Below, in pieces: positions 1 through 64,000 of a stretch of 64,000 nt of DNA. Both the position numbers and the translations under genes were made by a program. How positions within the stretch are numbered: the first letter of the stretch is position 1; every line of letters starts with the position of its first letter. Source of the stretch: an uncultured Candidatus Binatia bacterium (GTDB taxonomy: Bacteria > Desulfobacterota > Binatia > UBA9968 > JAJDTQ01); the NCBI GenBank assembly GCA_965219905.1, contig CBDCOS010000008.1, positions 640,183-704,182 on the forward strand, read 5' to 3'. The notes under the pieces are model-generated. The model had not been told where the DNA came from, did not search any database, and saw only the letters and a program-made list of their open reading frames with translations.

Positions 1-45
1 GTCGATCACGGCGCCCAGGACCTGAGTAATCTTCCCCATCTGCAT
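1..45 (-). CDS. atpD: ATP synthase F1 beta subunit, N-terminal 15 codons only (gene continues beyond window start)
   Basis: Reverse complement of 1-60 reads ATG CAG ATG GGG AAG ATT ACT CAG GTC CTG GGC GCC GTG ATC GAC = MQMGKITQVLGAVID, the canonical AtpD N-terminus. It lies immediately downstream of atpG on the minus strand, in the expected operon order. Confidence 0.7.
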   Translation of the reverse strand, partial: MQMGKITQVLGAVID

Positions 46-97
46 AGCGTCTTCGTCCTTCCCTGACACGGACGGGTCTGAAGCCCGCCCCAAAATA

Positions 98-955
98 TCA
101 ACCGAGCGCCTCCGCGGTGGAGACCACTTCCAGCAGTTCCTTGGTGATGGCCGCCTGCCGCGCCCGGTTCATCTGGAGCGTGAGCGCGCTGATGAGGTCG
201 GAGGCGTTGTTGGTGGCGGACTCCATGGCCGTCATCCGCGCCCCGTGCTCGCCGGCGTTGGCCTCGAGGAGCGCCTGGTAGACCTGCACCTCCACGCTCT
301 TGGGCAGCAGGTTGGAAAGCAGGTCGCCGATGCTGGGCTCGAGCAGGTACTCGGTGAGCTGCTCCTCTTCGTCCACTTGCGAGGGCGCCACGGGAATGAT
401 CCGGGCGGCCGTGGGGACCTGTGACAGGGCCGAGCGGAACCGGCTGTATACGATGTAGGCGGCGTCGGATTCGCCGTTCAGGAAGCGCCCGATGAGGCGG
501 CCGGCCGCGCCCGAGGCAAGCTCGTCCGGCGACGCGTGCCACGTCACCGGGCCGTCGTCCATGGCGGTCACCTCCCGGCGGCGGAAATACTCCGAGCCCT
601 TGCGGCCGACGAAGCGGAAGGTCACTTCCTTCTCCCGTCGATCGGTACGAAAACTGTCGGCGAGACGGAGCACGTTGCTGTTGTAGGCGCCGCACAGGCC
701 GCGGTCGGCGGTGACCAGGAGCACGTCGATGCGCTTCTCCTCCCGCTCGATCAGCAGGGGGTGGCTGTCTTCCGACACTCGCGCGGAAAGGTTCGACAGC
801 AGCTCCCGCATCTTCTCCGCGTACGGCCGCGCCTCCACCGCCGCGTCGTGGGCCCGGCGCAGCTTGGCCGCCGCCACCGCCTTCATCGCCTTGGTGATCT
901 GTTGCGTGTTGCGGACCGAGGAGATCCGCTTCCTTATGTCCTTGAGCGAGGGCAC
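98..955 (-). CDS. atpG: ATP synthase F1 gamma subunit
   Basis: 285 aa. Starts MPSLKDIRKRISSVRNTQQITKAMKAVAAAKLRRA and ends LLEVVSTAEALG, typical of gamma subunits. Sits between atpA and atpD. Confidence 0.9.
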   Translation of the reverse strand: MPSLKDIRKRISSVRNTQQITKAMKAVAAAKLRRAHDAAVEARPYAEKMRELLSNLSARVSEDSHPLLIEREEKRIDVLLVTADRGLCGAYNSNVLRLADSFRTDRREKEVTFRFVGRKGSEYFRRREVTAMDDGPVTWHASPDELASGAAGRLIGRFLNGESDAAYIVYSRFRSALSQVPTAARIIPVAPSQVDEEEQLTEYLLEPSIGDLLSNLLPKSVEVQVYQALLEANAGEHGARMTAMESATNNASDLISALTLQMNRARQAAITKELLEVVSTAEALG

Positions 956-966
956 TCCGTGTCCTG

Positions 967-2475
967 TTACGCTTCAAACTGTTGGTTGAATTCCTTCAGC
1001 ACCGTCTCCACCTGCCCCTTGATGTCGTCGTCGATCTGGCGCTTCTCCGCGATGGCCGGGAACAGGTCCGGGTGTTTCGCCTCCACGAACTCGAACAGCT
1101 CGTTCTGGTACCTTTGCAGGTCCTCGGGGGCGACCTGGTCGACGAAGCCGTTGGTGCCGGCGTAGATGATGAACACCTGCTTCTCCACCGGCATGGGCTG
1201 GTACTGTCCCTGCTTGAGGATCTCCACCAGCCGGCTGCCGCGGGCGATCTGCCGCTGGGTGGCCACGTCGAGGTCCGACCCGAACTGGGCGAAGGCCGCC
1301 ATCTCGCGGTACTGGGCCAGGTCCAGCCGAAGCCCGCCGGCGACCTGCTTCATGGCCCGGATCTGCGCGTTGCCGCCGACACGGGAGACCGACAGGCCGA
1401 CGTTGATGGCCGGACGGACGCCCGAGTAGAAGAGGTCGGTCTCCAGATAGATCTGGCCGTCGGTGATGGAGATGACGTTGGTGGGGACGTAGGCGGAGAC
1501 GTCGCCCGCCTGGGTCTCGATGATCGGCAACGCCGTCAGCGAGCCGCCGCCCTGGGCATCGCTCATCTTGGCCGCCCGCTCCAACAGCCGTGAATGCAGG
1601 TAGAAGACGTCGCCCGGAAAGGCCTCGCGGCCCGGCGGTCGCCGCAGCAGCAGCGAGAGCTGGCGGTAGGCCACCGCGTGTTTCGAGAGGTCGTCGTAGA
1701 TGGCCAGGGCGTGGCCGCCGTTGTCGCGGATATGCTCGCCCATGGTGCAGCCGCTGTAGGGAGCGATGTACTGGAGCGGGGCCGACTCCGAGGCGGTGGC
1801 GGCCACCACGATGGTGTAGTCCATGGCGCCGTACTGCCGGAGCTGGTCCACCACCTGGGCCACGGTGGAGCGCTTCTGGCCCACGGCCACGTAGATACAG
1901 GTGACGTCGCCGCCCTTCTGGTTGATGATCGTGTCCAGGCAGACCGCGGTCTTGCCGGTCTGGCGGTCGCCGATGATCAGCTCCCGCTGGCCCCTACCGA
2001 TGGGGATCATGGAGTCGATGGCCTTGAGGCCGGTCTGCAGCGGCTGCGTCACGGGTTGGCGCTGGACGATGCCCGGAGCCTTGAGCTCGATCCGCCGCCG
2101 CTCCGTGGTCTCGATGGGACCGCGGCCGTCGAGCGGCTCTCCGAGCGGGGACACCACCCGGCCTCTCAACGCGTCGCCGACGGGGACCTCGACAATGCGA
2201 CCGGTGCGGTTGACGCGGTCGCCCTCCTTGATGAGATGCGACTCGCCGAAGAGGGCCGCGCCGACGTTGTCCTCCTCGAGGTTGAGCGCCATGCCGAACA
2301 CGTCGTTGGGGAACTCCAGGAGCTCTCCGGCGGCGGCGTTGTCCAGGCCGTAGACCCGGGCGATGCCGTCACCCGTGGACAGGACGGTGCCGATCTCCTC
2401 GACCGTGACGCCCTTGTCGTAGTCTTCGATCTGCTTCTTGATGATGCTGGTAATTTCGGCGGTGCCGATCTCCAT
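967..2475 (-). CDS. atpA: ATP synthase F1 alpha subunit
   Basis: 502 aa with P-loop GDRQTGKTA and conserved alpha-subunit blocks ([68 protein letters not shown]). Confidence 0.95.
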
Positions 2476-2514
2476 GGCTCGCTCCTTGAACTGACTTGGT
2501 CCTCGCGCTTGCGG

Positions 2515-3051
2515 CTAGAAAGTTCGTTCGATGCTCTTCCTGAGGGTCTGCAACTGCGTGCGTACGCTGCCGTCGTAGACCTTGCCGCCGACCTCGACGA
2601 CGATGCCGCCGATAATGCCCGGATCCACTTCTTCGGTCAGGACGGCGGTCTTGCCGGTCATTTCACCCACCACCGCGGCAAGGCTGTTGCGCCGGTCGTC
2701 GGCAAGGGACCGGGACACGGTGACCCTGACGTTCACACGGCCCGCCGACTCGTCCAGCAGCCGGTGGTAATGACGCGCGATGGAGGACAGCCCGTCGAGA
2801 CGGTCGCGGGTCACCAGCAGCGAGAGGAAATGGGTGGTCAGGTCCGAGAGGCCCATGCGTGCGGCCACCTCCGCCACAATGTCCTTGCGGCGGTCCTGGC
2901 CGAAGGCGGGGTTTCCCAGCACCTTCCTGAGGTCGGGATCCTCGTACAGCTTGAGAAAACCGTCCACCTCGGCGCCGACGGCCTCCTCCCGGCCGGCGGC
3001 GAGCTCAAAAATGGCCCTTGCGTAGCGGCGGCTGAGCTTTCCTTCAATCAT
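2515..3051 (-). CDS. atpH: ATP synthase F1 delta subunit (OSCP)
   Basis: 178 aa; MIEGKLSRRYARAIFELA N-terminus typical of delta. Position between atpF and atpA. Confidence 0.85.
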   Translation of the reverse strand: MIEGKLSRRYARAIFELAAGREEAVGAEVDGFLKLYEDPDLRKVLGNPAFGQDRRKDIVAEVAARMGLSDLTTHFLSLLVTRDRLDGLSSIARHYHRLLDESAGRVNVRVTVSRSLADDRRNSLAAVVGEMTGKTAVLTEEVDPGIIGGIVVEVGGKVYDGSVRTQLQTLRKSIERTF

Positions 3052-3106
3052 CGGTCATGAACCCGGTCTTACCCCGCTTGCCTGGCGGTTTGCGCGCGGC
3101 AAGTCG

Positions 3107-3649
3107 TCAGAGGTCCCGCAACTGTCGCGAGAAGTCGTCGACCATGCGATCCTGGTCGGCGGCCGCCATGTGCTGCTGGATTGCCCGCTCCGCGGCGGCC
3201 TCCGCCAGCAGCGCCATTTCCCCACGGATCTGCTGCCGCGCCATCTTGACTTCCTGCTCGGCCAGGAAGTCGGCGTCGGCCTTCAGCTTGGCTGCCGACT
3301 CTTCCGCCTCGGCCACGATACGCGCCCGTTCGCGCTCGCCCTCGGCTCTCAGCCCTTCCCGGATCCGCTCGCATTCATCATCGAGAACATTCAGCAATTC
3401 CCGGTACTTCCGGACGTACCCCTCGGCTTCGCCCTTGGCCTGCTGGGCCGTAGCCACGGCCTCGACGAGTCCCTGGCGGCGCTGCTTCAGGTGCTCACTT
3501 ACGAGCGGGAGGCCGTAGCGCTTGACCAGCCAGGCGAAGATCAGGAAGTTGATCAGCGGGAAGAGCAGCTCCGTGATGGAGGGGGTGTGGGCTCCGTCCG
3601 CGGAAGCGGCCCAGGCCGTGGACACGAGTATGTCGGTCAAGAGGGTCAT
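3107..3649 (-). CDS. atpF: ATP synthase Fo subunit b
   Basis: 180 aa with an N-terminal TM helix followed by a long charged Ala/Glu/Arg-rich helix. Has a 4-bp overlap with the upstream b' gene. Confidence 0.8.
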   Translation of the reverse strand: MTLLTDILVSTAWAASADGAHTPSITELLFPLINFLIFAWLVKRYGLPLVSEHLKQRRQGLVEAVATAQQAKGEAEGYVRKYRELLNVLDDECERIREGLRAEGERERARIVAEAEESAAKLKADADFLAEQEVKMARQQIRGEMALLAEAAAERAIQQHMAAADQDRMVDDFSRQLRDL

Positions 3650-4074
3650 GTCAGCTTCCGGCCCAGCACCTTCTCGGCCATCTCCTGAGCCAGCGCTTCG
3701 GCGTTGGCCGAGGCCACTCGGCGCGCCGCCTCCAGCTCGCTCCGGACCTCTTCCCGTATCTCCTGAATCTTCTGGGTGGCGGCGTCGCGGCCCTGGGAGA
3801 GGATGAGGTTGCGGGCCTTGAGCGCCTCTTCCCGGATTTCGCTCTTGATCGCCTCGCCCTCGGCCCGGGCAGTGGCGATGGCGGCGTTGTATTGTGCCTG
3901 CAACTCCTGCCCTTCTTCCGTCAGGGAACGGGCCTCGGCGTGGGAGCCCTCGGTCCTGCGCTCCCGTTCCGCCATCAGACGCCCCACGGGCCCGAACAGC
4001 ACCCGCCGGAGAATGCTCCAGAGGATCAGGAACAGGACGATTTGGACCACCAGGGAATAATCTATGCTGATCAT
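3646..4074 (-). CDS. ATP synthase Fo subunit b' (second b-type subunit)
   Basis: 142 aa with one N-terminal TM helix and a charged helical stalk, paralogous to the adjacent b subunit. This b/b' arrangement is as in alphaproteobacteria and cyanobacteria. Confidence 0.75.
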   Translation of the reverse strand: MISIDYSLVVQIVLFLILWSILRRVLFGPVGRLMAERERRTEGSHAEARSLTEEGQELQAQYNAAIATARAEGEAIKSEIREEALKARNLILSQGRDAATQKIQEIREEVRSELEAARRVASANAEALAQEMAEKVLGRKLT

Positions 4075-4369
4075 GCTACGCGTTCGGTGTTGATGACGCC
4101 GGACTCGGAGAGAGCCCCGGTCATGGAAGATTCGGAGATGGCGTGAACCGAGATGCCGTCAGGTCGTTCTATAAACTTCGTCCTTCCCCTTGTTGGCTTC
4201 ATGACGTCAACCGCAGGAACGGCGTGACGTTCCCAATCGGGAAAGCCTCGATAGCCTGCCCAGTAGCTTGTTTTTACGAAGGCGCGGCGCATGTCGCGTC
4301 GCGCCGGATGAGCCGCGGTCGCAGTCTGCGGAAAGGCACGCCTCTAACTGTCAACCAAGGTCAGGCTAT

Positions 4370-4398
4370 AGCATTCGCGCCCTTGCTTGTCAAAGCGA
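4370..4398 (-). promoter_or_regulatory. Candidate sigma70 promoter for the atp operon (-35 TTGACA, 17-bp spacer, -10 TATAGC on the minus strand)
   Basis: Minus strand reads TTGACAagcaagggcgcgaatgcTATAGC (plus-strand coordinates 4398..4370). It is in the parB-atpF' intergenic region, upstream of the atpF' start at 4074. Confidence 0.3.
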
Positions 4399-4431
4399 GT
4401 GCGGAGGCGAGGCGGAAGCCGGCGGCCGCCG

Positions 4432-5295
4432 CTACACGGTGCCCATCATCATGCTCGTTATCCGCTCCAGGTCTTCCTGCGAATAGTACTCGATCTCCAG
4501 CTTGCCCTTGTCGTCGCGGGCCCGATGCGTGAGCCGGACCCGGGTGCCGAGGCGGCGCTGCAACGTTTCGACCAGGTGGGAAAGGTCCGGATCCAGGCGG
4601 TCCTCGGTCCTGGTCCGCCTGGGGGCGTTCAGCCGCTTCACCAGCGCCTCGGTATCCCGGGTGGAGAGGTCCTTCGCCATGACCTCACGCGCGGCGGCGG
4701 CCGTCATCGAACGGTCCTTGAGGCCCAACAGGGCCCGTGCCTGGCCGGCGGGCAACTCGCCACGGGAGACATGTTCCTTGATCGGGTCGGGCAGCGACAA
4801 CAGCCGCAGGGCATTGGCGACCGCGGAACGGCTTCTACCGACCCTTTCGGCCACCTGTTCCTGGGTCAGGTTGAACTGTTCCTGCAGCTCCGCGAAAGCG
4901 GCAGCCTCTTCGATGGGGTTCAGGTCTTCGCGCTGCAGGTTCTCGATCAAGGCCAGCAGAAGCGAGTTCGGGTCGGCGGTTTCGTGAACGATTATAGGGA
5001 CTTCCGAGAGTCCCAACCGCCTCGCCGCGCGCAGGCGCCGCTCGCCCGCGATGAGCTCGTAGCCCCCGGCCGTGGAACGCACGACCAGTGGCTGCAGCAT
5101 GCCGCTGGCCTCGATGGAGCCGGCCAGCTCGTTGATCTTCTCGTCGTCGAAGACCCGCCGGGGCTGGTTCGGATTGGGTGCGATCAACAAAGGATCGACC
5201 ACCGTGGGAGACGCCGCCGAAGGAGCATCCTCCACCACGGGTTCGCTTCCGGGCAGCAGGGCATCGAGACCCCGTCCAAGTCTATTCTTCTGCAT
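4432..5295 (-). CDS. parB: Chromosome partitioning protein ParB (Spo0J)
   Basis: 287 aa. MQKNRLGRGLDALL start, ParB box GERRLRAARRLG, and an HTH region. Confidence 0.9.
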   Translation of the reverse strand: MQKNRLGRGLDALLPGSEPVVEDAPSAASPTVVDPLLIAPNPNQPRRVFDDEKINELAGSIEASGMLQPLVVRSTAGGYELIAGERRLRAARRLGLSEVPIIVHETADPNSLLLALIENLQREDLNPIEEAAAFAELQEQFNLTQEQVAERVGRSRSAVANALRLLSLPDPIKEHVSRGELPAGQARALLGLKDRSMTAAAAREVMAKDLSTRDTEALVKRLNAPRRTRTEDRLDPDLSHLVETLQRRLGTRVRLTHRARDDKGKLEIEYYSQEDLERITSMMMGTV

Positions 5296-6064
5296 GGCTT
5301 CGCTCCTTCCGGCCCATCAGTTCGGTCGCCAGGCTCAGGTAGCTCTGCGCTCCCGTCGAACGGGCGTCGTAGAGCAGCGCGGGCATTCCATGGCTGGGGC
5401 TCTCGCTCAGTCGGACGTTCCGCGGGATGACCGTCTCGAAGACGGCGTCCGGAAAATGATCGCGAACATCCTTGGCGACCTGGGCCGAGAGATTGCTCCG
5501 GCTATCGTACATGCAAAGGACCACGCCCTCGAGCCGAAGGTGCTGGTTGTACGACGTCCGGACGCGTTTCATGGTGTCCAGGACCGCGGTGAGGCCCTCG
5601 AGGGCGTAATACTCGCACTGAAGGGGGACCAGCAACGAATCGGCAGCCGCCAGGGCGTTGAGCGTCAGAAGACCCAGGGACGGCGGACAATCCAGCAGGA
5701 TGTAGTCGAATCTGTATCGGACGGTCTCCAATGCCTGCCTCAACCGGCCGATGCGGTCCTCCATGTCGATCATCTGGATCTCCGCGCTCACCAGGTCGCG
5801 GTTCGCGGGCAACAGGAACAGCGACGGCATCTCCGTGGCGCAGAGCGCTTCGGTGACGAAACAGTTCTCCAGCATCACGTCGTAGATGCTCTTGTTGAGA
5901 GACCTGGGCTCGACCCCGAAGCCGGTGGTGCTGTTGCCCTGAGGGTCCATGTCCACGATCAGCGTCTTTTTCGCGGCGATGGCCAGGGACGCGGCGAGAT
6001 TCACGGCCGTGGTGGTCTTTCCGACTCCGCCCTTCTGATTGGCTATGGCGATGATGGTTCCCAA
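5282..6064 (-). CDS. parA: Chromosome partitioning ATPase ParA (Soj)
   Basis: 260 aa. Deviant Walker A KGGVGKTT in MGTIIAIANQKGGVGKTTTAVNLAASLA. 14-bp overlap with parB. Confidence 0.9.
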   Translation of the reverse strand: MGTIIAIANQKGGVGKTTTAVNLAASLAIAAKKTLIVDMDPQGNSTTGFGVEPRSLNKSIYDVMLENCFVTEALCATEMPSLFLLPANRDLVSAEIQMIDMEDRIGRLRQALETVRYRFDYILLDCPPSLGLLTLNALAAADSLLVPLQCEYYALEGLTAVLDTMKRVRTSYNQHLRLEGVVLCMYDSRSNLSAQVAKDVRDHFPDAVFETVIPRNVRLSESPSHGMPALLYDARSTGAQSYLSLATELMGRKERSHAEE

Positions 6065-6182
6065 AAGATTTTATATTTCGGTAGGTTATGGCTTATCCGG
6101 CAACTTGATTTGTAGCACGACAGGGGCGGAAAAGGAAGTCCGGTGTTTCACGTGAAACACCGGCACACGCAAGGGTCGGGGG

Positions 6183-6848
6183 CTACGACTTCCGGAACAC
6201 GAGCACGGTTCTGCGCTCGCCGCCGAAGGGCAACTCGAAACTCACGTTTCTCTCTGGGCGGAGGGCGTATTCCGGTAGTTTCTCTCGGACTTGATCCTGG
6301 ACGGCGGCGCCCTTCGGCCCTTGCATCAAGACGCACAGCCCCCCTCGAGCCAGGAGGCTTCCGCTGACCCTGAGGAACCCGTGAATGTCCGAGAAGCCAC
6401 GGGTGACGGTTTCCTCAATGGCCGGCAACCCTTCGCCCGCCAGGTCCTCGATACGGCTCTCGATCACATGCAGGCCGGTCAGCTTGAGCTCGCGCGCGAC
6501 GTGCCTCAGGAAGTTCGCCCGTTTTCGGCGCGGTTCCACCAGGTAGACAGGTTTCCCGGGAAGCGCGAGCTTGATGGGGATACCGGGGAAACCGGCTCCA
6601 CTGCCGATGTCCAGGAGGCTGCCGTGACGGCTCACCAACGGAACGACGGAAAGCGAATCGATGAAGTGGCGCCGTACGACCAGGTCTTCGTCGTGGATGG
6701 CCGTGAGGTTCAGTCGCGCACCCCAGAACGAAAGCAGGGACAAGTAGTCCCGGAAGGCTTTCGTTTGATGCGGGGAAAGCTCGACATCGAAGCAAACGGC
6801 GCCGGCGGTCAGAAGTCGCTCGCTCCTGTCTGAATCCGTGGCGGCCAC
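6183..6848 (-). CDS. rsmG: 16S rRNA (guanine527-N7)-methyltransferase RsmG (GidB)
   Basis: 221 aa. SAM-binding motif DIGSGAGFPGIPIK. Classical position between parA and mnmG. Confidence 0.85.
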   Translation of the reverse strand: MAATDSDRSERLLTAGAVCFDVELSPHQTKAFRDYLSLLSFWGARLNLTAIHDEDLVVRRHFIDSLSVVPLVSRHGSLLDIGSGAGFPGIPIKLALPGKPVYLVEPRRKRANFLRHVARELKLTGLHVIESRIEDLAGEGLPAIEETVTRGFSDIHGFLRVSGSLLARGGLCVLMQGPKGAAVQDQVREKLPEYALRPERNVSFELPFGGERRTVLVFRKS

Positions 6849-6862
6849 GCGAGGAGACGGGA

Positions 6863-8761
6863 TCAGCCGGCCTTCATCTTGTAGAGATAAAGGGAAAGCA
6901 CGGAAATGGCCGCGGGGGTCACGCCGGAGATTCGGTAGGCCTGTCCCAATGAACGGGGCCGCACGTGGGAGAGCTTCTCCCTGATCTCACGCGAGAGCCC
7001 GTTGATTTGCCCGTAGTCCAGGTCCTCCGGGAGGGTCACGTTCTCCATCTTCTGAAACCGCTTGAGACCCTGGGTCTGGCGGTCGACGTAACCACTGTAC
7101 TTTATTGAAACTTCCGCTTGGAGCGCCACGTCCGACGGGACCGTTGCCAGCTCCGGACAGAACGCGGCCAGGCTCCCGAAAGCGATCTCCGGCCGGCGGA
7201 GCAACTGTGCCAACGACGTAATGTTCCGTACAGGCGCCGTTTCCATGGTGCGGAGCTGCTCCTGCACCGGCTGTGACGGCTGGATCCGGGTGTTCTCGAG
7301 CTTGTGGGTCAACTCGGTAATCTGCTCCTGTTTCCGGGCGGTCCGGGCGTAGGCCTCCGGGGTGGCGAGCCCGATACGGTGCCCCATCTCGGTCAGACGC
7401 AGGTCCGCGTTGTCCTCCCGGAGCAGCAGACGGTATTCGGCCCGGGAAGTGAACATCCGGTAGGGCTCGCCGTCGGTTCCCTTGGTGACCAGGTCGTCGA
7501 TCAGAACGCCGATGTACGCCTGGTCGCGGGAAAGGACCAGCGGCTCGTCCCCCTTGAGGCTGAGACACGCGTTGATGGCGGCCATCAGCCCCTGGCTGGC
7601 GGCCTCCTCGTACCCGGTGGTCCCGTTGATCTGACCGGCCAGATAGAGGTTGCCGACGGATTTCGTCTCCAGGGAAGGCTTGAGCTGGGTCGGCTCCACG
7701 TAGTCGTACTCGATGGCATAGCCGGGCCTCATGATCTCGGCCTCCTCCAGCCCTTCGATGCTGTGGACCAGGTCCACCTGGACATCGAGAGGGAGGCTCG
7801 TGGAGATTCCGTTCGGGTAGACCTCCACCGTGTCATACCCCTCGGGCTCCAGGAAGATCTGATGCCGCTGCTTGTCCGCGAAACGCACCACCTTGTCCTC
7901 GATGGACGGGCAGTAACGCGGTCCGCGGCTCTTGATGACACCGGAATACATGGGCGATCGGTGGATGGCCTCGCGGATGATCTCGTGCGTCCTGGGGTTC
8001 GTATAGGTGATGTGGCAGGGGATCTGCTTCTGCTCGATCCTCTCCGTGCCGAAGGAGAACGGTATCGGGGTTTCGTCGCCGTCTTGAACCGAAAGTCTTG
8101 AATAATCAATGGTGTGGGCGTTCAAACGCGGGCAGGTCCCGGTCTTGAGCCGGCCCAGCCGGAGCCCGAGCGCGCTCAACGAGGCGCTCAGTCCCTGGGC
8201 AGCGAAATCGCCGGCCCGGCCGGCCGAGTAGTTGCGGTCGCCCACGTGGATGACGCCCTGAAGAAAGGTCCCGGTCGTCAGTATGGTCTTCCTGGCCTCG
8301 AATACTTCCCCGATCTGCGACTCGACTCCCAAGACCCTTCCGTCACGGCACAGCAGCGCCTCGACGCTGGCCTGCTTGAGGGTCAGATTCTCGCAGTTCT
8401 CCACCACCCGTTTCATCCGCCGCCGGTACAGGGCCTTGTCCGCCTGAGCCCGGGAGGCCCTGACGGCCGGCCCCTTCTTCGTGTTCAGCATGCGGAACTG
8501 GATGCCGGTCTCGTCGATGGCGCGGGCCATCTCACCGCCGAGGGCGTCGATTTCCTTGACGAGATGCCCTTTCCCGATGCCGCCGATGGCTGGATTGCAC
8601 GACATCTGGCCGATGTGGTCGAGGTTCAACGTCAACATCAACGTGTCGAAACCCATGCGCGCGGCCGCCAGGGCGGCTTCGATGCCCGCGTGTCCGGCGC
8701 CGACGACGATGACGTCGTAGATTCTGCCGTTCCCCTTGTCCGACTGTTTCACGTGAAACAT
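6863..8761 (-). CDS. mnmG: tRNA uridine 5-carboxymethylaminomethyl modification enzyme MnmG (GidA)
   Basis: 632 aa. FAD motif YDVIVVGAGHAGIEAALAAARMG and conserved MnmG blocks (SCNPAIGGIGKGHLVKEIDALGG, GPRYCPSIEDKVVRF). Confidence 0.95.
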   Translation of the reverse strand: MFHVKQSDKGNGRIYDVIVVGAGHAGIEAALAAARMGFDTLMLTLNLDHIGQMSCNPAIGGIGKGHLVKEIDALGGEMARAIDETGIQFRMLNTKKGPAVRASRAQADKALYRRRMKRVVENCENLTLKQASVEALLCRDGRVLGVESQIGEVFEARKTILTTGTFLQGVIHVGDRNYSAGRAGDFAAQGLSASLSALGLRLGRLKTGTCPRLNAHTIDYSRLSVQDGDETPIPFSFGTERIEQKQIPCHITYTNPRTHEIIREAIHRSPMYSGVIKSRGPRYCPSIEDKVVRFADKQRHQIFLEPEGYDTVEVYPNGISTSLPLDVQVDLVHSIEGLEEAEIMRPGYAIEYDYVEPTQLKPSLETKSVGNLYLAGQINGTTGYEEAASQGLMAAINACLSLKGDEPLVLSRDQAYIGVLIDDLVTKGTDGEPYRMFTSRAEYRLLLREDNADLRLTEMGHRIGLATPEAYARTARKQEQITELTHKLENTRIQPSQPVQEQLRTMETAPVRNITSLAQLLRRPEIAFGSLAAFCPELATVPSDVALQAEVSIKYSGYVDRQTQGLKRFQKMENVTLPEDLDYGQINGLSREIREKLSHVRPRSLGQAYRISGVTPAAISVLSLYLYKMKAG

Positions 8762-8853
8762 CCTTCGCTGACTTGCGGATCAGAATTCCAATTCTGCCAA
8801 ATTCCCGAACAAACTTCCACGCGACCGAGCAACCCCGGCCACGGCCCGGAGCA

Positions 8854-10221
8854 CTACTTCCCGATGCAGAACTGAGAGAAAATACGGTCGAGGATGTCGT
8901 CGTTGGTCACCGTGCCGATGATCTCCTCCAGGCTGTCGCGGGCTTCCTGCAGGTCCACCGCAACGATATCCGGCGGCAAACCCCGGTCTATCGCCCTGCA
9001 CACCTCCACCAGGTGTGTCCGGGCCCGATCCAGGGCGGCCTTGTGGCGAACGTTGGTCACGACGATCTCCGGCTCCTCCGCGGAGTCGAGAAAACAGTCG
9101 CGCAAGGCGGCCTTCAGTCCGTCCAGCCCCTGGCTCGTCAACGCCGACACCTCGACCTGCTGAAGTTCCGGCAAGTAGTCCGAGACGGCCGATGGGTCGA
9201 TCTTCCGGGGCAAATCGGACTTGTTGATGACCACGAGCCCTTGCCTGGTCCGGACCTTCTCCATCACCGTCGCGTCTTCCGGGGTCAGCGGCGAAGACCC
9301 GTCGAGAACGAGCATGCATCCCTGGCTCTCCTCGAGCCGCTTCAGGGTCACGTCGATGCCGATCTGCTCCACATCCTGGGTGCCGTCCCTGATGCCCGCG
9401 GTGTCCCACAGGACCACGGGCAGGCCCTTGAGATTGACGGTTTCCTCGATGAAGTCCCGTGTCGTTCCGGGCGTCGCCGTGACGATGGCCCGCTCCACGC
9501 CCAGCAATGCATTCATCAGGCTCGACTTGCCGACATTGGGCCGTCCGACGATGCATACCCGGACGCCCTCGCGGATCAACCGTCCCCACGCGTAACTGTC
9601 AACGAGCGCCGAGGTCCTTTCCACCACTCCGGCGACCTTGCGCCCCAGCTCTTCGCGCTGGAGCAGCTCGATCTCTTCCTCCGGGAAGTCGATGGCCGCC
9701 TCCACCTGCACCAGCGTATCCACGAGCTGTTCGCGCAGGTCCTTTACCTCCCGCGACAGCCCGCCCTCCATCTGGCCCAACGCGACGCCGGCGGCCTTTT
9801 GCGTACGCGACCGGATGAGATCCAGCACGGCCTCGGCCTGGGATAAATCCAATCGACCGTTCAAATAAGCCCTCCTGGTGAACTCTCCCGGCTCCGCATG
9901 CCGCGCACCGTGCTCCAGCGCCAGCCCGAGCACCTGCCGCACCACGTAGGGCCCGCCGTGGCAATGGATTTCCACGGTATCCTCGCCGGTATAGCTTCCG
10001 GGCTCCTGGAGATACACAAACATCACCTCGTCCACCACGGCCCCATTAACCGGATCCCGGACCCGCCCGTGGTACAACCGGTGCGACTCCCACTCGGCAC
10101 CCTTGCGGGCGAGGAGCTCGGTCCCGATGCGTCTGGCATCCGGACCGCTCAGGCGCACCACCGCGATCCCTCCCTCTCCGGGAGGCGTCGCCACCGCTGC
10201 TATGGTATCGGCCCGGTACAT
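8854..10221 (-). CDS. mnmE: tRNA modification GTPase MnmE (TrmE)
   Basis: 455 aa. MYRADTIAAVATPPGEGGIAVVRLSG start, G-domain GRPNVGKSSLMNALL and DTAGIR, and the C-terminal CIGK motif (ends FCIGK). Confidence 0.95.
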   Translation of the reverse strand: MYRADTIAAVATPPGEGGIAVVRLSGPDARRIGTELLARKGAEWESHRLYHGRVRDPVNGAVVDEVMFVYLQEPGSYTGEDTVEIHCHGGPYVVRQVLGLALEHGARHAEPGEFTRRAYLNGRLDLSQAEAVLDLIRSRTQKAAGVALGQMEGGLSREVKDLREQLVDTLVQVEAAIDFPEEEIELLQREELGRKVAGVVERTSALVDSYAWGRLIREGVRVCIVGRPNVGKSSLMNALLGVERAIVTATPGTTRDFIEETVNLKGLPVVLWDTAGIRDGTQDVEQIGIDVTLKRLEESQGCMLVLDGSSPLTPEDATVMEKVRTRQGLVVINKSDLPRKIDPSAVSDYLPELQQVEVSALTSQGLDGLKAALRDCFLDSAEEPEIVVTNVRHKAALDRARTHLVEVCRAIDRGLPPDIVAVDLQEARDSLEEIIGTVTNDDILDRIFSQFCIGK

Positions 10222-10367
10222 CGAGAAGTCCCTTGACGGCGGCAGCCATTATAGCCCATCCGTCTCGGTCGCGCGTCCACTTCGGCGTTTCCTGACATGC
10301 CCCCCAAGCTCCATCCTCGAACCGCCGCGTATTCGCCTCCCCCGAAAAACTGTGTTACGTAAGGCGG

Positions 10368-11441
10368 TTGGACTGGAACGCCATGAACCAAACCACCGAC
10401 GACCTGCGAATCGAGACCCTGCGTCCACTGCTGCCGCCGATGATCCTGGTAAACGAAGAGTTGCCGATTACCGCGGACGCGACCGCGACCGTGACCACGG
10501 CCCGCCAAGAGATCGAAGCGGTCTTGAGCGGCGACGACCGCCGTCTGCTCGTGATTTCCGGCCCCTGTTCCATTCATGACTCGAACGCGGCCCTCGAGTA
10601 CGCCGGCCGCCTGAAGCATGAAGCCGCCCGCCTGGCGGACGATCTGCTGATCATCATGCGCGTCTACTTCGAGAAACCGCGCACGACGGTGGGCTGGAAG
10701 GGCCTCATCAACGACCCGGACCTCGACGGCAAGTGCAACATCAACAAGGGATTGCGGCTCGCCCGAGGCTTGCTGCTGGACCTCGCCAACATGGGCGTGC
10801 CCGCGGGGTCCGAGTTCCTTGACACCATCACCCCGCAATTCACCGCCGACCTGGTTTCATGGGGCGCCATCGGCGCCCGCACGGCGGAGAGCCAGGTGCA
10901 CCGGGAGCTGGCCTCCGGGCTGTCCATGCCGGTGGGGTTCAAGAACAGCACCGGCGGCTCCATCCAGATCGCCATCGATGGCGTACGCGCGGCGCAGCAC
11001 CCGCATCATTTCCTGGGCGTCACCCATCAGGGAATCGCCGCGGTCATCTCCACGTCCGGTAACGCGAGTTGCCACGTCATCCTGCGGGGCTCCAACCTCG
11101 GACCCAACTTCGACCGGACCGTGGTGGACGACACCGCCGAAGCCATGCGCAAGGCCCGCCTGCCGCACCGCGTGCTGGTGGACTGCAGCCACGGCAACAG
11201 CCAGAAGGACTACCGGCGGCAGCCCGAGGTCTGCGCCGACGTCTGCGAGCAGGTGGCCTCGGGGTCCGACAACATCTGCGGCATCATGATGGAAAGCCAC
11301 CTCGTGGCAGGGCGCCAGGACATCAAGCCCGACACCCCTCTCACCTACGGCCAGAGCGTCACCGACGCCTGCATCGACTGGGAAACCACGGTCCCCATGC
11401 TGGAAGACCTCGCCCGCGCGTCCGCGAAGCGGCGCTCCTGA
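10368..11441 (+). CDS. 3-deoxy-7-phosphoheptulonate (DAHP) synthase, class I
   Basis: 357 aa with class I AroG/AroF-type blocks (LLVISGPCSIHD, GWKGLINDP, LVDCSHGNS). The start may be the internal MNQTTDD. Confidence 0.85.
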   Translation: MDWNAMNQTTDDLRIETLRPLLPPMILVNEELPITADATATVTTARQEIEAVLSGDDRRLLVISGPCSIHDSNAALEYAGRLKHEAARLADDLLIIMRVYFEKPRTTVGWKGLINDPDLDGKCNINKGLRLARGLLLDLANMGVPAGSEFLDTITPQFTADLVSWGAIGARTAESQVHRELASGLSMPVGFKNSTGGSIQIAIDGVRAAQHPHHFLGVTHQGIAAVISTSGNASCHVILRGSNLGPNFDRTVVDDTAEAMRKARLPHRVLVDCSHGNSQKDYRRQPEVCADVCEQVASGSDNICGIMMESHLVAGRQDIKPDTPLTYGQSVTDACIDWETTVPMLEDLARASAKRRS

Positions 11442-11556
11442 ACGACTCCGCTCCGACGCCACGTCCGGGTGTCCCGTCCCGCCTCATTCCTCATCGGTCT
11501 GCCGGTCTTTCCCGTACAGGGAGATGAAGTACATGAGGGCGCCGGGGGTCGCTGTC

Positions 11557-13743
11557 TCACGCGTTCCTTGCGTTTTCTAGCGCATCGCCGTCGAGGCCCA
11601 GCGATTCGAGCACGGGACCGAAGTGCCCCGCGAAGCTCCCCGCCACGGGACCGTCGACAATCAGACGCTGGTCGCTGCCGCAATGGATAACCAGGGCATC
11701 CGCCAGGGTGCGTGACAACCGGCTGAAACGAACCTCGTCTCTCGGGTAGGTCCTCAACGCGCCGTCGTCGAGCGAGAGCTCCTCCTTCGGAACCTCCCCC
11801 ACAACGACGCGGTCAGGAAACAGGAGCACCCAGCCCGCCCGCCCGTTGCCGGACGACGCCTCGAACACCGCGACGGCCCGGCTCCGAACGCCGGAAGTGA
11901 CGGCGTGGTCCCCGGGCGCAAGGAGTTCCCGGTCGCCCATCTGCCGCAGGATAGCCGGCGCCGACCCTGACGGGACCTTCGACAGCGTCCCGTACTCCAG
12001 GCGGTCGCGCAGCCGCGACTCCAGCGCCTTCAGATATCCCGACCAGACCGCGGCGACCTGCTTGCGCTCCGGGAGCAACACCGAAGCATTGAACAGCACC
12101 ATGTGGTCGTGCTCGACCGGCCAGTCCACCGCGGCCTTCGTCGCCAGCAGATCGACCAAGGACGCCATCAACGGTTCGGCCAGGGGGTCTCCGACCAGGT
12201 CCCGCGGGGGCTCGATCAAGTGTCGCTCGCCTTCCGCAATGCGTTCGACGCCGAGGCCGCCATCGTCGAAGGCGGTCGCCATTGCCTTCTCCAGCAGCAC
12301 GCGGTTCACCTCATCACCGATGCGCTTGCGCGCCGCCACGGCGAACGCACTGTCTTCGATCACTCGCCGTGCTTCCCCCGTGTCGAGCCCACACCAGTCG
12401 CGGGCAAGCATCGCGAGCTGAATGAATCCCTCCTCGATCCGTATCTCCTCGCGGCTGCCGGCGCCGATGAGATCAACCTGAAGGCCTATCGACAGCGCCT
12501 TCTCCATTTCCTCGATCGCCTGGCTGGCCTTCGGCTCATTCAATCCACGCATGTCCCGCAGGATCGCGCCTAGACACTCGGCAATCGCCTGGCGTTGCGC
12601 GGGGCGCAAGGCCGCGAGGTCGACGGACGGCGTCAGGGTGGCGTCCGGTTCGCCGTCGTCGGCGAGTGCGCGCAGCAGCGCCAACTTGGCGAACTCGTCC
12701 GGAATCCGGGCGCGCAGGACGCGGTCCAGCAGGACCTTGCGGTTGTGGTCGATCCCCGGAACCAGCTTGTGAATGCGAAGCGCCTCGACGAGCCCCAGCC
12801 AATCCGCGCTCCGGTACGTGTGGTCCGGATCGTATGCGCGCGCCGCGTGCAGATAGACCAGCGCGACCGAACCTTCCAGCAGTTCCTTCAGCCAGGCCTC
12901 GGCGTACCTCTTGACGACGTGCTTGCCGACCCGCGAAAACGCCTCCCCGGCGAGAACCGACGCCGCCAGCGTAACCGGGTTCGCGCCGAGGGCAACGCGA
13001 GCGGCCAGCGTCGCGCCGCGCACATAATGCTGCCAGGGAGTGTACATCCGGTAGAGTCTGCGCGCCTTCTGCACTTGTTCGAGCCGCGTCACGACCTCCC
13101 TTACGGTCCACCCCGCGACGTTGACCACCGGCACCTGCTGGGCGACTTGCAGGAGGTCGCCGATCACGGACCGTGCAGCAAACGCGATGTCACCGATGCG
13201 CGCATCGAGTTCCGCCTTTTCGGCATCCTTCCCGTACAGCCGGGCCACTTCCCTCACCACATCGCGGATTTCCTCGAAAATGGCGCGGCCGTCGACGCCC
13301 TTGATCTCCCCGTCCTCTTGCTTCACGTAGCGCCGGTCGCGGATGCCGTCCCAGACGCGGTCGCAGCGGGCCTGGATCATTCTCCCGAGTTGAGCGTCCT
13401 GCTCCGACGGCGGCTCGTCCGTTTCGGGGCCGTGCGACCGCCGGAGCGCGCCCCAGGCCTGCTCCACCGGCGACACGCCCTCGGCCAGCCAGCGCTTCTC
13501 GACCTCTCTCAGATCGCGCTCACGCAGCTCGTCGATGTGCTGCTCGACGTCCGCGAGGAGCCTTCGGTCAACGGCAGCGGATCGCGTGAGGCCCGTCGCG
13601 AAACCCAGCGCGCCGGCGCCGAGCAGGGTGACCGCGATCCCCAATTCCGCCGAGACCATGAACAGGAGAGCGACCCCCGCGGCCGTGACGCTGCATCCTG
13701 CAAGTAACCAGCCGGCGGACGCGCTCATTCGGATCCATCGCAT
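11557..13743 (-). CDS. Large hypothetical protein with an N-terminal hydrophobic segment (two probable TM helices) and a ~650-aa predicted cytoplasmic alpha-helical domain, function unknown
   Basis: Long uninterrupted ORF with gene-like codon usage. I chose the internal Met MRWIRMSASAGWLLAGCSVTAAGVALLFMVSAELGIAVTLLGAGALGFATGL as the start because the track's upstream extension (to 13929) overlaps the neighbouring gene. No recognisable enzymatic motif. Confidence 0.55.
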   Translation of the reverse strand: MRWIRMSASAGWLLAGCSVTAAGVALLFMVSAELGIAVTLLGAGALGFATGLTRSAAVDRRLLADVEQHIDELRERDLREVEKRWLAEGVSPVEQAWGALRRSHGPETDEPPSEQDAQLGRMIQARCDRVWDGIRDRRYVKQEDGEIKGVDGRAIFEEIRDVVREVARLYGKDAEKAELDARIGDIAFAARSVIGDLLQVAQQVPVVNVAGWTVREVVTRLEQVQKARRLYRMYTPWQHYVRGATLAARVALGANPVTLAASVLAGEAFSRVGKHVVKRYAEAWLKELLEGSVALVYLHAARAYDPDHTYRSADWLGLVEALRIHKLVPGIDHNRKVLLDRVLRARIPDEFAKLALLRALADDGEPDATLTPSVDLAALRPAQRQAIAECLGAILRDMRGLNEPKASQAIEEMEKALSIGLQVDLIGAGSREEIRIEEGFIQLAMLARDWCGLDTGEARRVIEDSAFAVAARKRIGDEVNRVLLEKAMATAFDDGGLGVERIAEGERHLIEPPRDLVGDPLAEPLMASLVDLLATKAAVDWPVEHDHMVLFNASVLLPERKQVAAVWSGYLKALESRLRDRLEYGTLSKVPSGSAPAILRQMGDRELLAPGDHAVTSGVRSRAVAVFEASSGNGRAGWVLLFPDRVVVGEVPKEELSLDDGALRTYPRDEVRFSRLSRTLADALVIHCGSDQRLIVDGPVAGSFAGHFGPVLESLGLDGDALENARNA

Positions 13744-13882
13744 GTCGCCATCCTTCGGCAGGGTGTCCCGCCGGCAGGACCCAGTTCCATGCCTCGCAAT
13801 GGGTTCCTGCTTGCTCGGATCGTAGCGGGCAGGGGCAACCGGCCCGTCGTCCCTGCGGGAGAATCCACCCGAGCGTAGACAG

Positions 13883-14977
13883 CTAGAGATCCACGGCCCT
13901 TCCCTGATCCGACGACTCGACGATGGCATCCACCAGCCGGTGCAGGTCCACGGCCGTGTTGAAATCCGGCTCGCAGCCCGTGCCGTTGCGGATCGCGCCG
14001 GCGAACCTCACGTACATCTCCGCGACGTTCCAGGGCTCTTTCTCCGGCGTCCCGGCCGGCGCCTTCACGTACTCGGCCGGCACCGGCAGGTCCTGGAGAC
14101 CCGAGTCTCCCGCCCTGGCTCCCCGCAGACGGACCACCTCGAGCTGCGGCGTGTTGTCGGACGTGGCCACCAGGGTCCCCTCGCGGCCATAGATCTCCAT
14201 GCCGTACCCGTACGCCTTGAAGGGTATGGCGGACACGTAGACCGAGGCCACCGCGCCGCTGGCCAGCCGCCCGCTCACCAGCACGTTGTCCGGAGAGGTG
14301 ACGTCCACGTAACGTTGGGTATCGGTCTCGAGCCACTGACGTGCCTGGGAGCTCACCACCGCGGACACGGAGCTGAAATCACCTGCGATGAACCGCAGCG
14401 CGTCGATGGTGTGGCCGTGGGCGATGGTCAGGGTGTTGGCGCCCAGGGACGCGTCCTTTTGCCAGCTCCGGTCCGAGGGCCAGTTCAGTATGCCGCCACG
14501 CGCGACGCTCACGTGGCAGGCCATGACCTCGCCCACGTAGCCGTCCGCCACCAGGTCCCTCGCGTAGACGATGGCCGGGTTGGCCCTGGCCTGCAGACCC
14601 ACCATGTGCCTGAGGTCCCGGGCCTCGGCCAGGTCGCGCATCTCCACGGCCTCGGCCCGGGTCTTTCCCAACGGCCACTCGGTGAAGACATGCTTGCCGG
14701 CATTGAGGGCATCCATGGTCACCTGGTAGTGGGCCGGAACCCGCAGCACCACCGCCACCGCTTCGATGTCGGGACAGGCGAGCATCTCGTGGTAGTCGGC
14801 GAACGCCAGCTTCGCGCCGAACTTCGCGGCCGATTCCTCGGCGCTCTCCTTGCGGGTGGTGCAGACAGCCGTCAACTCCACGTCGCGGCTGGCGACGATG
14901 GCGCGCATGTGCGCCCTCGGACCCCATCCACGGGTGGGATTCGCGCCGATGACACCTAACTTTATCTTCTCGGCCAC
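13883..14977 (-). CDS. Gfo/Idh/MocA family NAD(P)-dependent oxidoreductase
   Basis: 364 aa. Rossmann N-terminus MAEKIKLGVIGANPTRGWG and a typical GFO_IDH_MocA C-terminal domain. Confidence 0.85.
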   Translation of the reverse strand: MAEKIKLGVIGANPTRGWGPRAHMRAIVASRDVELTAVCTTRKESAEESAAKFGAKLAFADYHEMLACPDIEAVAVVLRVPAHYQVTMDALNAGKHVFTEWPLGKTRAEAVEMRDLAEARDLRHMVGLQARANPAIVYARDLVADGYVGEVMACHVSVARGGILNWPSDRSWQKDASLGANTLTIAHGHTIDALRFIAGDFSSVSAVVSSQARQWLETDTQRYVDVTSPDNVLVSGRLASGAVASVYVSAIPFKAYGYGMEIYGREGTLVATSDNTPQLEVVRLRGARAGDSGLQDLPVPAEYVKAPAGTPEKEPWNVAEMYVRFAGAIRNGTGCEPDFNTAVDLHRLVDAIVESSDQGRAVDL

Positions 14978-15040
14978 TTTCTTTCCTTTCGAGTTAAAAC
15001 AAGAGGTTGTACGTCAATGACAACAGTCCAAGAACCGACC

Positions 15041-17083
15041 CTATGGCTCCAGGAGAGGCTTCAGCCCCTCCCAGTCCGTCACCGGCGCCGCACAGGTGAA
15101 GTTCCGGCAGACGTAGACCGTCGGCTTGCCGCCGACCTGCGACTTGCCCTCCAGCAGCGGAGAAATCTCCTCCAGCCTGGCGTCGGGGTCGACCCACTGG
15201 AGCGTCTTGTTGGGCAGGTAGCTGTCCTGCACCTGCTGCACGATTCCGCGCGCGTCCGCATCGTCCTTGTCCGCCACCATGACGATCTCCGCGGGCATCG
15301 ACAGGTGGAAGTCCAGGGCCCCGAGCATGGTGGCCAAGCCGAACGGCTCCTTCCCCATGGCGTCATAGTGAAGCCGCAGGACCTTCTCCGCCCGCTCCAG
15401 CAAGTCCTGCTCTCCGGTGTAGTGGTGGAGCCGCAGGAGCACCGAGGCGGCCACCGAGTTGCCCGACGGGATGGAGTGGTCGAACCCGGGCTTGGTGCGG
15501 CTGATGAGCTGCTCGTGGGACTTGCCGGTGTAGAAGAACCCGCCGTTGGCGTCGTCCCAGAACTCGTCCACCATGGTCCGGGCCAGGCCCTTGGCGCGCT
15601 CCAGGAGACCGGCCTCGAAGGTCGCCTCGAACAGGTCCAGCAGGCCGGCGATGAGGAAGGCGTAGTCGTCCAGGTAGCCCAGCAGCTTGGCCTGCCCGTC
15701 CTTGTACGTGTGCAGCAGGAGGCCCTTGTCGAACATGCGCGTGAAGATGAAGTCCACGGTCTTCGCCCCCGCCTCCCGGATGCGGGCGTCTCCGGTGATG
15801 GCATAGGCCGCGGCCAACCCCGACAGCATCAGGCCGTTCCAGGAGACGATGACCTTCTCGTCGCGGAAGGGCTTGACCCGCTTCTCCCGCTCCTCGAACA
15901 GACGCGCCCGGGACTCGCCCAGAACTGCCTCGATGTCCTGCTCGTCCTTGTTGAAGTACCGGGCCGCCTGCTCGACGGTCAGGATCGGGTGCAGGATGTT
16001 CTTGCCCTCGAAATTGCCGAGATCGGAGACGTCGTAGACCCGGCAGAAGATCTCGCCGTGCTCCTTGCCCAGCAGCTCCAGGACCTCCTCGCGGGTCCAC
16101 ACGAAGAACTTGCCTTCCTCGCCCTCGCTGTCCGCGTCCTGGGCCGAGTAGAAACCGCCTTCGGGCTGGCACATCTCCCGCAGCGCGTACTCCAGGGTCT
16201 CCTCGACGATGCGCTTGAAGAAGCCGTCCCCGGTGATGCGGTAGGCCTCGGCGTAGACCTGCGCGAGCTGGCCGTTGTCATAGAGCATCTTCTCGAAGTG
16301 GGGGACCAGCCACTTGTCGTCCACCGAGTAACGGTGGAAGCCGCCGCCGAGCTGGTCGTACATGCCGCCCTCGGCCATCTTGCGGAGGGTCTCGGTGATC
16401 ATCTCCAGGTAACGCTGGTTCCCCGACAGCCGGTAGGAGCGCAGGAACAGGTTGAACACCCCGGCGTTGGGAAACTTGGGCGCCCGGCCGAAGCCGCCGT
16501 GGTTGGCGTCGTAGGCCGGGGTCAACCCCGCGGCGCCCCCGGTGACGACATCCACGCTCAGTTCCTGGCCCGTCTCGCTGAGCACGCTCATGCGGTCCAG
16601 CGCCGCCACGAGCTGGTCGACGTTCTTGGCCACGTCCTGCGGCTTGTTGCGGTATGCCTCCACCACCGCCTTCAGCACCCTCGGAAACCCCGGCATGCCC
16701 TGCCGGTCCTCGGGCGGATAGTAGGTGCCGCCGAAAAAGGGCTTGCCCTCCGGGGTCAGGAACACGGTCATGGGCCAGCCGCCCCGGCGGATGAGCATCT
16801 GCACCGCGTTCATGTAGATCTCGTCCAGGTCCGGCCGCTCCTCCCGGTCCACCTTGATGCTGACGAAGTTCTCGTTCATCAGCGCGGCGATGGCCTCGTT
16901 CTCGAAGGACTCGTGCTCCATCACGTGACACCAGTGGCAGGCCGAATAGCCGATGCTCAGGAGGATCGGCTTGTCTTCCTCCCGGGCCTTGGCAAAGGCT
17001 TCCTCTCCCCAAGGGTACCAGTCCACCGGGTTGCCGGCGTGCTGCAGCAGATACGGGCTCGTCTCGTTGGCCAGGCGGTTCAT
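15041..17083 (-). CDS. Thioredoxin-domain protein (DUF255 / YyaL-like, with a six-hairpin glycosidase-like C-terminal domain)
   Basis: 680 aa. N-terminus [60 protein letters not shown] is the DUF255 thioredoxin-like signature. Confidence 0.85.
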
Positions 17084-17114
17084 TGGCAGGTTCTCCTATG
17101 GCACTTCTTCAACA

Positions 17115-17474
17115 TCAATACTTGCGGACCACCGCAACCACCACGCCGCGGACCTCCACGTCCGCTTCATCCGCCGCGATGGGGGCGAGCCCTTCGTCCG
17201 CGGACCGCAGCAGCACCTTCCCGCCCTGACGGTGGAACCGCCTGACCGTCGCCTCGCCTCGGACCGTGGCCACCACCGTGTCGCCGTCCCGCGCCTCCGG
17301 CGACGACTGCACCAGGATGAGGTCTCCGTCCCGGAGCTGCTCCTCCGCCATGGAATCGCCCCGGACGCGCAGAGCGAACGTGCCGGGGCTTTGCGCCAGC
17401 TCCCTGGGCAAGCCCGGGGCGTCTTTCGCCTCCACCGGCTCGAGGACAGGCTCCGGCCGTCCAGGGACGGTCAT
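17115..17474 (-). CDS. S24 family peptidase (LexA/UmuD-like catalytic domain only, no DNA-binding domain)
   Basis: 119 aa with the Ser-Lys dyad context RVRGDSM ... GGKVLL. There is no N-terminal HTH, so it is UmuD-like rather than LexA. Confidence 0.7.
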   Translation of the reverse strand: MTVPGRPEPVLEPVEAKDAPGLPRELAQSPGTFALRVRGDSMAEEQLRDGDLILVQSSPEARDGDTVVATVRGEATVRRFHRQGGKVLLRSADEGLAPIAADEADVEVRGVVVAVVRKY

Positions 17475-17483
17475 GGGATCAGC

Positions 17484-17789
17484 CTAGCAGGCTCGGGATT
17501 CCATTACACCTTTGGCCACGTCGACCATGCCCCGGGCCTTGAGGGCGTTGGAGTCCTCCGCACCGTAGAACTTCCCGAGGTAGGCCGCCACCTTGCGCAA
17601 CACCTCGTAATGGGCCTCGGCGCACGCGCTCCGGGCCTCGGACGGCAGCTCGTCGAACTCCCGCTCGATGTTCCCGAGCCAGCCCGGCAGGTACTCCACC
17701 TCGATGTCCTTCCCGGTATAGAGATATCCCTCCAGCGAGCCGACCCTGGCCGCCAGGCCGTAGACCCGCGTGATGTCGGATGCATCCAT
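17484..17789 (-). CDS. Small hypothetical protein co-transcribed with the S24 peptidase
   Basis: ORF ends 9 bp before the S24 peptidase start. Start taken at MDASDITRVYGLAARV; no recognisable domain. Confidence 0.45.
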   Translation of the reverse strand: MDASDITRVYGLAARVGSLEGYLYTGKDIEVEYLPGWLGNIEREFDELPSEARSACAEAHYEVLRKVAAYLGKFYGAEDSNALKARGMVDVAKGVMESRAC

Positions 17790-17852
17790 GATCGCGTCCT
17801 CCCTCCTGCCGCCGTCGGTGCGGCACACGCCGCCGGCGCCGGATTATCGACA

Positions 17853-18920
17853 CTAGCGCGTCTCCCGCGTACCCGAGCGACGGTTCTTCTGATATTTCCT
17901 CACCGCCTGGTTGTGGTCCCGCAGCCTCGCCGAGAAGTGGTGGCGGCCGTCGTTCGTGGACACGAAGTACAGGTATCCGACGTCCGCCGGATGGAGCGCC
18001 GCCTTCATGGCGGCCAGGCCGGGATTGGCGATGGGACCCGGAGGCAACCCCTTGATCGTGTAGGTGTTGTAGGGGCCGGGGGTGCGCAGGTGCTTGCGGG
18101 TCAGGTCGCCGTTGAAGTCCTCGAGGCCGTAGATGACCGTCGGATCGCTCTGGAGCCGCATGCGCCGCTTCAAGCGGTTGTGGAAGACGGCGGACACCAG
18201 CGGCATGTCCGCGACCGGGCCGCCTTCCTTCTCGATGATGGAGGCCAGCGTCACCACTTGATGCCGGGTCATCCCGAGCTCCCGGGCGCGCGCTTCCATT
18301 TCCGGAGTGAAGGTGTCCTTGAACTCGGCGAACATCGTCTTGGCGATCTCTTCCTCGGTGGCCAGCGCCCGGAAGTGATAGGTGGTGGGGAAGAGATAGC
18401 CTTCCATGCTTTCGGCCCCGAGGCGGGCGAGGGCGGCCGGATCGGTCACCGCCGCCGCGAACCGCTCCGGCGTCGCCAGTCCCTTCCGTTCCAGCAGGCT
18501 GCCGATCTGCCGGACCGTGAAGCCCTCGGGAATGGTCACCTTGTAGAACACGGTCCTGCCGCGGACCAGCCCGTCGAGCACCGACCGGGGCGACACCGCC
18601 CCCTCGAAGCGGTAGAGGCCCCGGTGCACTCTCGTATCGAGTCCGCGCAACCAGGCCCAGAACACCAAGAGCCGGGGCTGCGAGACGACCCCCTTTTCGC
18701 CGAGCTCGCGGGCCACCGACGCAAACGTGTCGCCGCGCCGGATCTCGATCTCCGCAACCGACGAATGGCCGTGGTAGGGGGTCAGGAGGAACGCGGCCAT
18801 GTAACCGAGGACGATGAGGGCGGCGAGCAGCAGGAAAGCGCCGGCAACCAGAAGGCCTCGACGACTGGAAAGCACGGAGTCGGGCACCTTTAGTTGTCGG
18901 TTACGTTCACCTTCATCCAT
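17853..18920 (-). CDS. mltG: Endolytic murein transglycosylase MltG (YceG family)
   Basis: 355 aa with an N-terminal TM anchor and YceG-like domain blocks (LYFVSTNDGRHHFSARL). Confidence 0.85.
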   Translation of the reverse strand: MDEGERNRQLKVPDSVLSSRRGLLVAGAFLLLAALIVLGYMAAFLLTPYHGHSSVAEIEIRRGDTFASVARELGEKGVVSQPRLLVFWAWLRGLDTRVHRGLYRFEGAVSPRSVLDGLVRGRTVFYKVTIPEGFTVRQIGSLLERKGLATPERFAAAVTDPAALARLGAESMEGYLFPTTYHFRALATEEEIAKTMFAEFKDTFTPEMEARARELGMTRHQVVTLASIIEKEGGPVADMPLVSAVFHNRLKRRMRLQSDPTVIYGLEDFNGDLTRKHLRTPGPYNTYTIKGLPPGPIANPGLAAMKAALHPADVGYLYFVSTNDGRHHFSARLRDHNQAVRKYQKNRRSGTRETR

Positions 18921-19462
18921 CCTTCGATCTGCTTCAGGAAACCGGAGAACGGATCGTCCTTTTTCGGCGAAGCCGCAAAGTAGGCCTTGTGCATGTAGTC
19001 GAGGGCTCCGGACAGGTACTCGAACTTCTCCGAGAGCTCCTGGAAGAGCAGGAATCCGGTCCGGTAGAGCGACAGGTCCACTTCGGAGACCTTCCAGTAG
19101 GACCGGCTGCCTTCCTGCAGGTAGTAGTCCAGGTACCCGCCGCGCTCCACGTAGGACCGGAAGAACCCGCTCATGAACAGGGTGTAGTCCCCCAGGTACT
19201 TCCGCATCCGCCGTTCCTGCATCAGGGGGTTCTCGCGCGAAACCGTAGCGTCGTCCGCCGCCAGCATCTCCACCACGCTGTCGAGCCGCTGGTTCCTGCG
19301 GGAACGCATGCGGTACAGCCGGTCGCTGCGGGCGAACTCCGTCAGCACGTCCGCCACGTAGCCCGTCACCTCGGCATCGCGGATCCCCAGCTCACCGAAG
19401 CATCGTTGCGTCGTATTCAGGAAGAACCCCTGCAATCGGTCTCTCGAAAGGATCTTTTTCAT
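18890..19462 (-). CDS. Hypothetical protein (no recognised domain)
   Basis: About 190 aa from MKKILSRDRLQGFF. Lies between mltG and the divergent thiD; coding-like composition. Confidence 0.45.
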   Translation of the reverse strand: MKKILSRDRLQGFFLNTTQRCFGELGIRDAEVTGYVADVLTEFARSDRLYRMRSRRNQRLDSVVEMLAADDATVSRENPLMQERRMRKYLGDYTLFMSGFFRSYVERGGYLDYYLQEGSRSYWKVSEVDLSLYRTGFLLFQELSEKFEYLSGALDYMHKAYFAASPKKDDPFSGFLKQIEGWMKVNVTDN

Positions 19463-19610
19463 GGCGTCACCCGTGGCAGCGTATGGCATCAGGAAACGGC
19501 GGGGATGTCAACTCGTTTCGCGCGGGGCATCGACCGCCGGCGCGGTGGCCGGGCGAGGCCTCTCGGCGTCCCCCGCGAGCTCGCCTTTCCGCGGCTTGAC
19601 GCTGCTCGCC

Positions 19611-20435
19611 ATGCCTCATAACCTGCGAAGATTCGTTTTGGGAAGCGCTTCGGTGAAGATCTACAAGGCACTCACCATCGCGGGATCGGATTCGGGGGCC
19701 GGAGCCGGCCTTCAGGCGGACCTCAAAACCTTTGCCGCGCTCGGGGTCTACGGCACGTCCGTGGTCACCGCCATCACCGCCCAGAACACCACCGGGGTCA
19801 CGCGCGTCCTCGAGACGCCGGCACCGGTGGTGGCCGCGCAGATCGACGCCGTCATGGACGACATCGGCGCCGACGCGGTCAAGACCGGCATGCTCGCCAA
19901 CGCCCGCATCATCCGCACCGTCGCCGACAAGGTCCGGCAGCACGGTATCCGGCGCCTGGTGGTGGACCCGGTGATGGTGGCCAAGGGCGGCCACGTCCTG
20001 CTGCGCCCGGACGCCGTCCGGACGCTGCGGACCCGGCTGTTGCCGCTGGCAACCGTGGTCACGCCGAACCTGCCCGAGGCGCAGGCCCTGACAGGAGTGG
20101 ACGGGACCGGGGTGCGCGCCATCCGGGAGATGGCCAAACGCATCGTCGATATGGGCGTCACGAGCGTCGTGGTGAAAGGGGGGCATCGAAGGGGAGCCGC
20201 CACTGACATCTTGTTTGACGGCGCGGCATTCCACGATTTCCCGGCTTCCCGGATACGGACGCGGAACACCCATGGAACAGGGTGCACGTACTCGGCGGCC
20301 CTGGCCTGCGGCCTGGCACGTAACAGGTCATTGGAAACCGCGGTCGCCGAAGCAAAGGCGTTCATTACCGAGGCCATCCGCCAAGCGTACTCCATCGGAG
20401 CGGGGCACAGCCCGGTGAATCATTCCCACCGGTAG
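19611..20435 (+). CDS. thiD: Hydroxymethylpyrimidine / phosphomethylpyrimidine kinase ThiD
   Basis: KIYKALTIAGSDSGAGAGLQADLKTFAALGVYGTSVVTAITAQNT is the ThiD/PdxK ribokinase-family signature. Start taken at MPHNLRR (19611). Confidence 0.85.
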   Translation: MPHNLRRFVLGSASVKIYKALTIAGSDSGAGAGLQADLKTFAALGVYGTSVVTAITAQNTTGVTRVLETPAPVVAAQIDAVMDDIGADAVKTGMLANARIIRTVADKVRQHGIRRLVVDPVMVAKGGHVLLRPDAVRTLRTRLLPLATVVTPNLPEAQALTGVDGTGVRAIREMAKRIVDMGVTSVVVKGGHRRGAATDILFDGAAFHDFPASRIRTRNTHGTGCTYSAALACGLARNRSLETAVAEAKAFITEAIRQAYSIGAGHSPVNHSHR

Positions 20436-20494
20436 AGGAATGCGGACGGTCTCGAGTGATCGTCCGGCTCATGGGTGAGCGCGGATCCCGTGAA

Positions 20495-21025
20495 TCAGCC
20501 CGGGAGGGGCCGGGACCGGCCATCTCCGATCCAACCGAAACTCAGGATGCCCAATCCGGTGAGCATCAGCGTGACCCCCGAACCCACCGTACGAACGGCA
20601 TTCCAGCGCTGCCACGGTTCGGAATAGGCCTGCCACACCGCTGCCGCGCGCGCCGTATCCAGTGGGGTCTCCACCAGCGCCAGTGTTTCATTGAGCGCGA
20701 CGTTGACGGTGACCGTAGGGACCATGGCACCCGAAACGTAGAGTATGCCGCCCGCTCCGAAGAAGAGAGCGGCCCATACTTCCCCGCATTTCCAGGCCAC
20801 CAGCGCCGTGACCATCAGGACGAGAGACGTCCCCCAGAACGCGGGAGCGAATACAAGGTTGCGCACGCTCGCGTTCATGGCCTGCATGGCGGCGATGGCG
20901 ACATTGGAGTCCGCCGCATCCAGGCCCCACATCGTCGAGCAGACCCAGGCATAGAAGAACCCGAAGATGGCTCCCGAAAACAGCAGGGCCAGCACCGCCA
21001 TCGGCTTCAGAAGGAATGTCACCAT
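20495..21025 (-). CDS. DUF1772 family membrane protein (anthrone-oxygenase-like)
   Basis: 176 aa with four predicted TM helices; pattern matches DUF1772. Confidence 0.65.
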   Translation of the reverse strand: MVTFLLKPMAVLALLFSGAIFGFFYAWVCSTMWGLDAADSNVAIAAMQAMNASVRNLVFAPAFWGTSLVLMVTALVAWKCGEVWAALFFGAGGILYVSGAMVPTVTVNVALNETLALVETPLDTARAAAVWQAYSEPWQRWNAVRTVGSGVTLMLTGLGILSFGWIGDGRSRPLPG

Positions 21026-21076
21026 GTCCAGTCTCTCCCTCTGTCCTGTGAATCCCGCCGCTGGCGGATTGCATGC

Positions 21077-22474
21077 CTACGCTGCGAGCCGCGCAACACA
21101 CCTGCGAGCCGCCTCGGCGATCGCAGCCGGATCCACGGTCGTCAGCATGCTGTCCCGCACGACCGGTCGTCCTTCCACCAGCAGATCGCGCACCGTGAAC
21201 GGGCCGCAAAGCACGAGAGCGGCCACCGGGTCCCAGGCGCCGGCGGCGCCCAGGCCGGAAACGTCCCAGATCGCAAGGTCGGCGCGCTTGCCCGGCTCGA
21301 TGGTTCCGAGATCGCCGGCGCGTCCGAGGACGGCCGCCCCGCCCAGGGTCGCCATCTGAAGGGCTTCGCGGGCGCTCATGGCGGCGGCGCCGTAACGGAC
21401 CCGCTGCAGCATCATGGCCTGCCGGGCTTCGGGCAGGAGGCTTCCCGAGTCGTTGCTGGCCGATCCGTCGACGCCCAGGCCGACGGCGACCCCGGCGTCG
21501 CGCATGGCGCGGACCGGCGCGATGCCCGACCCCAACCGGCAGTTGGACGACGGGCAGTGCGCGACGCCGGTCCCGGTCCGGGCGAAGAGGGCGATCTCGG
21601 CCGGGTCAAGCTGAACGCAGTGCGCGTGCCACACGTGCTCACCGACCCAGCCCAGCGACTCGGCATACTCGCCGGGCCGGCAGCCAAGATTATCGAGCGC
21701 CCAGGCGACGTCCTCGGTATTCTCGGCGAGGTGAGTGTGCAGACGCACTCCCTTGTCGGCCGCCAGCGCCGCGGCATCGCGCATCAGTTCCCGGGAGACG
21801 GAAAAGGGCGAGCAGGGAGCGATGCCGACGCGGACCATGGCGCCCTCGGACGGATCGTGAAAGGCGTCGATCACGCGGATACAGTCATCGAGGATGTCGG
21901 CCTCGCGCTCGGTCAGGCTGTCCGGCGGCAGGCCGCCGGAGCTTTCGCCGATGCTCATGGCGCCGCGGGTAGGGTGGAAGCGCAATCCGACGGAGCCCGC
22001 GGCCGCGATGGTGTCCTCCAGCCGGACGCCGTCGGGATAGAAATAGAGGTGGTCCGAGCTCATGCCGCAGCCGGACAGGGCCAGTTCCGCCAGCCCGAGC
22101 TGCGCCGAGACGAACATGTCCTCGGGCCGCATGCGCGCCCACACCGGATAGAGCGACCTGAGCCAGCCGAACAGCGACGCGTCCTGACAGGCCGGCACGG
22201 CCCGCGTCAGGGTCTGGAAGAGATGGTGATGGGTATTGACGAGCGCCGGCGTCACCACGCAGCCGCGGGCATCGATCACCTCCCAAGCGGCAGGGTCCTC
22301 CGGACCGCCGGCGCCCACGCTCTCGATGCGGCCGTCCACCGCAAGGATGTCCGCCCTCCCGAGTTCGCTTCGGTCGGCGTCCATCGTGACGACGATGTCG
22401 GCGTTGCGGATCCAGTGTTTACGGCCTGCCAATGGAGTTCTCCTGTTCAGCGACGGTCCGCATCGCCACATCAC
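21077..22474 (-). CDS. Metal-dependent amidohydrolase / nucleobase deaminase family (8-oxoguanine deaminase / SsnA / chlorohydrolase-like)
   Basis: 465 aa with the HHHLFQTLTRA metal-binding motif and the amidohydrolase_1 fold pattern. Confidence 0.8.
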   Translation of the reverse strand: MMWRCGPSLNRRTPLAGRKHWIRNADIVVTMDADRSELGRADILAVDGRIESVGAGGPEDPAAWEVIDARGCVVTPALVNTHHHLFQTLTRAVPACQDASLFGWLRSLYPVWARMRPEDMFVSAQLGLAELALSGCGMSSDHLYFYPDGVRLEDTIAAAGSVGLRFHPTRGAMSIGESSGGLPPDSLTEREADILDDCIRVIDAFHDPSEGAMVRVGIAPCSPFSVSRELMRDAAALAADKGVRLHTHLAENTEDVAWALDNLGCRPGEYAESLGWVGEHVWHAHCVQLDPAEIALFARTGTGVAHCPSSNCRLGSGIAPVRAMRDAGVAVGLGVDGSASNDSGSLLPEARQAMMLQRVRYGAAAMSAREALQMATLGGAAVLGRAGDLGTIEPGKRADLAIWDVSGLGAAGAWDPVAALVLCGPFTVRDLLVEGRPVVRDSMLTTVDPAAIAEAARRCVARLAA

Positions 22475-22500
22475 CCGAATGACCCTTTGGCCGCACGGGG

Positions 22501-22899
22501 TCAGCCCGTCCGCTCAACGGCGAGGAGGGTATATGCACGGTGACCCAGCCAGACCGCGACGAGACACAATGCGACCGACAGGGCGATGTTGCCGAGAGCC
22601 TGGGGCCATTGGCCGGCCCGCAGGAGGTCCAACGTCTGCAGGCTGAAGGCCGAGAAGGTCGTGTAGCCTCCACACACGCCCACCATGAGGAACGCGCGCG
22701 CCTCCGGTCCCGGCAATCCAAAGCGGTCCGGAAAGGAATCCATCGACGCCAGGACCCCGATGAGGAACGACCCCGAGACGTTCACGGCAATCGTGCCCCA
22801 TGGGAACGCCTGCCCGAACGCTCCGGCGACCAGGTTGTTGCACCCGTAGCGTGCTACGCCCCCGATGGCGCTACCGAGCGCAATCCACAAATAGATCAT
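22501..22899 (-). CDS. crcB: Fluoride ion channel CrcB/FluC
   Basis: 132 aa. MIYLWIALGSAIGGVARYGCNN ... GTIAVNVSGSFLIGVL is the classic CrcB pattern. Confidence 0.85.
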   Translation of the reverse strand: MIYLWIALGSAIGGVARYGCNNLVAGAFGQAFPWGTIAVNVSGSFLIGVLASMDSFPDRFGLPGPEARAFLMVGVCGGYTTFSAFSLQTLDLLRAGQWPQALGNIALSVALCLVAVWLGHRAYTLLAVERTG

Positions 22900-25100
22900 G
22901 TCGTGGAATCTGTACCGTCACGACCTGAAAGCACCACCAGGGCATCGAGGGCGACACCGCCCCGGCGTCGCAGCACAAAGGGATTGACGTCGATGGACTC
23001 GAGCCGGTCGCCCAGGTCACGGGCGAGCCGCGACACCGCCATCAACGCCTTGACTACCGCGCTCCGGTCCAGCGCCGGCGCCCCGCGATAGCCGTCGATC
23101 AACCGGGCGGCCCCGGTGCGCGCGATCAATGCCTCGGCCGCAGTCTCATCGAGGGTCGGGGCGGCGAAGGCAACGTCACGATAAAGCTCCAGCGCCACCC
23201 CGCCCGATCCGAACATCACCACGGGGCCCATCTCCGGATCGCGCGAGGCGCCGACCACCAGCTCCAGCCCCCCGGCTACCTGCTCGGCCACCAGCACGCC
23301 GTCCACGGTGACTCCCGTGGCCTTGCGCGCGACGTTGCGCAGGATGGCGCCGTAGCCTTGGCGCACGGCACCGGCGTTACCGTTGTTCAACAAGACGCCG
23401 CCGGCGTCCGACTTGTGGGTCAGCTCGGCACCCGCGGCCTTCAGCACCACCGGGAATCCGACGGCGCGGGCAATCCGCACCGCCTCGGCCGCGCTGCCGG
23501 CCAGCCGCTCCCTGGGCGTCCGCAGCCCGTAGGCCCGAAGCAGCGCCTTGGACTCGATCTCCGACAGCGGCGACGGCCCCGGGCCGTCGGCGGTCCTCGC
23601 CAACAGCCTCCGGACCGCCGGCGGCGGCGCCAACCGCCCGCCTCGCTTCGTGTCCGCCTTCCTCGACAACCGCTCCGCGTAGGAGATCACCGAGCGCACC
23701 GTGCGCAGCGACTTGTCCGCTTCCTGCATGAAGGCGACGTTCCGAAGGCCGTCGCGCAGGTCGCGGGCATAGTCGTTCAGACCGTGCGAGATCATGGTGA
23801 CGAAGGCGATGGGTTTCCTCGCCCGGGCTGCCAGCTCGTTGACCGCCCGCATGTTGGTTTCCTTGTTCCCGCCCTCCGGCGCCCTCAGCAGCTCCTCCTG
23901 CAACAGCAACGTGTCGACCCCGGGATCGTCCAGCATGGTCTCGACGCACTGCACGTAGGTCTCGTGGCTGCTCAGGCCGGCAAATCCGGAATCCAGCGGA
24001 TTGCCGATGACCGTGCCCACGCCGAGCAGCTTCTCCAGGCGCTTGCGGGTCTTGCGGGCGAGGGGCGGAAAGGACAGGCCGTTGGCTTCCGCCTGGTCCA
24101 ACAGCACGCCGCGCAGGCCGCCGGAGAAGGTCATGGCGCCCAATCCTTCGCCCTTGGGCAGCCGGGCGTGCAGCAGGTACTCCGCCATCTCCACCACGTC
24201 GTCGAGGGTGTTGACGCGAACCGCGCCGTAGTCGCCGGCAATGGCGTCGAAGGCGGCGATGGATCCCGCCAGCCCTCCCGTGTGGGCCAGCGCGGCCGCC
24301 CGGCCGTTGTCCGAGGTGCCGAGCTTGACCACGATCACCGGCTTGCCCGCCTTTTTCGCGGTGGCGCAGGCGGCCAGGAACCGGTCCGGCTCGCGCACCG
24401 CTTCCAGGTAGGACACGATCACCCGGGTCTGCGGATCGGCCGCGAAATACTCGATGTAGTCCGCGGTCTTGAGCCCGGCCTCGTTCCCGCTGGAGACGAT
24501 GTAGCCCACGTCCATGCCGCGCTCTTCGAGGGTGCGCTTGAGCGCCATCACCAGCCCGCCGGACTGCCCGACGACGGCAACGGGGCCGGGCTCGGTGCGC
24601 TGCGGCCGGTTGTCGCTCATGGTGACGAACCTGGCGCCGCCGTTGAAGTTGCCGATACAGTTAGGGCCGGAGACGGCGATTCCCAGTTCCGCGATGGCGG
24701 CGGCGAGGGCCTCACCTCGCGCAATGGCGGCGGGATCGGGCGATTCGCCGAAACCCGCGGAGACCACGGTGGCGCTGCGCGCCCCGGCGGCCGCCCCTTC
24801 GCGCAGGGTCGCCTCCACGTAGGGCGCGGGCACGAACACGACCAGGTGGTCGGGCGGCTCGGGCAACTCCGCGTAGCTCCGGTAGCACCGGGTCCCCCAC
24901 ACCTCCTCGCGTCTCGGGTTGAGCGGATAGACCGGGCCGCCGTAGCCGTAGCGGGCGAGGTTGCGTGCGCAGCGCTGGGGCCAGTTCCCCGGCCTCTCGG
25001 TGGCGCCGACGATGACGGCGTTGTGCGGGTTCAGCAGCGCCTCCACGTCAGAACGGGGGTTGGATTCGGGTCGTGATGCTCGGGTTCCTCGGGAGCTCAT
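22896..25100 (-). CDS. Acetyl-CoA synthetase (ADP-forming) / NDP-forming acyl-CoA synthetase, fused alpha-beta (CoA-binding + succinyl-CoA-synthetase-like + ATP-grasp)
   Basis: 734 aa. N-terminal CoA-binding NAVIVGATERPGNW...GGPVYPLNPRREEVWG, a central ligase-CoA domain and a C-terminal ATP-grasp. The stop overlaps the crcB start (ATGA). Confidence 0.85.
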   Translation of the reverse strand: MSSRGTRASRPESNPRSDVEALLNPHNAVIVGATERPGNWPQRCARNLARYGYGGPVYPLNPRREEVWGTRCYRSYAELPEPPDHLVVFVPAPYVEATLREGAAAGARSATVVSAGFGESPDPAAIARGEALAAAIAELGIAVSGPNCIGNFNGGARFVTMSDNRPQRTEPGPVAVVGQSGGLVMALKRTLEERGMDVGYIVSSGNEAGLKTADYIEYFAADPQTRVIVSYLEAVREPDRFLAACATAKKAGKPVIVVKLGTSDNGRAAALAHTGGLAGSIAAFDAIAGDYGAVRVNTLDDVVEMAEYLLHARLPKGEGLGAMTFSGGLRGVLLDQAEANGLSFPPLARKTRKRLEKLLGVGTVIGNPLDSGFAGLSSHETYVQCVETMLDDPGVDTLLLQEELLRAPEGGNKETNMRAVNELAARARKPIAFVTMISHGLNDYARDLRDGLRNVAFMQEADKSLRTVRSVISYAERLSRKADTKRGGRLAPPPAVRRLLARTADGPGPSPLSEIESKALLRAYGLRTPRERLAGSAAEAVRIARAVGFPVVLKAAGAELTHKSDAGGVLLNNGNAGAVRQGYGAILRNVARKATGVTVDGVLVAEQVAGGLELVVGASRDPEMGPVVMFGSGGVALELYRDVAFAAPTLDETAAEALIARTGAARLIDGYRGAPALDRSAVVKALMAVSRLARDLGDRLESIDVNPFVLRRRGGVALDALVVLSGRDGTDSTT

Positions 25101-25362
25101 GGGGTTCCGTGGGTCGAGTCGGCAGGATGCCCACCACCACCAGGAAGACCGAGAACAAGCTGGCGTGGCTGACGTCCAGAGGCACCGCGTCCGACAGATC
25201 GGGATGGACGTCGTTGTTGGGGTTTGGTCTTTCCCGTCCCGAATGTCTGAGAGCTCACACTATGAGTGCGTCCATACGTCCATGTTGCTGGATTGTCAAC
25301 GGGAGCAGTTGGACGGTCCCTGGAGAAAAAAGGATAGCCCCGACTAAAGAAATGGATTATGA

Positions 25363-25388
25363 TACCGATCAATATAATATGATCGGTA
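25363..25388. promoter_or_regulatory. Inverted repeat TACCGATCA-n8-TGATCGGTA (candidate operator) in an AT-rich islet upstream of the coiled-coil gene
   Basis: 9-bp perfect arms with an 8-bp AT spacer (atataata). Located ~75 bp upstream of the 25462 start, in the locally low-GC stretch 25300-25460. Confidence 0.3.
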
Positions 25389-25461
25389 GAATCGGCCGGG
25401 AGCCGGTTGCCGGGGTTGGGGCCGAGAGCAGTTCCGGGAACCGAGAAGGAGCCGACGAAGA

Positions 25462-25764
25462 GTGAACGCAGAGACGATTAGCATCATCGTATCCGTCATA
25501 GCGGCAAGCGCCACCGTCGGGACTCTCGCAATGACCGGCATCAGGCAGGTGCGCCAAGACATGGACCGGCGTTTCACCGAGCTACGTGAAGACCTGCGTG
25601 AAGTGCGACAGGACGTGAATTCCCTGCGTGAAGAAGTAGGCGCCCTCAAGAGCGATGTGGCCGCTCTCAAGAGCGACGTGGCTATCCTAAAGGGGAACGT
25701 GGCCACTCTCCAGAGTGACGTCGCCATGCTCAAGAGGCGGGATGGGGCCGCAGTCGCGAACTGA
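25462..25764 (+). CDS. Small membrane-anchored coiled-coil protein with four tandem heptad repeats (SDVAALK / SDVAILK / GNVATLQ / SDVAMLK)
   Basis: 100 aa with an N-terminal TM helix (ISIIVSVIAASATVGTLAMTG), then a charged helix and a 7-aa periodic repeat encoded by 21-bp tandem DNA repeats. Confidence 0.5.
   Translation: MNAETISIIVSVIAASATVGTLAMTGIRQVRQDMDRRFTELREDLREVRQDVNSLREEVGALKSDVAALKSDVAILKGNVATLQSDVAMLKRRDGAAVAN
25642..25737 (+). repeat. 4.5 tandem copies of a 21-bp in-frame coding repeat (gccctcaagagcgatgtggcc-like)
   Basis: Direct inspection: units at 25642, 25663, 25684 and 25705, plus a partial unit at 25726. Confidence 0.8.
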
Positions 25765-26490
25765 TGTCCCGGACGGCGATGATGTACCCCTCGGCGTGGT
25801 CGCCGATGATCTCGCAGCGCGTCTCGCCCCAAGTCCAGAAGTATACTGCCATGTAGGCGCAAAGCAGCGCGTCCAGCCGGTCCTCCAGCGACTTGAGGGC
25901 CAAGCCGCGGAGTTCTCCAGGGTTTTCATCAAGCACCGGGAGAGCTCGGGCGACGGCAGCAGGGGAGGGTCCTGGCGGGTCAGGTGGGTGCCGATGGCCG
26001 TCTGAAAGTCGGCCAGACCGGCCTGCCGGACCGCCACGGGGCCTTTCTTGTACTTGATGATGCGCGGCCGCTCGAAGAATGCCACCTGCACCAGATGGGG
26101 GAAGATCTCGAGCTGCCGGCAGCCGGCGCGGCCGGGCAGGAACGGGTTCGACGAGAAACCCCTTCGCCGAAGCTTGCGGCACAACCGGACCGGCCGTTCG
26201 CAACGGACCCGGTTGGCCGGATAGGCTCCAGCGTGATAGCGGCCGAACCGGGACGAGACCATCTTGTCCGCGGGCCGGGACGTCCCCGGCGGGTTCCTGG
26301 CGATGATCGGTGCGTCAATGCCCAGCCAGACATCCTTCCCGCCGCACGTCTCCACCCACTCAAGAATCTCCGTGTCGGTCGTGCGCCGGGCCGAACTCAC
26401 GAGGCGGTAGCCGTCGCCCTCGGACACCAGAAGGGCCAGTCCGGTCGGATTGCGGTTGCCCCATGCCAGGTCGATGCCGATGAAGTTCAT
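25687..26490 (-). CDS. DUF429 domain protein (predicted RNase H-like fold nuclease)
   Basis: Real start is the internal MNFIGIDLAWGNRNPTGLALLVSEGDGYRL, the characteristic DUF429 N-terminus. The 248 codons upstream of it in the track ORF (to 27234) are a shadow frame over plsY. The C-terminal ~26 codons overlap the convergent coiled-coil gene, so the true 3' end is uncertain. Confidence 0.7.
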   Translation of the reverse strand: MNFIGIDLAWGNRNPTGLALLVSEGDGYRLVSSARRTTDTEILEWVETCGGKDVWLGIDAPIIARNPPGTSRPADKMVSSRFGRYHAGAYPANRVRCERPVRLCRKLRRRGFSSNPFLPGRAGCRQLEIFPHLVQVAFFERPRIIKYKKGPVAVRQAGLADFQTAIGTHLTRQDPPLLPSPELSRCLMKTLENSAAWPSSRWRTGWTRCFAPTWQYTSGLGARRAARSSATTPRGTSSPSGTSVRDCGPIPPLEHGDVTLESGHVPL

Positions 26491-26543
26491 GAGCGAGGGA
26501 GGGGAAAGACCACAAGCCCTTTCGGTAGGCCCATTGGGACCGG

Positions 26544-27149
26544 CTATTTCCCGGAACCCGACCGGCGCAGATGGAAGGGCGCCTCCTCTCCCGCCATCAG
26601 CCGGCGGATGTTCTCCCGGTGGCGCACCACCACCAGGGTCCCGACGACCAGGCTCATCCAGACGACTTCCTGGGGATAGGACAGCGCCCACGCCGCCACC
26701 GGGCCGGCCACGCCCGCGGCCATGGAAGCCGGGGAGACCCGGCGGCTCACCAGCATCACCAAGGCGAAGACACCCAGCAGCACAAGAATGCCCAGGGGCA
26801 TGACGCCGACGTAGACCCCGGCGGCGGTGGCCACCCCCTTGCCGCCCTTGAACTTCAGGAAAACCGGGTAGAGGTGCCCCGCGAAGGCGGCCAGACCTCC
26901 CGCGGCCGCCGCGGCCACTCCGAGATCCAGGAGGTGTGCCGCCAACACCGGCAGGAAACCCTTGGCGACGTCGAAAAACAGGGTCAGGAGGCCCTTCTTC
27001 CACCCCAGGGTCCGCGCCACGTTGGTGGCGCCGATGTTGCCGCTGCCGGCGCTGCGCACGTCCACGCCCGCGGACGAGCCCACCAGGAAGCCGCTTGGGA
27101 CGGATCCCAGGAGATAGGACAGTATTGTCAGGACGATAGGTGCCAGCAT
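26544..27149 (-). CDS. plsY: Glycerol-3-phosphate acyltransferase PlsY
   Basis: MLAPIVLTILSYLLGSVPSGFLVG ... GSGNIGATNVAR ... FKGGKGVATAAG are classic PlsY motifs. Confidence 0.9.
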   Translation of the reverse strand: MLAPIVLTILSYLLGSVPSGFLVGSSAGVDVRSAGSGNIGATNVARTLGWKKGLLTLFFDVAKGFLPVLAAHLLDLGVAAAAAGGLAAFAGHLYPVFLKFKGGKGVATAAGVYVGVMPLGILVLLGVFALVMLVSRRVSPASMAAGVAGPVAAWALSYPQEVVWMSLVVGTLVVVRHRENIRRLMAGEEAPFHLRRSGSGK

Positions 27150-27244
27150 GGCGTCGGGCCGGCATCCGGCCGGCATATCCCTTGCTCGGACAAAAAAAGG
27201 GAGGAAGCGCGCGGGCTTCCTCCCTTGGTCCCAAGCCCTCTTCG

Positions 27245-28342
27245 TCAGGCGGCGGGCTTCACGTACACGTTCGAGTCCATTCTCGACTCGGCCCCGAGCC
27301 TAGTCATGTCAGACTCGAACATCTCGCGGATGTACGCCGGCTGGTCGTAGTACTCGATCTGGTTGCCGCCGGACTTCACGTCCTTGTCGACCTTGGAGAT
27401 GTCTCCGTAGCCCTCGCCCATGCTGTGCTTGATGCCGCCGAAACGCAAAGGCAGGTAGCGCGCGCCGGTGGGGCCGAGGTTGAAGTGCTGGTGGAACATC
27501 ATCTCCGGCGGCACGAACACGCTGCCGTCCTGCCAGTCGTAGCGCTTGGGCTCCTCGCCCTCCCACCAGAACAGCGAGAAACCCTGCCCCTTGATGATGA
27601 TGACGTTGAAGCCCGGCCCGTGGCGGTGGGCCTTCTTGTACGTCCCCACCGGGAACTCGGAGATGTGCGCCGCCATGGTGCCGTCGCACATTTCCAGGAA
27701 GACGTTCTTGCCGCCCGCGCCGCGCTCCTTCCACTCCTGCAGGTTGAAGGTGCGGGTGTCGGCGATGAAGTTGGTCTCCCAGATGCGGCCGGGATGCTGC
27801 GTGCCCGTGCTGGAGAAGTAGTCCGGCCGCCCGTCGAAGCGGTCGAGGAAGTCGTAGGGCGCGTTGAAGATGAAGTCCTCGCTGTGGAACAGGCTGAAGA
27901 TGATCGGCATGTTGTTGACCGAGAACAGCCGCGCAGGCTTGTCGCCCTGGCCGTTGAAGTGCTGGTGATGCACGTTCAACGGCACCGAGATGAGGCTCCC
28001 TTCCTGCCACTCGAAGGTCTGCTTGGCGCCGTTGTCGTTCCAGATGGTGGTCGCGCCGCGCCCCTGCACCACCAGGATCAGCTCCTCGTAGAGGTGGCGC
28101 ATGGGGTTCAGGCTCTTGCCCGGCGCGATCTCGACGATGTAGGCGCCGGTGGCGTCGCCCGCTCCCTCCATGTTGAACAGCGTCCCGTCTCCGCCCATGC
28201 GGTCCCACCACTTGAGCGGCACCTCCTTCAGGTCCTTGATGAAGAAAGTCTCGACGACGTCAACTCCCTCGCCCTTCTGCCACTTGTAGAAGAAGGGGAT
28301 GTTGTCCATCGTGGTCTCGATCTCTTGCGCCGGCTTGGCCAT
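27245..28342 (-). CDS. Bicupin domain protein (putative metal-dependent dioxygenase; two HQHFN cupin motifs)
   Basis: 365 aa with two cupin metal motifs (PLNVHHQHFNGQG and MMFHQHFNLGPTG). Confidence 0.65.
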   Translation of the reverse strand: MAKPAQEIETTMDNIPFFYKWQKGEGVDVVETFFIKDLKEVPLKWWDRMGGDGTLFNMEGAGDATGAYIVEIAPGKSLNPMRHLYEELILVVQGRGATTIWNDNGAKQTFEWQEGSLISVPLNVHHQHFNGQGDKPARLFSVNNMPIIFSLFHSEDFIFNAPYDFLDRFDGRPDYFSSTGTQHPGRIWETNFIADTRTFNLQEWKERGAGGKNVFLEMCDGTMAAHISEFPVGTYKKAHRHGPGFNVIIIKGQGFSLFWWEGEEPKRYDWQDGSVFVPPEMMFHQHFNLGPTGARYLPLRFGGIKHSMGEGYGDISKVDKDVKSGGNQIEYYDQPAYIREMFESDMTRLGAESRMDSNVYVKPAA

Positions 28343-28501
28343 GGGCTCCTCCCAATCTCAATGAAATTCAAGAGCTACCTTCTACATGAGGCGCTTTGAA
28401 AATACAACCAACCTTTGCGGCTTCAGGCTCCTGCAAGCAACCACCCGCGACCACGGACCTGGCGAAGCAGCTGAAGGTATTGTGACCCAATTACTAATTT
28501 A

Positions 28502-28535
28502 TAAACAAATTAGTAGAAATTAGTATTTTGAAAGA
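28502..28535. promoter_or_regulatory. Perfect palindrome TACTAATTT-ATAAAC-AAATTAGTA, followed by a third direct copy of AAATTAGTA: candidate repressor operator in the bicupin / M24-peptidase divergent promoter region
   Basis: Direct inspection of the locally AT-rich sequence aattactaatttataaacaaattagtagaaattagtattttg in the intergenic 28343-28614. Confidence 0.4.
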
Positions 28536-28635
28536 GTGCACGGTCCGACACACCCTTGTTTGACACCCCGGATTCAGCTTCCCTATAGTCAGTGCCTTCA
28601 CGGCATCTTCATTCTTGTCCCCAGGGAGACCTTTC

Positions 28636-29823
28636 ATGTGGATCAACGAACCGCGGGCCAAGCGGGTGCTGGCCGCGCATGACCTCGACGCCCTGCTGGC
28701 CGCCACCAACATCCCCAACGTCTTCTACCTGAGCGGCGTGTGGCGGAGGCAGGACATCGCCGCCGTGGTCACCCGGGACGCGGTGACCGCGCCGTGGCTG
28801 GTGATTCCCCGGGCCGAGGTGGATTACATGGTGGACACGGTGCCCCCGGCCGGCGTGGTCACCTACGGCACGTTCTTCCGCGTGATGGAGGACAACGGGC
28901 CGCTGACGCCGCGCGAGCAGCGCATCCGCGAGTTGGGCATCGACCTGGAGCCGGTGACCAACTTCTTCGAGGGGCTCGTCCGCACGCTGGAGAACGCGGG
29001 GCTCGACCGGAGCCGGCTCGGCTACGACGAGCGGGGTCTGGACCCGGCGCTGGCCGAGCGGCTTCGGGAACGGTTCCCGCACCTGGAGCTGGTGCCGGCC
29101 ATGGCCGTGTTCCGTGAGATCCGCATGGTCAAGAGCCCGGCGGAGATCGAGCGCATGACCGAGGCCGTGCGGGTCACCGAGCAGTCCATCTACGAAGCCG
29201 CCCACGAGGCGCGCGAGGGCATGACCGAGGCCGAGATGTGCATGGCTTTCGACCTGGGACAGGTGCGGCGCGGCGCCGAGCCCAACATGAACCACGTGGG
29301 CTTCGGCCGGAGCGCCGCCCTGGGCATGACCAACGTGCCGGACGACACGCTCAAGGTCGGCGACATGATCCGTTTCGACGTGGGATGCCTCTACAAGGGC
29401 TACCTCACCGACATGTCGCGGACCTTTTCGTTCGGTCCTCCGGACGACAAATTCTCCAGATATTACAACGCTGTACTCAAAGGCCAAGATCTGGCCCTGA
29501 GCCTCGTCAAGCCGGGCAAGGTCGCCTCCGAGATCTTCCACGAGACCGTGGCCGAAGTACGCGAGACCGGCATCCCCCACTACGGCCGTCAGCACGTCGG
29601 CCACGGCATCGGCCTGGGCCTGGGCGGCTACGACCGGCCCACCATCGCGCCCAGCGACGACACCCCGCTGGAGGCCGACATGGTGCTGTGCATCGAGACC
29701 CCCTACTACGAAATGGGCTGGGGCAGCGTCCAGGTGGAGGACATGATCGTGGTCACCGAGGACGGCTACCGGCGCCTCACCTCCGTGCCGCGCCACCTCC
29801 AGGTGCTGGAGCCCCGTTCGTGA
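28636..29823 (+). CDS. M24 family metallopeptidase (Xaa-Pro aminopeptidase / creatinase-like)
   Basis: Creatinase_N-like N-terminus and a C-terminal pita-bread fold with the metal ligands (HGIGLGLGGYDRP ... VLCIETPYYEM). Start taken at MWINEPRAKRVLAAHDLDALL. Confidence 0.85.
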   Translation: MWINEPRAKRVLAAHDLDALLAATNIPNVFYLSGVWRRQDIAAVVTRDAVTAPWLVIPRAEVDYMVDTVPPAGVVTYGTFFRVMEDNGPLTPREQRIRELGIDLEPVTNFFEGLVRTLENAGLDRSRLGYDERGLDPALAERLRERFPHLELVPAMAVFREIRMVKSPAEIERMTEAVRVTEQSIYEAAHEAREGMTEAEMCMAFDLGQVRRGAEPNMNHVGFGRSAALGMTNVPDDTLKVGDMIRFDVGCLYKGYLTDMSRTFSFGPPDDKFSRYYNAVLKGQDLALSLVKPGKVASEIFHETVAEVRETGIPHYGRQHVGHGIGLGLGGYDRPTIAPSDDTPLEADMVLCIETPYYEMGWGSVQVEDMIVVTEDGYRRLTSVPRHLQVLEPRS

Positions 29824-29844
29824 CCGTGTGCCCCGCCCAACACT

Positions 29845-29876
29845 CCGTCATTCCCGCGCAAGCGGGAATCCAGGGG
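29845..29876. repeat. Single unit of the palindromic interspersed repeat family (ccgtcattcccgcgcaagcgggaatccagggg)
   Basis: Core hairpin TTCCCGCG-caa-GCGGGAA. Same family as 31308.., 32641.., 45285.., 53778.. and 55159... Confidence 0.8.
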
Positions 29877-29894
29877 TGGTGGTGACGTTTTGAC

Positions 29895-31163
29895 ATGAGC
29901 CAACTCATCGGCCTCTCGTGCATCCGCTGCGGCGCGTCCTTCGGCATCGAGCCCCGCTTCGACGGTTGCCCTGAATGCCGGGCGCAGGCACCCGCCAACC
30001 TGACGCCGCGCTACGACCTCGACGCCGTTGCGCGGACCCTCTCCGCCGAGTCACTCGGGGACCGGCCTCCGGACATGCGGCGTTACCGCGAGTTGCTGCC
30101 CCCGGACGTCCAGGACGCCGCCACCCTGGGCGAGGGCGGTACGCCGCTGCTCCACTGCGGGCGCTACGGCCGCCGGCTCGGACTCGAACGTCTCTTCCTC
30201 AAGGACGAGTCACGGAACCCGTCGGGCTCCTTCAAGGACCGGCTCGCGTTCACCGCCCTGGCCATGGCCGGGCGCTTTGGCGCCAAGGCCGTGGGGGTCA
30301 GCTCCACCGGCAACGCCGGCGCCGCGGCCGCGGCCTACGCCGCCCGCGCCGGGCTGCCCTGCATCGTGCTCACCGTCCAGGGCGCGGCCTCCGCCATCGT
30401 CACCCAGATGCAGGCCTACGGCGCCATGGTGGTGGCCACCCGCACCAAGGCCGACCGCTGGAAGCTCCTGCAGACAGGAGTGGCCGAGTGGGGCTGGTAT
30501 CCGACCTCGCCCTACTTCGGCCCGCCCGTGGGCAGCAACCCCTACGGCGTGGACGGCTACAAGACCCTCGCCTACGAGGTGTGCGAACAGATGGAATGGG
30601 AACCGCCCGACTGGTGCGTGCTGCCGGTGGCCTACGGCGACGCGCTCTTCGGCATGTGGAAGGGCTTCGAGGAGTTGGCCGCCTTGGGGTTGATCGCCAG
30701 GAAGCCGCGCATGGTGGCCGCCGAGATGGCCGGCTGCCTCTCGGCCGCCCTCGTCTCCGGTGACGACGCCATCCCCGAGGTCGCGGCGCCTTCCCCCTAC
30801 GTGGCCGGCTCCATCAGCGTGAACCAGAGCACGTACCAGGCGCTGCGCGCCCTGCGCGCTTCCGGCGGCACCGCGCGGGTGGCGCGGAATGACGAGTTGC
30901 TGGGACTGCAACGGGACCTCGCCGCCGACGAAGGCGTCTACGCCGAGCCCTCATCCCTGGCCGCCCTTGCCGCATTGCACCGGCTGTGCGAAGAAGGCCG
31001 CATCGCCCGAAACGACACGGTGATGTTGCTGAACACCGCCAGCGGCCTCAAGGACACCGCCGCCACCGCCGCGGCCGCACCCGAAATCCCCACCGTGGAC
31101 GGCGACACCGCGCGGTTCCGGGAGACATTGAAGGATGCCTACGGCTACCGCGCGGAGACATGA
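29895..31163 (+). CDS. Threonine-synthase-like PLP-dependent enzyme (tryptophan synthase beta superfamily) with an N-terminal zinc-ribbon
   Basis: 422 aa. N-terminal CIRCGASFGIEPRFDGCPEC four-Cys ribbon. PLP lysine context SFKDR and glycine-rich loop GVSSTGNAGAAAAAYA. Confidence 0.75.
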   Translation: MSQLIGLSCIRCGASFGIEPRFDGCPECRAQAPANLTPRYDLDAVARTLSAESLGDRPPDMRRYRELLPPDVQDAATLGEGGTPLLHCGRYGRRLGLERLFLKDESRNPSGSFKDRLAFTALAMAGRFGAKAVGVSSTGNAGAAAAAYAARAGLPCIVLTVQGAASAIVTQMQAYGAMVVATRTKADRWKLLQTGVAEWGWYPTSPYFGPPVGSNPYGVDGYKTLAYEVCEQMEWEPPDWCVLPVAYGDALFGMWKGFEELAALGLIARKPRMVAAEMAGCLSAALVSGDDAIPEVAAPSPYVAGSISVNQSTYQALRALRASGGTARVARNDELLGLQRDLAADEGVYAEPSSLAALAALHRLCEEGRIARNDTVMLLNTASGLKDTAATAAAAPEIPTVDGDTARFRETLKDAYGYRAET

Positions 31164-31307
31164 GACAACCACGAGGACACATTGCCCTCACCGTTGGTAC
31201 GAAATGGCGACAGCCCCCACGCGGTCATTCTCCCACTCTCCGTCATGCTCGCGAAACAGTCTGTGGCAACACCCCGCTCACACAGAACATGGCACAGCCA
31301 CCCCGAA

Positions 31308-31590
31308 CCGTCATTCCCGCAGCTTTTCCGTCATTCCCGCGGAAGCGGGAATCCAGGGGCGGAGAGGGGCCAAACGGGCGTATTCCCCGCCTCACCCCGC
31401 CTGGATTCCCGCTTTCGCGGGAATGACGGAGGGGAGCGGAGGATGACGGCTCGGGGCGTTAGCGACACTTCGTATCCGAGTGGAGTCTTGACACAGCTTC
31501 TTCGCGGGAATGACGGCAAGAGCCGTCGATGCTATCTCCTATCCGAGCGCAGTCTTGGTACAGCCTGGGAAGCGGGAATCCTGGGACGCG
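31308..31590. repeat. Cluster of the palindromic repeat family: a partial unit plus one complete ~100-bp palindromic element (31330-31429), followed by further half-units
   Basis: ccgtcattcccgcggaagcgggaatccaggggcgg ... ccgcctggattcccgctttcgcgggaatgacgg. The arms are reverse complements and each arm has its own TTCCCGCG/CGCGGGAA hairpin. Confidence 0.8.
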
Positions 31591-31612
31591 GAGGAAGGGC
31601 AAGCAACGCATC

Positions 31613-32617
31613 ATGAAATTCAGCATCCAACTCCCCACCTGCACCGAGGGCCTCGTGAACCCGGTGCCGTTCGTGGAACCGGAAGAATTCGTGCGCATGG
31701 CCCAGGAAGCCGAACGGCTGGGCTACGACGCGGTGTGGGGCAACGACCATATCACCCCGGCGGCCTACGCGCGGCAGAAGTGGCCCGAGCCGCCCAACTT
31801 CTACGAGGTGCTGGTGACACTGGCCGCGGTCGGCGCCCGCACCACGCACATCCGGCTGGGCACGGCCGTGCTGGTGCTGCCCCTGCGGGACCCCGTGCTG
31901 CTGGCCAAGCAGGTGAGCACGCTGGACCGGTTCACCAACGGCCGGGTGATCCTGGGCACCGGCATCGGCGCCTACCGCGAGGAGTTCGACGCCCAGTGGC
32001 CGCGACGCAAGGCGGAGCGGCGCGGCGACCTGCTGGATGAGAGCCTGGAGGCGCTGCGGTGCCTCTTCCGGGACACGGACGCCACCTATGAGGGCAGGCA
32101 CATCGCGTTCCGGAACATCGCCATGCGCCCGAAACCGTTGCAGGACCCGCTGCCCATCTTCGTGGGCGGCCACAACGAGGCCATGATCCGGCGCGCTGCC
32201 AAGGTCGGGCAGGGTTGGCTCCCGGGCTGGCGCCCCTTCGACCAGATCGTGGAACGCGTGGCGCTGCTGCGCCGCCTCACAGAGGAGGCAGGCAGGGAAC
32301 CCCGGGCCGTGGAGGCCTGCTCTCAGTTCACCCTCTGCGTCGGCAAGACCGTGGAGGAGGCGCGCGCCCGCTACCGCAAGACCGGCATGGTCCAGCACCG
32401 GGTATCGCTGGCACACACCGGCCGCGACCCGGCCCTGGCCGAGACCCACAACCTCATCGGCAGCCCGGCGAGCATCCTGGAACAGGTGGCGTTCCTGGAC
32501 AAGGCCGGCATCGACCACATCTGCGCCTTGCAGTTTCCTTCGGATACGGGAGAGGAGATGCTGGAACAGATCCAGTGGCTGGCCGAAGAAGTGATGAAGC
32601 CGTTCAACGGCGGATAA
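31613..32617 (+). CDS. LLM-class flavin-dependent oxidoreductase (luciferase-like monooxygenase family)
   Basis: MKFSIQLPTC start; TIM-barrel LLM blocks (GYDAVWGNDH, LGTAVLVLPLRDPVLLAKQVSTLDRFTNGRVILGTGIG). Confidence 0.85.
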   Translation: MKFSIQLPTCTEGLVNPVPFVEPEEFVRMAQEAERLGYDAVWGNDHITPAAYARQKWPEPPNFYEVLVTLAAVGARTTHIRLGTAVLVLPLRDPVLLAKQVSTLDRFTNGRVILGTGIGAYREEFDAQWPRRKAERRGDLLDESLEALRCLFRDTDATYEGRHIAFRNIAMRPKPLQDPLPIFVGGHNEAMIRRAAKVGQGWLPGWRPFDQIVERVALLRRLTEEAGREPRAVEACSQFTLCVGKTVEEARARYRKTGMVQHRVSLAHTGRDPALAETHNLIGSPASILEQVAFLDKAGIDHICALQFPSDTGEEMLEQIQWLAEEVMKPFNGG

Positions 32618-32640
32618 CCACCTGATGAACCTGTCCTTTC

Positions 32641-32712
32641 CCGTCATTCCCGCGGCTTTTCCGTCATTCCGGCAGCTTTTCCGTCATTCCCGCGGAAGCG
32701 GGAATCCAGGGG
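32641..32712. repeat. Palindromic repeat family: three tandem partial units (ccgtcattcccgcggcttttcc x3), the last complete through gaagcgggaatccagggg
   Basis: Direct inspection. Confidence 0.8.
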
Positions 32713-32731
32713 AAGGGAGGGAGGTAGTTTC

Positions 32732-33694
32732 ATGTCACAGCAGAAGACCGCGGTAGGATACCTGCTGCCCACGCGCGAAGTCGTGATGGCGCAGGCGACC
32801 CCCGATTGCAGCCGCATCGTACAACTGGCCGAAAGCGCCGAAACTCTGGGTTTCGACTCCATCTGGGTGGGCGACAGCATCCTGGCCCGGCCGCGCCTGG
32901 AGCCGTTGACCACGCTGGCCGCGGCGGCCTCCCGCACCAGCCGCGTAAAGCTCGGCACCGCGGTGCTGCTGCCGGCCCTGCGCCACCCCGTGGTGCTGGC
33001 CAACGAGATCGCCAACCTCGACCTCCTGTGCGGCGGCCGGCTCATCCTGGGCCTCGGCATCGCTGGCAACAACCAGCTCACCGAGCGCGAGTTCGCCGGC
33101 TGCGGCGTCGATTTCCGGCGCCGCATCGGCCTCTTCGAGGAAGGCGTCGCCCTCATGCGCCGCCTGTGGACCGAGGAGGAGGTGACCTTCCACGGGAACC
33201 ACTTCCAGCTCGACGGCGTGCGCCTCGGGCTCCACCCGGCACAACCTTCCGGCATTCCGCTGTGGCTCGCCGGCAGCGTGGACAACGCGCTCCGTCGGGT
33301 GCTGCGGCTCGGCGACGGCTGGTTCCCGCTGCCCAACTCGCCGGAAAGCTTCGCCCGCAACTGGCAGCGGATCGAATCCCTGGCCCAGGAAATGGGGCAG
33401 GACGCCGCCCGTCTCGCCCGCGCCGTGTACGTCACCGTCAACCTGAACGACGACACCGCCCAGGCCGAGCGCGAGATGCGCGCGTTCATGGAAGGCTATT
33501 ACAAGGTGTCTTACGAGACCATGGTGGCCGTGCAGCCCCCGTGCAACGGCCCGGCCGCCCGATGCATCGAATGGCTCCAGGCCTTCGTCGAAAAGGGCGC
33601 AGAGACCATCGTCGTGCGCTTCGGCAGCCCCGACCAGACCGCCCAGCAGGAACGCTTCGCCGCCGAGGTGCTGCCCGCGCTGCGCGCGGGGTAG
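32732..33694 (+). CDS. LLM-class flavin-dependent oxidoreductase (second paralog)
   Basis: 320 aa. LGFDSIWVGDSILARPRLEPLTTLAAAASRTSRVKLGTAVLLPALRHPVVLANEIANLDLLCGGRLILGLGIAGN. Confidence 0.85.
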   Translation: MSQQKTAVGYLLPTREVVMAQATPDCSRIVQLAESAETLGFDSIWVGDSILARPRLEPLTTLAAAASRTSRVKLGTAVLLPALRHPVVLANEIANLDLLCGGRLILGLGIAGNNQLTEREFAGCGVDFRRRIGLFEEGVALMRRLWTEEEVTFHGNHFQLDGVRLGLHPAQPSGIPLWLAGSVDNALRRVLRLGDGWFPLPNSPESFARNWQRIESLAQEMGQDAARLARAVYVTVNLNDDTAQAEREMRAFMEGYYKVSYETMVAVQPPCNGPAARCIEWLQAFVEKGAETIVVRFGSPDQTAQQERFAAEVLPALRAG

Positions 33695-33781
33695 CCGGCC
33701 GCTGAACCGTCGGTCTCGCGCGGCTTCCTCCGGTGAAACGCCGTGGAGAGCCGGCTAAACCCGGTAAGGGAACACCAACGA

Positions 33782-34825
33782 ATGAGCGAGATTCAATTCG
33801 ACCTGGGCTTCAGCTCGCGGACCGTCGCCTCCTACCCGCTGGACCGGCGCATCGCCATCATCAAGAGCGCGGAGGCCCTCGGGTTCGACCGGCTGTGGCA
33901 TTCCAACGAGAAGTTCGGCCGCGACATGGTGGCCAACATGACCCTCAGCGCCGCCCACACCGAGCGCATCGGCATCGGCGCCGCTGTCACCGACCCCTAC
34001 AGCGTCCATCCCGCGCTGACCGCCGCCGCCATGGCCACGGTGGACGACATCTCCTCCGGCCGCGTCATCGTCGGCATCGGCGCCGGCGGCTCCGGCTTTC
34101 CGGCCATGGGCATCCAGCGGGAACGCCCGGTGGCCGCCATGGCCGACGCCATCACCATCATGCGGGGCATGTGGGCCGGCAAGCCCGCGACGGTGGACGG
34201 CCAGGTGGTGAGCGTGACGAACGGCGTGCTGGGTTTTTCCGCCCGCCCCGATATCCGCATCGTCATCGCCAGCCGCGGCCCGGCGGTCTTCCGCCTGACC
34301 GGACGCATCGCCGACGGCGCCATGATAGCCACCATGGCCACCCCCGAAGGCGTCGGCACCGCCTGGGAATTCGTGCGGGAAGGGGCCCGACTGGCCGGCC
34401 GCGACCCCGAGGAGATCGAGGTCATCTCACGGGTCGACACCTGCGTGGACCGGGACCGGGACAAGGCCCGGGCCGGGGTCAAGCAGATGATCGCCTTCCT
34501 GTTGTGGAGCAGCTACCCCAACCGCGACTTCGTCACCCAGTTGGGCATGGAGGTCCCCGCCGAGCTGGAGGCCATGATCGCCAAGCGGGACTACGAGCTC
34601 ATGTTCGAGGCCGGCCCGCTGGTGCCCGAAGAGTTCGTGGACGCCTTCGCCTGGGCCGGCACCCCCGAGGAGGTCGCCGCCAAGATCACCCGCATCGCCG
34701 AAATGGGCATCCGCCGCTTCGGCACGTGGGTCCTGGCCCCGCCGAGAGGCGGCATCGAGTCGGTGATCCGGCTCATCGCCGAAGAAGTGATGCCGCGGGT
34801 GCGGGTGGGCGCGGGCCGTCCTTGA
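33782..34825 (+). CDS. LLM-class flavin/F420-type oxidoreductase (third paralog)
   Basis: Start taken at MSEIQFDLGF. Blocks LGFDRLWHSNEKFGRD and GRVIVGIGAGGSGF. Confidence 0.85.
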   Translation: MSEIQFDLGFSSRTVASYPLDRRIAIIKSAEALGFDRLWHSNEKFGRDMVANMTLSAAHTERIGIGAAVTDPYSVHPALTAAAMATVDDISSGRVIVGIGAGGSGFPAMGIQRERPVAAMADAITIMRGMWAGKPATVDGQVVSVTNGVLGFSARPDIRIVIASRGPAVFRLTGRIADGAMIATMATPEGVGTAWEFVREGARLAGRDPEEIEVISRVDTCVDRDRDKARAGVKQMIAFLLWSSYPNRDFVTQLGMEVPAELEAMIAKRDYELMFEAGPLVPEEFVDAFAWAGTPEEVAAKITRIAEMGIRRFGTWVLAPPRGGIESVIRLIAEEVMPRVRVGAGRP

Positions 34826-34980
34826 ACCACTGCCCGCACGAGTCTCCGACAACCTGGTTTGATGCGAAGATCTCGCTGCCCTGTTCATCAATCAGGGTAC
34901 GGAGCCTGCTCTTGCAATACTGGAAGTCCTTGTCCGGGTCTCCCGTGAGTAACCGCACGAGCACCGAGGTATCAATCCCG
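34773..34980 (-). pseudogene. Truncated PIN-domain (VapC-like) toxin remnant downstream of the AbrB-type antitoxin; no start codon; only ~70 residues (RYGIDTSVLVRLLTGDPDKDF...) before the stop
   Basis: Translating the minus strand right after the antitoxin stop, in a different frame, gives ...TIRRYGIDTSVLVRLLTGDPDKDFQYCKSRLRTLIDEQGSEIFASNQVV..., a PIN N-terminal signature. There is no ATG/GTG/TTG start, and it is far too short for a functional PIN domain. The track labels this ORF '+', but the sequence shows it is on the minus strand. Confidence 0.4.
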
Positions 34981-35214
34981 TAGCGACGGATTGTAGCGTT
35001 GTTCCCGGAAGGCTTCGGTGTCGAACGGCGGGTGTCCCGGTGGGATCTTGTCGCGCAATGTCCCGAGGCGGGAATAGTCGGTGCGCCTGGGTCGCAGAAT
35101 GAAGCCGCCCGCTGCTTCTTCCAGTTCAAGTTGATCGCCGGGACCGACGCCCAACGCATCCAATACCCGTGCCGGGAACGTGACTTGTCGCTTCGATGTA
35201 ATCTTGACGATCAT
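34972..35214 (-). CDS. AbrB/MazE/SpoVT-family antitoxin (VapB-like)
   Basis: 80 aa. MIVKITSKRQVTFPARVLDALGVGPGDQLELEEAAGGFILRP is the swapped-hairpin AbrB-type antitoxin signature. Confidence 0.75.
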   Translation of the reverse strand: MIVKITSKRQVTFPARVLDALGVGPGDQLELEEAAGGFILRPRRTDYSRLGTLRDKIPPGHPPFDTEAFREQRYNPSLRD

Positions 35215-35293
35215 GACCCTCTCTTTACTGATATCCTGATCTAGTAAGGCGACCGATTCAAGTCGATCTGGGGCATGACTACGGACGGCCTTC

Positions 35294-36343
35294 TCAAAGT
35301 CCCCCGAACGCCGAAAGCACCATCTCGACCAGAATCCGCGGGGGCCGGGTCAGCGGGTCGGTGACGGGGATGCCGAGCTGGTCCTGGTACCGGGCGATGG
35401 CGGCGCTGACATCGGCGTCGGTCATGTCCTCGTGGTTGATGGTGAGGCCGATGACCTTGGTGTCGGAGAAGGTCTGGATGAGATGGATCTCGTCGGCGGG
35501 TTCCGGCATCGGCATGTCTTCGAAGTCGCAACGGTGGGCTCGTGCGGGGGCGTGCTGCAGCACGACGCCGTCGGGGCGGGCGCCCCGGAGGATCAGGGCC
35601 GAGGTCGGGTAGGCCGGGTGGCTGAGAGCGCCTTGCCCTTCGACGATGATCACGTCGGGCTTCTCGGCCTCGAACGCTTCGATGATCGTCCCTTCGAGCT
35701 CGCCGGCGCAGAACTGTGAAGGAACCGCGTCGAGGGCGACCCCGTAGCGGGCGCCCTGGATCAGGCCGGTCTGGCCGGTGCCGATCATGACCGCCTTGAT
35801 GCCGCGGTCATTGAGTGCCCGGGTCAGGACGGTTGCGGTGGTCCGCTTGCCGACGGAGCAATCCGTGCCGAGAACGGTGATGCGCGGACAGGTGACCTCT
35901 GCGATGCGTCCGCTGAAGGTCCGCAGGCCTTCCCTGGGAGGAGGTTTTCGGACATCGAGGATGTTGACGTTTCGCGCGGCGCTTGCCGCCACGAACTCCG
36001 GGTCGTCGGTCAGGAACTCGTGAAGCCCGTTCACGACGTTCATTCCCAGGTCGATGGCCTCGAGCAGAACCCCCCGGTCCCGGTCCGACAACCTGCCGCT
36101 CGCGGGAGCCATCCCGAAGATAAAGTAGTCGGGCGTGGCGCCGGCGCGCGCCAGTGCATCGCCCAGGTCGCGGCAGACGGGAATGCCGTTCGGCGGCCCG
36201 CCGAGCACGGCGCCGGCATCGAGTCCCGCCTTCTCGCTGTCGATGACCGAAAGGATTTCGTAGAGCTCGGAGTGCCTGACGAGGCCGTTGGCGGTCTTCC
36301 CGTCAACGGCGCCGAAGTTCGCTTCGCAGTAGACGATGGCCGT
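35294..36343 (-). CDS. DUF1611 domain protein (COG3367); N-terminal start codon uncertain
   Basis: The in-frame extension upstream of the track ORF reads TAIVYCEANFGAVDGKTANGLVRHSELYEILSVIDSEKAGLDAGAVLGG, the conserved DUF1611 N-terminal block. The frame is closed by TAA ~25 codons further up, with no ATG/GTG/TTG in between. Confidence 0.65.
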   Translation of the reverse strand, partial: TAIVYCEANFGAVDGKTANGLVRHSELYEILSVIDSEKAGLDAGAVLGGPPNGIPVCRDLGDALARAGATPDYFIFGMAPASGRLSDRDRGVLLEAIDLGMNVVNGLHEFLTDDPEFVAASAARNVNILDVRKPPPREGLRTFSGRIAEVTCPRITVLGTDCSVGKRTTATVLTRALNDRGIKAVMIGTGQTGLIQGARYGVALDAVPSQFCAGELEGTIIEAFEAEKPDVIIVEGQGALSHPAYPTSALILRGARPDGVVLQHAPARAHRCDFEDMPMPEPADEIHLIQTFSDTKVIGLTINHEDMTDADVSAAIARYQDQLGIPVTDPLTRPPRILVEMVLSAFGGL

Positions 36344-36489
36344 CGCGCCTTCGGCCGGGGATCGTGCAGCCTTGTGAGCGGTCGGTGCGATAGTGTCCCC
36401 TTTTCTGGAAAGCCCAAATTAGCTTCGGGACGCTCGCCCGAGAGGCCGGATTCGACTCGCCCGTATCGCGTGCCGAACACTCTTGACGA

Positions 36490-38406
36490 TCAATGGAGCT
36501 CCGGTCCGGCGGCGGCCGCCTCCCGCGCCCGCGCCCGCATCCACTCCCACCCGGTCAGGGCAAGTCCCACCACCAGGCCGACGATGTTCCACTGGAGCCA
36601 CGGGGTGACCATGCCCAGGCTGGCGGCCAGGAAGAGAAGGCGGGTTATTCCGTCGAGGTTCCTGAAGCAGTAGCCCTGCACGGCCATGCCCATGGCGATC
36701 ATGCTCAACACCGCGAAGGCAACGGTCACGGTGACCTCCACGGCGTTGCCGATGGTGATCAGCGCGGAGTTGGCCACGAACGCGTAGGGGAGCACGAAGG
36801 CGGGCAGGGCCAGCTTGACGGCCTCGATGGACGTGGGCACCACCGGCGACTGGGCGATGGCCGCGGCCGCGTAGCTCGTGGGCGCGGTGGGCGGGGTGAT
36901 GGCCGAGATGGCGCAAAAAAAGATCACGAACAGGTGCGCCTGGGGCACGATGGCGTCGGCGTCGAGACCCATGTTCCTGAGCATCACCACCAGCGCCGGG
37001 ATCGCGATGCCTACCTGCACGATGTAGGCGGACGACAGCGGCAGGCCCATGCCGAGGATGATGGCGGTGATCATGACGAAGACCAGGGCCAGCAGGAGGT
37101 GCCCGCCCGCCAGGTCCACGATGACGCCGGAGAACTTGATGGCGACGCCGGTGAGGTCGAAGATGCCCACCATGATGCCGGAGGTGATGATGGCCACGGA
37201 CACCACCGTGGACTGGATGCCGCCCTGCACCAGCGCGTCCCAGATGTCCTTGAGGCCCATGCGGGTGGCCTTGCGGAACCAACTCACGATCACGATGCCG
37301 ACGATGCAGCGCACCACCGCGTAGCCGGGGCTGAAGCCCGCCACCAGGAGATAGATCAGGATAATGAGGGGCAGCGCCAGGTGGCCCCGTTGGATGATGG
37401 TCTTCTTGAGGCTCGGCAGCTCCTCCCGCGGCACCGTGGGGATCTTCTCCTTGACCGCGTAGATGTGCACCATGATGCCCACGGCGAGGAAGTACAGCAC
37501 CGCGGGCACCAGGATGTACTGCATCACGTTGACGTAGGGGATGCCGGTGTACTCCGACATCAGGAAGCCCGCGGACGCCATCACCGGGGGCATGATCAGA
37601 CCGCCGGTGGAGGCCGACGCTTCCACCGCGCCGGCCATGTAGTCCCTGAAGCCGATCTTCTTCATCATCGGGATGCTGAACGACCCGGTGATGACGGCGT
37701 TGGCGGTGCTGCTGCCGGAGATGGAGCCCATGAGGCCGCTGGACACCACCGCGATCTTGGCCGGCCCGCCCCGGAAGCGCCCCGCCAGCGCGGTGGCGAA
37801 CTCGATGGTGAACTGGCCGAAGCCCGACTTCTCGAGGAAGGCTCCGAACACGATGAACAGGAAGATGAAGTTGGCCGAAATGTGGGTCGGCAGCCCGAAC
37901 AGCCCGTCGGTGAGGAAGTACTGGTTGTCCGCCACCTCCGATGCCGAGTAACCCAGGTGGTTCAGGAACCCGGGCAAGTAGGGCCCCAGGAACGCGAACA
38001 GGAAAATGATCAGGGCCAACGCCGCCAGCGGCCAGCCGACGGCGCGCCGGCACGCCTCCAGCGTCAGCGCCACCGCACCGAATGCCAGCACGAACTGGAA
38101 GGGAGCGAAGTCCTCCGTGTACCCGATGTGCTGGATGATCCACTCGTACTCGTAGAAGAGATAGCCCATGGTCACGAGCCACAGGCCGATAATGACGACG
38201 TCGTACCAGGGAAGCTTCCCGTCATCCGGCCGGCGGAACGCCGGGAAGCTCAGGAAGGTAATGACGATCATCAACGTGACGTGGAGCACGCGATGCAGGT
38301 ACGCTTCGGGTTGCCCGAAAAAGCCCGTGTAGATGTGGTAGGCCGAGGTCGCGAAAGCCACCAGGGTAAGGATGATCCCGGCAGGACCTGTCAGTTTGCG
38401 CTCCAT
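36490..38406 (-). CDS. TRAP transporter fused 4TM/12TM permease (TAXI-type TRAP-T, DctQM fusion)
   Basis: 638 aa, ~16-18 predicted TM helices with DctM-like blocks. Adjacent to the TAXI receptor gene. Confidence 0.9.
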   Translation of the reverse strand: MERKLTGPAGIILTLVAFATSAYHIYTGFFGQPEAYLHRVLHVTLMIVITFLSFPAFRRPDDGKLPWYDVVIIGLWLVTMGYLFYEYEWIIQHIGYTEDFAPFQFVLAFGAVALTLEACRRAVGWPLAALALIIFLFAFLGPYLPGFLNHLGYSASEVADNQYFLTDGLFGLPTHISANFIFLFIVFGAFLEKSGFGQFTIEFATALAGRFRGGPAKIAVVSSGLMGSISGSSTANAVITGSFSIPMMKKIGFRDYMAGAVEASASTGGLIMPPVMASAGFLMSEYTGIPYVNVMQYILVPAVLYFLAVGIMVHIYAVKEKIPTVPREELPSLKKTIIQRGHLALPLIILIYLLVAGFSPGYAVVRCIVGIVIVSWFRKATRMGLKDIWDALVQGGIQSTVVSVAIITSGIMVGIFDLTGVAIKFSGVIVDLAGGHLLLALVFVMITAIILGMGLPLSSAYIVQVGIAIPALVVMLRNMGLDADAIVPQAHLFVIFFCAISAITPPTAPTSYAAAAIAQSPVVPTSIEAVKLALPAFVLPYAFVANSALITIGNAVEVTVTVAFAVLSMIAMGMAVQGYCFRNLDGITRLLFLAASLGMVTPWLQWNIVGLVVGLALTGWEWMRARAREAAAAGPELH

Positions 38407-38490
38407 AGGACCGTTCTCTGCCGCGTGTCCGTGGCGGCGCGGACACCCGGGCGTACGCTCACGTCAGGTTGGTTGGAGGTGTGGAGGTGA

Positions 38491-38524
38491 CAGGGAGGGC
38501 CGGCGTCCCGGCCGGCCCTCCCTG
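38491..38524 (-). terminator. Perfect 15-bp-stem GC hairpin (cagggagggccggcc-ggga-cgccggccctccctg) 14 nt after the TAXI stop; no U-tract
   Basis: Direct inspection. It may be an attenuator or mRNA-stabilising stem between the receptor and permease genes rather than a full terminator. Confidence 0.3.
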
Positions 38525-38537
38525 CATGGGGGTCCGT

Positions 38538-39806
38538 CTAGTTGACGCCCTTCTCCTTCAGGTACTTGTCCAGGCCGGCGTGCCGCGGCGCGCCCACGTT
38601 GAGGGTGGCGTTGGCCAGCTTGACCCGCTCGAAGGCCTTCACGGCTCCGGCGAAGTCACCCAGGTTGTCGTAGACGTTCTTCATCGCCTCGATCATGGGC
38701 TGCAACTGCTAGACTGGTCGCTGCCGCTGTCGGTCAGCCCGTGGGCCACGATCACCTGGTGTCCCGCATCCGCCGCCGCCTGGGCGTTGTAGCCCTGGAT
38801 GAAGCCGTCCCCGGTCTTGAGGATGCGGCTCTGCGGGTCCGTGAAGTTCCGCTGTGCCTTCTCCGGCACCCTGGGCTCCTCCCCGGTCTTCCCCGGCCCT
38901 CCCTTCTCCCTGGCCTGCGCCTCCAGCGCCTCCTTCGCCTCCCGTATCCGCGCCAGCCGCTGCTGCTTGTCCGCCACCCACTCCGGCATCTCGTCTCACG
39001 AGCTTGTAGACGCGCTCTTCCGGAACGTCCTCGTTCGTGATGATGAGCAGGAAGGTCTGGACGGTGTTTATGTCCTTTTCCTGGTCGTAGTTCTTCTTGT
39101 CCAGCGTAAACGGCACGACGCCGGGATTGGCCGCGTTCATCTTCGCCACGTCCTCCTTGGAGAACGAGAGGATGCGGATGGGCGCGTGCGCCGCCAACTG
39201 GACGATGGGCGCGTAGTTCTCCTCGCCGGGTCCCAGGTAGGCGTCGATGTGGTTGTCCTTCATCTGCGCCACGGCATCGTTGAAGCCGAGATAGTTGACC
39301 TTGGAGAAGTCTTCGTAGCTGATGCCGAGGGCGCCCAGCATCTGCTGGTTCAGCGCCTGGAACGAGAACCGCTTGGGCATGACGTTGACCCGCTTGCCCT
39401 TGAGCTGCTCGTGCGACGTCACGTCGGACTTGGCCCACACCAGCCAGAACAGGTAGTTGGGGTAAAGGACCGCGGCCACGCGCACCTTCTTGGCCTGCGC
39501 CTCCTTGCCCTTGAACATCTTCGCCCCCTTGAGGGCCTCCTGAATGCTCGTGGCGCTGGAGAGGCCAAAGCTCATCTTGCCGGCCATGACGTTCAGCAGG
39601 TTGGACGTCCCGCCGCCGATTTCGACGGTCACCTTGTCGCCATCGTTCTTTTCAGCCAACCGCTGCACCACGGTCCCGATGGGGTACCAGGAACCGCCCG
39701 GCTTCGAGGCGCCGAACTTGTAGCTCTCCGCCACGGCCGCCGGTGCGAGCGTCGCGACAAAAACCGCGATCAGGGAAACTACCAGAAACCTGTGAAATCG
39801 ACTCAT
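38538..39806 (-). pseudogene. TAXI-family TRAP solute-binding protein gene, interrupted by a ~300-bp transposase fragment (N-part 39000-39806, C-part 38538-38696 in a different frame)
   Basis: The N-part up to ...TFLLIITNEDVPEERVYKL is TAXI-like, with a signal peptide MSRFHRFLVVSLIAVFVATLAPAAVA. The C-part ...MKNVYDNLGDFAGAVKAFERVKLANATLNVGAPRHAGLDKYLKEKGVN is a typical TAXI C-terminus (xHPGAxKYxKEKG). The two parts are in different frames and are separated by IS-like sequence. Confidence 0.6.
38697..38999 (-). mobile_element. Internal fragment of an IS1182/IS5-like DDE transposase gene inserted in the TAXI gene (no ends, no complete ORF)
   Basis: Reads MPEWVADKQQRLARIREAKEALEAQAREK...EKAQRNFTDPQSRILKTGDGFIQGYNAQAAADAGHQVIVAHGLTDSGSDQ...QLQPM. 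The blocks NFTDPxSRxxK, GFxQGYNAQAAVD, QxIVA and QLxPM resemble the conserved middle of IS1182-family transposases as I remember them. Confidence 0.55.
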
Positions 39807-39932
39807 CGTGATCTCCTTTCGCTGCTCCATCCGGTGCCCCATACGCCGGTGCCCGGACCATCAAGGTAGCTGAAACTACTTGCGCCGCCTGTAAATGTCA
39901 AGGAGGATAACGGCAGGAGGACAGGCACCGAA

Positions 39933-41492
39933 ATGAGCATGACAAGACGCAATTTCATCCAGTCCCTGGGCGCGGTTGCCGGGGTAGAAGCCGTTCACCG
40001 GACCATGCAGGCGCTGGGGTTGTCGGGGGTGGGCGAGGCCCACGCGGCGGCGCCCGATCTGCCCCGCGGCGCCGGGAAGGGGAAGAGCGTCGTCATTCTC
40101 GGGGCCGGCATTTCCGGCATGACGGCCGCCTACGAGCTGTCGAAGGCCGGCTACCGCTGCACGATCCTGGAGGCCACCGGCCGCGCCGGTGGGCGCAACC
40201 GGACGGCGCGCGGCGGCGACGTGATCGAAGAGACCGGCGGCCGGCAACGGGTGGACTTCGACCGCGGGGACCACCTCTACGCCAACCTCGGCCCGGCCCG
40301 CATTCCCTACCATCACCGGGAGATCCTCGGTTACTGCAAGGAATTCGGGGTCGAGCTCGAGGTCTTCACCAACGACAACCGCGCGGCGCTCTTCCACAAC
40401 CGGGAACGCTTCGGCGGCAAGCCGGTGGTGGCCCGCCAGGTCCTCACCGACACCCGCGGCTATATCGCGGAGCTGCTCGCAAAAGCGGTCAACGGCAACG
40501 CCCTGGACAGCGAGCTGACGGGCGAGGACAAGGAGCGCATCCTGGAGATGCTGGTCAGGTACGGCGGCCTGGATCCGGATCGCCTCTACAAAGGCTCGAA
40601 CCGCGGCGGCTATCGCGGCGATCAGGTCCACGCGGGCCTCAAGGCGGGAGACGTAAACGCCCCTCTGGACCTGAGCGAGCTTCTCAAGGCGGACTTCTGG
40701 CAGTACAAGCTCCACTTCAGCCAATTCCTCAACCAGAACCCGACGCTGTTCCAGCCCGTCGGCGGCATGGACGCCATCACCAACGCCTTCGAGCGGCAAG
40801 TCCGGCCACTCATCCGCTATCGCAGCGTCACCAAGGAGATTCGCAAGACGCCCGCGGGCGTTCGCATCGTCTACCGGCAGGCGGGAAAGGGCGCCGACGA
40901 CGCCATCGACGCCGATTTCGCCATCTGCACCATACCCGCGCCCGTTCTGAAGGACATCGCCAACGACTTCTCCGCGGAGACGCGGGCGGTCATCGAGTCG
41001 ATCGAGTTCGTGCGGGCCGTCAAGATCGCCTTCCAGGCCCGCCGCTTCTGGGAGGAAGACCACGCCATCTACGGCGGCATCTCGTGGACCGACCAGGACA
41101 TCACGCAGATCTGGTATCCGCCCTACGGCTACCACCGCGAGAAGGGGATCATCGTCGGCGCCTACATCTGGGACGAAAAGCCCGGACTGCGCTACGGCGG
41201 CATGACCCCGGCCGAGCGGCTGCGGGCCGCCGTCGCCGAGGGCGAGCGCATCCACCCCGGTTACGCCGCGGAGATCGAGTCCGGGGTCAGCGTGGCCTGG
41301 GCCGAGACCCCCTTCCAGAAGGGCGGCTGGCCGAAAAGCCGCCACGAGTCGCCCGAAGCGCTCCAGAGGCCCGACGGGCCCATCCACTTCGCCGGCGACC
41401 AGGTCAGCGGGTTGCCCGGATGGCAGGAGGGCGCGGTGCTGGGAGCCCACATGGCGGTCCGTGCCATCAACGAGCGGGTGATGGGGAAGTAG
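39933..41492 (+). CDS. Flavin-containing amine oxidase family protein with a Tat signal peptide
   Basis: Tat motif MSMTRRNFIQSLGAV; FAD dinucleotide fold VVILGAGISGMTAAYELSKAGYRCTILEATGRAGGR; amine-oxidase C-terminal blocks. Confidence 0.85.
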   Translation: MSMTRRNFIQSLGAVAGVEAVHRTMQALGLSGVGEAHAAAPDLPRGAGKGKSVVILGAGISGMTAAYELSKAGYRCTILEATGRAGGRNRTARGGDVIEETGGRQRVDFDRGDHLYANLGPARIPYHHREILGYCKEFGVELEVFTNDNRAALFHNRERFGGKPVVARQVLTDTRGYIAELLAKAVNGNALDSELTGEDKERILEMLVRYGGLDPDRLYKGSNRGGYRGDQVHAGLKAGDVNAPLDLSELLKADFWQYKLHFSQFLNQNPTLFQPVGGMDAITNAFERQVRPLIRYRSVTKEIRKTPAGVRIVYRQAGKGADDAIDADFAICTIPAPVLKDIANDFSAETRAVIESIEFVRAVKIAFQARRFWEEDHAIYGGISWTDQDITQIWYPPYGYHREKGIIVGAYIWDEKPGLRYGGMTPAERLRAAVAEGERIHPGYAAEIESGVSVAWAETPFQKGGWPKSRHESPEALQRPDGPIHFAGDQVSGLPGWQEGAVLGAHMAVRAINERVMGK

Positions 41493-41559
41493 CGCGGGCG
41501 TGTTCTTGACAACCCGGGGGTAATTGGCTACGCACCCCCAGAAAGCAGCATCCACCCCC

Positions 41560-42435
41560 ATGAAACCCGCACCGTTTACCTACTACTGTCCGGCGACCCT
41601 GGATGAGGCCGTCCGGCTGCTCGACGAGCACGGCGACGACGGCAAGATCCTCGCCGGCGGACAGAGCCTGATGCCGCTCATGAGCCTGCGTCTGGCCCGG
41701 CCCGCCGTGATCGTGGACATGAACCGGGTCCCCGGCCTCGACGCCGTCGCGGTCAACGGCGACGGCATCTTGAGCATCGGCGCGATGACGCGCCAGCGGG
41801 CGCTGGAGCGCGACCCCGGTCTCGCCCAACGGAATCCGCTGCTGGCGGCGGCGGTGCCCCTCATCGGCCACTTCCAGATCCGCAACCGCGGCACGGTGGG
41901 CGGCAGCCTGGTGCATGCCGATCCGGCCTCCGAGCTGCCGGCGGTGGCCGTGACCCTGGGCGCCGACTTCGTGCTCGCCAGCGCCGCCGGCGAGCGGGTG
42001 GTGAGCGCGGAAGACTTCTACCTGGGCTACATGGCCACGGCCTGCGAGGCCAACGAGGTGCTCACCGAGGTCCGCGTGCCGGCGTGGAAGGCCGGCCGCC
42101 TCTGGGCCATCGACGAGGTGGCCCGGCGCAAGGGCGACTTCGCCATGGTGGGCGTGGCGCTCTGGGCGGACATGAACGGCGGCGCATGCGAGGACGCCCG
42201 CGTCACGCTGTTCGGCGTGGGCGGCCGGCCTGTCCGGGTGGAGAAGGCGGAGCAGCGGCTCAAGGGCGCGGCCCTGGACGGCGCCACCCTCGAGGAGGTC
42301 GAACGCATCGTGTTCGAGGAGCTGGACCCCGACTCCGACATTCACGCATCGGCGCTGTACCGCAAGGAGGTGGGCGGCGTCCTCACCCGGCGCGCGTTGA
42401 GCGCGGCCGCGGCGAGGGGCACGGAGGCCGCATGA
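41560..42435 (+). CDS. Molybdenum hydroxylase FAD-binding subunit (CoxM / xanthine dehydrogenase family medium subunit)
   Basis: Start at MKPAPFTYYCPATLDEAVRLL. FAD_binding_5 motifs (ILAGGQSLMPLM...). Stop overlaps the coxS-like start (ATGA). Confidence 0.85.
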   Translation: MKPAPFTYYCPATLDEAVRLLDEHGDDGKILAGGQSLMPLMSLRLARPAVIVDMNRVPGLDAVAVNGDGILSIGAMTRQRALERDPGLAQRNPLLAAAVPLIGHFQIRNRGTVGGSLVHADPASELPAVAVTLGADFVLASAAGERVVSAEDFYLGYMATACEANEVLTEVRVPAWKAGRLWAIDEVARRKGDFAMVGVALWADMNGGACEDARVTLFGVGGRPVRVEKAEQRLKGAALDGATLEEVERIVFEELDPDSDIHASALYRKEVGGVLTRRALSAAAARGTEAA

Positions 42436-42923
42436 GCACCAAGAGCATCCTCAACCTGACGGTCAACGGCAAGGCCTACGAGAAGCTGGTGGAAGTGCGC
42501 ATGACCCTGGCGGACTTCCTCCGGAACGAGCTGGACCTCACCGGCACGCACCTGGGCTGCGAGCACGGCGTGTGCGGCGCCTGCACGGTGATCATGAACG
42601 GCGAGGCGGTGCGCTCCTGCCTGCTGCTGGCGGTGCAGGCGGAAGGAGCGACGCTGGAGACGGTCGAGGGGCTGGCGGACGGCGACCGACTGCACCCGCT
42701 CCAGGCGGCTTTCCAGGACCGGCACGCGCTCCAGTGCGGCTTCTGCACCCCGGGGTTCCTCATGACCGCATCGGCCTTCCTCAAGGAGAACCCCCGGCCT
42801 ACGGAAGCCGAGATCCGCGAGGCCATCTCCGGAAACATCTGCCGCTGCACCGGCTACCAACCCATCATCGAGGCCATCGCCCAGGCGGCCCCGGAGGTGC
42901 GCGGCGGATCGGACGCGGACTGA
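42432..42923 (+). CDS. (2Fe-2S)-binding small subunit of molybdenum hydroxylase (CoxS-like)
   Basis: MSTKSILNLTVNGKAYE...CEHGVCGACTV...CGFCTPGF...CRCTGY: both [2Fe-2S] cysteine clusters present. Confidence 0.9.
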   Translation: MSTKSILNLTVNGKAYEKLVEVRMTLADFLRNELDLTGTHLGCEHGVCGACTVIMNGEAVRSCLLLAVQAEGATLETVEGLADGDRLHPLQAAFQDRHALQCGFCTPGFLMTASAFLKENPRPTEAEIREAISGNICRCTGYQPIIEAIAQAAPEVRGGSDAD

Positions 42924-45235
42924 TGGCGGAATCATACATCGGCGCCCCCATCAGGCGGCGCGAGGACGTCCGGTTCATCACCGGCGCCGGCACCTACGTG
43001 GACGACATCAAGCTGCCCCACATGGTCCACGCCGCGATCCTGCGCAGCCCCCACGCCCACGCCCGCATCCTGAACATCGACACCAGCCGGGCCGAGGCCC
43101 TGCCCGGAGTCGTCTCCGTGTTCACGCTGAAGGACATCGGCGAGCTGGACGCCACCGTCCCCATCCGCATGTACAAGATCCCGGGGCTGGACAAGTACCT
43201 CCAGCCGTCGCTGGCCCGGGACGTGGTGCGCTACGTGGGCGAGCCCGTGGCGGTGGCCGTGGCCGAGAGCCGCTACCTGGCCGAGGACGCGCTGGACGCC
43301 ATCGACGTCGACTACGACGTGCTGCAGGAAGTGATGGACGTGCGCGAGGCCCTGGAAGACAAGGTGCTGGTGCATGAACACAACGGCACCAACCTGGCAG
43401 GGGTCCACCTTGTCGACATCGGCGATGTCGACAAGGCCTTCGCAGAGGCCGACTACACCCGCCGGGAGGAGTTCCGGGTCCACCGCTTCACCGGCAACCC
43501 CATGGAGACCCGCGGCATCCTCGCCCACTTCGACCGCGGCAAGGGCGAGCTCAAGGTCTACGGCGCCACCAAGCTGCCGCACCTGAACCGCCAGACCATC
43601 GCCGCCTTCCTGCAACTGCCCGAGCACAAGTGCCACTTCGAGGAGAACGACGTGGGCGGCGGCTTCGGCATCCGCGGCGAGCTCTACCCCGAGGACTTCC
43701 TGATCCCCTTCGCCACCATGCGGCTCGGTCTGCCGGTGAAGTGGATCGAGGACCGGCGCGAGCACCTGCTGGCGGCCAACCACTCGCGGCAGGTCACCTG
43801 CGAGCTGGAGATCGCGGCGCGCAAGGACGGCACCCTGCTGGCCCTGCGGGCGCAGGTCTACGGCGACATGGGCGCCTACGTGCGCACCCACGGCGGGCTG
43901 GTGCCCTGCTCCACGGCGGCGCTGATGACCGGCCCCTACCGGATCCCCAACTACGAGGCCAACATCCACTGCGTCATGACCAACAAGACCGGCATGGGCA
44001 CGCTGCGGGCCCCCGGACGGGTGGAGTCGTGCTTCTACCGCGAGCGCATGCTGGACATGATGGCCCGGGACCTGGACCTCGACCCGGTGGAGCTGCGGCG
44101 GAAGAACCTGGTGACGCCCGAAGAGATCCCCTACGAGATCGGCTTTACCCGGCCCAGCAGCCACCCCACCATCCTGGACAGCGGAGACTATGCGAGCGCG
44201 CTCCGGCAGGCCCTGGAACGGTTCGAGTACGACGAGATGCTGGCGCAACAGGGCCTCGGGGACGATGGCCGGTATTACGGCGTCGGCCTGTCCTACTTCG
44301 TCAAGAACACCGGCGGGCTGGAGCCCTACGAGGGCGCCCGCATGGTGGTGGGCGAGGGCGGCGGGGTGAGTGTGTTCCTGAGCATCGCCCAGCTCGGACA
44401 GGGGCACGAGACCGCCATGGCCCAGATCTGCGGCGACGCCCTGGGCGTTTCCATGGACGCCATCTCCGTGTTCCACGGCAACACCGACCTCTCGCCCTTC
44501 GGCTGGGGCACCTTCGCCAGCCGCGGCACGGTCATGGCCGGCAACGCGGTGCACCTGACCGCGCTACAACTGAAGGACAAGATCCTGGAGGCCGCCGCCC
44601 GGCACCTGGAGGTGGACGCCGCCACCCTCTCGCTGGAGGACGGCAACATCGTCCAGCCCGGCACCGAGGCGCCGGCGCTTCCCCTGGGAGAGCTGGTGGC
44701 GCACATGCGCGAGTCCATCACCCCCGAGCAGGGCGTCCCCGAGCTGGAAGCCACCGCCTACTACAACTCCAACAACATCACCCACACCTACGGCGTGCAC
44801 CTGGCCCACGTCGCCGTGGACCCCGAGACCGGCATCCTGGAGGTGCTCAAGTACCTGGTGGTGGAAGATGTCGGCCGGGTGGTCAACCCGCTCATGGTGC
44901 ACGGCCAGACCGTCGGCGCCGCGGTGCAGGGCATCGGCGGCGTGGTGCTGGAAGAGCTCGTGTACGGCGAAGGCGGCCAGCTCCTCACCACCACGTTCCT
45001 GGACTACCTGCTGCCCACCAGCACCGACGTCCCCCCCATCGACGACCTCGTGCTGGAAGAAGCCCCCTCCCCCTACAACCCCTTGGGCGTCAAGGGCGCC
45101 GGAGAAGGCGGCATCGTCGGCACCGCCGGCGCCCTCGGCAACGCCGTCAGCAACGCCCTCGGCATCGAAGTCAAGGACCTCCCCCTCAGCCCCGACCGCA
45201 TCCGAGCCTGGATCCGGGCGCGCAACGACGGCTAG
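42923..45235 (+). CDS. Molybdopterin-binding large subunit of a xanthine-dehydrogenase-family hydroxylase (CoxL-like; no AYRGAGR/VAYRCSFR CODH active-site motif seen, so probably not a true CO dehydrogenase)
   Basis: 770 aa. MAESYIGAPIRRREDVRFITGAGTYVDDIKLPHMVHAAILRSPHAHARI is the aldehyde-oxidase/xanthine-dehydrogenase a/b hammerhead start, with large MoCo-binding domains. Confidence 0.9.
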   Translation: MAESYIGAPIRRREDVRFITGAGTYVDDIKLPHMVHAAILRSPHAHARILNIDTSRAEALPGVVSVFTLKDIGELDATVPIRMYKIPGLDKYLQPSLARDVVRYVGEPVAVAVAESRYLAEDALDAIDVDYDVLQEVMDVREALEDKVLVHEHNGTNLAGVHLVDIGDVDKAFAEADYTRREEFRVHRFTGNPMETRGILAHFDRGKGELKVYGATKLPHLNRQTIAAFLQLPEHKCHFEENDVGGGFGIRGELYPEDFLIPFATMRLGLPVKWIEDRREHLLAANHSRQVTCELEIAARKDGTLLALRAQVYGDMGAYVRTHGGLVPCSTAALMTGPYRIPNYEANIHCVMTNKTGMGTLRAPGRVESCFYRERMLDMMARDLDLDPVELRRKNLVTPEEIPYEIGFTRPSSHPTILDSGDYASALRQALERFEYDEMLAQQGLGDDGRYYGVGLSYFVKNTGGLEPYEGARMVVGEGGGVSVFLSIAQLGQGHETAMAQICGDALGVSMDAISVFHGNTDLSPFGWGTFASRGTVMAGNAVHLTALQLKDKILEAAARHLEVDAATLSLEDGNIVQPGTEAPALPLGELVAHMRESITPEQGVPELEATAYYNSNNITHTYGVHLAHVAVDPETGILEVLKYLVVEDVGRVVNPLMVHGQTVGAAVQGIGGVVLEELVYGEGGQLLTTTFLDYLLPTSTDVPPIDDLVLEEAPSPYNPLGVKGAGEGGIVGTAGALGNAVSNALGIEVKDLPLSPDRIRAWIRARNDG

Positions 45236-45284
45236 CGCATCTCGGCGCCGCCGCCCCGATTTCGGTCATCCGCCGCCCCTTCCT

Positions 45285-45533
45285 CCGTCATTCCCTTGCA
45301 CTTCCTCCGTCGCTCCCGCGAAGAGGCTGTGACAAAACTCGCCACGCGACGACCTTACGAAACCGTCATTCCCGCGAAACAGGGTGGTCAATACCCCATC
45401 CGAGAGAGACAACGTCGCCCAAAACCGTCATTCCCGCGAAAGCGGGAATCCAGGGGCGGGGAAGGGTGTGGCGGCCGCGCACCCCGCTCCACCCCACCTG
45501 GTTTCCCGCTTTCGCGGGAATGACGGAGTATGG
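45285..45533. repeat. Cluster of the palindromic repeat family: two degenerate half-units plus one complete ~100-bp palindromic element (45425-45526)
   Basis: ccgtcattcccgcgaaagcgggaatccaggggcgg ... ggtttcccgctttcgcgggaatgacgg. Arms are reverse complements. Confidence 0.8.
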
Positions 45534-45597
45534 GGCGGGAAGGACGATTCGGTAGCCGTTGCCCTCCCCCTCACACCGCGGGCTGCGGCCGGTATCG

Positions 45598-45882
45598 CTA
45601 TACATGGAGCCGGTCCTGGTTCTTGCGCGCCTGCACGAGATCGTAGGTAGTCTGGCGTCGCAGCCAGAACTCGGCATTCGACCAGCCTGCCTTCTCCAGC
45701 CGGAGAGCCATCTCCGGAGAGATCGCCGCGTGGCCGTTGAGAACCCGGGACAGGGTGTGACGGGCCACGCCCAGCACCCGCGCCGCTTCGGTCACGCTCA
45801 AACCGAGCGGTTCCAGGCAGTTCTCGCGGACGCTGCGTCCGGGATGCGGAGGATCGATCATCGCCATTCTCATGCCTCCCAT
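45598..45882 (-). CDS. higA: HigA-family antitoxin (XRE-type HTH)
   Basis: [77 protein letters not shown] is the canonical HigA sequence pattern. Confidence 0.8.
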
Positions 45883-45883
45883 T

Positions 45884-45997
45884 TCAGTGGTAGTCGGTCA
45901 GGTCGACGTCGTACGCGTCACCGTCCTCAATGCGAAATGTCGCTCGCCAGTTGCCAGAGATCGAGATGCAACGACGCAGCAGTGAATTTATGCTGAA
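45884..45997 (-). pseudogene. higB: HigB toxin remnant: only the C-terminal ~25 residues ([24 protein letters not shown]) survive, preceded by an in-frame stop
   Basis: Minus-strand translation just upstream of higA ends ...[25 protein letters not shown], matching the HigB/RelE-fold C-terminus ([23 protein letters not shown]). A TGA sits 38 codons upstream with no start codon between. Confidence 0.5.
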
Positions 45998-46028
45998 TCA
46001 CCGTGGCTGGAAGAGAAGGGCCGATCCC

Positions 46029-48239
46029 TCAACCCCCATCCCTGAGCGCGCGCCACACCCGTTCTGGAGTCAGCGGCAGGTCGCGGATTCGCACCCCGGT
46101 GGCCCGGGCGAGGGCGCTGACCACGGACGGGGCGACGGAGAAGATGCCGCCTTCGCCCATGCCGCGGCTGCCGTAGGGGCCGATGCCGTCACGGTTCTCC
46201 ACCAGGTACGTGTGGTACTCCGCCGGCAAGTCTTCGAATTTCGGAACGCGGTAGTCGACGAGGTTGGAGTTCAGCAACTGGTGGTCGTCGTGCACCATCT
46301 GCTCCATGAAGGTGTGGCCGATGCCCATCATGGCCGCCCCTTCCTCCTGCCCGATGCAGTGTTGCGGGTGGATGGCCTTTCCGACATCCGCCGCGGAAAC
46401 ATAGCTCACGAGCTTCAGCGCGCCGGTGTCGCGGTCGATGTCCAGCTCGGCGACCCCCATGCCCACCTCCCAGAGCACCGGCGTCTTCCACGCGACCATC
46501 TCGGGGCCCATGGTGCCGCGCCCGACGATCTCGCCGGCGACGGCGCCGAAGCGCCGGGCGAGCGCGTCGGTGAAGGACATCGCCTGTTCCCCGGCGACAA
46601 GCCGCCCCTCCGACAGCTCCACCTTTCCCGCCGCGACCCCGAACGCCTTCCCGGCAATCGCGCGCAACTGCCGCTTGAGGTCCCGGGCGGCGGCCTGGAC
46701 CGCCCGCCCCATGACCGTGGTGGAGCGGCTGGCCCCGGTGGAGTGGTCATAGGGCGTGACGGTGGTGTCCACGGGCACCGCCTGGACCCGGTCGCGCGGC
46801 AACGCCAGCTCCTCGGCGACGATCTGGGTGAACGTCGTCTTGACGCCTTGCCCCATCTCCGTGCTGCCGGCCAGTATCGACACGTAGCCGTCGGCGCCCA
46901 GCCGCACCAGCGCCACCGACACCGGCAATACGCCGCCGGCGTTGGTGGAGCCGCAGGCCAGGCCCAGCGGCGCCTTGCGGTCGCGGGCGCGCCGCCGCCA
47001 GCGGGACCCCGAGACGAGCCGCCGGAGACTGGAATGCAGGTTCACGTCCACGGGCCGGAGCTTCGGCTGGAGCCTCTCGCCCCTCGTGAGCAGGTTCCGG
47101 TCGCGCAGCTCCACCGGGTCCATCCCCAGCTCCGCCGCGATCTCGTCCATCTGCGACTCGCCGGCGAAGATGGTCTGGGGCGCGGCCACGGAGCGGAACG
47201 AGCCCGCGGAACCGGCGTTGGTGTGGACCGAGTAGACATCGCTCCGGAGGTGCGGGATCCGGTAGGCGCCCAGCACCCGGGTGGCGGCGAGCTGCGCCAC
47301 CATCCGAGTGTTCTCGGTGAATGCGCCGGTATCGAGGTGGATCTCCGCCTGCCGGGCCACCAGGGCGCCGTCGTTCATCACCCCGGTCTTGAGCTTCACC
47401 CCGGCGCCGTGGCGCCGCACCGTCACCATGGCCTCGGGGACCGACAGGCAAAGGCGCACCGGACGGCCCGCCTTGCGCGAGAGCAGCACCACCAGCGGCT
47501 CGAACTTGCTGTAGGACTTGCCGCCGAACCCCCCGCCCAGAAACGACACCTGCAGGCGCACCCGGGAGCGGGTCAGGCCGAAGATGCGCGCGATGTCCCC
47601 CTGCACCAGGAACGGGTGCTGCGCCGAGGACCACAGATCGATGCCGTCCGCGCCCCATCGGGCCACGGCGCCATGGGGCTCCATGCTGTAGTGGTAGACC
47701 GAGGGGAACGTGTAGCGGGCCTCGAAGATTCGGTCCGCGGCGGCGAAGCCCTCTTCCACGTCGCCCTGTTCCACCCGCTCATGGGCGCATACGTTTCCGG
47801 GGGCGTCTTCGTGGACCAGCGGCGCCCCCGGCGCCAGGGCCGCGTCCGTGCCCAGCACCGACGGCAGCTCCTCGTAGTCCACCTCGATCAGCGCCAGGGC
47901 CGCCTCGGCGGTGTGCTCGTCCTCCGCCGCCACCGCCGCCACCGGCTCGCCCACGTAGCGCGCCTTGTCCATGGCCACCACCGGGCGCCCGTTGTAGAAC
48001 GGGTCCAGGCCGCCCAGGTCGTCCGCGGTGACGACCGCGCGCACGCCGGCAAGCGCCTCCGCGCGGCTGGTGTCCATGGCCCGGATGCGCGCGTGCGGCA
48101 ACGGGCTTCGCAGGATCCGCCCCTCGAGCATCCCCGGCAGCACGATGTCGCCCGTGTACCTGGCACGCCCAGTCACCTTGTCAACGCCGTCCACCCGGGG
48201 AACATTGCGGCCCACGTGCCGGAAACTCGATTGCGGCAT
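46029..48239 (-). CDS. Second xanthine-dehydrogenase-family molybdopterin-binding large subunit (lone CoxL-like paralog, no adjacent M/S subunits)
   Basis: 736 aa. MPQSSFRHVGRNVPRVDGVDKVTGRARYTGDIVLPGMLEGRILRSPLPHARI; full MoCo-binding architecture. Confidence 0.85.
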   Translation of the reverse strand: MPQSSFRHVGRNVPRVDGVDKVTGRARYTGDIVLPGMLEGRILRSPLPHARIRAMDTSRAEALAGVRAVVTADDLGGLDPFYNGRPVVAMDKARYVGEPVAAVAAEDEHTAEAALALIEVDYEELPSVLGTDAALAPGAPLVHEDAPGNVCAHERVEQGDVEEGFAAADRIFEARYTFPSVYHYSMEPHGAVARWGADGIDLWSSAQHPFLVQGDIARIFGLTRSRVRLQVSFLGGGFGGKSYSKFEPLVVLLSRKAGRPVRLCLSVPEAMVTVRRHGAGVKLKTGVMNDGALVARQAEIHLDTGAFTENTRMVAQLAATRVLGAYRIPHLRSDVYSVHTNAGSAGSFRSVAAPQTIFAGESQMDEIAAELGMDPVELRDRNLLTRGERLQPKLRPVDVNLHSSLRRLVSGSRWRRRARDRKAPLGLACGSTNAGGVLPVSVALVRLGADGYVSILAGSTEMGQGVKTTFTQIVAEELALPRDRVQAVPVDTTVTPYDHSTGASRSTTVMGRAVQAAARDLKRQLRAIAGKAFGVAAGKVELSEGRLVAGEQAMSFTDALARRFGAVAGEIVGRGTMGPEMVAWKTPVLWEVGMGVAELDIDRDTGALKLVSYVSAADVGKAIHPQHCIGQEEGAAMMGIGHTFMEQMVHDDHQLLNSNLVDYRVPKFEDLPAEYHTYLVENRDGIGPYGSRGMGEGGIFSVAPSVVSALARATGVRIRDLPLTPERVWRALRDGG

Positions 48240-48468
48240 GGCTTCTCCTGGCTGTCTCGCACGATTGAGTGACTACGGACCGTCAACCATACCACAGTTC
48301 CGGTACACGCGGTCGCCGCCGGGGTCGGAAGCCGCATTCTTCTTGAATCGCGGATTGAGTTGCGGTAATTCGAAGTACGTCAACGGTCGTGTCCAGGTGG
48401 AGTGGTCGGCGGTGGTTGCACCTTTACCCGCGCGGTCCAAATGATCTCAAAGACGATAGGAATGCGAG

Positions 48469-49626
48469 ATGGCACAATCAACTGAATCCAGCCGGCCTCG
48501 ATGGCTCGGCATCGTGCAATTGGCCGCAATCCTCCTCGTAATCGTGATCGCCCTTTACTTCGCCCGCGCTCCCAGTCGCGTGGCCCTCGACGCCGCGCCG
48601 GACCTGACCGCGGAGAAAGGCAAGCCCACCGTCAGCGTGATCACGCCCCAGCCGGTCAAACAGGCGCTGACCGTCCGGTTGACGGGTTCCGTCCGGGTCG
48701 AAGAACGGGCGAAGGTGAGGTCCGAGGTAACCGGCCGCGTGGTGTGGATTTCGCCGAAGTTCAGCAACGGCGGATCGATACCGGCCAACGAGACGTTCAT
48801 CAGGATCGACCCCGTCGAACACGAGATCCGGGTGGAAAGGGCGGAGCTGGCGGTAAAGGCGGCGGAAGCCCGGGTGTGGGTGGAGAAGGCCGGCGGCGAA
48901 GAGGACGCGAGGGCATTCTTGCGCGAGAACCCCGGCGCCGAGGTTTCCGACTCGGTCCGCCGCCTGCCGTCGATAGCGGAAGCGGAAGCCGAGTTGGCGC
49001 AGGCCCACGCGGTGCTGAAGCTCGCGAAGCTGCGGCTGGAACAGACGAACATCTCCCTGCCGTACGACAGCCGCGTGCTGGCAACCGAGCTGGAGGTGGG
49101 CGAGTTCGTGGGGCCCGCCAGATCGGTGGTGGGGCCCGCGGCGAACCTGGGCACCGTGTATCGGACCGACGGGATCCGGGTGAGAGTGCCGGTGGACCCG
49201 AAGGACCTGGCGTACCTCTCCCCGGTGATCGGGCGTTCCGCCCGCGTCCTGACCCGGTTGGGGGCGTACGACGCGAAGGTGGTGGGTGTGTCGGCGGCCG
49301 TGGCCCCGAGCACGCGTCTCGCCGGGTTGTTCCTCAAGTTCCCGGACGACGTGCCCAGGCAGGCACTGCCGCTGCCGGGCATGTTCGCGGAAGTCCGGAT
49401 CGAGGGGCCGTCCTATGAAAACGTCTACGTGCTGCCGGAATCCGCTCTTCAGGAAGGCGGCAGCGTCTGGGTGGTCGACAAGGGCGCGCTGAAGTCGGTC
49501 GTGCCCAGGAACCTGGGGCGAACGGACACGGGCTGGATCGTGGAGGCGTTCGACGCGGGCGAAGGCGTGGTCGTGGGCGCACCGCCGGGAGCCCGAAAGG
49601 GTCTGGCGGTGGCGGTGGCGAAGTAA
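48469..49626 (+). CDS. Efflux RND transporter periplasmic adaptor subunit (membrane fusion protein)
   Basis: 385 aa with an N-terminal TM anchor, a coiled-coil hairpin and a beta-barrel, with an HlyD_D23-like pattern. Immediately upstream of the RND permease. Confidence 0.85.
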   Translation: MAQSTESSRPRWLGIVQLAAILLVIVIALYFARAPSRVALDAAPDLTAEKGKPTVSVITPQPVKQALTVRLTGSVRVEERAKVRSEVTGRVVWISPKFSNGGSIPANETFIRIDPVEHEIRVERAELAVKAAEARVWVEKAGGEEDARAFLRENPGAEVSDSVRRLPSIAEAEAELAQAHAVLKLAKLRLEQTNISLPYDSRVLATELEVGEFVGPARSVVGPAANLGTVYRTDGIRVRVPVDPKDLAYLSPVIGRSARVLTRLGAYDAKVVGVSAAVAPSTRLAGLFLKFPDDVPRQALPLPGMFAEVRIEGPSYENVYVLPESALQEGGSVWVVDKGALKSVVPRNLGRTDTGWIVEAFDAGEGVVVGAPPGARKGLAVAVAK

Positions 49627-49638
49627 CGGAGTCCGGTC

Positions 49639-52600
49639 ATGAGCACCAACGACGCTGGAGCCGGGGCTGCCGAAAGAGGACCGATCGCCTGGTTCGCCCG
49701 CAATCCGGTCGCCGCCAACCTGCTGCTGCTGTTCCTGATCATCGGCGGCATCATCGCCGGACGGCATCTCGCCGTCCAGCTCTATCCCTACTTCGATCTC
49801 CGGGCGATTACCGTGACCGTGCCCGCGCCGGGTTCGTCGGCCAAGGAGGTGGAGGAAGACATAAACCGCCGCATCGAGGAGGCCATCGTCGGGCTGAGAG
49901 GGGTGGAAAGGGTCGTGGGTACGGCCACCCAGGGGCGCGGCCGGCTCCGGGTCGAGCTGGCAACCTTTGCCGATCCCGACACCGTCCTGAACGATGTCCA
50001 GAACGCCGTGGACGGCATCGAGAACTTCCCGCCGCTGAACGCCGAAAGACCGGAGGTCGAGCTCCACCGAATCGCCATCGAGGTCCTGACGCTGGCGGTG
50101 TCGTCTTCCCGCGCCTCGGAGAACGAGTTGCGCCTCGCCGCCGAGAACGTGCGCGACGAGCTGCTGGCGCTGCCGGCGGTTTCACAGGTGACGCTGCTGG
50201 GCACCCGCGACCGGGAGATCACCATCGAGCTGAGCGAGGAAGAGCTGCGGCGGCACAATCTCTCCATTGCCCAGATCTCCCGCATCGTGCGACGGGCCTC
50301 GCTCAACCTCACTTTCGGTGAGCTGCGAACCGAGGGCGGCGGCGTCATCCTGCACACCGTCACCAAGCGGCGCACCGGCGACGAGTTCAGGGACATCCCC
50401 CTGATCACGCGCCTCAGCGGCGCCATCGTCACCCTCGGCGACGTCGCCACCATCCGCGACGGGTTCGTCGACGAGGACATCGTCTCCGAGGTCAACGGCC
50501 GGTCCACCGTGTTCGTCCGGGTCAACGCCGTGGAACAGGAGTCGGTGGTCGAGATCGGCGAAGAGATCAGGAGGTGGCTCGCCGGCCGCAAGGCTCCCGG
50601 GAACGTCACGGTCAGCATCTGGAACGACCGGGCGGCCCCCGCCCTGGACCGGCTGCAGGAGATCATCCGCAACGGCATCCTCGGCGCGTTGCTGGTTTTC
50701 CTGACCCTGGTCCTGGTGTTCGACCTGCGCGTCGCCACCTGGATCACCATAGGCATCCCCTTGTCCTTCATCGGCTCGCTGATCTTCTTCGGCGCCGCCG
50801 ACCTGACCCTGAACATCGGCACGATCTTCGCCTTCTTCCTGCTTATCGGCATCGTCGTGGACGACTCGGTGGTGGTCGGAGAGAGCATCGCGGCCGAACG
50901 CGAGAGCGGGAAGAGCGCGGCGGACGCGGCCATCTCGGGCGCCAGGGCGATGGTGGGTCCGATAACGGTGGGGGCGGCCACCACCCTGCTGGCCTTCGTG
51001 CCGCTTCTCTTCGTCACCTCGGGCGCCTACCAGCTCACCACCGTCTTTCCCTACGTGGCGCTCTTCGTCCTCCTGGTCTCGCTTGTCGAGTCCTTCTTCG
51101 TCCTGCCCGCGCACCTGTCCCACGACCGCCCGTGGAGCCTGCCGCCGTTGAGCAACATCCAAGGCCGCGTGGACGGACTGATCGACCGGACCCGGGACTA
51201 CGTCGTGGCCCCGTCGGTGGCGCGGGCCGTGCAACATCCCTGGCTCACCCTGGCGATCGGAGCGGCCGTCGTGCTCATCGGGGTGCTGCTCCTGCGGTCC
51301 GACAACGTCCGGGTGGTCATCATCGACCAGGACGCGCTCGCCTCCGACAGCATTCAGGCGGACCTGCATCTGCCCCCGGGGACGCCGTTCGAACAGACTC
51401 TCACCGCGGCCGGGCGTTTCGCGGACGCCGCCCGCTCCATCAACGACCAGCTCGATGGAACGTCGGTGAAAACCATCGCTATCATCGCCGGTAATCAGTC
51501 AGCCGTCCGGACGACCGACCTCCGGGCCAACCGCAGCAACGTGGCCTCGGTGCGGATTCATCTCAACCCGCGCCCGGTGCGCACCGCATCGTCCCGGGAC
51601 ATCGAGCGGGTCTGGCGCCGGAACGTCGGCGAGACGTCGGAACTGGAGAAAGTCGAATTCCATGGCGCGCGGGTAAAAGCCAAGCCGCCTGTTTCGTATG
51701 CGCTGAAGCACTCCGACGCGGCCGTGCTGAAAAACGCCGCCACGGAGCTGAAAGCCTCCCTGGGGACCGTGCCGGGGGTCTTCGGCATCTCCGACAGCCT
51801 GTCCGCCGGCAAGCGGCACTTCGAGATCCAGCTCACGCGGGCCGGAAAGGCGGCGGGATTGACGCCGGCGGGCATCGGCGCCCAGTTGCGCGCCAGCTTC
51901 CACGGCGTGGAAGTGCAGCGGATCCAGCGCGGGCGGGAGGAAGTCAAGGTCGTGGTCCGGTACCCGGCCGAGCGGCGGCAAAGCCTGGGAGAGCTGTCCA
52001 GCGAACGGATCCGCCGGCCCACGGGCAAGAACGGGCGACGGGGCCGGGACCGTGGCGCGCCCGGCGGCGGTGAGGTGCCGCTGTCCACGGTGGCGAGGCT
52101 CACCGAGAAACGCGAGTTGACCACGCTGACGCGTATCGACGGCAAGCAGGCCGCGTTCGTCGAAGCGCGTACCGACGCCGTCTTGACGACCCCCCGCCAG
52201 GCCAGGCGGGAGGTCGGGGAAAGGATCATCCCCGGCCTGCTCGCCAAGTACCCCCGCCTCAAGATCGAACCCGACGGGGCCGCCCGGGACGAGAAGGAGA
52301 TGTTGGGCACGCTGGGGCTGCTGGTCCCCATCGTGCTGCTGGCAATGTACGCGCTGATGGCCGCGTTCCTGCGCAGCTACTGGAAGCCCCTGGTGGCGGT
52401 GGTGGGGATCCCCATCTCCTTCGCCGGAGCGGTGCTGGCCCACTGGATACTCGGGTGGGACTTCGCGGCCATGTCGCTGTTCGGGATCGTCGCGGTGGGC
52501 GGGATCATCGTGAACGACGCGCTGGTGCTGCTGGACCGTTACAACGGGCTGCGCAAGGCAAACGACATGATGCCGGCCATCGCGGCGGCGTCCGCGGCGA

Positions 52601-52803
52601 CCCGCCACCGCTTCCGAGCGGTGTTGCTGACCAGCCTGACCACGGTGGTGGGGTTGTCACCGCTGCTCTACGAACGCAGCGACGAGCTGATCTTCCTGGT
52701 GCCTTTCGTGGTCAGCATGCTCGGCGGCCTCGTGTTGTCGACGATATTCATCCTGTTCCTCCTGCCGGCCCTGGTGATGATCGTTGACGGCCGCTACGAA
52801 TAG
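49639..52803 (+). CDS. Efflux RND transporter permease (AcrB/AcrD/AcrF family)
   Basis: 1054 aa with 12 TM helices in 2x(1+5) arrangement and two large periplasmic loops. Confidence 0.9.
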   Translation: MSTNDAGAGAAERGPIAWFARNPVAANLLLLFLIIGGIIAGRHLAVQLYPYFDLRAITVTVPAPGSSAKEVEEDINRRIEEAIVGLRGVERVVGTATQGRGRLRVELATFADPDTVLNDVQNAVDGIENFPPLNAERPEVELHRIAIEVLTLAVSSSRASENELRLAAENVRDELLALPAVSQVTLLGTRDREITIELSEEELRRHNLSIAQISRIVRRASLNLTFGELRTEGGGVILHTVTKRRTGDEFRDIPLITRLSGAIVTLGDVATIRDGFVDEDIVSEVNGRSTVFVRVNAVEQESVVEIGEEIRRWLAGRKAPGNVTVSIWNDRAAPALDRLQEIIRNGILGALLVFLTLVLVFDLRVATWITIGIPLSFIGSLIFFGAADLTLNIGTIFAFFLLIGIVVDDSVVVGESIAAERESGKSAADAAISGARAMVGPITVGAATTLLAFVPLLFVTSGAYQLTTVFPYVALFVLLVSLVESFFVLPAHLSHDRPWSLPPLSNIQGRVDGLIDRTRDYVVAPSVARAVQHPWLTLAIGAAVVLIGVLLLRSDNVRVVIIDQDALASDSIQADLHLPPGTPFEQTLTAAGRFADAARSINDQLDGTSVKTIAIIAGNQSAVRTTDLRANRSNVASVRIHLNPRPVRTASSRDIERVWRRNVGETSELEKVEFHGARVKAKPPVSYALKHSDAAVLKNAATELKASLGTVPGVFGISDSLSAGKRHFEIQLTRAGKAAGLTPAGIGAQLRASFHGVEVQRIQRGREEVKVVVRYPAERRQSLGELSSERIRRPTGKNGRRGRDRGAPGGGEVPLSTVARLTEKRELTTLTRIDGKQAAFVEARTDAVLTTPRQARREVGERIIPGLLAKYPRLKIEPDGAARDEKEMLGTLGLLVPIVLLAMYALMAAFLRSYWKPLVAVVGIPISFAGAVLAHWILGWDFAAMSLFGIVAVGGIIVNDALVLLDRYNGLRKANDMMPAIAAASAATRHRFRAVLLTSLTTVVGLSPLLYERSDELIFLVPFVVSMLGGLVLSTIFILFLLPALVMIVDGRYE

Positions 52804-52830
52804 CTCGATCCTTCGGGTAAGCTTCCCGTC

Positions 52831-53739
52831 ATGCCTTCCCTGACGCCGGTCCGGCTCATCCAGTTCCGCGCCGCCTACAACCTGCCGGTGCATGCGGCCA
52901 TGGAGAACGGCGCGTTCGCCGCCGCGGGCCTGGCGGTGGAGGCCGAGTACACGCCGGGCTCGGCGTTTCTCATGGAGGCGGTGCGCACCGGGCGCTGCAC
53001 CATCGGCCACGCGGCCGTGGACGACGTGGTCTGCGACGTGGAGAACCAGCCCGGCTCGGACCTGTTCGCGTTCATGGGGCTCCACAGCGGCCTGTTGAGC
53101 CTCGTCGGCGCGCCGGGGTGTCCCACCATGGAGTCGTTGCGCGGCAAGCCGCTGGCGGTGGACGCACGCGACAGCGGCTTCGTCTTCATCCTCGAGAAAG
53201 CCCTGCGCGACCACGGCTTCGGCCCCGACGACTGCGATCTCGTGGAGGTGGGCGGCTGGGAGAGCCGCTACCAGACGCTCATCGAGGGCAAGCTCTTCGC
53301 CACGCTGCTCACCCCGCCCTTTGTCGGAGCCGCCCTGGAACGGGGCTGCCACGTCATCGCCCGCGGCGAGGAGATGGCGCCGGTCTACCAGGCGACCGTG
53401 GGCTTGGCCGGGCGCTCCTGGGCGGAAGCGAACCGGACGCACCTGGTCGACTACATCCGCTGCTACGTGGCCGCCACCGAGTGGTGCTTCGCACCCGAAA
53501 ACCGCCCCCACTGCCTCGACATCCTGGAGCGGCACAACGGCCTCACCGGCTCCGCCGCCGAAGAGACCCTGGACGCGCTGCTGCACCCCGAACACGGCCT
53601 CTACCCCAGGGCCGCCCTGAACGTCCCCGGCATCGCCGGCGCCCTCGATCTCCGGGCCGGCATGAGCTACATCGCCTCCCCCCCGCCCCCGCCGGAGAAG
53701 TATATCGACGATTCCTACTACAACGCCGCCGTCCGCTGA
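52831..53739 (+). CDS. NMT1/THI5-like (SsuA/TauA/ThiY-type) substrate-binding-fold protein, no obvious signal peptide
   Basis: 302 aa with type II periplasmic-binding-protein-fold blocks. The N-terminus MPSLTPVRLIQFRAAYNLPVHAAMENG lacks a hydrophobic signal segment. Confidence 0.6.
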   Translation: MPSLTPVRLIQFRAAYNLPVHAAMENGAFAAAGLAVEAEYTPGSAFLMEAVRTGRCTIGHAAVDDVVCDVENQPGSDLFAFMGLHSGLLSLVGAPGCPTMESLRGKPLAVDARDSGFVFILEKALRDHGFGPDDCDLVEVGGWESRYQTLIEGKLFATLLTPPFVGAALERGCHVIARGEEMAPVYQATVGLAGRSWAEANRTHLVDYIRCYVAATEWCFAPENRPHCLDILERHNGLTGSAAEETLDALLHPEHGLYPRAALNVPGIAGALDLRAGMSYIASPPPPPEKYIDDSYYNAAVR

Positions 53740-53777
53740 CCCGACCCCCAAAGCCCGCCCTCATCCTCTCCCCGCAC

Positions 53778-53843
53778 CCGTCATTCCCGCCTCCCCTCCC
53801 GTCATTCCCGCCTCCCTCCCGTCATTCCCGCGGAAGCGGGAAT
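53778..53843. repeat. Palindromic repeat family: two degenerate units plus the left 25 bp of a full element cut by the IS3 insertion
   Basis: ccgtcattcccgcctcccctcccgtcattcccgcctccctcccgtcattcccgcggaagcgggaat | IS. Confidence 0.8.
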
Positions 53844-53882
53844 TGAACCGCTCCGGGTTTACCGGAGACGGAATAGAGTGAG

Positions 53883-55108
<1,226 letters not shown>

Positions 55109-55158
55109 GACCCCATCCTCTCAAAGAGTTGGGTCTCCGGTAAACCCGGGGCGGTTCA

Positions 55159-55280
55159 GAATCCAGAGGCGGTGGTGTGGCGGCTCAATTACCCCGGCCC
55201 CACTCAGCCTGGATTCCCGCTTGCGCGGGAATGACGGAGGATGCGCGATCAGGGGCGGCAATCCAGGGGCGGCGGAGGGG
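55159..55280. repeat. Palindromic repeat family: right ~79 bp of the element split by the IS3 (55159-55237), plus an extra partial unit
   Basis: gaatccagaggcgg...cctggattcccgcttgcgcgggaatgacgg then ...caggggcggcaatccaggggcgg. Confidence 0.8.
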
Positions 55281-55385
55281 CAAAACGCGGGTCCGTACAA
55301 AATGGGCGACATTTCACGGTGTTAGCCGGTGCCCACTTCGCGTCGGCGCGACAGAGTCAGCCTTGCGGCGTCCTTTGACTTTCTC

Positions 55386-55582
55386 GTGTTGACATGTATG
55401 GTGATTCTTGAAGCACCGTTCGGATGCACGTCACCAATGTCGGTACAGGCCGGGAAGCGCACCGCATACATCAAGGTAACCCGTGTTGACATGTATGGTG
55501 ATTTTTTGAAGCCCCGTTCAGGAGGAGGGCACCAATGTCGGCACCGGCCGGGAAGCGCACCGCATACGTCAAGGTAACGCTC
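55386..55582 (+). repeat. Tandem direct duplication (97 bp + ~100 bp, ~85% identical) of the integrase promoter / 5' coding region
   Basis: Copy 1 is gtgttgacatgtatggtgattcttgaagcaccgttcggatgcacgtcaccaatgtcggtacaggccgggaagcgcaccgcatacatcaaggtaacccg. Copy 2 is gtgttgacatgtatggtgattttttgaagccccgttcaggaggagggcaccaATGtcggcaccggccgggaagcgcaccgcatacgtcaaggtaacgctc. Only copy 2 keeps the AGGAGG RBS. Confidence 0.8.
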
Positions 55583-56917
55583 AACAAGCGCAACGTCGAG
55601 TCCCTCAAATCCGCGGAGAAACCCTTCATCGCGTGGGACGACAAATTGACCGGTTTCGGCCTTCGAGTCCAGCCTACCGGCGTTCGCTCCTATATCGTCA
55701 ACTACCGTGTCGGCGCCGGCGGGCGAAAGGCCGCCAACCGGCGCCTGGTCATAGGACGCCACGGACGTGTGACCGCCGACCAGGCGCGGCGCCTCGCCCA
55801 GGAGACGCTGGGGCGCGTTGCCGCCGGTGACGATCCCGCAACGGAGCGTAGCCATAGCAGAACTGTTCCCACCTTGCGCGAGGCCTTCGAGGAGTACCTC
55901 GCCGCCGGGCCGAAGCGCAAGGAGAGTACTGTCGCCGTTTACCGCCGCATCGTTTACTACAATCTTGGCGCGTGGGTCGACCGCACGCTGGACAGCATTG
56001 ACCGGCGCGACGTGGAGAAGTGCTTCCTCCGGCTCACGAGCGAATCCGGATGGGTGCAGGCCAACAGCGCCATGAAGATGCTGCGTGTGCTCTACCGCCG
56101 CCATTGCATCGACTTCCAGGGGCTGCACAACCCGGTCGACCAGTGGCGCGCGGCCGGCGGGCGGCCCCACCGCCCGCGGCGGCGCACGATCCAGCCCCCG
56201 GCCGAGGTGCTGCCGCGCTGGTACCGGGGCATCGAGACCGCGGTGCCCAACCCGGTCGCACGCGATGCCTTCCGTTTCGGCCTTTACACCGGCATGCGGC
56301 GAGCCGAGGTCTTCGGCCTGGAATGGGCCCGCATCGACCTGGACGGGATGACTTTCCGGGTCGAGGACACCAAGACCGGCGAGCCGTTGGAACTCCCCGT
56401 CACCCGCCAACTCACCGCCATCCTTCAGCACCGTTTCGCCGAGCGCGAGCGTTTTCCCGAGCATAGCCGGAGTTGGGTGTTCCCGTCCGAAACTGCCGGG
56501 TCGGGACACATCAACAGCGGAACGCAGTACCTGAATGCGCGGATCAGCGAGGCGGGCGGGGCGAAGTTCTGGTTCCATGCGTTGCGCAACTGCTTCATCA
56601 CCGTCGCCAACCGCGACCTGATGCTGCCGGTGAGCCTGACCAAGCGGCTGGTCAACCATGCGAGGTCTCATGACGTGACCGAAGGCTACGCCGCCGACTG
56701 GACGACGGAGCAGCTTCGCGACGCCGCCCAACGCATCGCCGATCGTATCGACGAGTTGATTCGCGCGGGCGTCCCGACGCGGGAGGCTGGTTCGCGGGCT
56801 GAGAACGTCGTACCCGGGTATGGCGACCTTGCCGTCGGAAGCACCGCAGGACTGGCCCAAGTTTCAGTGCGCGAACCCTCTCGCTCATCGCCCGGTTCCC
56901 CGACCGGCCCCCTCTAG
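55535..56917 (+). CDS. int: Tyrosine-type site-specific recombinase / phage P4-like integrase (N-terminal DUF4102 arm-binding domain)
   Basis: 460 aa. The N-terminus LTGFGLRVQPTGVRSYIVNYRVGAGGRKAANRRLVIGRHGRVTADQARRLAQE is the P4-type integrase arm-binding domain. The C-terminal catalytic region has FHALRNCFIT (active-site R) and LVNHARSHDVTEGY (H and catalytic Y). Confidence 0.85.
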   Translation: MSAPAGKRTAYVKVTLNKRNVESLKSAEKPFIAWDDKLTGFGLRVQPTGVRSYIVNYRVGAGGRKAANRRLVIGRHGRVTADQARRLAQETLGRVAAGDDPATERSHSRTVPTLREAFEEYLAAGPKRKESTVAVYRRIVYYNLGAWVDRTLDSIDRRDVEKCFLRLTSESGWVQANSAMKMLRVLYRRHCIDFQGLHNPVDQWRAAGGRPHRPRRRTIQPPAEVLPRWYRGIETAVPNPVARDAFRFGLYTGMRRAEVFGLEWARIDLDGMTFRVEDTKTGEPLELPVTRQLTAILQHRFAERERFPEHSRSWVFPSETAGSGHINSGTQYLNARISEAGGAKFWFHALRNCFITVANRDLMLPVSLTKRLVNHARSHDVTEGYAADWTTEQLRDAAQRIADRIDELIRAGVPTREAGSRAENVVPGYGDLAVGSTAGLAQVSVREPSRSSPGSPTGPL

Positions 56918-57046
56918 AAGTCTTCGATCGCCCAGGGCGGCCTGATCGTCGCGCCCCTCAAATTTCTCTAACCACACGCATCCCTCCAAAGGCACCGAGG
57001 TTCGCGGCTCCGCGCCGTGAAGCCACGCGTCTGCGCCCTGTTTGGT

Positions 57047-57149
57047 GTTGACAAGGTGTTTACTTATCTTTAATTTTATATTGGAATGCTTATCTAAGAA
57101 GGTAATTTCATTAAGAAAATTTATGAAAAGTATATTGTTTTAACATAAA
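57047..57149 (+). promoter_or_regulatory. Sharply AT-rich (~25% GC) ~100-bp island upstream of lipoprotein gene 1, containing TTGACA and several TATA-like hexamers: likely promoter / nucleoid-protein-binding region
   Basis: ttgacaaggtgtttacttatctttaattttatattggaatgcttatctaagaaggtaatttcattaagaaaatttatgaaaagtatattgttttaacataaa, which contrasts with ~68% GC on both sides. Confidence 0.4.
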
Positions 57150-57338
57150 CATAATGTTTTGGTTAAGGAGCCGTCACGGCACTGGAAACGGAAATGAAAA
57201 GATCAACAAGGAGGTCGCGATGCCAGTGTTCATAGCGAATAGACAGTGGGTGGCCGTTCTCTTGGCGGTGTTCATGGCGGTCGCTTTGAGCGCTTGCGGT
57301 GGCGGCGGCAGCACTAGTGCCCCTCAGATGCCGGAGCC
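57150..57338 (+). repeat. Inverted repeat arm A: 189 bp, 100% identical to 63565-63753 (reverse complement); covers a CATAAT -10-like hexamer, the AAGGAGG RBS, the ATG and the first 40 codons (signal peptide + lipobox) of the lipoprotein
   Basis: Base-by-base comparison of 57150-57338 with the reverse complement of 63565-63753. Both flanks diverge immediately outside. Confidence 0.85.
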
Positions 57339-58938
57339 GGGGCCGATGCCTGACCCGCAAATGGCCTGCGAGGATGCGGGCGGCCGGTATAACGCCGACG
57401 GAACGTGCACCTCGGCTGAGGATCTCGCGGCGGAACAACTGGCGATGGAGCGCGGGGCTATCAGCACGGCCATCACGGCGGCAAGCACCGCGGTCAACGC
57501 CGTGAACAACGACTCCACCGATGCCCAGGTGACCGCCGCCGATACGGCGATCACGAACGCCATAAACGCAATCGCGGCCGCGGCCAATGTTCCGGCCGAA
57601 GAGAAAGCCGCGAACACCGAGACGGTCAATGCGCTCGCAACCCAACTTTCCGGTGCCAAGATGGCCCGCATGACCGCCATGGATGACGCCCAGAAGGCCG
57701 CGGATATGGCCATGGCCGTCACAGCGGCGAAGCTGTATGCGGGGATCGATCCGCAGAATGGCGCCACCGCAACTGTGGCCGCCGGTACTGCTCTGCTCGC
57801 AGGGGAGCGGGCCGCCGCCTACAACAACGCCGACCAGCCCAGCGCCGGCACCAGTGCCGACACACGCATCATGGTGGGCATCGAGACCGCTGCCGTCGTC
57901 GCCCTGTCGGAAGACAAAAAGACGATGGTCGCCGACAACCACGGCTGGGCAGGCAAGCGGTACGCCGACCCCGCCGGCGGTGACAGCTATGAGGCTGTCG
58001 TATACTCGAATGTCGGCGAGCCGACGATGGGCAAGAAGTTCGGCGGCGCGGCAGCAAACGACGAGTTCGAGTACGCATTGACCAACGGAGCGCTCCCGTC
58101 CAACACAGCTTGGGTGGCCTCGAGAGTAGCTCTCACGGGCGTCACCCGGACTGCCGGCACGGAAACGTTCAAGTTGCCGACCCCAAATCCGAGCGGCGCG
58201 GTGAACATCCTCGTCCCCGGCAGCTATCACGGCGTGTCCGGCACCTACAGTTGCGTGCCTAGCGCTCCCGCCAACGGTTGTTCGGCTGCGGTAGCCGCAA
58301 AAGGCTTCACGCTTGTGACCACCGGCGGCGACGCCTGGACCTTCACGCCCACCGACGCAAACGCCAGAGTCACAGACACCCCGGACGCCGCTTACGCCTC
58401 GTACGGCTGGTGGATCCACAAGACCGAGAACGGCAAGACCTTCATCGCGAGCGCATTCACGGATGAAAAGGGTACGGTTGATGCTGCCTCAGGTCTCGAC
58501 ACCTTGCAGGGAACGGCGACGTACATGGGCGGCGCGGCCGGCAAGTACGCTCTCAGCAGTTCGACAGGCGGCACCAACGACGCCGGTCACTTCACCGCGA
58601 AGGCGACGCTTGAGGCCGATTTCAGTGACAACTCGGTCACGGGCACCATCGACAACTTCATGGGTGCGGATGGTGAGACGCGAGACTGGTCAGTCGAGTT
58701 GAAGAAAAACACGATCGGAGCTACTGGGCCGATCAGTAGCGACGGTACCGCCGCCGCCGATGGAGCGAAAACGGTCTGGACCATCGGCGGAACGGCCGCT
58801 GGTGCTGCCGGCGGGTGGACCGGGGCTCTCAGGGACAACGGTACCGACGGGGTTCCGAAGGTCGCGACCGGAACGTTCTACTCGGAGTTCGAAACAGCAG
58901 GCAAAATGGTTGGCGCGTTCGGTGTGAATAAGCAGTAG
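57220..58938 (+). CDS. Surface lipoprotein with a TbpB/fHbp-like C-terminal beta-barrel domain (paralog 1)
   Basis: Strong RBS aaggaggtcgcgATG. Signal MPVFIANRQWVAVLLAVFMAVALSAC with lipobox LSAC plus a GGGGS linker. The mid region is Ala-rich and helical. The C-terminal ~150 aa (GTATYMGGAAGKY...GHFTAKATLEADFSDNSVTGTIDNFMG...TFYSEFETAGKMVGAFGVNKQ*) resembles the 8-strand barrel of neisserial fHbp/TbpB-type SLAM-dependent lipoproteins. Confidence 0.65.
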   Translation: MPVFIANRQWVAVLLAVFMAVALSACGGGGSTSAPQMPEPGPMPDPQMACEDAGGRYNADGTCTSAEDLAAEQLAMERGAISTAITAASTAVNAVNNDSTDAQVTAADTAITNAINAIAAAANVPAEEKAANTETVNALATQLSGAKMARMTAMDDAQKAADMAMAVTAAKLYAGIDPQNGATATVAAGTALLAGERAAAYNNADQPSAGTSADTRIMVGIETAAVVALSEDKKTMVADNHGWAGKRYADPAGGDSYEAVVYSNVGEPTMGKKFGGAAANDEFEYALTNGALPSNTAWVASRVALTGVTRTAGTETFKLPTPNPSGAVNILVPGSYHGVSGTYSCVPSAPANGCSAAVAAKGFTLVTTGGDAWTFTPTDANARVTDTPDAAYASYGWWIHKTENGKTFIASAFTDEKGTVDAASGLDTLQGTATYMGGAAGKYALSSSTGGTNDAGHFTAKATLEADFSDNSVTGTIDNFMGADGETRDWSVELKKNTIGATGPISSDGTAAADGAKTVWTIGGTAAGAAGGWTGALRDNGTDGVPKVATGTFYSEFETAGKMVGAFGVNKQ

Positions 58939-58963
58939 TTGCTGATCATCCTTCCTGCTCAGG

Positions 58964-59002
58964 TGAGGGCGGCGGCTTTGGTCGCCGCCCTTTCTCTTTC
59001 CT
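58964..59002 (+). terminator. Intrinsic terminator of lipoprotein gene 1 (gggcggcggctttggtcgccgccc stem-loop followed by a T-rich tract tttctctttcc)
   Basis: Direct inspection. A homologous copy follows lipoprotein gene 2. Confidence 0.55.
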
Positions 59003-59120
59003 CCAATGGCCGCCGTCGCTTGAACCTCGCCTGATCCCGTTTAGCGTGGCTGCAACCCTCGGAGTCCTCTCGCTCTGAGCGTCCGGCACCGAACCCATCG
59101 GCCCCGGGTTCCGCGAACCC

Positions 59121-59410
59121 TGTCGTGTCATATATGGTCCGCTCCGCTTGGCAAGGATCTGTTTGGGTGAGGAGGCAGGTCAGTTGCAGTCATATATCCG
59201 GCCTCTCGATGGGAGCGTCTCCGCTTCCGGGCCCTGATGGATTCCGCACACGCCCGCCTCAACAACTGAGCGGTCTCGAAGACCGTGACATTGACCAGGC
59301 TCTGGGCGTGCCGGATCGACCTGTCTGCCATCATTCCACTGCACCTTGCGCAACTTGGAGGTTTCCGAGTTCTTCCCATCTTGCTGGGCGTTTCTGGGTT
59401 GACACTGACA
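59121..59410 (+). repeat. 290-bp element X copy A with ~10-bp terminal inverted repeats (TGTCrrTGTC ... GACACTGACA); ~95% identical to copy B in inverted orientation; MITE-like or IS-terminus-derived
   Basis: Left end tgtcgtgtcatatatggtcc, right end ctgggttgacactgaca. The reverse complement of 61039-61313 aligns over ~275 bp with a few mismatches. Confidence 0.5.
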
Positions 59411-59615
59411 CTCCGCAACAACCGAATCCACTGTTGTCAATGGCAACCGAAAACTGCTCATTTTTGGCAATCAAAAACTGCACATTCCGAGAAGGGCGCC
59501 GGTACGGGTCTGACGCTCTTCGGTTGGTTTCGGTGGGGCGAGAGGGGTTGGACGGAGGAAGCGTAGCGACCGGAGTCCAATCCCTCTCGCGTGCCGGATC
59601 GGCAGGCCCAGCCGT

Positions 59616-60413
59616 TCACAGCGCGACCCCCTGGCCGGACTGCTCGGACTCGGGTCGCATCAGGTTCCGATGCTCTCGCATCCGGTAGCTGTTGCCGCGG
59701 ATGTTGACGATGTGGCAGTGGTGCAGCAGCCGATCGATGAGGGCCGCGGCCATCACCTCGTCGCCGAGGACACTGCCCCATTCCTCGAAGCCCTTGTTGG
59801 AGGTGAGCACGGTGGAGGCGCGCTCGTGGCGGGCGTTGATGAGCTGGAAGAAGAGCACGGCGCCGTCCTGGTTCACCGGCAGGTAGCCGATCTCGTCCAC
59901 CACGAGCAAAGCGGGATGAGTGAGGACCCGCAGCCGGCGGGACAACTCGCCGGCTGCCTTGGCCTCCATCAGGGACTCGATCAGTCCCGCGAGGGTTCCG
60001 TAGTAGACGCGGCGGCCGGCCTGGGCGGCGGTGATGGCGAGGCTTATGGCGAGATGGGTCTTCCCGACACCTGGCGGGCCGAGCAGGATGACGTTCTCGC
60101 GTCGGTCCACGAACCCGAGTTCGTGCAGGCTCTCGATCTGCTCACGCTTGATGCTGGGCTGGAAGGCGAAGTCGAACTGGCCCAGGGTCTTCACGGCCGG
60201 CAGCCGCGACGAGCGCATGGCGGCCTGCAGGCGGCGGTTGTTGCGAAGCCCTATCTGGGCGTCCAGCAACTGCTCGATGGCCTCGGCCGCGGACACCGCG
60301 CCGCCGTCGGCCTGGGCCAGGATGCCGTCCACGGCTTCCAGAGCGCCGGGCATCTTGAGGTCGGCGAGCATCTCCCGCAGCCGGTCGCGCCGGGTGCCTG
60401 TCTCGGCCCTCAT
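59616..60413 (-). CDS. istB: IS21-family helper ATPase IstB
   Basis: 266 aa. Walker A NVILLGPPGVGKTHLAISLA and Walker B LLVVDEIGYLP. The start overlaps the istA stop. Confidence 0.85.
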   Translation of the reverse strand: MRAETGTRRDRLREMLADLKMPGALEAVDGILAQADGGAVSAAEAIEQLLDAQIGLRNNRRLQAAMRSSRLPAVKTLGQFDFAFQPSIKREQIESLHELGFVDRRENVILLGPPGVGKTHLAISLAITAAQAGRRVYYGTLAGLIESLMEAKAAGELSRRLRVLTHPALLVVDEIGYLPVNQDGAVLFFQLINARHERASTVLTSNKGFEEWGSVLGDEVMAAALIDRLLHHCHIVNIRGNSYRMREHRNLMRPESEQSGQGVAL

Positions 60414-61038
60414 GACACGGCCTCCGCATAGACGCTGAGCGGGCGGCGCTCGACGTCGACGGTGACGGGCAGGGGGCGCCGAGCCGGTTGCGGTGCCCTG
60501 CGGGCGCCGAGACGCCGGTAGGGAGCGCTCGCCAGCGGCAGCAGCGCCTGGCGCTCGTCGCGTTCGAAGCGATCCACCGGGCGTTCTCCGGTGGTGCCGT
60601 GCCGGCGCACGTTGGCGGTCCCCTTGAGCCACGACAGTGCCTGCTCGTTGAGATCCTCGTCGCTGGCGAACTCCCGGCCGTAGAAGAAGCTGTCGCGGAG
60701 GTAGCGGATCGGCCGCTCCACCTTGCCCTTGGTCTGGGCTCGGTAGGGCCGGCAGGCCCGCGGCCGGAACCCCCAGTGGGCGGCGAAGCGCAGGAAGTCC
60801 GCGTTCAGCACCAGCTGGCCCCCGCCTACGCGGCCGTCCGACAGCACCACCGAACGCATCTGGTCGAACAGCAACTCCTGCGGCACCCCGCCGAACCACC
60901 CGAAGGCGCTCTCCAGCCCCTCGATCAGCACCTCCATCGTCTGTCGCCGGTAGAAGCGCAGCCACAACAGCCGCGAGTGGCTCAGGACCGTCACCAGCGC
61001 ATGCCGCCGGCCCCAGGGCAGCGTGAACGAGAATGTAC
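60410..61038 (-). pseudogene. istA: IS21-family transposase IstA, N-terminally truncated (DDE core and C-terminal part only)
   Basis: Reads ...RRHALVTVLSHSRLLWLRFYRRQTMEVLIEGLESAFGWFGGVPQELLFDQMRSVV.... The first 16 codons of the track ORF are encoded by element X, so they are not IstA. Confidence 0.7.
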
Positions 61039-61313
61039 GAAACGCCCAGCAAGATGGGAAGAACTCGGAAACCTCCAAGTTGCGCAAGGTGAAGTGGAAT
61101 GATGGCAGACAGGTCGATCCGGAACGCCCAGAGCCTGGTCAATGTCACGGTCTTCGAGACCGCTCGGTTGTCGAGGCCGGCGTGTGAGAAATCCATCAGG
61201 GCCCGGAAGCGGAGACGCTCCCATCGAGGGGCCGGATATATGACTGCAACTGACCTGCCTCCTCACCCAAACAGATCCTTGCCAAGCGGAGCGGACCATA
61301 TACGACACTGACA
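61039..61313 (-). repeat. Element X copy B (inverted relative to copy A); right end truncated by ~16 bp at the junction with istA
   Basis: The plus strand ends ...ggaccatatacgacactgaca, which as a reverse complement is tgtcagtgtcgtatatggtcc, matching the copy A left end. Confidence 0.5.
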
Positions 61314-61454
61314 AGCGTCCTGCGCGCAGCTTGCTCCTGGGGTTCGCTGAAACGGGCGCCAATGGGATCGGCGGTGGAGGTCCAGAGCAGAAGGACCGCG
61401 AGGGTTACGCCCGCGATGAACTGGATGAGGCGGCAGTTCAAGCGGTGTGTAATT

Positions 61455-61495
61455 GGAGGAAAGGGAAAGGGCGGCGACCGAAGCCGCCGCCCTCA
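61455..61495 (-). terminator. Intrinsic terminator of lipoprotein gene 2 (gggcggcggcttcggtcgccgccc stem-loop + T-rich tract on the minus strand), homologous to 58964-59002
   Basis: Plus strand reads ggaggaaagggaaagggcggcgaccgaagccgccgccctc; its reverse complement matches the gene-1 terminator apart from 2-3 substitutions. Confidence 0.55.
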
Positions 61496-61520
61496 AGCGC
61501 CCGGGAAGGATGATAAGAGA

Positions 61521-63683
61521 CTACTGCTTGTCCGCGCCGAACGCGCCGACCATCCGACCGACGGAGTCGTACTCAGAATAGAACGTGCCGGTTGCAGTGG
61601 TAGGGACGTCGCTGCCGTCTCCGGCCGGGGGGTCTCCGAGCATTTCATCGTACATCTGACCGGACCAAGTGCCAGACCTCGGTGCCGAGGTTCCGTCGAT
61701 CGACCACGTCGTGCCCATCGTCTCGTTAGCGGCAGTGTTGGTATCATCAGTTGTAGGAGTGGCAAACGCACCAGTAGTGCCCCAAGGAGCACGGTGCAGT
61801 GACACGCTCCATGGCACCGACTCACCGTTGGCCATGAAGTTGTTGAGCGTGCCGGTGACACCTGCGGTGGCGCCATTCCCGAACTTGGCCGTCAACTCAG
61901 CATCCGCCGTGAAGTGGCCGCCGTCGCTGGTGCCGTCGAGCACTTTATTCTTCGAGTAATCCAGCGCGAACTTGCCGGCGGCGTGGCCGGTGTAGGTGGC
62001 GCTGCCTTCGAACGTGGCGGCGGCGGGATCAGTAGTCAGAGCGGTAGTACCATCGCCCGCTACCGTGCCAACCACACCCCTGAACACGCTGGCTGCCGTC
62101 GGCATGCCGTCCTTGTCCTTGCTCACCCACCAGCCATAATACAGGTAGTTGGCATCGGGCTGATGCGCCATCGCGCTCTCACCGGCGTCGGGCTTGAAGT
62201 GCCAGGTTCCGCCCAATGAAGTCGGGCTGCCCTTGCCGTCGTTGCTCGAGGAGCAAGCCCCCGTGCAACGGTATATGCCCGGCGCACCGTCGTAGGTGCC
62301 TCGGGTGGTGAACGCAGAATCATCAACGTCATTATACGAATGATTCTGGATTCCGGGGTGCAGGAAGTCGTCTGCCATAACCTTCGAGAGGGCGGCGCCT
62401 GTGTCGACAGTGCCGCCGTTGACCACGGTCACATAACCCTTGATCGCGGTGTACGCTGGCCCGGTACCGGCGTTTGCGTCTGCGAGGACATTCCCCGCAT
62501 CGGCATATGAGACCGTCTTTCCGGGACCCTTGTTGTTGTACACCACGGCCGCGTTCATCACCTTCGATTCGGCGTTCGTGTGGGCGTAGTTCGTGCCCGT
62601 CCAACTGCCCAACGAGCCGGCGGGATCACCCGCCTTGAGTGTCACCGAGGCTGGGTTGGTGGCGCCGGGCAGCGCTCCCGCGCCTAGAGCGGCATCAATC
62701 ACGAGGCCGGACGACGACAGGGATACCGGCGTAGTAGCCGAATCGATGTTGTCTAGCGCGGTCGTGCCAGTTGTGGGAGTCCCCGCCAGCGCCGCGAACA
62801 ACTCCTTGCCCGTCTTCGCCATGGCCACCTTCGCGGCCTTTTCGGCCTCGTCCTCAGCCTCCTCGAAGGCCATTTGCGCCGTGCTGATCGGCGCCGCCGC
62901 ATTGTTCGCCTCTCTCTGATACGGAGCCTTTTCGTCGTCGGTCAGGTCCGCGCCGCTCGTGATCGCGTTGTTCAGGGCGGTGAGAGCGTTGTTGGCGGCG
63001 TCGAGTTGCGCCTGCGTGGGGGTCGAGCCGGAAAGCGCCGCCAGTGCGGTCTGAAGCATCGTGGAAGCACTATCCAACTCCGCCATCTGGTTCGTCCGGC
63101 GCGTCGCGGTGTCGATCCCGCCCTGCGCCATGTCCACGGCCTCCACAGCGTTGTCCAGCATCATCTGGTACATCGACGTGTCGTCGACGTCGACCGCATC
63201 GGCGATCGCCTGCCGAAGCCCCACGATGGCGGCCCGGGCAGCGTCAACCAAAGCCTGGGTCGACAGGTCGGACGTGTCGATCATGCCAGCGGCGTCCATC
63301 AGGGCCTGTTTCTGCTCGTCCGCGCGGGCCGCCATGTTGATCGCCATGATCCGGGCATCGACCGCTGCCTGGAGCGTTTCGCCCTGTGCGGCGGTAACGT
63401 CGGCCTTCACCGCGTCGTAGGCCGCCTGGGCGTCTTCCGCCGTGACCGCCGCCGCGATGCTCGCGAGCGTCATGTTAACCGTGTTCTCTTGGGGCGTCAG
63501 GCATGCACCATCCACCCAATGATTGCCCGCGTCCGTGCACATCTCCTCCGCCGTCGGCGGCATCGGCTCCGGCATCTGGGGGGCACTAGTGCTGCCGCCG
63601 CCACCGCAAGCGCTCAAAGCGACCGCCATGAACACCGCCAAGAGAACGGCCACCCACTGTCTATTCGCTATGAACACTGGCAT
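61521..63683 (-). CDS. Surface lipoprotein with a TbpB/fHbp-like C-terminal beta-barrel domain (paralog 2, 720 aa, larger variable mid-region)
   Basis: The first 40 codons are identical at the DNA level to paralog 1. The C-terminus ...GSATYTGHAAGKFALDYSKNK...GHFTADAELTAKFGNGATAGVTGTLNNFMANG...TGTFYSEYDSVGRMVGAFGADKQ* is ~50% identical to the paralog 1 barrel. The central region is diverged, Ala/Thr/Asp-rich and helical. Confidence 0.65.
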   Translation of the reverse strand: MPVFIANRQWVAVLLAVFMAVALSACGGGGSTSAPQMPEPMPPTAEEMCTDAGNHWVDGACLTPQENTVNMTLASIAAAVTAEDAQAAYDAVKADVTAAQGETLQAAVDARIMAINMAARADEQKQALMDAAGMIDTSDLSTQALVDAARAAIVGLRQAIADAVDVDDTSMYQMMLDNAVEAVDMAQGGIDTATRRTNQMAELDSASTMLQTALAALSGSTPTQAQLDAANNALTALNNAITSGADLTDDEKAPYQREANNAAAPISTAQMAFEEAEDEAEKAAKVAMAKTGKELFAALAGTPTTGTTALDNIDSATTPVSLSSSGLVIDAALGAGALPGATNPASVTLKAGDPAGSLGSWTGTNYAHTNAESKVMNAAVVYNNKGPGKTVSYADAGNVLADANAGTGPAYTAIKGYVTVVNGGTVDTGAALSKVMADDFLHPGIQNHSYNDVDDSAFTTRGTYDGAPGIYRCTGACSSSNDGKGSPTSLGGTWHFKPDAGESAMAHQPDANYLYYGWWVSKDKDGMPTAASVFRGVVGTVAGDGTTALTTDPAAATFEGSATYTGHAAGKFALDYSKNKVLDGTSDGGHFTADAELTAKFGNGATAGVTGTLNNFMANGESVPWSVSLHRAPWGTTGAFATPTTDDTNTAANETMGTTWSIDGTSAPRSGTWSGQMYDEMLGDPPAGDGSDVPTTATGTFYSEYDSVGRMVGAFGADKQ

Positions 63684-63753
63684 CGCGACCTCCTTGTTGA
63701 TCTTTTCATTTCCGTTTCCAGTGCCGTGACGGCTCCTTAACCAAAACATTATG
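63565..63753 (-). repeat. Inverted repeat arm B: 189 bp, 100% identical (reverse complement) to 57150-57338
   Basis: See arm A. Upstream of this copy (63754-64000) the sequence is GC-rich and coding-like, not AT-rich as upstream of copy A. Confidence 0.85.
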
Positions 63754-64000
63754 CTATGGCTGCTCTGGAGGAGGCGGCGGTGCGCCCGTCGTCAGCTGCA
63801 TCACGGTGCACGGTGGCGATTGCATTACGCCGGAGGCATTCGCGGAGTCGGCGGTGGAGCGCGCGCACGCGTACCGGTCCATTGATGGTTTCCGGAACCA
63901 GTGGGGGTTGGAGCACATCAAGGCGGACGTGGCCTATCGCCATCTCGAGCTGCTCAAGGGCCCGGACGCCCAGCCCGGCGCCGGAGTGACCCTCGGCTTC

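Follow-up and report, generated by a model that had tools for sequence, protein, structure and literature searches.

An internally deleted lexA, probably kept by selection as a non-catalytic C-terminal-domain protein, in uncultured Candidatus Binatia

In a 64-kb stretch of DNA from an uncultured Candidatus Binatia bacterium (64,000 nucleotides, hereafter the window), a gene for a 119-aa protein with a lone S24 peptidase domain appears, judging by gene order and similarity, to be lexA by descent after an in-frame internal deletion. Taken as a whole, the best explanation is that a lexA gene shortened by 79 codons has been kept by selection as a non-catalytic binding protein, which we regard as probable. 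The locus consists of two packed ORFs on the minus strand, of 101 aa (17789-17484) and 119 aa (17474-17115). An earlier note on this DNA had described two same-strand ORFs at this place, and both are present, with GC3 values of 0.87-0.90 as for genuine genes here (the GC content of the window is 66%). The features of the locus are as follows.

15041..17083, minus strand: gene for a DUF255 thioredoxin-domain protein (YyaL-like), the downstream flank, behind lexA or its remnant in 24 of 24 loci
17115..17474, minus strand: lexA with a putative internal deletion, 119 aa, in which MTVPGRPEPVL is joined to the LexA C-terminal S24 domain; TGA at 17115-17117
17241..17243, minus strand: Arg78 (AGG), at the position of the catalytic Lys (E. 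coli K156, M. tuberculosis K197)
17352..17354, minus strand: Ser41 (TCC), equivalent of the catalytic Ser (E. coli S119), kept in the window copy
17439..17444, minus strand: putative deletion junction, codon 11 (CTC) / codon 12 (GAG), equal to L11 abutting E91 of full-length Binatia LexA
17475..17483, minus strand: spacer from the small-ORF stop to the S24 start, 9 nt (GCT GAT CCC), in frame, without a Shine-Dalgarno sequence of its own
17484..17789, minus strand: small ORF, 101 aa, TAG at 17484-17486; predicted four-helix bundle of an unnamed family with the motifs GSLEGYxY and YLPxW..N
17797..17807, minus strand: Shine-Dalgarno sequence of the small ORF, AGGAGGGAGGA, 7 nt upstream of ATG 17789
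17853..18920, minus strand: mltG (YceG), the upstream flank, ending 63 nt ahead of the small ORF; syntenic in 22 of 24 loci

Through homologues of the small ORF, we reached 23 further loci, all in Candidatus Binatia MAGs (some of them labelled Deltaproteobacteria, Thermodesulfobacteriota or Syntrophobacterales), which together with the window gave 24 loci. These share a kept gene order: a 199-aa unknown ORF, mltG, the small ORF, lexA or its remnant, and the DUF255 gene. In seven of the 24 (L004, L008, L009, L013, L016, L022 and L023), the slot between the small ORF and the DUF255 gene is occupied by a full-length LexA of 198-201 aa that has the winged-helix DNA-binding domain (PF01726; residues 3-64 in the L004 orthologue), the VAAG cleavage site and the S24 domain (PF00717). 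The remaining 17 loci, the window among them, have kept no more than the first 1-11 residues, which are fused to the C-terminal domain (the equivalent of residues ~84-198); over residues 90-198 of the L004 LexA, the window protein shows 74% identity. Since the 119-aa gene lies in the same slot and the same synteny as full-length lexA, it is best read as a positional orthologue of lexA rather than as an orphan S24 gene, and P0062 and P0122 are syntenic orthologues in other genomes. The C-terminal domain was never lost altogether at any locus. It had been claimed earlier that the protein is not LexA; this holds in the sense that it cannot act as a repressor, but not by descent. The truncated gene is no assembly artefact, because records of the exact window protein come from NCBI, ENA and Logan and from several contigs, and the 17 truncated loci were drawn from both short-read and long-read MAGs. 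None of the cluster members of the S24 protein that were read carries a name.

The locus belongs to the core chromosome and is non-mobile. Its surroundings are of the housekeeping kind (ATP synthase, parB-parA-rsmG-mnmG-mnmE, DAHP synthase, mltG and thiD), and the nearest IS/integrase genes, which are the only mobile-element genes in the window, lie >36 kb away. The DUF255 gene also follows lexA in four deeper Binatia loci (L026-L029). No promoter or terminator was predicted between 16900 and 19700, the gap between mltG and the small ORF included, and there is no other LexA-like sequence within the 64-kb window. The two ORFs share one reading frame, with only TAG and three codons between them. 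Lacking its own Shine-Dalgarno sequence and starting in frame 9 nt behind the small ORF, the S24 ORF is probably translated through coupling to that ORF; of the coupling across a 9-bp gap put forward previously, the gap is exact and the coupling itself is only probable. The same layout, TAA/TAG-GCTGRTYCG-ATG, is also found ahead of full-length lexA in L004, L009 and L013.

Profile searches agree on the nature of the domain. The only Pfam match of the window protein is Peptidase_S24 (PF00717; E=5.6e-24, 84.5 bits vs a gathering score of 23.3, positions 22-116 of the 116-position model); the winged-helix LexA_DNA_bind domain (PF01726) was not detected, so that the description of the protein as an S24 domain without a helix-turn-helix was borne out. 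The lexA model TIGR00498 is matched at positions 97-201 only, at 90.5 bits and below its cutoff of 110.95. Solved LexA C-terminal domains match as well (M. tuberculosis LexA at E=1.9e-17). The AlphaFold (AF2) model has a pLDDT of 84 with disorder limited to residues 1-6, and its best PDB matches are LexA C-terminal domains, with UmuD' next.

The catalytic Ser-Lys dyad is incomplete in the window protein: S41 is present, and Arg78 stands at the Lys position. The earlier note had read the dyad as kept (GDSM ... GGKVLL), which is right for the Ser and wrong for the Lys, as the Lys of GGKVLL aligns with Gln in M. tuberculosis LexA and is not the catalytic residue. The column was assigned from the catalytic mutants of M. 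tuberculosis LexA deposited in the PDB as S160A and K197A; K197 lies 37 residues past the GDSM serine, so the Lys at that distance corresponds to M. tuberculosis K197 and to E. coli K156. In the HMMER alignment, ATVRRF of the window stands opposite ATVKTF of M. tuberculosis LexA (PDB 6a2q). In a joint alignment, Lys occupies this column in all 29 full-length Binatia LexA proteins (29/29), and Arg occupies it in 9 of the 17 truncated copies. Full-length copies have Ser and Lys throughout, whereas both are found in only 3 of 17 truncated copies; in different sublineages of the latter, Ser has changed to A, T, C, F or G and Lys to R. In E. coli LexA, the K156R change strongly impairs cleavage at neutral pH. 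Moreover, the Ala-Gly scissile bond was not found in the window protein, and the VAAG of full-length Binatia LexA sits inside the deleted segment.

The deletion junctions fall into three types. In the window copy 79 codons are gone, and with them the winged-helix domain, the hinge and the VAAG cleavage site. This is Type I, shared by the window and 12 other loci (L001, L002, L003, L007, L010, L011, L012, L017, L018, L019, L020 and L021), in which codon 11 (..ATC CTC) is joined to codon 91 (GAG CCG..); it fits the loss of 237 bp between two TCGA microhomologies (ATC CTC GAC ... CCC ATC GAG) of the ancestral sequences. In Type II (L005, L006 and L014), the sequence resumes directly after ATG with GCC-GCG-GGC-GTG, giving M-A-A/T-G-V, that is, the cleavage site itself, and these loci are the only truncated copies with both Ser and Lys. 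Type III (L015) keeps P89 and I90 (CCC ATG GAG), whereas Type I lacks them. Every deletion type is in frame.

As the junctions differ among lineages, at least two independent losses of the DNA-binding half would be required, a number that is partly demonstrated, and three are possible. The flanking genes of L015 are sister to those of the full-length L016 with 100% bootstrap, and the C-terminal domain of L015 groups with full-length copies. The Type II junction matches at ~18 of 24 nt under an independent origin vs 14-16 under derivation from Type I, which is suggestive of an origin of its own. In single-gene and two-gene trees, the truncated loci were not monophyletic, with weak support; in the flanking-gene tree, full-length loci were nested among truncated ones, again with weak bootstrap. 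If Type I had a single origin, its spread would need recombination or (incomplete) lineage sorting. It should be noted that the full-length gene of L016 has +2 and -3 indels inside the DNA-binding domain, which may mark a fourth inactivation or reflect an error of long-read assembly. The broader proposal, that in one Binatia clade LexA has repeatedly become a selected, stand-alone, non-catalytic C-terminal protein through independent in-frame deletions, is put forward only tentatively.

We then compared selection on the C-terminal domain between full-length and truncated copies (dN/dS by NG86 over 108 aligned codons, 200 bootstraps). The dN/dS value was 0.11 (CI 0.05-0.22) for full-length copies and 0.38 (CI 0.27-0.52) for truncated ones; the truncated value was the higher in 99.5% of bootstraps and reached 1 in 0 of 200. 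Control values were alike in the two groups, namely 0.18 for the small ORF and 0.12-0.14 for the DUF255 gene. Within subclades that share a junction, dN/dS was 0.26-0.35, and the divergence behind this value must therefore have arisen after the deletion. Neither frameshifts nor nonsense changes were found in the 17 truncated copies. About 2.4% of point changes in the truncated ORFs would yield a stop codon, and on the Type I tree (1.8-2.7 synonymous substitutions per site) neutrality would predict 16-24 nonsense events vs 0 observed, under the assumption of a single origin, which is in conflict with the flanking-gene tree. Many diverged genomes thus retain the remnant as an unbroken ORF, under purifying selection that is relaxed yet real. 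A value of 0.38 is in itself a substantial relaxation, which counts against a retained function, and any function is read here from selection.

Conservation within the domain is uneven. Six columns with 97-100% conservation among full-length LexA proteins drop in the truncated copies (E. coli numbering): S119 to 59%, M120 to 47%, T154 to 59%, K156 to 47%, P169 to 47% and N171 to 6%. On the other side, G128, D129, G142, V145, V149, L167 and the C-terminal strand RGVVVAV(I/V)RKY (columns G190-Y199) are 94-100% conserved in these copies. A loosened active site together with a kept fold and one kept surface would be the signature of a pseudo-enzyme rather than of an active protease or of free decay. 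Known pseudo-enzymes, which are catalytically dead homologues that persist as binding modules, likewise combine repeated replacement in the active site with purifying selection on the fold and one surface.

These data also bear on a simpler possibility, that the deletion killed lexA and that the leftover ORF is a decaying relic without function, intact either because little time has passed or because of a constraint unrelated to the protein. Such a relic would account for the roughly three-fold rise in dN/dS and for the repeated loss of catalytic residues. The locus also has a history of deletions: an ABC ATPase and a UPF0014 permease (a fetAB-like ABC pair) lie between mltG and the small ORF in some relatives and are absent from the window, L009 has a fused ABC remnant at this interval, and smallB is gone. 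If the deletions at lexA were multiple and recent, the time since deletion would be shorter than assumed. However, constraint persists even within the junction-sharing subclades, no nonsense change or frameshift has appeared where many nonsense events were expected, each type of deletion has preserved the frame, the C-terminal strand and the fold core are nearly invariant, and no locus has shed the domain entirely. We therefore consider decay without function unlikely.

What a retained protein could do is limited by what has been deleted. With the winged helix missing, the remnant cannot be an operator-binding repressor; with Ala-Gly missing, it has nothing to cleave in cis; and with Arg in place of Lys, it is unlikely to be catalytic. 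It would thus be a LexA C-terminal-domain protein without DNA binding, non-cleavable and probably non-catalytic, and very probably without an active peptidase function. The LexA C-terminal domain alone contains all dimerisation determinants (PMC11787620), which makes dimerisation the property most likely to have been retained. The pocket for RecA F203 is formed by V79, V82, F111, L113, V146 and V153, only in the state with a closed cleavage loop (bioRxiv 10.1101/2023.10.30.564768). Of these residues, V79 and V82 fall in the deleted part of the window protein, and canonical binding of RecA*, an activity that would otherwise readily suggest itself, is therefore doubtful.

In the explanation that we prefer, an in-frame 79-codon deletion at a TCGA microhomology would have joined codon 11 to codon 91 of the chromosomal lexA and taken away the winged-helix domain, the hinge and the Ala-Gly bond, and the catalytic Lys of the window copy would also have changed to Arg. 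The remnant would survive as a non-catalytic, probably dimeric pseudo-peptidase that is UmuD'-like in architecture. It would be translated, probably by coupling, behind the upstream 101-aa ORF and would work by binding another protein.

In a rival reading, the remnant would form heterodimers with a second full-length LexA encoded elsewhere, as a dominant-negative or modulating subunit that weakens or tunes repression. The location of the dimerisation determinants is in line with this proposal, as is the invariance of the presumed dimer strand in the truncated copies. However, the window holds no second LexA, and the 120 best LexA relatives include no recognisable one, in a search whose contig data cover cluster representatives, so that a divergent paralogue could escape. 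We regard a heterodimer of this kind as quite unlikely.

In another rival reading, the remnant would serve as a non-catalytic, dimeric, UmuD'-like accessory subunit of a Y-family translesion polymerase encoded elsewhere. UmuD' (PDB 1umu/1ay9) is similarly an S24-only protein of ~115 aa that starts close to the cleavage site and for whose role catalysis would be dispensable, and its fold is matched by the model at E ~2e-6; the PHROG 'UmuD-like' also matches the window protein at E=3e-18. On the other hand, the window gene has no adjacent umuC, and among the ORFs called across the 64-kb window there is no Y-family polymerase (umuC/dinB, PF00817), RecA or ImuA/B/imuB domain, in line with the earlier statement that a umuC partner is lacking. 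The NCBIfam scores for UmuD (NF007621, 66.5 vs a cutoff of 110) and HumD (NF051876, 23.4 vs 120) are both below their cutoffs. In addition, the sequence is far closer to LexA, as the identity to the Binatia LexA C-terminal domain indicates, and the gene would be a recent derivative of lexA. UmuD' arises by proteolytic processing, whereas the window protein is made directly by its gene. An accessory role of this sort seems improbable.

The small upstream ORF is a genuine coding gene, as had been supposed: it has 33 close homologues, every one of ~100 aa, a dN/dS of 0.18 and a strong Shine-Dalgarno sequence. Its start is ATG 17789 and not GTG 17828, because the homologues all begin with MDASD and the Shine-Dalgarno sequence lies 7 nt upstream; the GGAGG block before ATGGAT is kept in every ingroup locus. 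The protein was previously said to have no recognisable domain, and indeed no match to Pfam, NCBIfam, PADLOC or PHROGs was obtained. Its AF2 model has four helices (pLDDT 88) and no significant match among PDB folds, only generic or designed helical bundles (best E=0.13). An exhaustive profile search of the family gave only 49 representatives at 50% identity, and a broader profile gave 850 clusters, all hypothetical, in Binatia, Thermodesulfobacteriota and Desulfobacterales. One long protein with many matches to the small-protein profile, P0154, was rejected as spurious, the matches being due to a low-complexity T/E/P-rich repeat.

The distribution of this family bears on whether the two genes form a dedicated cassette (toxin-antitoxin, immunity or protease-substrate) in which the small protein is the partner or substrate of an active S24 peptidase. 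The 9-nt spacing and the probable translational coupling are kept in the ingroup, as a cassette would have it. However, the small ORF also stands ahead of full-length lexA, so that the pairing is older than the truncation. The order in deeper Binatia is small ORF, 65-aa ORF, lexA and DUF255, with the 65-aa ORF intervening, and a lexA gene from a more distant member of the Binatia has no small-ORF neighbour. Outside Binatia, the family adjoins genes for CTP-dependent riboflavin kinase (PF01982) and HAD hydrolases (L031, L032 and L033), not S24 genes; P0187 and P0197 combine it with PF01982 in a single protein, and P0175 does so with an HD domain. Since the family elsewhere lies beside or is fused to riboflavin kinase genes, the small protein is not a dedicated S24 partner; it is better seen as an ancestral operon neighbour of lexA in the Binatia lineage. 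The catalytic Lys is also gone from the S24 protein, PADLOC has no match to it either, and the locus is a core one. The idea of a mobile-element immunity or stress module was therefore not upheld, and a dedicated cassette is very improbable. Read-through or recoding of the stop codon, which would give one protein of ~224 aa and is invited by the shared frame, the single TAG between the ORFs in the window and the LexA-like combined size, was rejected as barely credible because of tandem stops (TGA-TAG or TGA-TAA) in many relatives and different frames of the two genes in L008 and L019, with 33 of 33 close small-ORF homologues ending at ~100 aa and the in-frame layout inherited from the ancestral junction of small ORF and lexA.

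For LexA, the SOS repressor of the textbooks, the C-terminal domain is usually viewed only as a module for dimerisation and self-cleavage that serves the DNA-binding domain. Compared with LexA (E. coli P0A7C2; M. tuberculosis PDB 6a2q/6a2s; TIGR00498), the window protein has the same S24 C-terminal fold, chromosomal position and start-codon context and keeps the Ser of the dyad and the C-terminal strand, whereas PF01726, the hinge, Ala-Gly, V79 and V82 are missing, Lys is replaced by Arg and the score is below the TIGR00498 cutoff. Proteins of the LexA/UmuD family with domain functions re-partitioned or lost are found in some lineages, such as UmuDAb of Acinetobacter and the non-cleavable LexA of cyanobacteria. 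What these have lost or altered is cleavage, with DNA binding kept or gained, whereas the Binatia remnant has lost DNA binding and kept the C-terminal domain. The searchable literature yielded no account of a LexA pared down to the C-terminal domain, nor any of LexA in Binatia.

Here, a clade of uncultured soil and sediment bacteria appears to have kept only the C-terminal module of LexA. If the remnant is functional, the LexA C-terminal domain would have a second, protein-protein role that is independent of the repressor. The DNA-damage response of these organisms would then be run without a LexA repressor at the ancestral locus, and the clade would offer a model for lineages that rewire or abandon LexA-controlled SOS as well as a testable one for the origin of UmuD-type S24-only proteins from a LexA-like ancestor. 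Should it be a slowly decaying relic, the finding would be an ordinary one, yet still an annotation trap, as an 'S24 family peptidase' here would be a dead lexA. For the study of SOS evolution, the interest lies in the combination of apparently recurrent in-frame loss of DNA binding, decay of the dyad and continued purifying selection on the rest.

Finally, nine known LexA-box consensus types were compared with positions 17400-19600; no match was found nearby, and the box of Binatia itself may differ from all nine. A GAAC-N4-GTTC motif within the small ORF of some loci was considered as an operator and rejected as a coincidence of I-E-R-E-F coding, which is not kept in the loci with full-length lexA. 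A candidate LexA-box palindrome, GTTCAAAACTTGAAC, was observed ~50 nt upstream of lexA in three of the deeper Binatia loci (L026-L028).

Outside the syntenic arrangement, the domain of the small ORF (the 101-aa four-helix-bundle gene directly upstream of the lexA remnant) was found in other architectures: an HD-domain fusion, a fusion with CTP-dependent riboflavin kinase and a tandem duplication (profile-matched proteins P0175, P0187, P0197 and P0159). On Thermodesulfobacteriota-type contigs, genes for PF01982 and a HAD hydrolase lie directly downstream of it (L031 4001-4747; L032 4001-4862). Together, these fusions and neighbours hint at a link between the small-ORF domain and flavin or nucleotide metabolism.

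The full-length lexA of one related Candidatus Binatia locus (L016, 6316-6911) has two indels within the winged-helix region, an insertion (+2) and a deletion (-3), and its product has VSAG in place of the cleavage-site motif VAAG. These changes reflect either long-read assembly error or one more independent event that inactivated the DNA-binding domain. Between lexA and the small ORF, deeper Binatia have a conserved ORF of 65-67 aa with the motif MKRVVIEL..GGSNAEIGLKL.DLI.QS..WW; this ORF had no match in Pfam, PADLOC or PHROGs and was lost in the window's clade. Its positions are as follows:

L026 3736-3933, 65-67-aa ORF
L029 3746-3949, 65-67-aa ORF
L022 about 3866-4060, 65-67-aa ORF

A perfect palindrome, GTTCAAAACTTGAAC, was observed at 3937-3951 in three deeper Binatia loci (L026, L027 and L028), approximately 50 nt upstream of full-length lexA, as a candidate operator for LexA in Binatia. 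In L022, L023 and L029, no copy of this palindrome was found upstream of lexA. In another relative, L019, the Shine-Dalgarno sequence of the small ORF is directly preceded by a long array of tandem hexanucleotides, (CACGGA/TACGGA)n, at about 5800-5990.

The start of mltG, the gene upstream of the small ORF, is overlapped by 31 nt by a 199-aa ORF (window 18890-19489, minus strand) that matched neither Pfam nor NCBIfam. Its synteny holds in 21 of the 24 loci (identity 79-95%), and it is a conserved, uncharacterised mltG partner in this Binatia lineage. Some relatives have an ABC ATPase (PF00005) and a UPF0014 (FetB/YbbM-type) permease between mltG and the small ORF, a pair absent from the window:

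L004 4160-5600, ATPase and permease genes
L013 4098-5540, ATPase and permease genes
L016 3055-4499, ATPase and permease genes
L019 4305-5740, ATPase and permease genes
L009 5304-5927, ATPase N-terminus fused to permease C-terminus by internal deletion

Elsewhere in the window, the following features were identified:

98-10221, minus strand, ATP synthase subunits, parB, parA, rsmG, mnmG and mnmE (origin-proximal gene set)
11557-13929, minus strand, 790-aa ORF, gene-like (GC3 0.82), no Pfam family at E<=1e-3
31529-34825, plus strand, three luciferase-like monooxygenase paralogues (PF00296) in a row
53883-55108, minus strand, IS3-family transposase (rve integrase-core ORF and, upstream of it, a 106-aa ORF)
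54714-54830, ALIL programmed-frameshift pseudoknot (RF01497, 112.6 bits) within the IS3-family element
55535-56917, tyrosine integrase
57154-58938, 594-aa ORF, no Pfam match
59616-61196, 526-aa ORF with fused IS21 IstB-like ATPase
61521-63749, 742-aa ORF, no Pfam match

The last four constitute a mobile-element island (55535-63749) adjoining the IS3 element. The gene set at 98-10221 suggests that the window lies near oriC.

Follow-up and report, generated by a model that had tools for sequence, protein, structure and literature searches.

A predicted sigma-28-type promoter upstream of a small, membrane-anchored helical protein family of Candidatus Binatia

The small gene at positions 25462–25764 of a 64-kb stretch of DNA from an uncultured Candidatus Binatia bacterium (the whole stretch is hereafter termed the window) is likely to be driven by a sigma-28-type promoter and to encode a Binatia-specific, membrane-anchored protein that folds into a single helix, with the overlapping DUF429 gene being an unrelated neighbor. 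The evidence comes from the promoter sequence and its conservation across the family, from the predicted structure and length variation of the protein, and from comparison of the neighborhoods in which family members are found.

Results and Discussion

Predicted promoter of the small gene

Positions 25101–25461 separate two divergently oriented genes, one acyl-CoA synthetase-like and the other the small gene, and they hold the promoter of the latter. As found by tblastn, the acyl-CoA synthetase-like gene is syntenic with the small gene in the loci of group 1, one of two paralog groups of the family. The features of this region are as follows.

22896–25100, minus strand: acyl-CoA synthetase-like gene, ADP-forming, assigned by Pfam (CoA_binding_2, Succ_CoA_lig, ATP-grasp_5)
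25345–25352, plus strand: −35 element of the sigma-28 (FliA) type, TAAAGAAA (consensus TAAAGTTT), assigned by the FliA matrix and family conservation
25363–25388, no strand assigned: inverted repeat TACCGATCA-n8-TGATCGGTA with perfect 9-bp arms, the left arm being the promoter −10
25364–25371, plus strand: −10 element of the sigma-28 type, ACCGATCA (consensus GCCGATAA), 11 nt past the −35 block
25379–25461, plus strand: predicted 5′ UTR of ~83 nt, with the transcription start placed from sigma-28 promoter geometry
25445–25451, plus strand: Shine-Dalgarno sequence GAAGGAG, within the predicted 5′ UTR

To judge from its sequence, the promoter of the small gene is of the sigma-28 (FliA/SigD/WhiG) type, with the arrangement TAAAGAAA-N11-ACCGATCA at 25345–25371; the published sigma-28 consensus is TAAAGTTT-N11-GCCGATAA (PMC7286023). 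Both strands of the 64-kb window were scanned with a position weight matrix derived only from the 25 E. coli FliA ChIP-seq sites listed in Table 2 of PMC4183435. Among 127,946 positions, the best match to this E. coli-derived matrix lies at 25345–25372 on the plus strand and scores 23.1 bits, with the runner-up at 11.9 bits. The score at 25345 is close to the median of the E. coli training sites themselves (23.5 bits). With the same matrix, the top-scoring site of each family locus is the one ahead of the small gene; the exception is L023, in which the −10 block is mutated.

Conservation within the family points to the same two blocks. The pattern TAAAGwww-N11/12-rCCGAyma is found upstream of all family members but one tandem paralog (L016 at 7001), and both blocks and their N11/12 spacing are retained in 19 promoters from the two paralog groups, the spacers and flanks of which are otherwise unalignable. 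In these 19 promoters, the blocks are situated 60–93 nt ahead of the start codon and are separated by N11 (17 promoters) or N12 (2 promoters); TAAAG is present in 16, with TAAAA, CAAAA, and TTAAG observed as variants.

The arrangement resembles that of the sigma-28 class-3 flagellar promoters of E. coli, including those of tar (TAAAGTTTCCCCCCTCCTTGCCGATAAC), ycgR (TTAAGTTTTGTTAACTGTGACCGATAAA), and flxA, which have the same two-block TAAAG...-N11-.CCGAT.A layout with identical spacing. The window site scores like typical true FliA sites, and the ycgR promoter also has ACCGAT at its −10. The group-1 promoters differ from those of E. coli in the tail of the −35 block, which is AAA rather than TTT, and in the −10 block, which is CCGATCA rather than CCGATAA. 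The settings also differ, in that the host here belongs to the uncultured Binatia and the promoter is predicted from its sequence.

Several observations count against the sigma-28 assignment: the L016 paralog at 7001 that lacks the motif and the mutated −10 of L023, the C in place of the consensus A in the −10 block (CCGATCA), and a TAYAAT sequence, conserved just downstream of the CCGAT block in group-1 promoters, which may be a housekeeping −10 hexamer. An alternative is that the housekeeping sigma factor uses this hexamer (25373–25378), with the TAAAG and CCGAT blocks constituting a regulator site or a leader-RNA element. TATAAT, TACAAT, or TAAAAT is indeed conserved right after CCGATCAA in group 1, the group-2 sequence TTGCCT-N16-TAAAGT is readable as a weak sigma-70 promoter, and high-GC bacteria often use promoters with no −35 element. 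However, the group-2 promoters show no conserved TAnnnT where the group-1 hexamer lies and yet have both sigma-28 blocks at the exact spacing, and a scan of 24900–26700 returned no sigma-70-like promoter. The blocks are not palindromic, unlike most regulator sites, and neither a significant RNA structure nor an Rfam match was found that would favor a leader-RNA element. Finally, the E. coli FliA matrix gives the site a score typical of true sites (their median), and nothing else in the 128 kb of scanned strand comes within 11 bits of it. Use of the TAYAAT hexamer by the housekeeping sigma factor is thus considered unlikely, although it retains some weight, and the sigma-28 assignment is preferred.

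Base composition, inverted repeat, and 5′ UTR

In the windowed profile (150-nt windows), the GC content reaches a minimum of 0.47–0.48 at ~25226–25400, compared with a window mean of 0.66 (sd 0.05), in agreement with a first-pass annotation of this DNA that had placed a GC drop at 25300–25460. The interpretation of this drop as a low-GC islet and a compositional anomaly does not hold. Nine dips below 0.52 occur across the 64 kb, those at 28351–28650 (0.43) and 56951–57275 (0.28) being deeper, and the region is an ordinary intergenic region that contains a promoter and is not acquired. Much of the dip is explained by the AT-richness of the promoter sequence. The GC3 of the small ORF is 0.71, compared with 0.88–0.95 for its neighbors. 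When the ORFs of the window were surveyed by eye, genes for ATP synthase, parAB, mnmG/mnmE, and metabolic functions were seen, together with an integrase/transposase region.

The perfect inverted repeat with its 8-nt spacer is present at 25363–25388 as previously described, but the family has not retained it as a repeat. The left arm coincides with the −10 element, and the right arm is observed only here, with 6 nt of that arm found in L020. The half-site shows no enrichment across the window, with 8 matches at up to one mismatch versus 7.7 expected. The right arm would fall at about +1 to +10 of the predicted transcript and is specific to this lineage. A second, divergent sigma-28 promoter that would serve the acyl-CoA synthetase-like gene via the right arm was considered and rejected, as the matrix gave no match and a suitably spaced TAAA block is missing.

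The GAAGGAGCC block of the predicted 5′ UTR is conserved in group-1 homologs. No significant signal for RNA structure was detected in the 5′ UTR (single-sequence z = −0.21); a 10-sequence alignment of the 5′ UTR yields a weak 6-pair helix, in which CGGCU pairs with the AGCCG that immediately follows the Shine-Dalgarno sequence (covariation term 0.09). A search of 24900–26000 against Rfam at a permissive threshold returned only two chance matches to miRNA families (E > 1).

Architecture of the encoded protein

The 100-residue ORF identified in the first-pass annotation is present and is a real conserved gene, across the homologs of which third-codon-position changes dominate. The gene and the features of its product are as follows.

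25462–25764, plus strand: small gene, 100 aa, GTG start, encoding a predicted bitopic membrane protein, assigned from homologs, AlphaFold2, and codon pattern
25477–25539, plus strand: transmembrane segment, residues 6–26, ISIIVSVIAASATVGTLAMTG, the most conserved part of the family
25636–25740, plus strand: five heptads, VGALKSD, VAALKSD, VAILKGN, VATLQSD, and VAMLKRR, encoded by diverged 21-bp tandem units

Substitutions across homologs number 1333 at the third codon position, 538 at the first, and 252 at the second, and the position-3 excess indicates that the small gene is under coding selection. The start codon is GTG in the window copy, whereas it is ATG in all other homologs.

AlphaFold2 models the protein as one helix that spans residues 3–99 (pLDDT 88). 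The protein would consist of a 5-residue N-terminal tail, a conserved transmembrane helix, and an amphipathic helix of ~70 residues that continues unbroken from it. The transmembrane segment contains two small-xxx-small motifs, S7xxxS11 and S/G16xxxG20, and residues S7, I8, I9, S11, G20, and G26 are invariant in the family alignment. The heptad core is built from V (position a) and L (position d). The earlier description of a transmembrane helix followed by four heptads written as 21-bp repeats is correct with respect to the helix and the 21-bp units; the heptads, however, number five, and the units are diverged. With Tandem Repeats Finder (TRF), 4.6 copies of a 21-bp period are detected at 25641–25736 (70% matches, score 73), and the longest exact in-register run between units is 11 nt. 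The only terminator candidate, on the minus strand, was dismissed; its hairpin is formed by the heptad repeats themselves, and the terminator scan returned a count as expected by chance.

Four Arg residues follow the transmembrane segment and none precedes it, and thus the positive-inside rule would place the N terminus outside and the coil in the cytoplasm. From the transmembrane motifs and the heptads, we infer that the protein may self-associate in a parallel fashion.

Scans of the small protein against Pfam, NCBIfam, PADLOC, and PHROGs returned only sub-threshold coiled-coil matches. These matches bear on the alternative that the protein diverged from within a known small transmembrane and coiled-coil family and is either a divisome protein of the FtsB/DivIC/FtsL type, an Lpp-like periplasmic spacer anchored in the inner membrane, or a remnant of a phage lysis protein (XhlA, holin-associated, or Rz spanin-like). 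FtsB, DivIC, FtsL, and DUF948 proteins have the same architecture, with a single N-terminal transmembrane helix and then a coiled coil in ~100 residues, and PspB and YhcB are other small bitopic coiled-coil proteins. Braun's lipoprotein Lpp (PF04728) is likewise short and all-helical, and its heptads have V and L at the same two positions (xDVxxLK). Weak matches in Pfam are to LPP (24.1 bits; cut-off of 29.1), DivIC (PF04977; 20 bits, with 28.9 required), and DUF948, those in NCBIfam are to the major outer membrane lipoprotein (24.4 bits) and FtsL_COG5462 (16 bits, with 50 required), and those in PHROGs are to small transmembrane or coiled-coil families at 20–37 bits, including ‘Rz-like spanin’ and ‘hemolysin’. 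All of these matches fall below the curated cut-offs and involve the heptad region only. Unlike Lpp, the small protein has neither a Cys residue nor a lipobox and is anchored by an N-terminal transmembrane segment, and its charge distribution would predict a cytoplasmic rather than a periplasmic coil. The essential divisome proteins are encoded by broadly distributed, single-copy genes, whereas the small family is restricted to one phylum, paralogous, variable in length, and found in a different genomic context; no phage, holin, or endolysin genes are found nearby. Membership in one of these known families is therefore considered improbable.

Distribution and length variation of the family

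A total of 28 homologs were collected, 25 of which share the N-terminal transmembrane segment. All titled records of homologs carry Binatia or older deltaproteobacterial/Thermodesulfobacteriota labels, with the exception of one metagenome-assembled genome (MAG) labeled Chloroflexota. A profile search of 1.84 billion representative proteins gave 1577 matches, nearly all of which are to the coil only; ~10 clusters (50% identity) include the transmembrane segment. As far as the sequences found indicate, the family is tiny and confined to Candidatus Binatia. Complete Binatia chromosomes with family members include OZ253480.1, OZ244869.1, OZ243984.1, OZ244617.1, OZ244070.1, and OZ241976.1. One distant match that contains a transmembrane segment, P0141, was rejected as a family member; it comes from another type of organism and has integrase/transposase surroundings with neighbors that carry PSCyt and DUF1501 domains, and no FliA-type site is found upstream of it. 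Family members form two syntenic paralog groups, with tandem copies also observed; one paralog is located beside the acyl-CoA synthetase-like gene (acs) and the other beside recR. These two conserved syntenic positions indicate vertical descent.

Family members range from 61 to 171 residues in length, and the differences arise from gain or loss of whole units of 7 and 11 residues. The 11-residue module, ‘MDRRFxExRED’, is membrane-proximal and the 7-residue module, ‘VGxLKEA’, is near the C terminus, while the transmembrane segment and a terminal ‘(R)EDIREVRRDVNxLREAVGAL’ block are fixed across the family. Close relatives of 107 and 100 residues differ by exactly one heptad, and those of 83 and 72 residues by exactly one 11-mer. 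The earlier suggestion that the coil length may vary is thus borne out among relatives, in steps of whole repeat units, but the accompanying suggestion that the repeats are prone to slippage is not. The units are too diverged for rapid slippage, and the copy number is the same in a strain that is 98% identical.

These length differences could also be read as the mark of a contingency-type locus, in which the 21-bp repeats cause the coil length to switch within populations. The heptad and 11-mer indels among homologs of 61–171 residues are compatible with such a locus. However, the units are only ~70% identical in DNA, with no exact in-register run longer than the 11 nt given above, and the small gene is identical in the sister strain L001 (98.2% identity), unit indels being seen only between more distant relatives. 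Furthermore, each unit is in frame, such that no on/off switching is possible. A contingency-type locus is considered very improbable. The 100% identity of 25024–25840 to L001 was not taken as a sign of special constraint on this segment; divergence between the two contigs is patchy, with 0–2 differences per 500 nt in several other stretches of the 12 kb.

The DUF429 neighbor

The genes downstream of the small gene, on the opposite strand, are as follows.

25730–26490, minus strand: DUF429/PDC-S44-like gene of the RNase-H fold, frameshifted in the window, assigned by alignment to L001, Pfam, and PADLOC
26544–27176, minus strand: plsY (glycerol-3-phosphate acyltransferase), upstream of DUF429, assigned by Pfam (G3P_acyltransf, 173.9 bits)

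Compared with the sister contig L001 (98.2% identical), the window has a 1-nt deletion at 25935/25936 that splits DUF429 into two frames. Nine indels separate the two contigs over 12.4 kb, and this is the only one inside a gene. In L001, DUF429 is an intact 259-residue ORF with a stop equivalent to 25730, and the apparent stop at 25687 in the window is a product of the shifted frame. The overlap of ~78 bp between the two convergent genes noted in the first-pass annotation is an artefact of the frameshift: with the stop set from L001, the intact allele overlaps the small gene by 35 nt. Only the tail of DUF429 outside the domain overlaps the small gene, since the Pfam domain ends at approximately residue 230 of 259. 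The overlap is an incidental junction that has been inflated by the frameshift.

The Pfam DUF429 model (PF04250) gives 52.4 bits for the intact L001 allele and 34.1 bits for the window copy (cut-off of 23). DUF429 belongs to the RNase-H-like superfamily (PMC3985635), and the RNase-H-like label that the gene had been given is upheld by this assignment. The intact L001 allele also matches the PADLOC model PDC-S44 end to end (236.7 bits, residues 5–245 on model positions 5–247 of 259). The DUF429 gene is a candidate single-gene defence gene (PDC-S44) that appears disrupted in this assembly; PDC systems are candidates without experimental validation, and PDC-S44 is a single-gene candidate in PADLOC. 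It differs from such a system in that the window copy is frameshifted and that the gene is located beside plsY, with no recognizable defence island. Co-transcription of DUF429 and plsY is plausible from their 53-nt gap, their shared strand, and their adjacency in L027.

Neighborhood comparison of ~20 family loci shows DUF429 next to the small gene in just two cases, the window and the sister strain L001; it is absent or distant in the ~18 other loci. In L027, DUF429 is located 1.5 kb from the small gene with four other ORFs between them, and in L008, which lacks DUF429, plsY comes immediately after the small gene. Binatia genomes differ in the genes found between the small gene and plsY, with toxin-antitoxin-like genes present there in L002 and L027. 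The proposal in the first-pass annotation that the small protein and DUF429 form an accessory module is thus contradicted by the unconserved adjacency of the two genes.

In its full form, this alternative would have the region be a horizontally acquired low-GC islet in which the coiled coil acts together with the DUF429 nuclease, the inverted repeat serves as an operator, and the coil length varies by slippage. The 236.7-bit match of DUF429 to PDC-S44, the variability of the stretch up to plsY with its toxin-antitoxin-like genes, and the lower GC3 of the small ORF can be cited for it. However, PDC-S44 is a single-gene candidate system, DUF429 accompanies the small gene in two closely related sequences only, and the two conserved syntenic positions of the small gene speak for vertical descent. 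The window has eight further GC dips of this kind, the inverted repeat lacks a conserved right arm, the 78-bp overlap is artefactual, and the matches of the small protein itself in PADLOC do not exceed 16 bits and represent coiled-coil noise. The neighborhood comparison largely refutes the module, and an acquired islet of this kind is considered extremely improbable. DUF429 is best regarded as an unrelated neighbor.

Proposed role and implications

In flagellated bacteria, the sigma-28 regulon comprises the late flagellar and chemotaxis class of genes. With moderate confidence, the small gene may be placed in a sigma-28 regulon, and it is possibly related to motility. The protein would act as a membrane-tethered coiled-coil adaptor or spacer, with the conserved transmembrane helix docking it to a membrane complex that is expressed at the same time. 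A more specific proposal, which we offer as a speculation of low probability, is that the protein would be a spacer or adaptor of adjustable length for a late flagellar, stator, or chemosensory membrane complex, with gain or loss of the 7- and 11-residue modules tuning its length over evolution and the two paralogs in each genome serving distinct partners.

Flagellar genes have been reported in all Binatota orders except three (PMC8262859). Orders described as non-flagellate include Bin18, HRBin30, and UBA1149. Some results count against the explanation favored here. When the window and all loci were translated in six frames, no signature motifs of sigma factors, flagellin, MCP, FlgM, or CheY were found, no motility genes were recognized in the by-eye survey of the window's ORFs, and the small protein has no match to known flagellar protein families in Pfam or NCBIfam. 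The family also occurs in sponge-associated MAGs (L006 and L010); two papers on sponge microbiomes make no mention of flagella in Binatota.

A parallel is offered by flxA of E. coli, a small gene that depends on FliA, lies apart from the flagellar clusters, and has no evident part in motility (PMC4183435). The Binatia gene is likened to flxA by its setting and not by its sequence, in that both are small ORFs away from flagellar genes behind a strong FliA-type promoter. The E. coli gene is prophage-borne; in contrast, the Binatia gene is chromosomal, syntenic, and membrane-anchored.

None of these results would greatly surprise a specialist. They remove a false lead, in that the small gene and DUF429 do not form a module and the 78-bp overlap came from a frameshifted frame. 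If the promoter assignment is correct, the sigma-28 regulon of the uncultured phylum Binatia would gain a first point of entry in the small gene, together with a lineage-specific small membrane protein as a member, and the small-gene family would illustrate cleanly how a coil can change its length in steps of whole modules.

The Small Gene and Its Family

The first-pass annotation described a 100-residue ORF with a TM segment and heptads downstream of a low-GC inverted repeat. The features are as follows:

25363–25371: left arm of the inverted repeat, the −10 element of a sigma-28-type promoter
25363–25388: perfect inverted repeat, TACCGATCA-n8-TGATCGGTA
25462–25764, plus strand: small ORF of 100 codons with a GTG start, a hydrophobic N-terminal segment, and five heptads

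The ORF is borne out by its homologs and its codon-position pattern. Of 5.8 billion clustered proteins searched, 28 matched; 25 of these share the N terminus MNA(E/D)T(I/V)SII(V/I)S…, with lengths of 57–111 residues. Additional loci came from scans of GTDB representative genomes and JGI metagenomes; the titles of these records name Candidatus Binatia or bear older labels (Deltaproteobacteria, Thermodesulfobacteriota), and one MAG is labeled Chloroflexota. In a profile search of all 1.84 billion representative proteins, only about 10 clusters match with inclusion of the TM segment, and the remaining matches comprise the heptads only. Among 13 homologs, the first 44 codons differ 1333, 538, and 252 times at codon positions 3, 1, and 2, respectively, a pattern that marks a translated gene under purifying selection. 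Group 1, the paralog group to which the window copy belongs, conserves both the start position and the Shine-Dalgarno block GAAGGAGCC, and the GTG start is the sole unusual trait of that copy. The protein is not assigned to any curated family (LPP, 24.1 bits versus a cutoff of 29.1; DivIC, 20 versus 28.9), and scans against NCBIfam, PADLOC, and PHROGs yield matches at the level of coiled coils only. The small gene is genuine and conserved, is confined to Binatia, and varies in length by modules.

Architecture of the Small Protein

AlphaFold2, supplied with the family alignment, predicts a single uninterrupted helix from residue 3 to residue 99 (mean pLDDT of 88). Conservation is highest in the TM helix, in which S7, I8, I9, S11, G20, and G26 are invariant and small-xxx-small motifs are found, and in a terminal block, (R)EDIREVRRDVNxLREAVGAL; a 61-residue member comprises little else. 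The 15 residues that follow the TM segment include four Arg, and those that precede it include none; by the positive-inside rule, the predicted orientation is N-out, C-in, with the coil in the cytoplasm.

Two modules, located between and after the TM helix and terminal block, differ in copy number across the family. The membrane-adjacent 11-residue unit, MDRRFxExRED, is present in one to about nine copies, with the maximum in L017 (171 residues), and the 7-residue unit, VGxLKEA, reaches about nine copies in loci L010 and L020. The L017 paralog (5001–5516) displays its roughly nine tandem units in the form MDQRFSESREY. In the window copy, the five heptads are VGALKSD, VAALKSD, VAILKGN, VATLQSD, and VAMLKRR, which Tandem Repeats Finder reports as a 21-bp period of 4.6 copies with 70% matches and a score of 73.

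The idea of a repeat-encoded coil of variable length holds in part. Close relatives of 107 and 100 residues are exactly one heptad apart, and those of 83 and 72 residues exactly one 11-mer apart, so coil length is evolutionarily plastic. Rapid slippage, which had also been proposed, has left no sign: the 21-bp units have diverged such that the longest exact match in register spans 11 nt, and the gene is identical in the window and in L001, a sister contig of 98% identity.

Genomic Neighborhood and the DUF429 Gene

The family falls into two syntenic paralog groups. In group 1, the small gene lies downstream of the acyl-CoA synthetase-like (acs-like) gene, with crcB and the acs-like gene on one side and, on the other, a variable stretch followed by plsY and a cupin gene. 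Within the variable stretch lie a phytochelatin-synthase-like gene, short-chain dehydrogenases, toxin-antitoxin-like pairs, and, in some cases, ABC-transporter genes. Group 2 loci always consist of dnaX-ybaB-recR, the small gene, and a convergent cobW. One copy from each group is found in OZ253480.1 (L007 and L017), and tandem copies, 1.5–2 kb apart, are found in L009 (3483 and 5001) and L016 (5001 and 7001). Toxin-antitoxin-like pairs (RES/Xre, PIN, HTH_3, DUF433) and gene remnants recur near the small gene (L002, 2809–5503; L027, 10377–11723; L004, 376–1057), the L027 remnants being 60- and 114-residue fragments of a dehydrogenase and the phytochelatin-synthase-like gene. This recurrence suggests that the interval from the acs-like gene to plsY is a local hotspot of gene turnover.

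The small gene had been proposed to form a module with the convergent DUF429 gene, and the locus comparison speaks against it. The two genes are immediate neighbors in just two loci, the window and L001. L027 has DUF429 beside plsY, with 1.5 kb and four ORFs between it and the small gene. L008, which is closest to the window in its plsY and cupin genes, lacks DUF429, and there plsY directly follows the small gene. The small gene is therefore vertically inherited, independent of DUF429.

L001, a contig of the Logan assembly of SRR33343646 found by exact-sequence lookup of the small protein, aligns to the window over 12.4 kb at 98.2% identity. Divergence between them is patchy, with 0–2 differences per 500 nt at 22960–24459 and 24960–25959 and 20–27 per 500 nt at 21960–22959 and 26460–26959, consistent with recombination between strains. 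One G present in L001 is missing from the window between 25935 and 25936; of the nine indels, only this one falls within a gene. The intact DUF429 ORF of L001 encodes 259 residues and stops at window position 25730. In the window, the N-terminal part continues in the wrong frame to 25687, and the correct C terminus (…LDALLCAYMAVYFWTWGETRCEIIGDHAEGYIIAVR…) is in another frame; the frameshift is either a real pseudogene or an assembly error. This out-of-frame extension was the source of the reported 78-bp overlap with the small ORF. The true overlap is 35 nt and contains only a non-domain tail, since the Pfam DUF429 domain extends to about residue 230 of 259.

Proteins of the DUF429 family are RNase-H-like and predicted to be active nucleases (PMC3985635). 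The intact L001 allele matches PADLOC model PDC-S44, a candidate single-gene anti-phage system (PMC13366656), from end to end with 236.7 bits. To this degree, the view of DUF429 as an accessory nuclease has some foundation; it holds for a single gene, disrupted in the window and unlinked to the small gene, rather than for a module with the small protein.

Base Composition

The reported drop in GC content is present: in 150-nt windows, GC falls from about 0.66–0.70 to 0.47–0.48 over approximately 25226–25400. The 64 kb contain nine dips below 0.52, of which this is one, and deeper intergenic dips are found at 28351–28650 (0.43) and 56951–57275 (0.28). The dip is therefore ordinary intergenic composition for a 66%-GC genome rather than the anomaly it was taken for.

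The stretch at 56951–57275, the deepest dip of the window, is AT-rich, contains TTGACA at 57049, and is followed by a lipoprotein-like ORF starting at 57220 (MPVFIANRQWVAVLLAVFMAVALSACGGGGS…). Just before it, a P4-type integrase-like ORF (55535–56917, plus strand) and an IS3-type transposase-like ORF (53883–54788, minus strand) were recognized by eye; a genomic island may have its edge at 53883–56917. At 98–10221, genes for ATP synthase subunits, parB/parA, mnmG (gidA), and mnmE (trmE) were likewise recognized by eye, a set often located near the replication origin.

A Probable Sigma-28-Type Promoter

Start-codon-aligned upstream regions of the family contain two blocks, TAAAG(A/T)(A/T)(A/T)-N11-(A/G)CCGA(T/C)(A/C)(A/G), with N12 in two cases, 60–93 nt before the start codon. 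The motif is common to both paralog groups, whose spacers and flanks otherwise fail to align, and matches the published FliA/sigma-28 consensus, TAAAGTTT-N11-GCCGATAA (PMC7286023). In an independent test, both strands of the window were scanned with a weight matrix of 25 E. coli FliA ChIP-seq sites with a FAT score above 4 (PMC4183435, Table 2). The best of 127,946 positions is 25345(+) (TAAAGAAATGGATTATGATACCGATCAA, 23.1 bits); the median training site scores 23.5 bits, and the second-best window match scores 11.9 bits. The top-scoring site is upstream of the small gene in every family locus but L023, in which the −10 block is mutated. In score, the conserved promoter of the small gene is comparable to genuine FliA sites. 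One copy, that of L016 at 7001, is without the motif.

RNA polymerase with a sigma-28-type factor would probably initiate transcription near 25379. The main rival explanation assigns the housekeeping −10 role to TAYAAT, a hexamer that group 1 conserves, and some other role to the two blocks; a generic sigma-70 scan of 24900–26700 finds no promoter, the two blocks extend to both groups, and we regard this explanation as unlikely. As to the sigma-28-type promoter, flagellar biosynthesis genes are reported from every Binatota order but three, Bin18, HRBin30, and UBA1149 (PMC8262859), which makes a FliA-type sigma factor plausible in this lineage.

Given the FliA-type site at 25345(+), the left arm of the inverted repeat is the promoter −10 element. 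The right arm is unconserved in other family members, with 6 nt present in L020, and the half-site is not enriched within the window. The repeat as such is a trait of this lineage; if functional, it would be an operator across the −10 element and transcription start.

A second FliA-matrix match of 15–16.5 bits, AGAAGATCTTGTTGTCTTGACCGATGAA, is observed on the plus strand of L002 (7085), L007 (5945), L009 (4427), and L020 (3852). It is conserved antisense within the phytochelatin-synthase-like gene, which lies downstream of the small gene, and is probably kept by coding constraint. Intragenic FliA sites are numerous in E. coli. Within the 5′ UTR, 25415–25419 (CGGCU-like) and 25451–25455 (AGCCG, directly after the Shine-Dalgarno block) form a weak candidate pairing, found in most group 1 leaders with essentially no covariation (alignment A4, columns 39–43 and 76–80).

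Proposed Role

The small gene encodes an uncharacterized small bitopic coiled-coil protein, of a familiar kind, behind an alternative-sigma promoter. A possible, rather than probable, role is that of a membrane-tethered, self-associating coiled-coil adaptor or spacer within the late flagellar or chemotaxis program, in which the conserved TM helix would dock the protein to a membrane complex.

Follow-up and report, generated by a model that had tools for sequence, protein, structure and literature searches.

Short palindromic repeats of the REP type carry a conserved 5' GTAG and are lineage-specific, and their partner RAYT is a Y1 transposase encoded by a single-copy dedicated gene. In Neisseria, 20-bp dRS3 units flank repeat modules of 50-150 bp in so-called NIME arrays, which as of 2007 had not been seen outside this genus (Bentley et al. 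2007, PMC1797815). More recently, Chenal et al. (Nat Commun 2025, PMC11893778) defined the 28-nt NTS CGTCATTCCCGCGMAVGCGGGAATCYRG, which contains dRS3, and generalised it to 'Ssn-related motifs' (SRM). The cognate protein SsnA, a GIY-YIG protein of ~95 aa (cd10448), binds and cuts the folded motif solely as ssDNA and is inactive on dsDNA and RNA; the cut is made on the 5' side of the motif, a few nucleotides away (3 nt 5' of CGTCATT), and needs the three bases 5' of the palindrome, while binding needs the C just 3' of it (PMC11893778). In N. meningitidis, SsnA lowers the transformation by NTS-bearing DNA and limits its recombination, the biochemistry covers Neisseria and three homologues, and an SsnA homologue is encoded in 81% of the genomes with more than 200 SRMs (PMC11893778).

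The repeats described here were found in a 64-kb stretch of DNA (the whole of it referred to as the window), where the initial annotation had left their consensus unplaced. Judged by their match to the 28-nt consensus, they belong to this known family, NTS/SRM containing dRS3, published in 2025, and constitute no new repeat class. The family was named from the literature via the core ATTCCC-N8-GGGAAT, which is the Neisseria dRS3 consensus, and CATTCCCGCG. With ≤ 1 mismatch to CGTCATTCCCGCGMAVGCGGGAATCYRG (the search criterion of PMC11893778), the window contains seven full units, four of them exact and three with one mismatch, along with an eighth full unit interrupted by an IS3-family insertion sequence and ~10 5' half units. 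The 30-mer GTCATTCCCGCGNAAGCGGGAATCCAGGGG gave seven matches at ≤ 3 mismatches (starts 29847+, 31330+, 31398-, 32683+, 45427+, 45495- and 55206-) vs. none in 100 dinucleotide shuffles, all of them in intergenic regions, which bears out the earlier description of a multi-copy, intergenic, nested-palindromic, REP-like family. The 5' 11-mer GTCATTCCCGC matched 17 times at ≤ 1 mismatch (2.4 expected), and the degenerate SRM pattern HGTCWYN(0-2)YYVSBRHN(0-5)WNVSBRGN(0-2)RNCYNB five times (30 dinucleotide shuffles: mean 0.63, maximum 3).

In each full unit, CGTC leads into a stem of 8 bp (ATTCCCGC/GCGGGAAT) closed by a loop G-N-A-A, and CCAG forms the tail; the GNRA-like loop noted initially is present, but the stem has 8 bp and not 7. 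The critical bases, GTC upstream and C directly after the palindrome, do not vary among the full units of the window, nor do they in ~195 external copies, a set selected by pattern in which this invariance is partly built in. The apex of the full units, GCG-NA-AGC (N = A, G or C in the window), fits the 'mini-hairpin DNA' motif GCGNNAGC (PMC13037366, abstract), in keeping with a structure at the DNA rather than at the RNA level.

A profile HMM built from 207 copies of other genomes was scanned over the window, and significant matches fell solely in five intergenic regions (29844-29877, 31239-31585, 32641-32712, 45285-45547 and 53778-55270). The repeats of the at least seven loci counted before are all there, but the loci number five; 53778-53843 and 55159-55280 are one locus, split by the insertion sequence. 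The features are as follows (F, full unit; h, 5' half unit):

29846..29873, + strand: single full NTS unit (F), CGTCATTCCCGCGCAAGCGGGAATCCAG, 0 mismatches to the NTS consensus, with the M24 peptidase gene on one side and the PALP gene on the other (gap of 71 bp); profile E 1.4e-12, DNA hairpin -12 kcal/mol
31240..31306, + strand: degenerate B module (NTS 5' arm and loop, without 3' arm, then a conserved body of ~50 nt), the outer part of inverted repeat I4; nhmmer match with the B module of locus L045 at 31242-31306, E 0.006
31308..31320, + strand: 5' half unit (h), preceding the next full unit by 20 nt
31329..31428, both strands: convergent NTS doublet, F(+) 31329-31356, 42-nt S1 spacer, F(-) 31401-31428; 95% identity to a doublet of the relative L122
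31432..31450, - strand: degenerate 5' half unit (CCGTCATCCTCC...) that precedes the minus-strand unit, read from the sequence
31451..31516, - strand: B module with head CCGTCATTCCCGCGAA, nhmmer E 1.8e-6
31520..31585, - strand: B' module, body as in B, head CCAGGATTCCCGC, nhmmer E 0.0065; on the + strand it reads as an orphan NTS 3' half, 31569-31585
32641..32709, + strand: h-h-F array with a 20-nt period, full unit last (32682-32709), between two co-directional LLM genes
45285..45424, + strand: degenerate h (45285), then B modules at 45307-45362 and 45363-45424; inverted matches I22 and I25 to 31481-31516
45426..45525, both strands: convergent NTS doublet, F(+) 45426-45453, 42-nt S2-like spacer, F(-) 45498-45525, between two convergent CoxL-like genes
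45534..45547, - strand: 5' half unit (GTCCTTCCCGC) that precedes the minus-strand unit
53778..53843, + strand: h-h (53778, 53799) and the first 24 nt of the full unit truncated by the insertion sequence (53820-53843)
53844..55158, - strand: IS3-family insertion sequence, 1315 bp, inside the NTS 3' arm
55159..55236, both strands: rest of the split doublet, ...CCAGAGG, 40-nt S2-type spacer, F(-) 55209-55236
55255..55284, + strand: orphan NTS 3' half and S1-like spacer fragment (match D10), truncated shortly before the integrase region

The flanking genes were confirmed by Pfam as an M24 peptidase, a PALP (ThrC-like) gene, three LLM (luciferase-like monooxygenase) genes, two convergent CoxL-like molybdoenzymes and an NMT1-like binding protein. 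Intergenic gaps of ≥ 60 bp hold NTS in none of ~8 cases before 29.8 kb and in five of nine after it, with core genes (atpG/atpA, parB, mnmG, mnmE) occupying bases 1-11 kb. The confinement of the repeats to the accessory half holds within the window and is modestly significant (one-sided p ~0.02, hand calculation).

The ~100-bp palindromes reported initially are real at 31329-31428 and 45426-45525, and both are predicted to fold as ssDNA, the former into one long hairpin of -48.4 kcal/mol (z -9.4) and the latter with -49 kcal/mol (z -8.6). A third such doublet is restored when the insertion sequence is removed in silico. This element has 26-bp terminal inverted repeats TGAACCGC(T/C)CCGGGTTTACCGGAGAC (read from the sequence) and carries an ALIL frameshift pseudoknot (112.6 bits, Rfam) together with HTH_Tnp_1 and rve ORFs; its target duplication, the 4-bp GAAT at 53840-53843 and 55159-55162, lies within the 3' arm of the unit it splits, in agreement with the earlier view of the repeats as insertion targets. 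Among the 119 loci listed, adjacent NTS pairs within 120 nt were convergent in 56 cases, divergent in three and tandem in six, and about half of all units sit in convergent doublets. The spacers measure 38-47 nt and fall into a few conserved types, S1-S3, in the window and in Binatia-like MAGs (S1, GGGGCCAAACGGGCGTATTCCCCGCC; S2, GGGGCCGGGGCAATGGGGCCGCCACACC).

Two further kinds of module accompany the full units. The half unit h is CGTCATTCCCG(C) followed by 7-10 C/T-rich nucleotides, and forms arrays of 1-5 copies with a period of 18-24 nt that in nearly all runs directly precede a full unit and share its orientation; the order Fh was absent from all runs found. The four arrays of the window (hF at 31308, hhF at 32641, hhF at 53778 and, on the minus strand, hF at 45546) have periods of 20-21 nt and correspond to the tandemly amplified partial units seen before, and others occur under the record labels Binatia, Dehalococcoidia, Nitrospiraceae, Rhodoferax and Desulfuromonadales. 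Orphan 5' halves numbered 109 and orphan 3' halves 21, the latter never in arrays. The B module (~67 nt) combines the 5' arm and loop with CAGG, lacks the 3' arm and continues as CTGTGTCAAGACTC...CTCGGA...GGCACC...CCCCGAATC, and flanks doublets in inverted orientation; 27 nhmmer matches were obtained, including three in the window and others in RHO3_bin_65 and in MAGs labelled Binatia and 'Syntrophobacterales'. Without a 3' arm, neither half units nor B modules can form the hairpin. The idea that spacers and B module are conserved across phyla was dropped, as they occur mostly in Binatia-like MAGs to which NCBI gives varying labels; the 28-mer alone is securely cross-phylum.

An exact scan for the 28-mer (one genome per species) listed more than 119 genome stretches that carry it. 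By record labels, the matches listed come from many phyla and include complete chromosomes of Dehalococcoidia, Rhodobiaceae, Gammaproteobacteria and Binatia, isolates of Pseudoxanthomonas and Lysobacteraceae, and MAGs labelled Nitrospirota, Planctomycetota, Acidobacteria and others; as taxon labels come from the records and those of MAGs may be wrong, this spread is no census of phyla. Conservation is limited to ~30 nt plus an upstream C-rich and a downstream G-rich tract. In viral_contigs (IMG/VR, 2.9 million contigs), the exact 28-mer was present in just 13 stretches, which makes a phage-borne spread unlikely. Translation of the unit yields the recurring pseudo-peptides VIPAKAGIQ, WIPAFAGMT, RHSRESGNPG and DSRFRGND, which probably seed spurious ORFs in the annotation of MAGs. 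A partner gene was also sought among small ORFs near the units and was not found, ORF clustering having returned translated repeats alone.

No ssn gene was detected in the 64-kb window, in the related MAG L026 or in L120-L127 by tblastn (query, the homologue found in locus L011) and by an HMM of 120 homologues run on six-frame ORFs, and a GIY-YIG regular expression gave no match in the window and one true match among the loci. Among the 119 NTS-bearing stretches listed, one has an ssn gene within 8 kb. The L011 protein matches PF01541 and has at least 7963 relatives at E ≤ 1e-10. The published NTS-ssn-NTS architecture is reproduced in five distinct ssn loci, in which a GIY-YIG gene has lineage-specific NTS variants ~15-60 bp from both ends:

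L011, labelled Anaerolineales: flanking units on the same strand
L141, labelled Stellaceae: flanking units convergent, CGTCGTCCCCGCGAAAGCGGGGACCCAG at 1458-1485 (+) and 1803-1830 (-)
L149, labelled Rhodanobacteraceae: flanking units convergent
L150, labelled Desulfobulbaceae: more complex arrangement
L152, from a JGI metagenome: more complex arrangement

These five bracketed loci and the 81% association together make it likely that an ssn gene is present elsewhere in this genome, outside the window. As there is none in the window itself, the action of the nuclease on its copies can only be inferred: Ssn would recognise and cut them.

Taken together, we consider it probable that the repeats are Ssn-cognate ssDNA hairpins arranged in a NIME/BIME-like mosaic, that the doublets derive from the NTS-ssn-NTS cassette and are non-autonomous, and that the mosaics are hot spots of insertion and recombination. 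In such a scheme, an Ssn encoded outside the window would recognise the folded single-stranded units, and the doublets would have the cassette geometry of L141 and L149 with the gene replaced by a spacer. It is because of this convergent geometry, shared with the NTS-ssn-NTS cassette, that the doublets look REPIN- or MITE-like, and they may have arisen from the cassette as non-autonomous elements of that kind; the mosaics would then behave as places where insertion and recombination concentrate, and an effect on DNA uptake or recombination might follow. Against this explanation, half units and B modules lie outside its reach, and strand-transfer activity is not known for a hydrolytic GIY-YIG nuclease.

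A bolder reading, which we hold to be doubtful, takes the doublets and polar h arrays as footprints of an undescribed single-strand copy mechanism driven by the GIY-YIG nuclease. The ~375-bp NTS-ssn-NTS cassette would then be the minimal autonomous element and the ~100-bp doublets its non-autonomous companions, and the 18-24-nt h arrays would arise at the Ssn nick, e.g., by re-ligation of a hairpin-protected flap, or alternatively by slippage from cut site to loop. The repeated h unit includes the published cut site (3 nt 5' of CGTCATT) and extends as far as the loop, which suggests that the arrays may stem from hairpin-stalled slippage or from flap re-ligation at the Ssn nick. If true, this mechanism would represent a new class of mobile element with a 28-nt recognition hairpin that is nearly invariant across phyla.

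The proposal that the mosaics are insertion and recombination hot spots can be set beside their turnover between relatives. The syntenic metagenome contigs L120, L121 and L122 have 88-93% amino acid identity in PALP, and L026 (MAG 'Deltaproteobacteria bacterium RHO3_bin_65', JAPPNF01) has 89% nucleotide identity over 4.1 kb. The following shared slots differ in content:

LLM1-LLM2: an h-h-F insert of ~96 bp in the window, ~20 bp with no repeat in L122, a different repeat family in L120
M24-PALP: one unit in the window, a 430-bp mosaic in L122, other repeats in L120
Downstream of the NMT1-like gene: h-h-F with the insertion sequence in the window, B and a doublet in L026

Copy content is polymorphic between related genomes, as the initial annotation had asked to see, and since close relatives differ in repeat content at shared slots, the mosaics turn over quickly and are fast-changing even between genomes that are ~89% identical. 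The same slots bear on the view that the units serve mainly as attachment sites, i.e., integration targets for phage or island recombinases, which we regard as improbable. Filamentous prophages of Neisseria do integrate into dRS3 (PMC11893778, PMC1797815), and the synteny between L026 and the window stops right after the doublet downstream of the NMT1-like gene, beyond which the window has the insertion sequence, the truncated unit and a tyrosine-integrase gene. This is, however, a single junction, no matching half unit was found past 55.3 kb, the other end of the putative island lies outside the window, and most units sit between ordinary metabolic genes. Integration of this kind would be a compatible, added use of NTS mosaics and not a true alternative to the Ssn-cognate mosaic preferred here.

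A primary function at the RNA level, as terminator, attenuator or 3' mRNA stabiliser, is a weak rival to which we assign little probability. The units are predicted to be very stable as RNA (-24.6 kcal/mol for a single unit, ~-83 for a doublet), they have a GNRA loop, and they follow the stop codons of co-directional and convergent genes. The role of transcript terminator suggested initially nevertheless fails, as no unit has a T-run (U-tract) after its hairpin and a terminator scan of the window gave eight sites vs. 7.8 expected, none of them at a unit. In a search against Rfam only the ALIL inside the insertion sequence passed, with miRNA-like chance matches far below the gathering scores at the doublet, and ARAGORN predicted no tRNA; a known RNA family and a tRNA origin were rejected on these results. 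Corresponding slots in close relatives are empty or have other repeats, and a conserved regulatory structure between the LLM genes was likewise rejected, because the same slot is empty in L122. Moreover, the doublets are strand-symmetric while RNA signals are directional, and SsnA is inactive on RNA (PMC11893778). Any effect of the repeats on transcripts would be secondary.

Much the same can be said of a REP/REPIN system in which inverted doublets are mobilised by a RAYT (IS200-like Y1/HUH transposase), another weak rival that we find very improbable. The doublets are inverted and fold as one long hairpin, the units are present in many intergenic copies that strongly tend to converge, and PMC11893778 itself draws the analogy, but the lead-in is CGTC, vs. 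GTAG in REPs, the gene with such hairpins at both ends in the five loci encodes a GIY-YIG protein and not a Y1 transposase, and the published genome-wide association is with ssnA. With the GIY-YIG nuclease SsnA as cognate protein, the partner enzyme would not be a Y1 transposase of the REP type. Weak as well, and the least probable of all, is a classical MITE, i.e., an internally deleted DDE-transposase insertion sequence with NTS as terminal inverted repeats, for although the convergent arms, the conserved spacers S1-S3 and a presence that differs between relatives would suit it, no target-site duplication is visible at the single filled-vs-empty site (LLM1/LLM2, window vs. L122), no transposase-sized ORF lies between NTS arms in the fetched loci, where the sole gene seen between or next to such arms is a 96-aa GIY-YIG one, and a cut-and-paste MITE would not be expected to produce single units or arrays of half units.

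Among the known systems, the full-unit apex GCG-[A/G/C]A-AGC is shared with the mini-hairpin DNA GCGNNAGC, whose description in PMC13037366 (abstract) is, unlike ours, biophysical and without genomic context. The repeats resemble REP/BIME and REPIN-RAYT systems in the short hairpin, the inverted doublets as the commonest arrangement, the mosaic clusters, the small dedicated gene flanked by hairpins and the targeting by insertion sequences, and differ from them in the hydrolytic GIY-YIG nuclease as partner, the CGTC lead-in and the occurrence of the same 28-mer across phyla. With NTS/SRM and SsnA (PMC11893778), they have in common the 28-nt consensus including the binding and cleavage bases, the hairpin, and an intergenic, clustered distribution that extends across distant phyla, which gives a repeat formerly without a name its place in a known family whose partner, SsnA, has been demonstrated biochemically. 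The window differs in having no ssn gene, in its environmental host with 66% GC, closest to RHO3_bin_65, and in carrying doublets that converge on conserved spacers, h arrays of fixed polarity, and B modules. Searched by terms, the main text of PMC11893778 mentions neither tandem repeats nor doublets, and none of these spacers, arrays and modules. The fast turnover between relatives, the distant-lineage NIME-like mosaic, the geometry shared by doublet and cassette, and the polar half-unit arrays go beyond that work, and the last two lead to concrete predictions on how the hairpins multiply, a question that PMC11893778 left open. The comparison with the dRS3/NIME arrays of Neisseria (Bentley et al. 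2007, PMC1797815) comprises the core ATTCCC-N8-GGGAAT, hairpin mosaics separated by families of 20-200-bp repeat modules (S1-S3 and B in the window), a length and content that vary between syntenic genomes, inserted IS elements, and sites of recombination or integration. The GC context is different, and the modules S1-S3, B and h would seem unrelated to the Neisseria RS elements. Core units, recurring modules and arrays that vary between syntenic relatives are all found here, and NIME-like mosaics, once thought to be specific to Neisseria, occur around this same core in a distant lineage of high GC content.

The features of the window that resemble mobile elements, and its core gene block, are listed here by window coordinates.

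1-11500: core genes atpG, atpA, parB, mnmG, mnmE and a DAHP synthase
53844-55158: IS3-family insertion sequence (complete, 1315 bp), inserted in the interior of an NTS unit
55535-56917: arm-type tyrosine integrase gene
57150-57345 / 63558-63753: outer long inverted repeat (196 nt, 98%)
59125-59394 / 61039-61308: inner long inverted repeat (270 nt, 97%), nested in the outer one
59616-61196, minus strand: IstB_IS21-like ORF, enclosed by the nested inverted repeats

The IS3-family element that interrupts the NTS unit (a 28-nt hairpin repeat containing the Neisseria dRS3) carries an HTH_Tnp_1 ORF and an rve ORF together with an ALIL -1 frameshift pseudoknot, and is bounded by 26-bp inverted repeats and a 4-bp target duplication (GAAT). 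The start region of the tyrosine integrase gene lies inside a 76-nt direct repeat (copies at 55405-55480 and 55503-55578, 86% identical), and no tRNA was found near this gene. As synteny with L026, the locus of a relative (MAG RHO3_bin_65), stops immediately upstream of it, the integrase region may represent the edge of a genomic island. The region 57150-63753 looks like a set of nested mobile elements; two of the large ORFs in it (57154-58938 and 61521-63749) had no Pfam matches. Cumulative GC skew falls steadily over the entire window, and the plus strand is thus C-rich throughout.

When NTS units from all NTS-bearing loci were translated in various frames, the pseudo-peptides VIPAKAGIQ, WIPAFAGMT, RHSRESGNPG, DSRFRGND and FPRKRESR recurred, and ORFs of 70-200 aa crossing the repeats grouped together upon clustering. 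Such repeat-spanning ORFs and pseudo-peptides are likely a source of spurious "hypothetical proteins". A homologue of ssn, the gene for the GIY-YIG single-strand DNA nuclease cognate to NTS, was detected at 9969-10331 (HMM E-value 1.7e-42) on the IMG/VR contig L137, which is among the 13 contigs of that viral collection carrying an exact NTS; the gene lies ca. 7 kb away from the repeat.

In the syntenic locus of another, close relative (L120, 3200-3460 and 5880-5990), intergenic slots holding NTS in the window are occupied by other repeat families: one with a ~40-nt tandem unit containing GCGAAACAGAGTCAAAACCCCGCTCGCCCTGAGCGTAGC, the central part of which is similar to the B module (a ~67-nt degenerate NTS module), and a second of the TTCGACTTCGCT...GCTCAGGAC type. 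Two Dehalococcoidia loci (L075, 6030-6240; L088, 7340-7450) harbor slightly variant full units in tandem (FFFF, period 39 nt) as well as a half-unit array of four copies, and the spacers of their doublets (two convergent full units) belong to a family unrelated to spacer types S1-S3. A 43-nt doublet spacer is identical in a Binatia MAG (L048, 3611-3709) and a MAG labelled as Syntrophobacterales (L072, 4583-4681), implying either that this label is inaccurate or that whole elements were recently exchanged.

Follow-up and report, generated by a model that had tools for sequence, protein, structure and literature searches.

The minus strand of the window, by which we mean the whole 64-kb stretch of DNA analysed here, carries a TAXI-type receptor gene of a TRAP uptake system that is interrupted by 315 nt representing a copy of an interior piece of an IS1182-family transposase gene. 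Uninterrupted alleles in close relatives, transposase genes of the same family and the sequence at the two junctions indicate that the interruption is probably a recent, strain-specific mutation in which about 312–314 nt of a transposase gene were copied in by a single microhomology-mediated event, a product of error-prone copying or repair of DNA.

Results

Structure of the Interrupted Receptor Gene

From MSRFHRF... at 39806 to ...KEKGVN* at 38538, the minus strand can be followed in a single frame of 1269 nt, a multiple of three, which holds two receptor parts and the inserted DNA between them (Table 1).

Table 1. Features of the interrupted gene, its junctions and the adjoining permease gene (positions in the window)
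Feature	Positions	Strand	Remarks
Receptor, 5' part	38997..39806	-	Codons 1–270, MSRFHRF...EERVYKLV, including a signal-peptide-like N-terminus
Left microhomology, GCTCGTG	38997..39003	-	Receptor sequence; directly 5' of the copied segment in L014 (648–654)
Inserted DNA, 315 nt	38682..38996 (up to 38684–38998)	-	Placement ambiguous by 3 nt; in receptor-gene orientation, other frame
In-frame stop codon, TAG	38709..38711	-	Sole stop inside the receptor frame (single-frame translation)
Right microhomology, TGAAG	38679..38683	-	Receptor sequence and end of the copied segment (L014 967–971)
Receptor, 3' part	38538..38681	-	KNVYDNLGDFAGAVKAFERV...KEKGVN and stop; same frame as the 5' part
G+C-rich hairpin, 15 bp	38490..38525	-	Between receptor stop codon and permease start
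Fused DctQM-type TRAP permease, 638 aa	36490..38406	-	From the ORF list; PF06808 (DctM) on syntenic genes

Both receptor parts match the Pfam NMT1_3 profile (PF16868), the 5' part through its N-terminal 271 residues over positions 1–245 (E = 3.3e-47, 161.9 bits, cut-off 27) and the 3' part through the last 48 residues over positions 244–289, so that essentially no receptor sequence is missing. The profile extends over the whole mature protein, the orthologues are named TAXI family by their sources, and the gene is collinear with the intact 317-aa genes of two relatives, L012 and L013, the protein encoded by the 3' part being identical to that of L013. The DNA in between matches the NCBIfam model NF033551 (IS1182 family transposase) over positions 206–303 of 488 (E = 1.4e-17), with a score of 63.7 bits, short of the whole-protein cut-off as one would expect of a fragment. 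The central claim of the first-pass annotation, that part of the interior of an IS1182-type transposase gene interrupts a TAXI receptor gene, is borne out by these matches.

The borders and frames of the insert needed some revision. The receptor had been said to read normally through ...EERVYKL, and we could follow it one residue further, to ...EERVYKLV, where the 5' part ends at 38997. Its resumption had been placed at 38696. However, the residues QLQPMIEAM belong to the transposase, homology to which runs through ...CAGTTGCAGCCCATGATCGAGGCGATG, and the receptor therefore resumes only at 38681, with AAG AAC. The insert accordingly measures 315 nt, not the approximately 300 bp first estimated. 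The transposase reading does lie in a different frame, as had been noted, but the C-terminal part of the receptor is in the same frame as the N-terminal part and not in a third one.

Across the insert, the receptor frame gives low-complexity nonsense and a stop codon. This TAG owes its existence to two additional T's, at 38713 and 38711, that are private to the insert and missing from every other copy of the transposase gene that we compared. It follows 95 nonsense codons, and the receptor is no longer an intact translatable ORF: the predicted product stops at 365 aa (270 receptor residues and 95 nonsense residues) and is without the C-terminal 47 residues of the receptor fold. As the C-terminal part is lost, the receptor gene is a pseudogene in this strain. 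The nonsense with its stop also rules out a gain of a domain or a functional fusion, and the lack of the insert in the orthologues rules out that it is native, in-frame receptor sequence.

Uninterrupted Alleles in Relatives

We compared the gene with two alleles of the same species from independent assemblies, L012 (ENA ERZ25068633, a 28-kb contig) and L013 (Logan SRR33343646, a 6.4-kb contig), which were reached through the amine-oxidase gene adjoining the receptor. Nucleotide identity of the flanks to the window is 98.0% for L012 and 98.7% for L013, and the flanks are collinear with both independent assemblies for >10 kb. The two relatives have the gene order of the window, with DUF1611, 638-aa DctM-type permease, 317-aa TAXI receptor and 519-aa amine oxidase, the DUF1611 gene of L013 being incomplete at the contig end. 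The amine oxidase is followed by an FAD-binding subunit, the first gene of a xanthine-dehydrogenase-type cluster that continues in L012.

In both relatives the receptor gene is intact (317 aa) and shows the empty site GCTCGTGAAG, also read as AAGCTCGTGAAGAACGTC, where the codons are ...TAC AAG CTC GTG AAG AAC GTC... (YKLVKNV). In context, the empty receptor site is AAGCTCGTGAAGAAC, and the allele without the insert is GCTCGTGAAGAAC. The alignment of the window to the relatives breaks at 38683/38996, and nt 2822–2824 of L013 (TGA) align to both sides. The TGA at 38681–38683 thus repeats the TGA at 38996–38998, and the insert lies between 3-nt direct repeats; the receptor lost no bases at the site, and TGA was duplicated. 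This alignment to L012 and L013, which puts the insert at 38682–38996, supplies the comparison with orthologous TAXI loci that had been proposed earlier for defining the borders. We also considered that GTGA at the left border was a private change of the insert, replacing a Thr codon, and this was ruled out by the empty alleles, where GTGA is receptor sequence.

With the 315 nt removed in silico, the window yields a 954-nt gene that differs from L012 at 4 of 954 nt and from L013 likewise at 4 of 954. Against L013 all four differences are synonymous, and the two 317-aa proteins are identical. Such a small number of differences after excision indicates that the event was recent and was followed by no further decay. 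More distant orthologues of the receptor, 88–92% identical and 317–318 aa long, are likewise uninterrupted and of that length. The only recorded source of the interrupted 365-aa product is the 807,910-bp source contig; the complete members listed for its cluster have 317–326 aa. Scans of JGI metagenome contigs for the exact left junction and for a variant-specific 38-mer gave no hit. The insertion appears to be young and strain specific.

Origin of the Inserted DNA

In the other frame, the insert reads ...DEMPEWVADKQQRLARIREAK...NFTDPQSRILKTGDGFIQGYNAQAAADAGHQVIVAHGLTDSGSDQ, the whole stretch being DEMPEWVADKQQRLARIREAKEALEAQAREKGGPGKTGEEPRVPEKAQRNFTDPQSRILKTGDGFIQGYNAQAAADAGHQVIVAHGLTDSGSDQ, and this transposase reading is itself frameshifted by the 2 private extra nt. 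Homology to the transposase is confined to positions 38995–38679 of the window, and the GC content of the insert is 0.70, compared with about 0.60–0.62 in the flanking gene. A search of the insert alone against Pfam gave nothing relevant, as the segment falls between the DUF772 and DDE models, and the classification comes from NCBIfam. A protein search with the 104-aa insert fragment found only short, fragmentary proteins; intact transposases were reached with the full-length chimeric query. One intact relative (L010:2187–3494, 435 aa) scores 385.5 bits against NF033551 (cut-off 270) and has the domains PF05598, PF01609 and PF13751 (DUF772 and DDE).

The nucleotide identity of the insert to IS1182-type transposase genes of other genomes is 90–92% (E about 1e-120): 90% to the L003 gene and 91–92% to four copies in the closed Thermodesulfobacteriota MAG OZ220710.1 and one copy in a Binatia MAG. 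It is 95% to L014, the closest intact copy, and 97% over 116 nt to an incomplete remnant, L001/L002. The insert is not identical to any IS copy sampled.

The element to which these genes belong is at least 1.49 kb long and ends in 19-bp inverted repeats, CTAGGAG(T/C)CTGTCCGAGTA, which are bounded by CTAG in 4 of 4 full copies. The insert amounts to 21% of it (315 of about 1,490+ nt) and corresponds to about nt 655–971 of L014, >500 nt from either element end. The inverted-repeat ends are absent at both borders of the insert and throughout the 64-kb window, which besides the insert contains no other transposase piece and no second copy. The insertion site, CTCGTGAAG, has neither CTAG nor TA, and the duplication TGA is not the element's usual one. 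The absence of the repeats and of the target upholds the earlier judgment that this is no simple transposition event.

Intact members of this IS1182-type element are multicopy in related genomes, where decayed, shortened and nested copies are common too. We rejected a shared mobile mini-element with fixed borders, the remnants L001 and L010:1392–1578 being cut elsewhere. An IS excision footprint at a private CTAG was likewise rejected, the ancestral CAGCAGCAG being without a TA or CTAG target.

Microhomology at the Junctions

At the left edge of the copied segment, L014 reads GGAGGCTCGTG followed by GGGACGAGATG, with GCTCGTG directly before GGGACGAG; at the right edge it reads GAGGCGA, TGAAG and GAAGAGG in succession. 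One decamer of the receptor, GCTCGTGAAG, carries both a 7-nt match to the upstream flank of the donor and a 5-nt match to the last bases of the copied segment. The two matches overlap by TG, which gives rise to the TGA repeat. A count of microhomologies over all pairs between the two genes gave thousands by chance, and we used the probability per given junction instead. When simulated with 1–3 nt of slippage allowed, the chance of matches of at least 7 and at least 5 nt under homology-independent joining is ∼5e-6, these lengths being those with L014, an intact copy 95% identical to the insert. With other donor variants, the left match is 5 nt (L001, GCTCG) and the right match 2 nt (L003, L010). 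The locus shows what is expected of a templated insertion: the insert can be identified as a copy of another locus (90–97% nucleotide identity), and identity beyond chance is found at both junctions (7 + 5 nt with L014; at least 5 + 2 nt with the other variants).

We assembled the expected product in silico from the L013 gene up to and including GCTCGTG, the L014 sequence from there to the end of TGAAG, and the remainder of the receptor gene. The result was 1268 nt long, compared with the observed 1269, and differed from the observed insert by 10 interior substitutions between 38982 and 38849, which are likely to represent ordinary divergence from the actual donor, a copy other than L014. At the left junction the crossover is not cleanly in register, with A where L014 has GG (GGG→AG). 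The last 167 nt of the insert match L014 exactly but for the two T's added at 38713 and 38711. A length that is a multiple of three appears incidental, since an L014-like donor predicts 314 nt and the irregularities of −1 and +2 give 315; the same irregularities also create the TAG stop.

Discussion

Origin of the Insertion

Templated insertion, an explanation absent from the list in the first-pass annotation, fits the junctions; the irregular left junction and the two extra T's speak against it. We infer the order of events, the enzymatic processes and the position of the donor from the sequence as follows. A 3' DNA end of the receptor gene, ...GCTCGTG(A), which may have been the nascent strand at a stalled fork or the end of a resected break, would have annealed to the same seven nucleotides in the transposase gene and been extended along that gene for ∼315 nt. 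The new end, ...GCGATGAAG, could then re-pair with TGAAG of the receptor, 3 nt behind the point of departure, and normal synthesis or ligation would have resumed in the receptor gene. The process may have been replication template switching or synthesis-dependent break repair of the MMEJ type. The donor was presumably an IS1182 copy elsewhere in the same genome, in which GCTCGTG would lie immediately before the copied stretch and ...GCGATGAAGG would close it, giving microhomologies of 7 and 5 nt. As the left microhomology lies outside the copied segment, pairing with an intact template is simpler than the use of a precut fragment. The sequence appears to fit template switching, synthesis-dependent MMEJ and fragment capture without separating them.

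Extrachromosomal DNA could plausibly derive from IS elements, and a free IS fragment, for example from a degraded excised copy, might have been sealed into a break by NHEJ (Ku/LigD) or a similar process, the TGA resulting from fill-in of a 3-nt stagger. The intact target bases and the short target duplication agree with such a capture, for which there is experimental precedent in a bacterium, where a DNA fragment was taken up at a chromosomal break in a Ku/LigD-dependent manner (PMC6379672). We nevertheless regard it as unlikely: simple ligation predicts no identity of 7 + 5 nt between donor flanks and target (∼5e-6), and the position of the left microhomology, outside the captured piece, indicates an intact template. 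Abortive transposition or deletion, one of the explanations offered earlier, needs an insertion at a nontarget site together with two deletions, each ending at the border between IS and receptor and sparing all receptor bases. Spelled out, a complete IS1182 element would have transposed in with a TGA duplication and then have been trimmed by deletions from GCTCGTG to GCTCGTG (654 nt at the left) and from TGAAG to TGAAG (∼550 nt at the right). Such a history accounts for the TGA direct repeat and both microhomologies, and related genomes often contain decayed, nested copies of this IS. It is still highly improbable, as it takes three events, both deletions must end ≤8 nt from the IS/receptor boundary with a net receptor loss of zero, and all four full copies are CTAG bounded, whereas the receptor site lacks CTAG and TA and TGA is unlike their duplication. 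The otherwise undecayed receptor (4/954 nt, all synonymous relative to L013) argues for a very young lesion, and a full IS at this site is present in no relative compared. Gene conversion from an IS copy, also among the earlier explanations, requires flanking homology, of which there is none beyond 5–7 nt.

An artefact, be it a chimeric molecule or an error of consensus or assembly in the sole assembly carrying the insert, deserves consideration because the interrupted allele is on one contig only, with a junction found nowhere else in the JGI metagenome contigs, and because the insert belongs to a multicopy repeat, a type of sequence that assemblers mishandle. In vitro template switching by polymerases uses microhomology, too. 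We consider an artefact quite unlikely. The assembly chimera suggested in the first-pass annotation does not explain why the sequence is back where it left off after 315 nt, with 3 nt duplicated, since a misjoin in a repeat would run into the flanks of the IS and not come back to the same codon. The 5–7 nt shared are far below the overlap or k-mer length of an assembler, the flanks agree with the two independent assemblies, and the insert differs from every sampled IS copy. The locus can also be viewed as a footprint of long-tract (>300 nt) ectopic templated repair, the boldest version of which, a reverse transcriptase copying transposase mRNA from a 5-nt primer with resolution by 7 nt, is very unlikely. 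In such RNA-templated repair, an enzyme of the group II intron type or a G2L4-like one would prime on the mRNA (CTTCA on UGAAG), and the ∼315-nt cDNA would anneal via GCTCGTG. The geometry fits, with the sense orientation, a short match at the 3' primer and a longer one at the other side, and the irregular junction and the 2 extra nt would suit a low-fidelity enzyme. Group II intron-like reverse transcriptases perform MMEJ, prefer primers of ≤5 nt and accept RNA templates, yet the enzyme studied favors DNA templates (10.1101/2022.03.14.484287). No feature of the sequence tells an RNA template from a DNA template, and with priors favoring DNA-templated events, we give the RNA-templated route only a very slim chance. 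The copying of a DNA template by a microhomology-mediated event remains our preferred reading.

Consequences for the Transport System

The permease ORF lies 132 nt downstream of the receptor gene, giving the arrangement of a TAXI gene next to a fused DctQM gene. It has the same length in L013 and L012, with 1–2 amino acid differences, and is intact; a second TAXI receptor gene is not present in the 64-kb window. This agrees with the earlier remark that the adjoining fused permease is left without an intact receptor, and the permease has thus lost its cognate receptor. For the organism this amounts to an ordinary loss-of-function polymorphism, by which one strain has only now been deprived of the receptor of a TRAP uptake system. 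In the spacer between the two genes, the region of the G+C-rich hairpin (38440–38545, 106 nt) has a predicted RNA fold of −49.7 kcal/mol (z = −3.9). The loop of this hairpin is 4 nt shorter in the window than in L012 and L013.

Comparison with Known Systems

The host gene, the donor family and the class of mutation are all known, and we see the locus as a well-resolved specimen and not as a new genetic system. Uncommon are the length of the insert and its unlinked source in a bacterium. With the empty allele, the donor family and both junctions resolved to the base, it is an unusually clean natural case of a class rarely documented in bacteria, a long unlinked copy made via microhomology. It is also a warning that fragments of IS genes without IS ends can be mistaken for misassemblies or decayed transpositions, and a systematic survey of such "endless" IS fragments could show how often this repair route operates. 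If IS transcripts or copies, being abundant, do serve as filler in repair, they would scatter IS fragments through genes; the reverse-transcriptase version, if true, would be a prokaryotic counterpart of the capture of retrotransposon cDNA at eukaryotic breaks.

As in ordinary insertion pseudogenes of the IS1182 family, IS1182-derived sequence disrupts a gene, but here there are no inverted repeats and no CTAG target, and only the interior 21% of the element is present. A survey of bacterial pseudogenes found few insertions or deletions of >15 nt (PMC6054270). In Sinorhizobium meliloti, experiments have demonstrated NHEJ capture of DNA at a chromosomal break, and their authors mention that mobile DNA might be captured within a species, a possibility that they call "so far undescribed" (PMC6379672). 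The present insert resembles those captures in that a nonhomologous piece is found inside a chromosomal gene with no involvement of a transposase or homologous recombination. The S. meliloti system used a meganuclease cut and electroporated DNA, whereas the event here is natural, and the microhomology in the flank of its donor suggests that an intact template was copied, as opposed to a free fragment being ligated. The use of a mobile-element fragment as filler in break repair is likewise shared with the capture of Ty1 cDNA and NUMTs in eukaryotes, as far as those cases are covered by the citations within PMC6379672; they are eukaryotic and cDNA based, whereas nothing about the insert here points to an RNA intermediate.

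Both synthesis primed by microhomology and end joining have been described in bacteria (10.1101/2022.03.14.484287), as have bacterial repair polymerases of this kind (also PMC9943667). The templated insertions of eukaryotic MMEJ are usually <25 bp and have their template beside the break (PMC12426944), unlike the ∼315 nt here, which would come from an unlinked locus in a bacterium, a domain in which the responsible enzymes are undefined. In its other characteristics, the insert is similar to the products of template switching, FoSTeS/MMBIR and polymerase-theta-type MMEJ: it is an ectopic copy with short identities at the points of departure and return and, as in templated insertions, with little or no loss of target sequence, a tiny target duplication and the occasional junction error (PMC12426944).

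IS1182 Remnants and the Insert

Debris of this IS1182 family is common in this lineage. A second remnant of the same IS, present in L001 and L002 (Table), borders a 346-aa gene and a gene for an RND efflux pump, and its internal cut point is unlike that of the insert. Degenerate, nested copies were also seen in two further contigs, at 3032-5650 of L003 and at 1292-3620 of L010. The former has an IS1182 transposase gene with an in-frame stop and an inserted IS256-type (Transposase_mut) gene. In the latter, a truncated copy ends on its right in a CTAG, and a second, full IS1182 copy sits in that CTAG.

The insert itself has two private extra T's at window 38709-38713 that change CAG-C-AGCAG to CAG-TCT-AGCAG and thereby create a CTAG. 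This tetranucleotide is strongly avoided in the window, with 18 occurrences observed against approximately 200 expected from the base composition, and it is the same one that bounds every full copy of the IS1182-type element. The new CTAG could be either a coincidence or a footprint.

Several of the orthologous TAXI genes in ENA assemblies (P0098, P0107, P0141, P0145, and P0146) are frameshifted at varying points, one of them exactly at ...YKLTKN, and none carries an insert. Their frameshifts are probably long-read assembly indel errors rather than additional pseudogenes.

Operon Neighborhood

A perfect, G+C-rich hairpin occupies part of the spacer from the receptor gene's stop codon to the start of the permease gene, and the 106 nt around it are predicted to fold at -49.7 kcal/mol (z = -3.9). 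Owing to an indel at 38507, its loop is 4 nt shorter in the window than in L012 and L013, the two same-species assemblies with an intact receptor gene. The hairpin is probably an intercistronic element for mRNA stability or attenuation.

The DUF1611 gene downstream of the permease shows AAA in the window and L013 versus AAAA in L012 (window 36397-36480, at 36415), a difference that sets the first 21 to 28 codons out of frame with the remainder (374 aa, 98% identity, in one frame). It reflects either a wrongly set start in L012 or a second young frameshift near this operon. Beside the transporter operon, two small ORFs that overlap resemble a toxin-antitoxin module; the syntenic locus of L012 has a called 80-aa MazE/AbrB-type antitoxin (PF04014) and, adjacent to it, a 128-aa ORF.

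Coordinates of remnant, hairpin, ORF, and repeat features
Feature	Location	Description
Second IS remnant	L001 385-500; L002 360-475	97% identical
Hairpin	window 38490-38525	perfect, 15 bp
ORF pair	window 34773-35214	small, overlapping
Palindromic repeat	window 31328-31431; 45425-45528	~104 nt, CCGTCATTCCCGCGGAAGCGGGAATCC...GGATTCCCGC...GGGAATGACGG
Partial repeat copies	window 29843-29881; 32680-32721; 53819-53843; 55193-55287	

Repeats Elsewhere in the Window

Just downstream of the xanthine-dehydrogenase-type gene cluster, the BLAST pieces aligning window 45360-45454 with L012 10533-10630 share 95 nt on the window side and leave approximately 96 nt of L012 unaligned. The alignment suggests that a short repeat differs there in copy number or by an indel. 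The palindromic repeat of approximately 104 nt is intergenic and scattered, its copies being 78 to 100% identical, and it matches its own reverse; in these respects it is like a REP- or MITE-type element.
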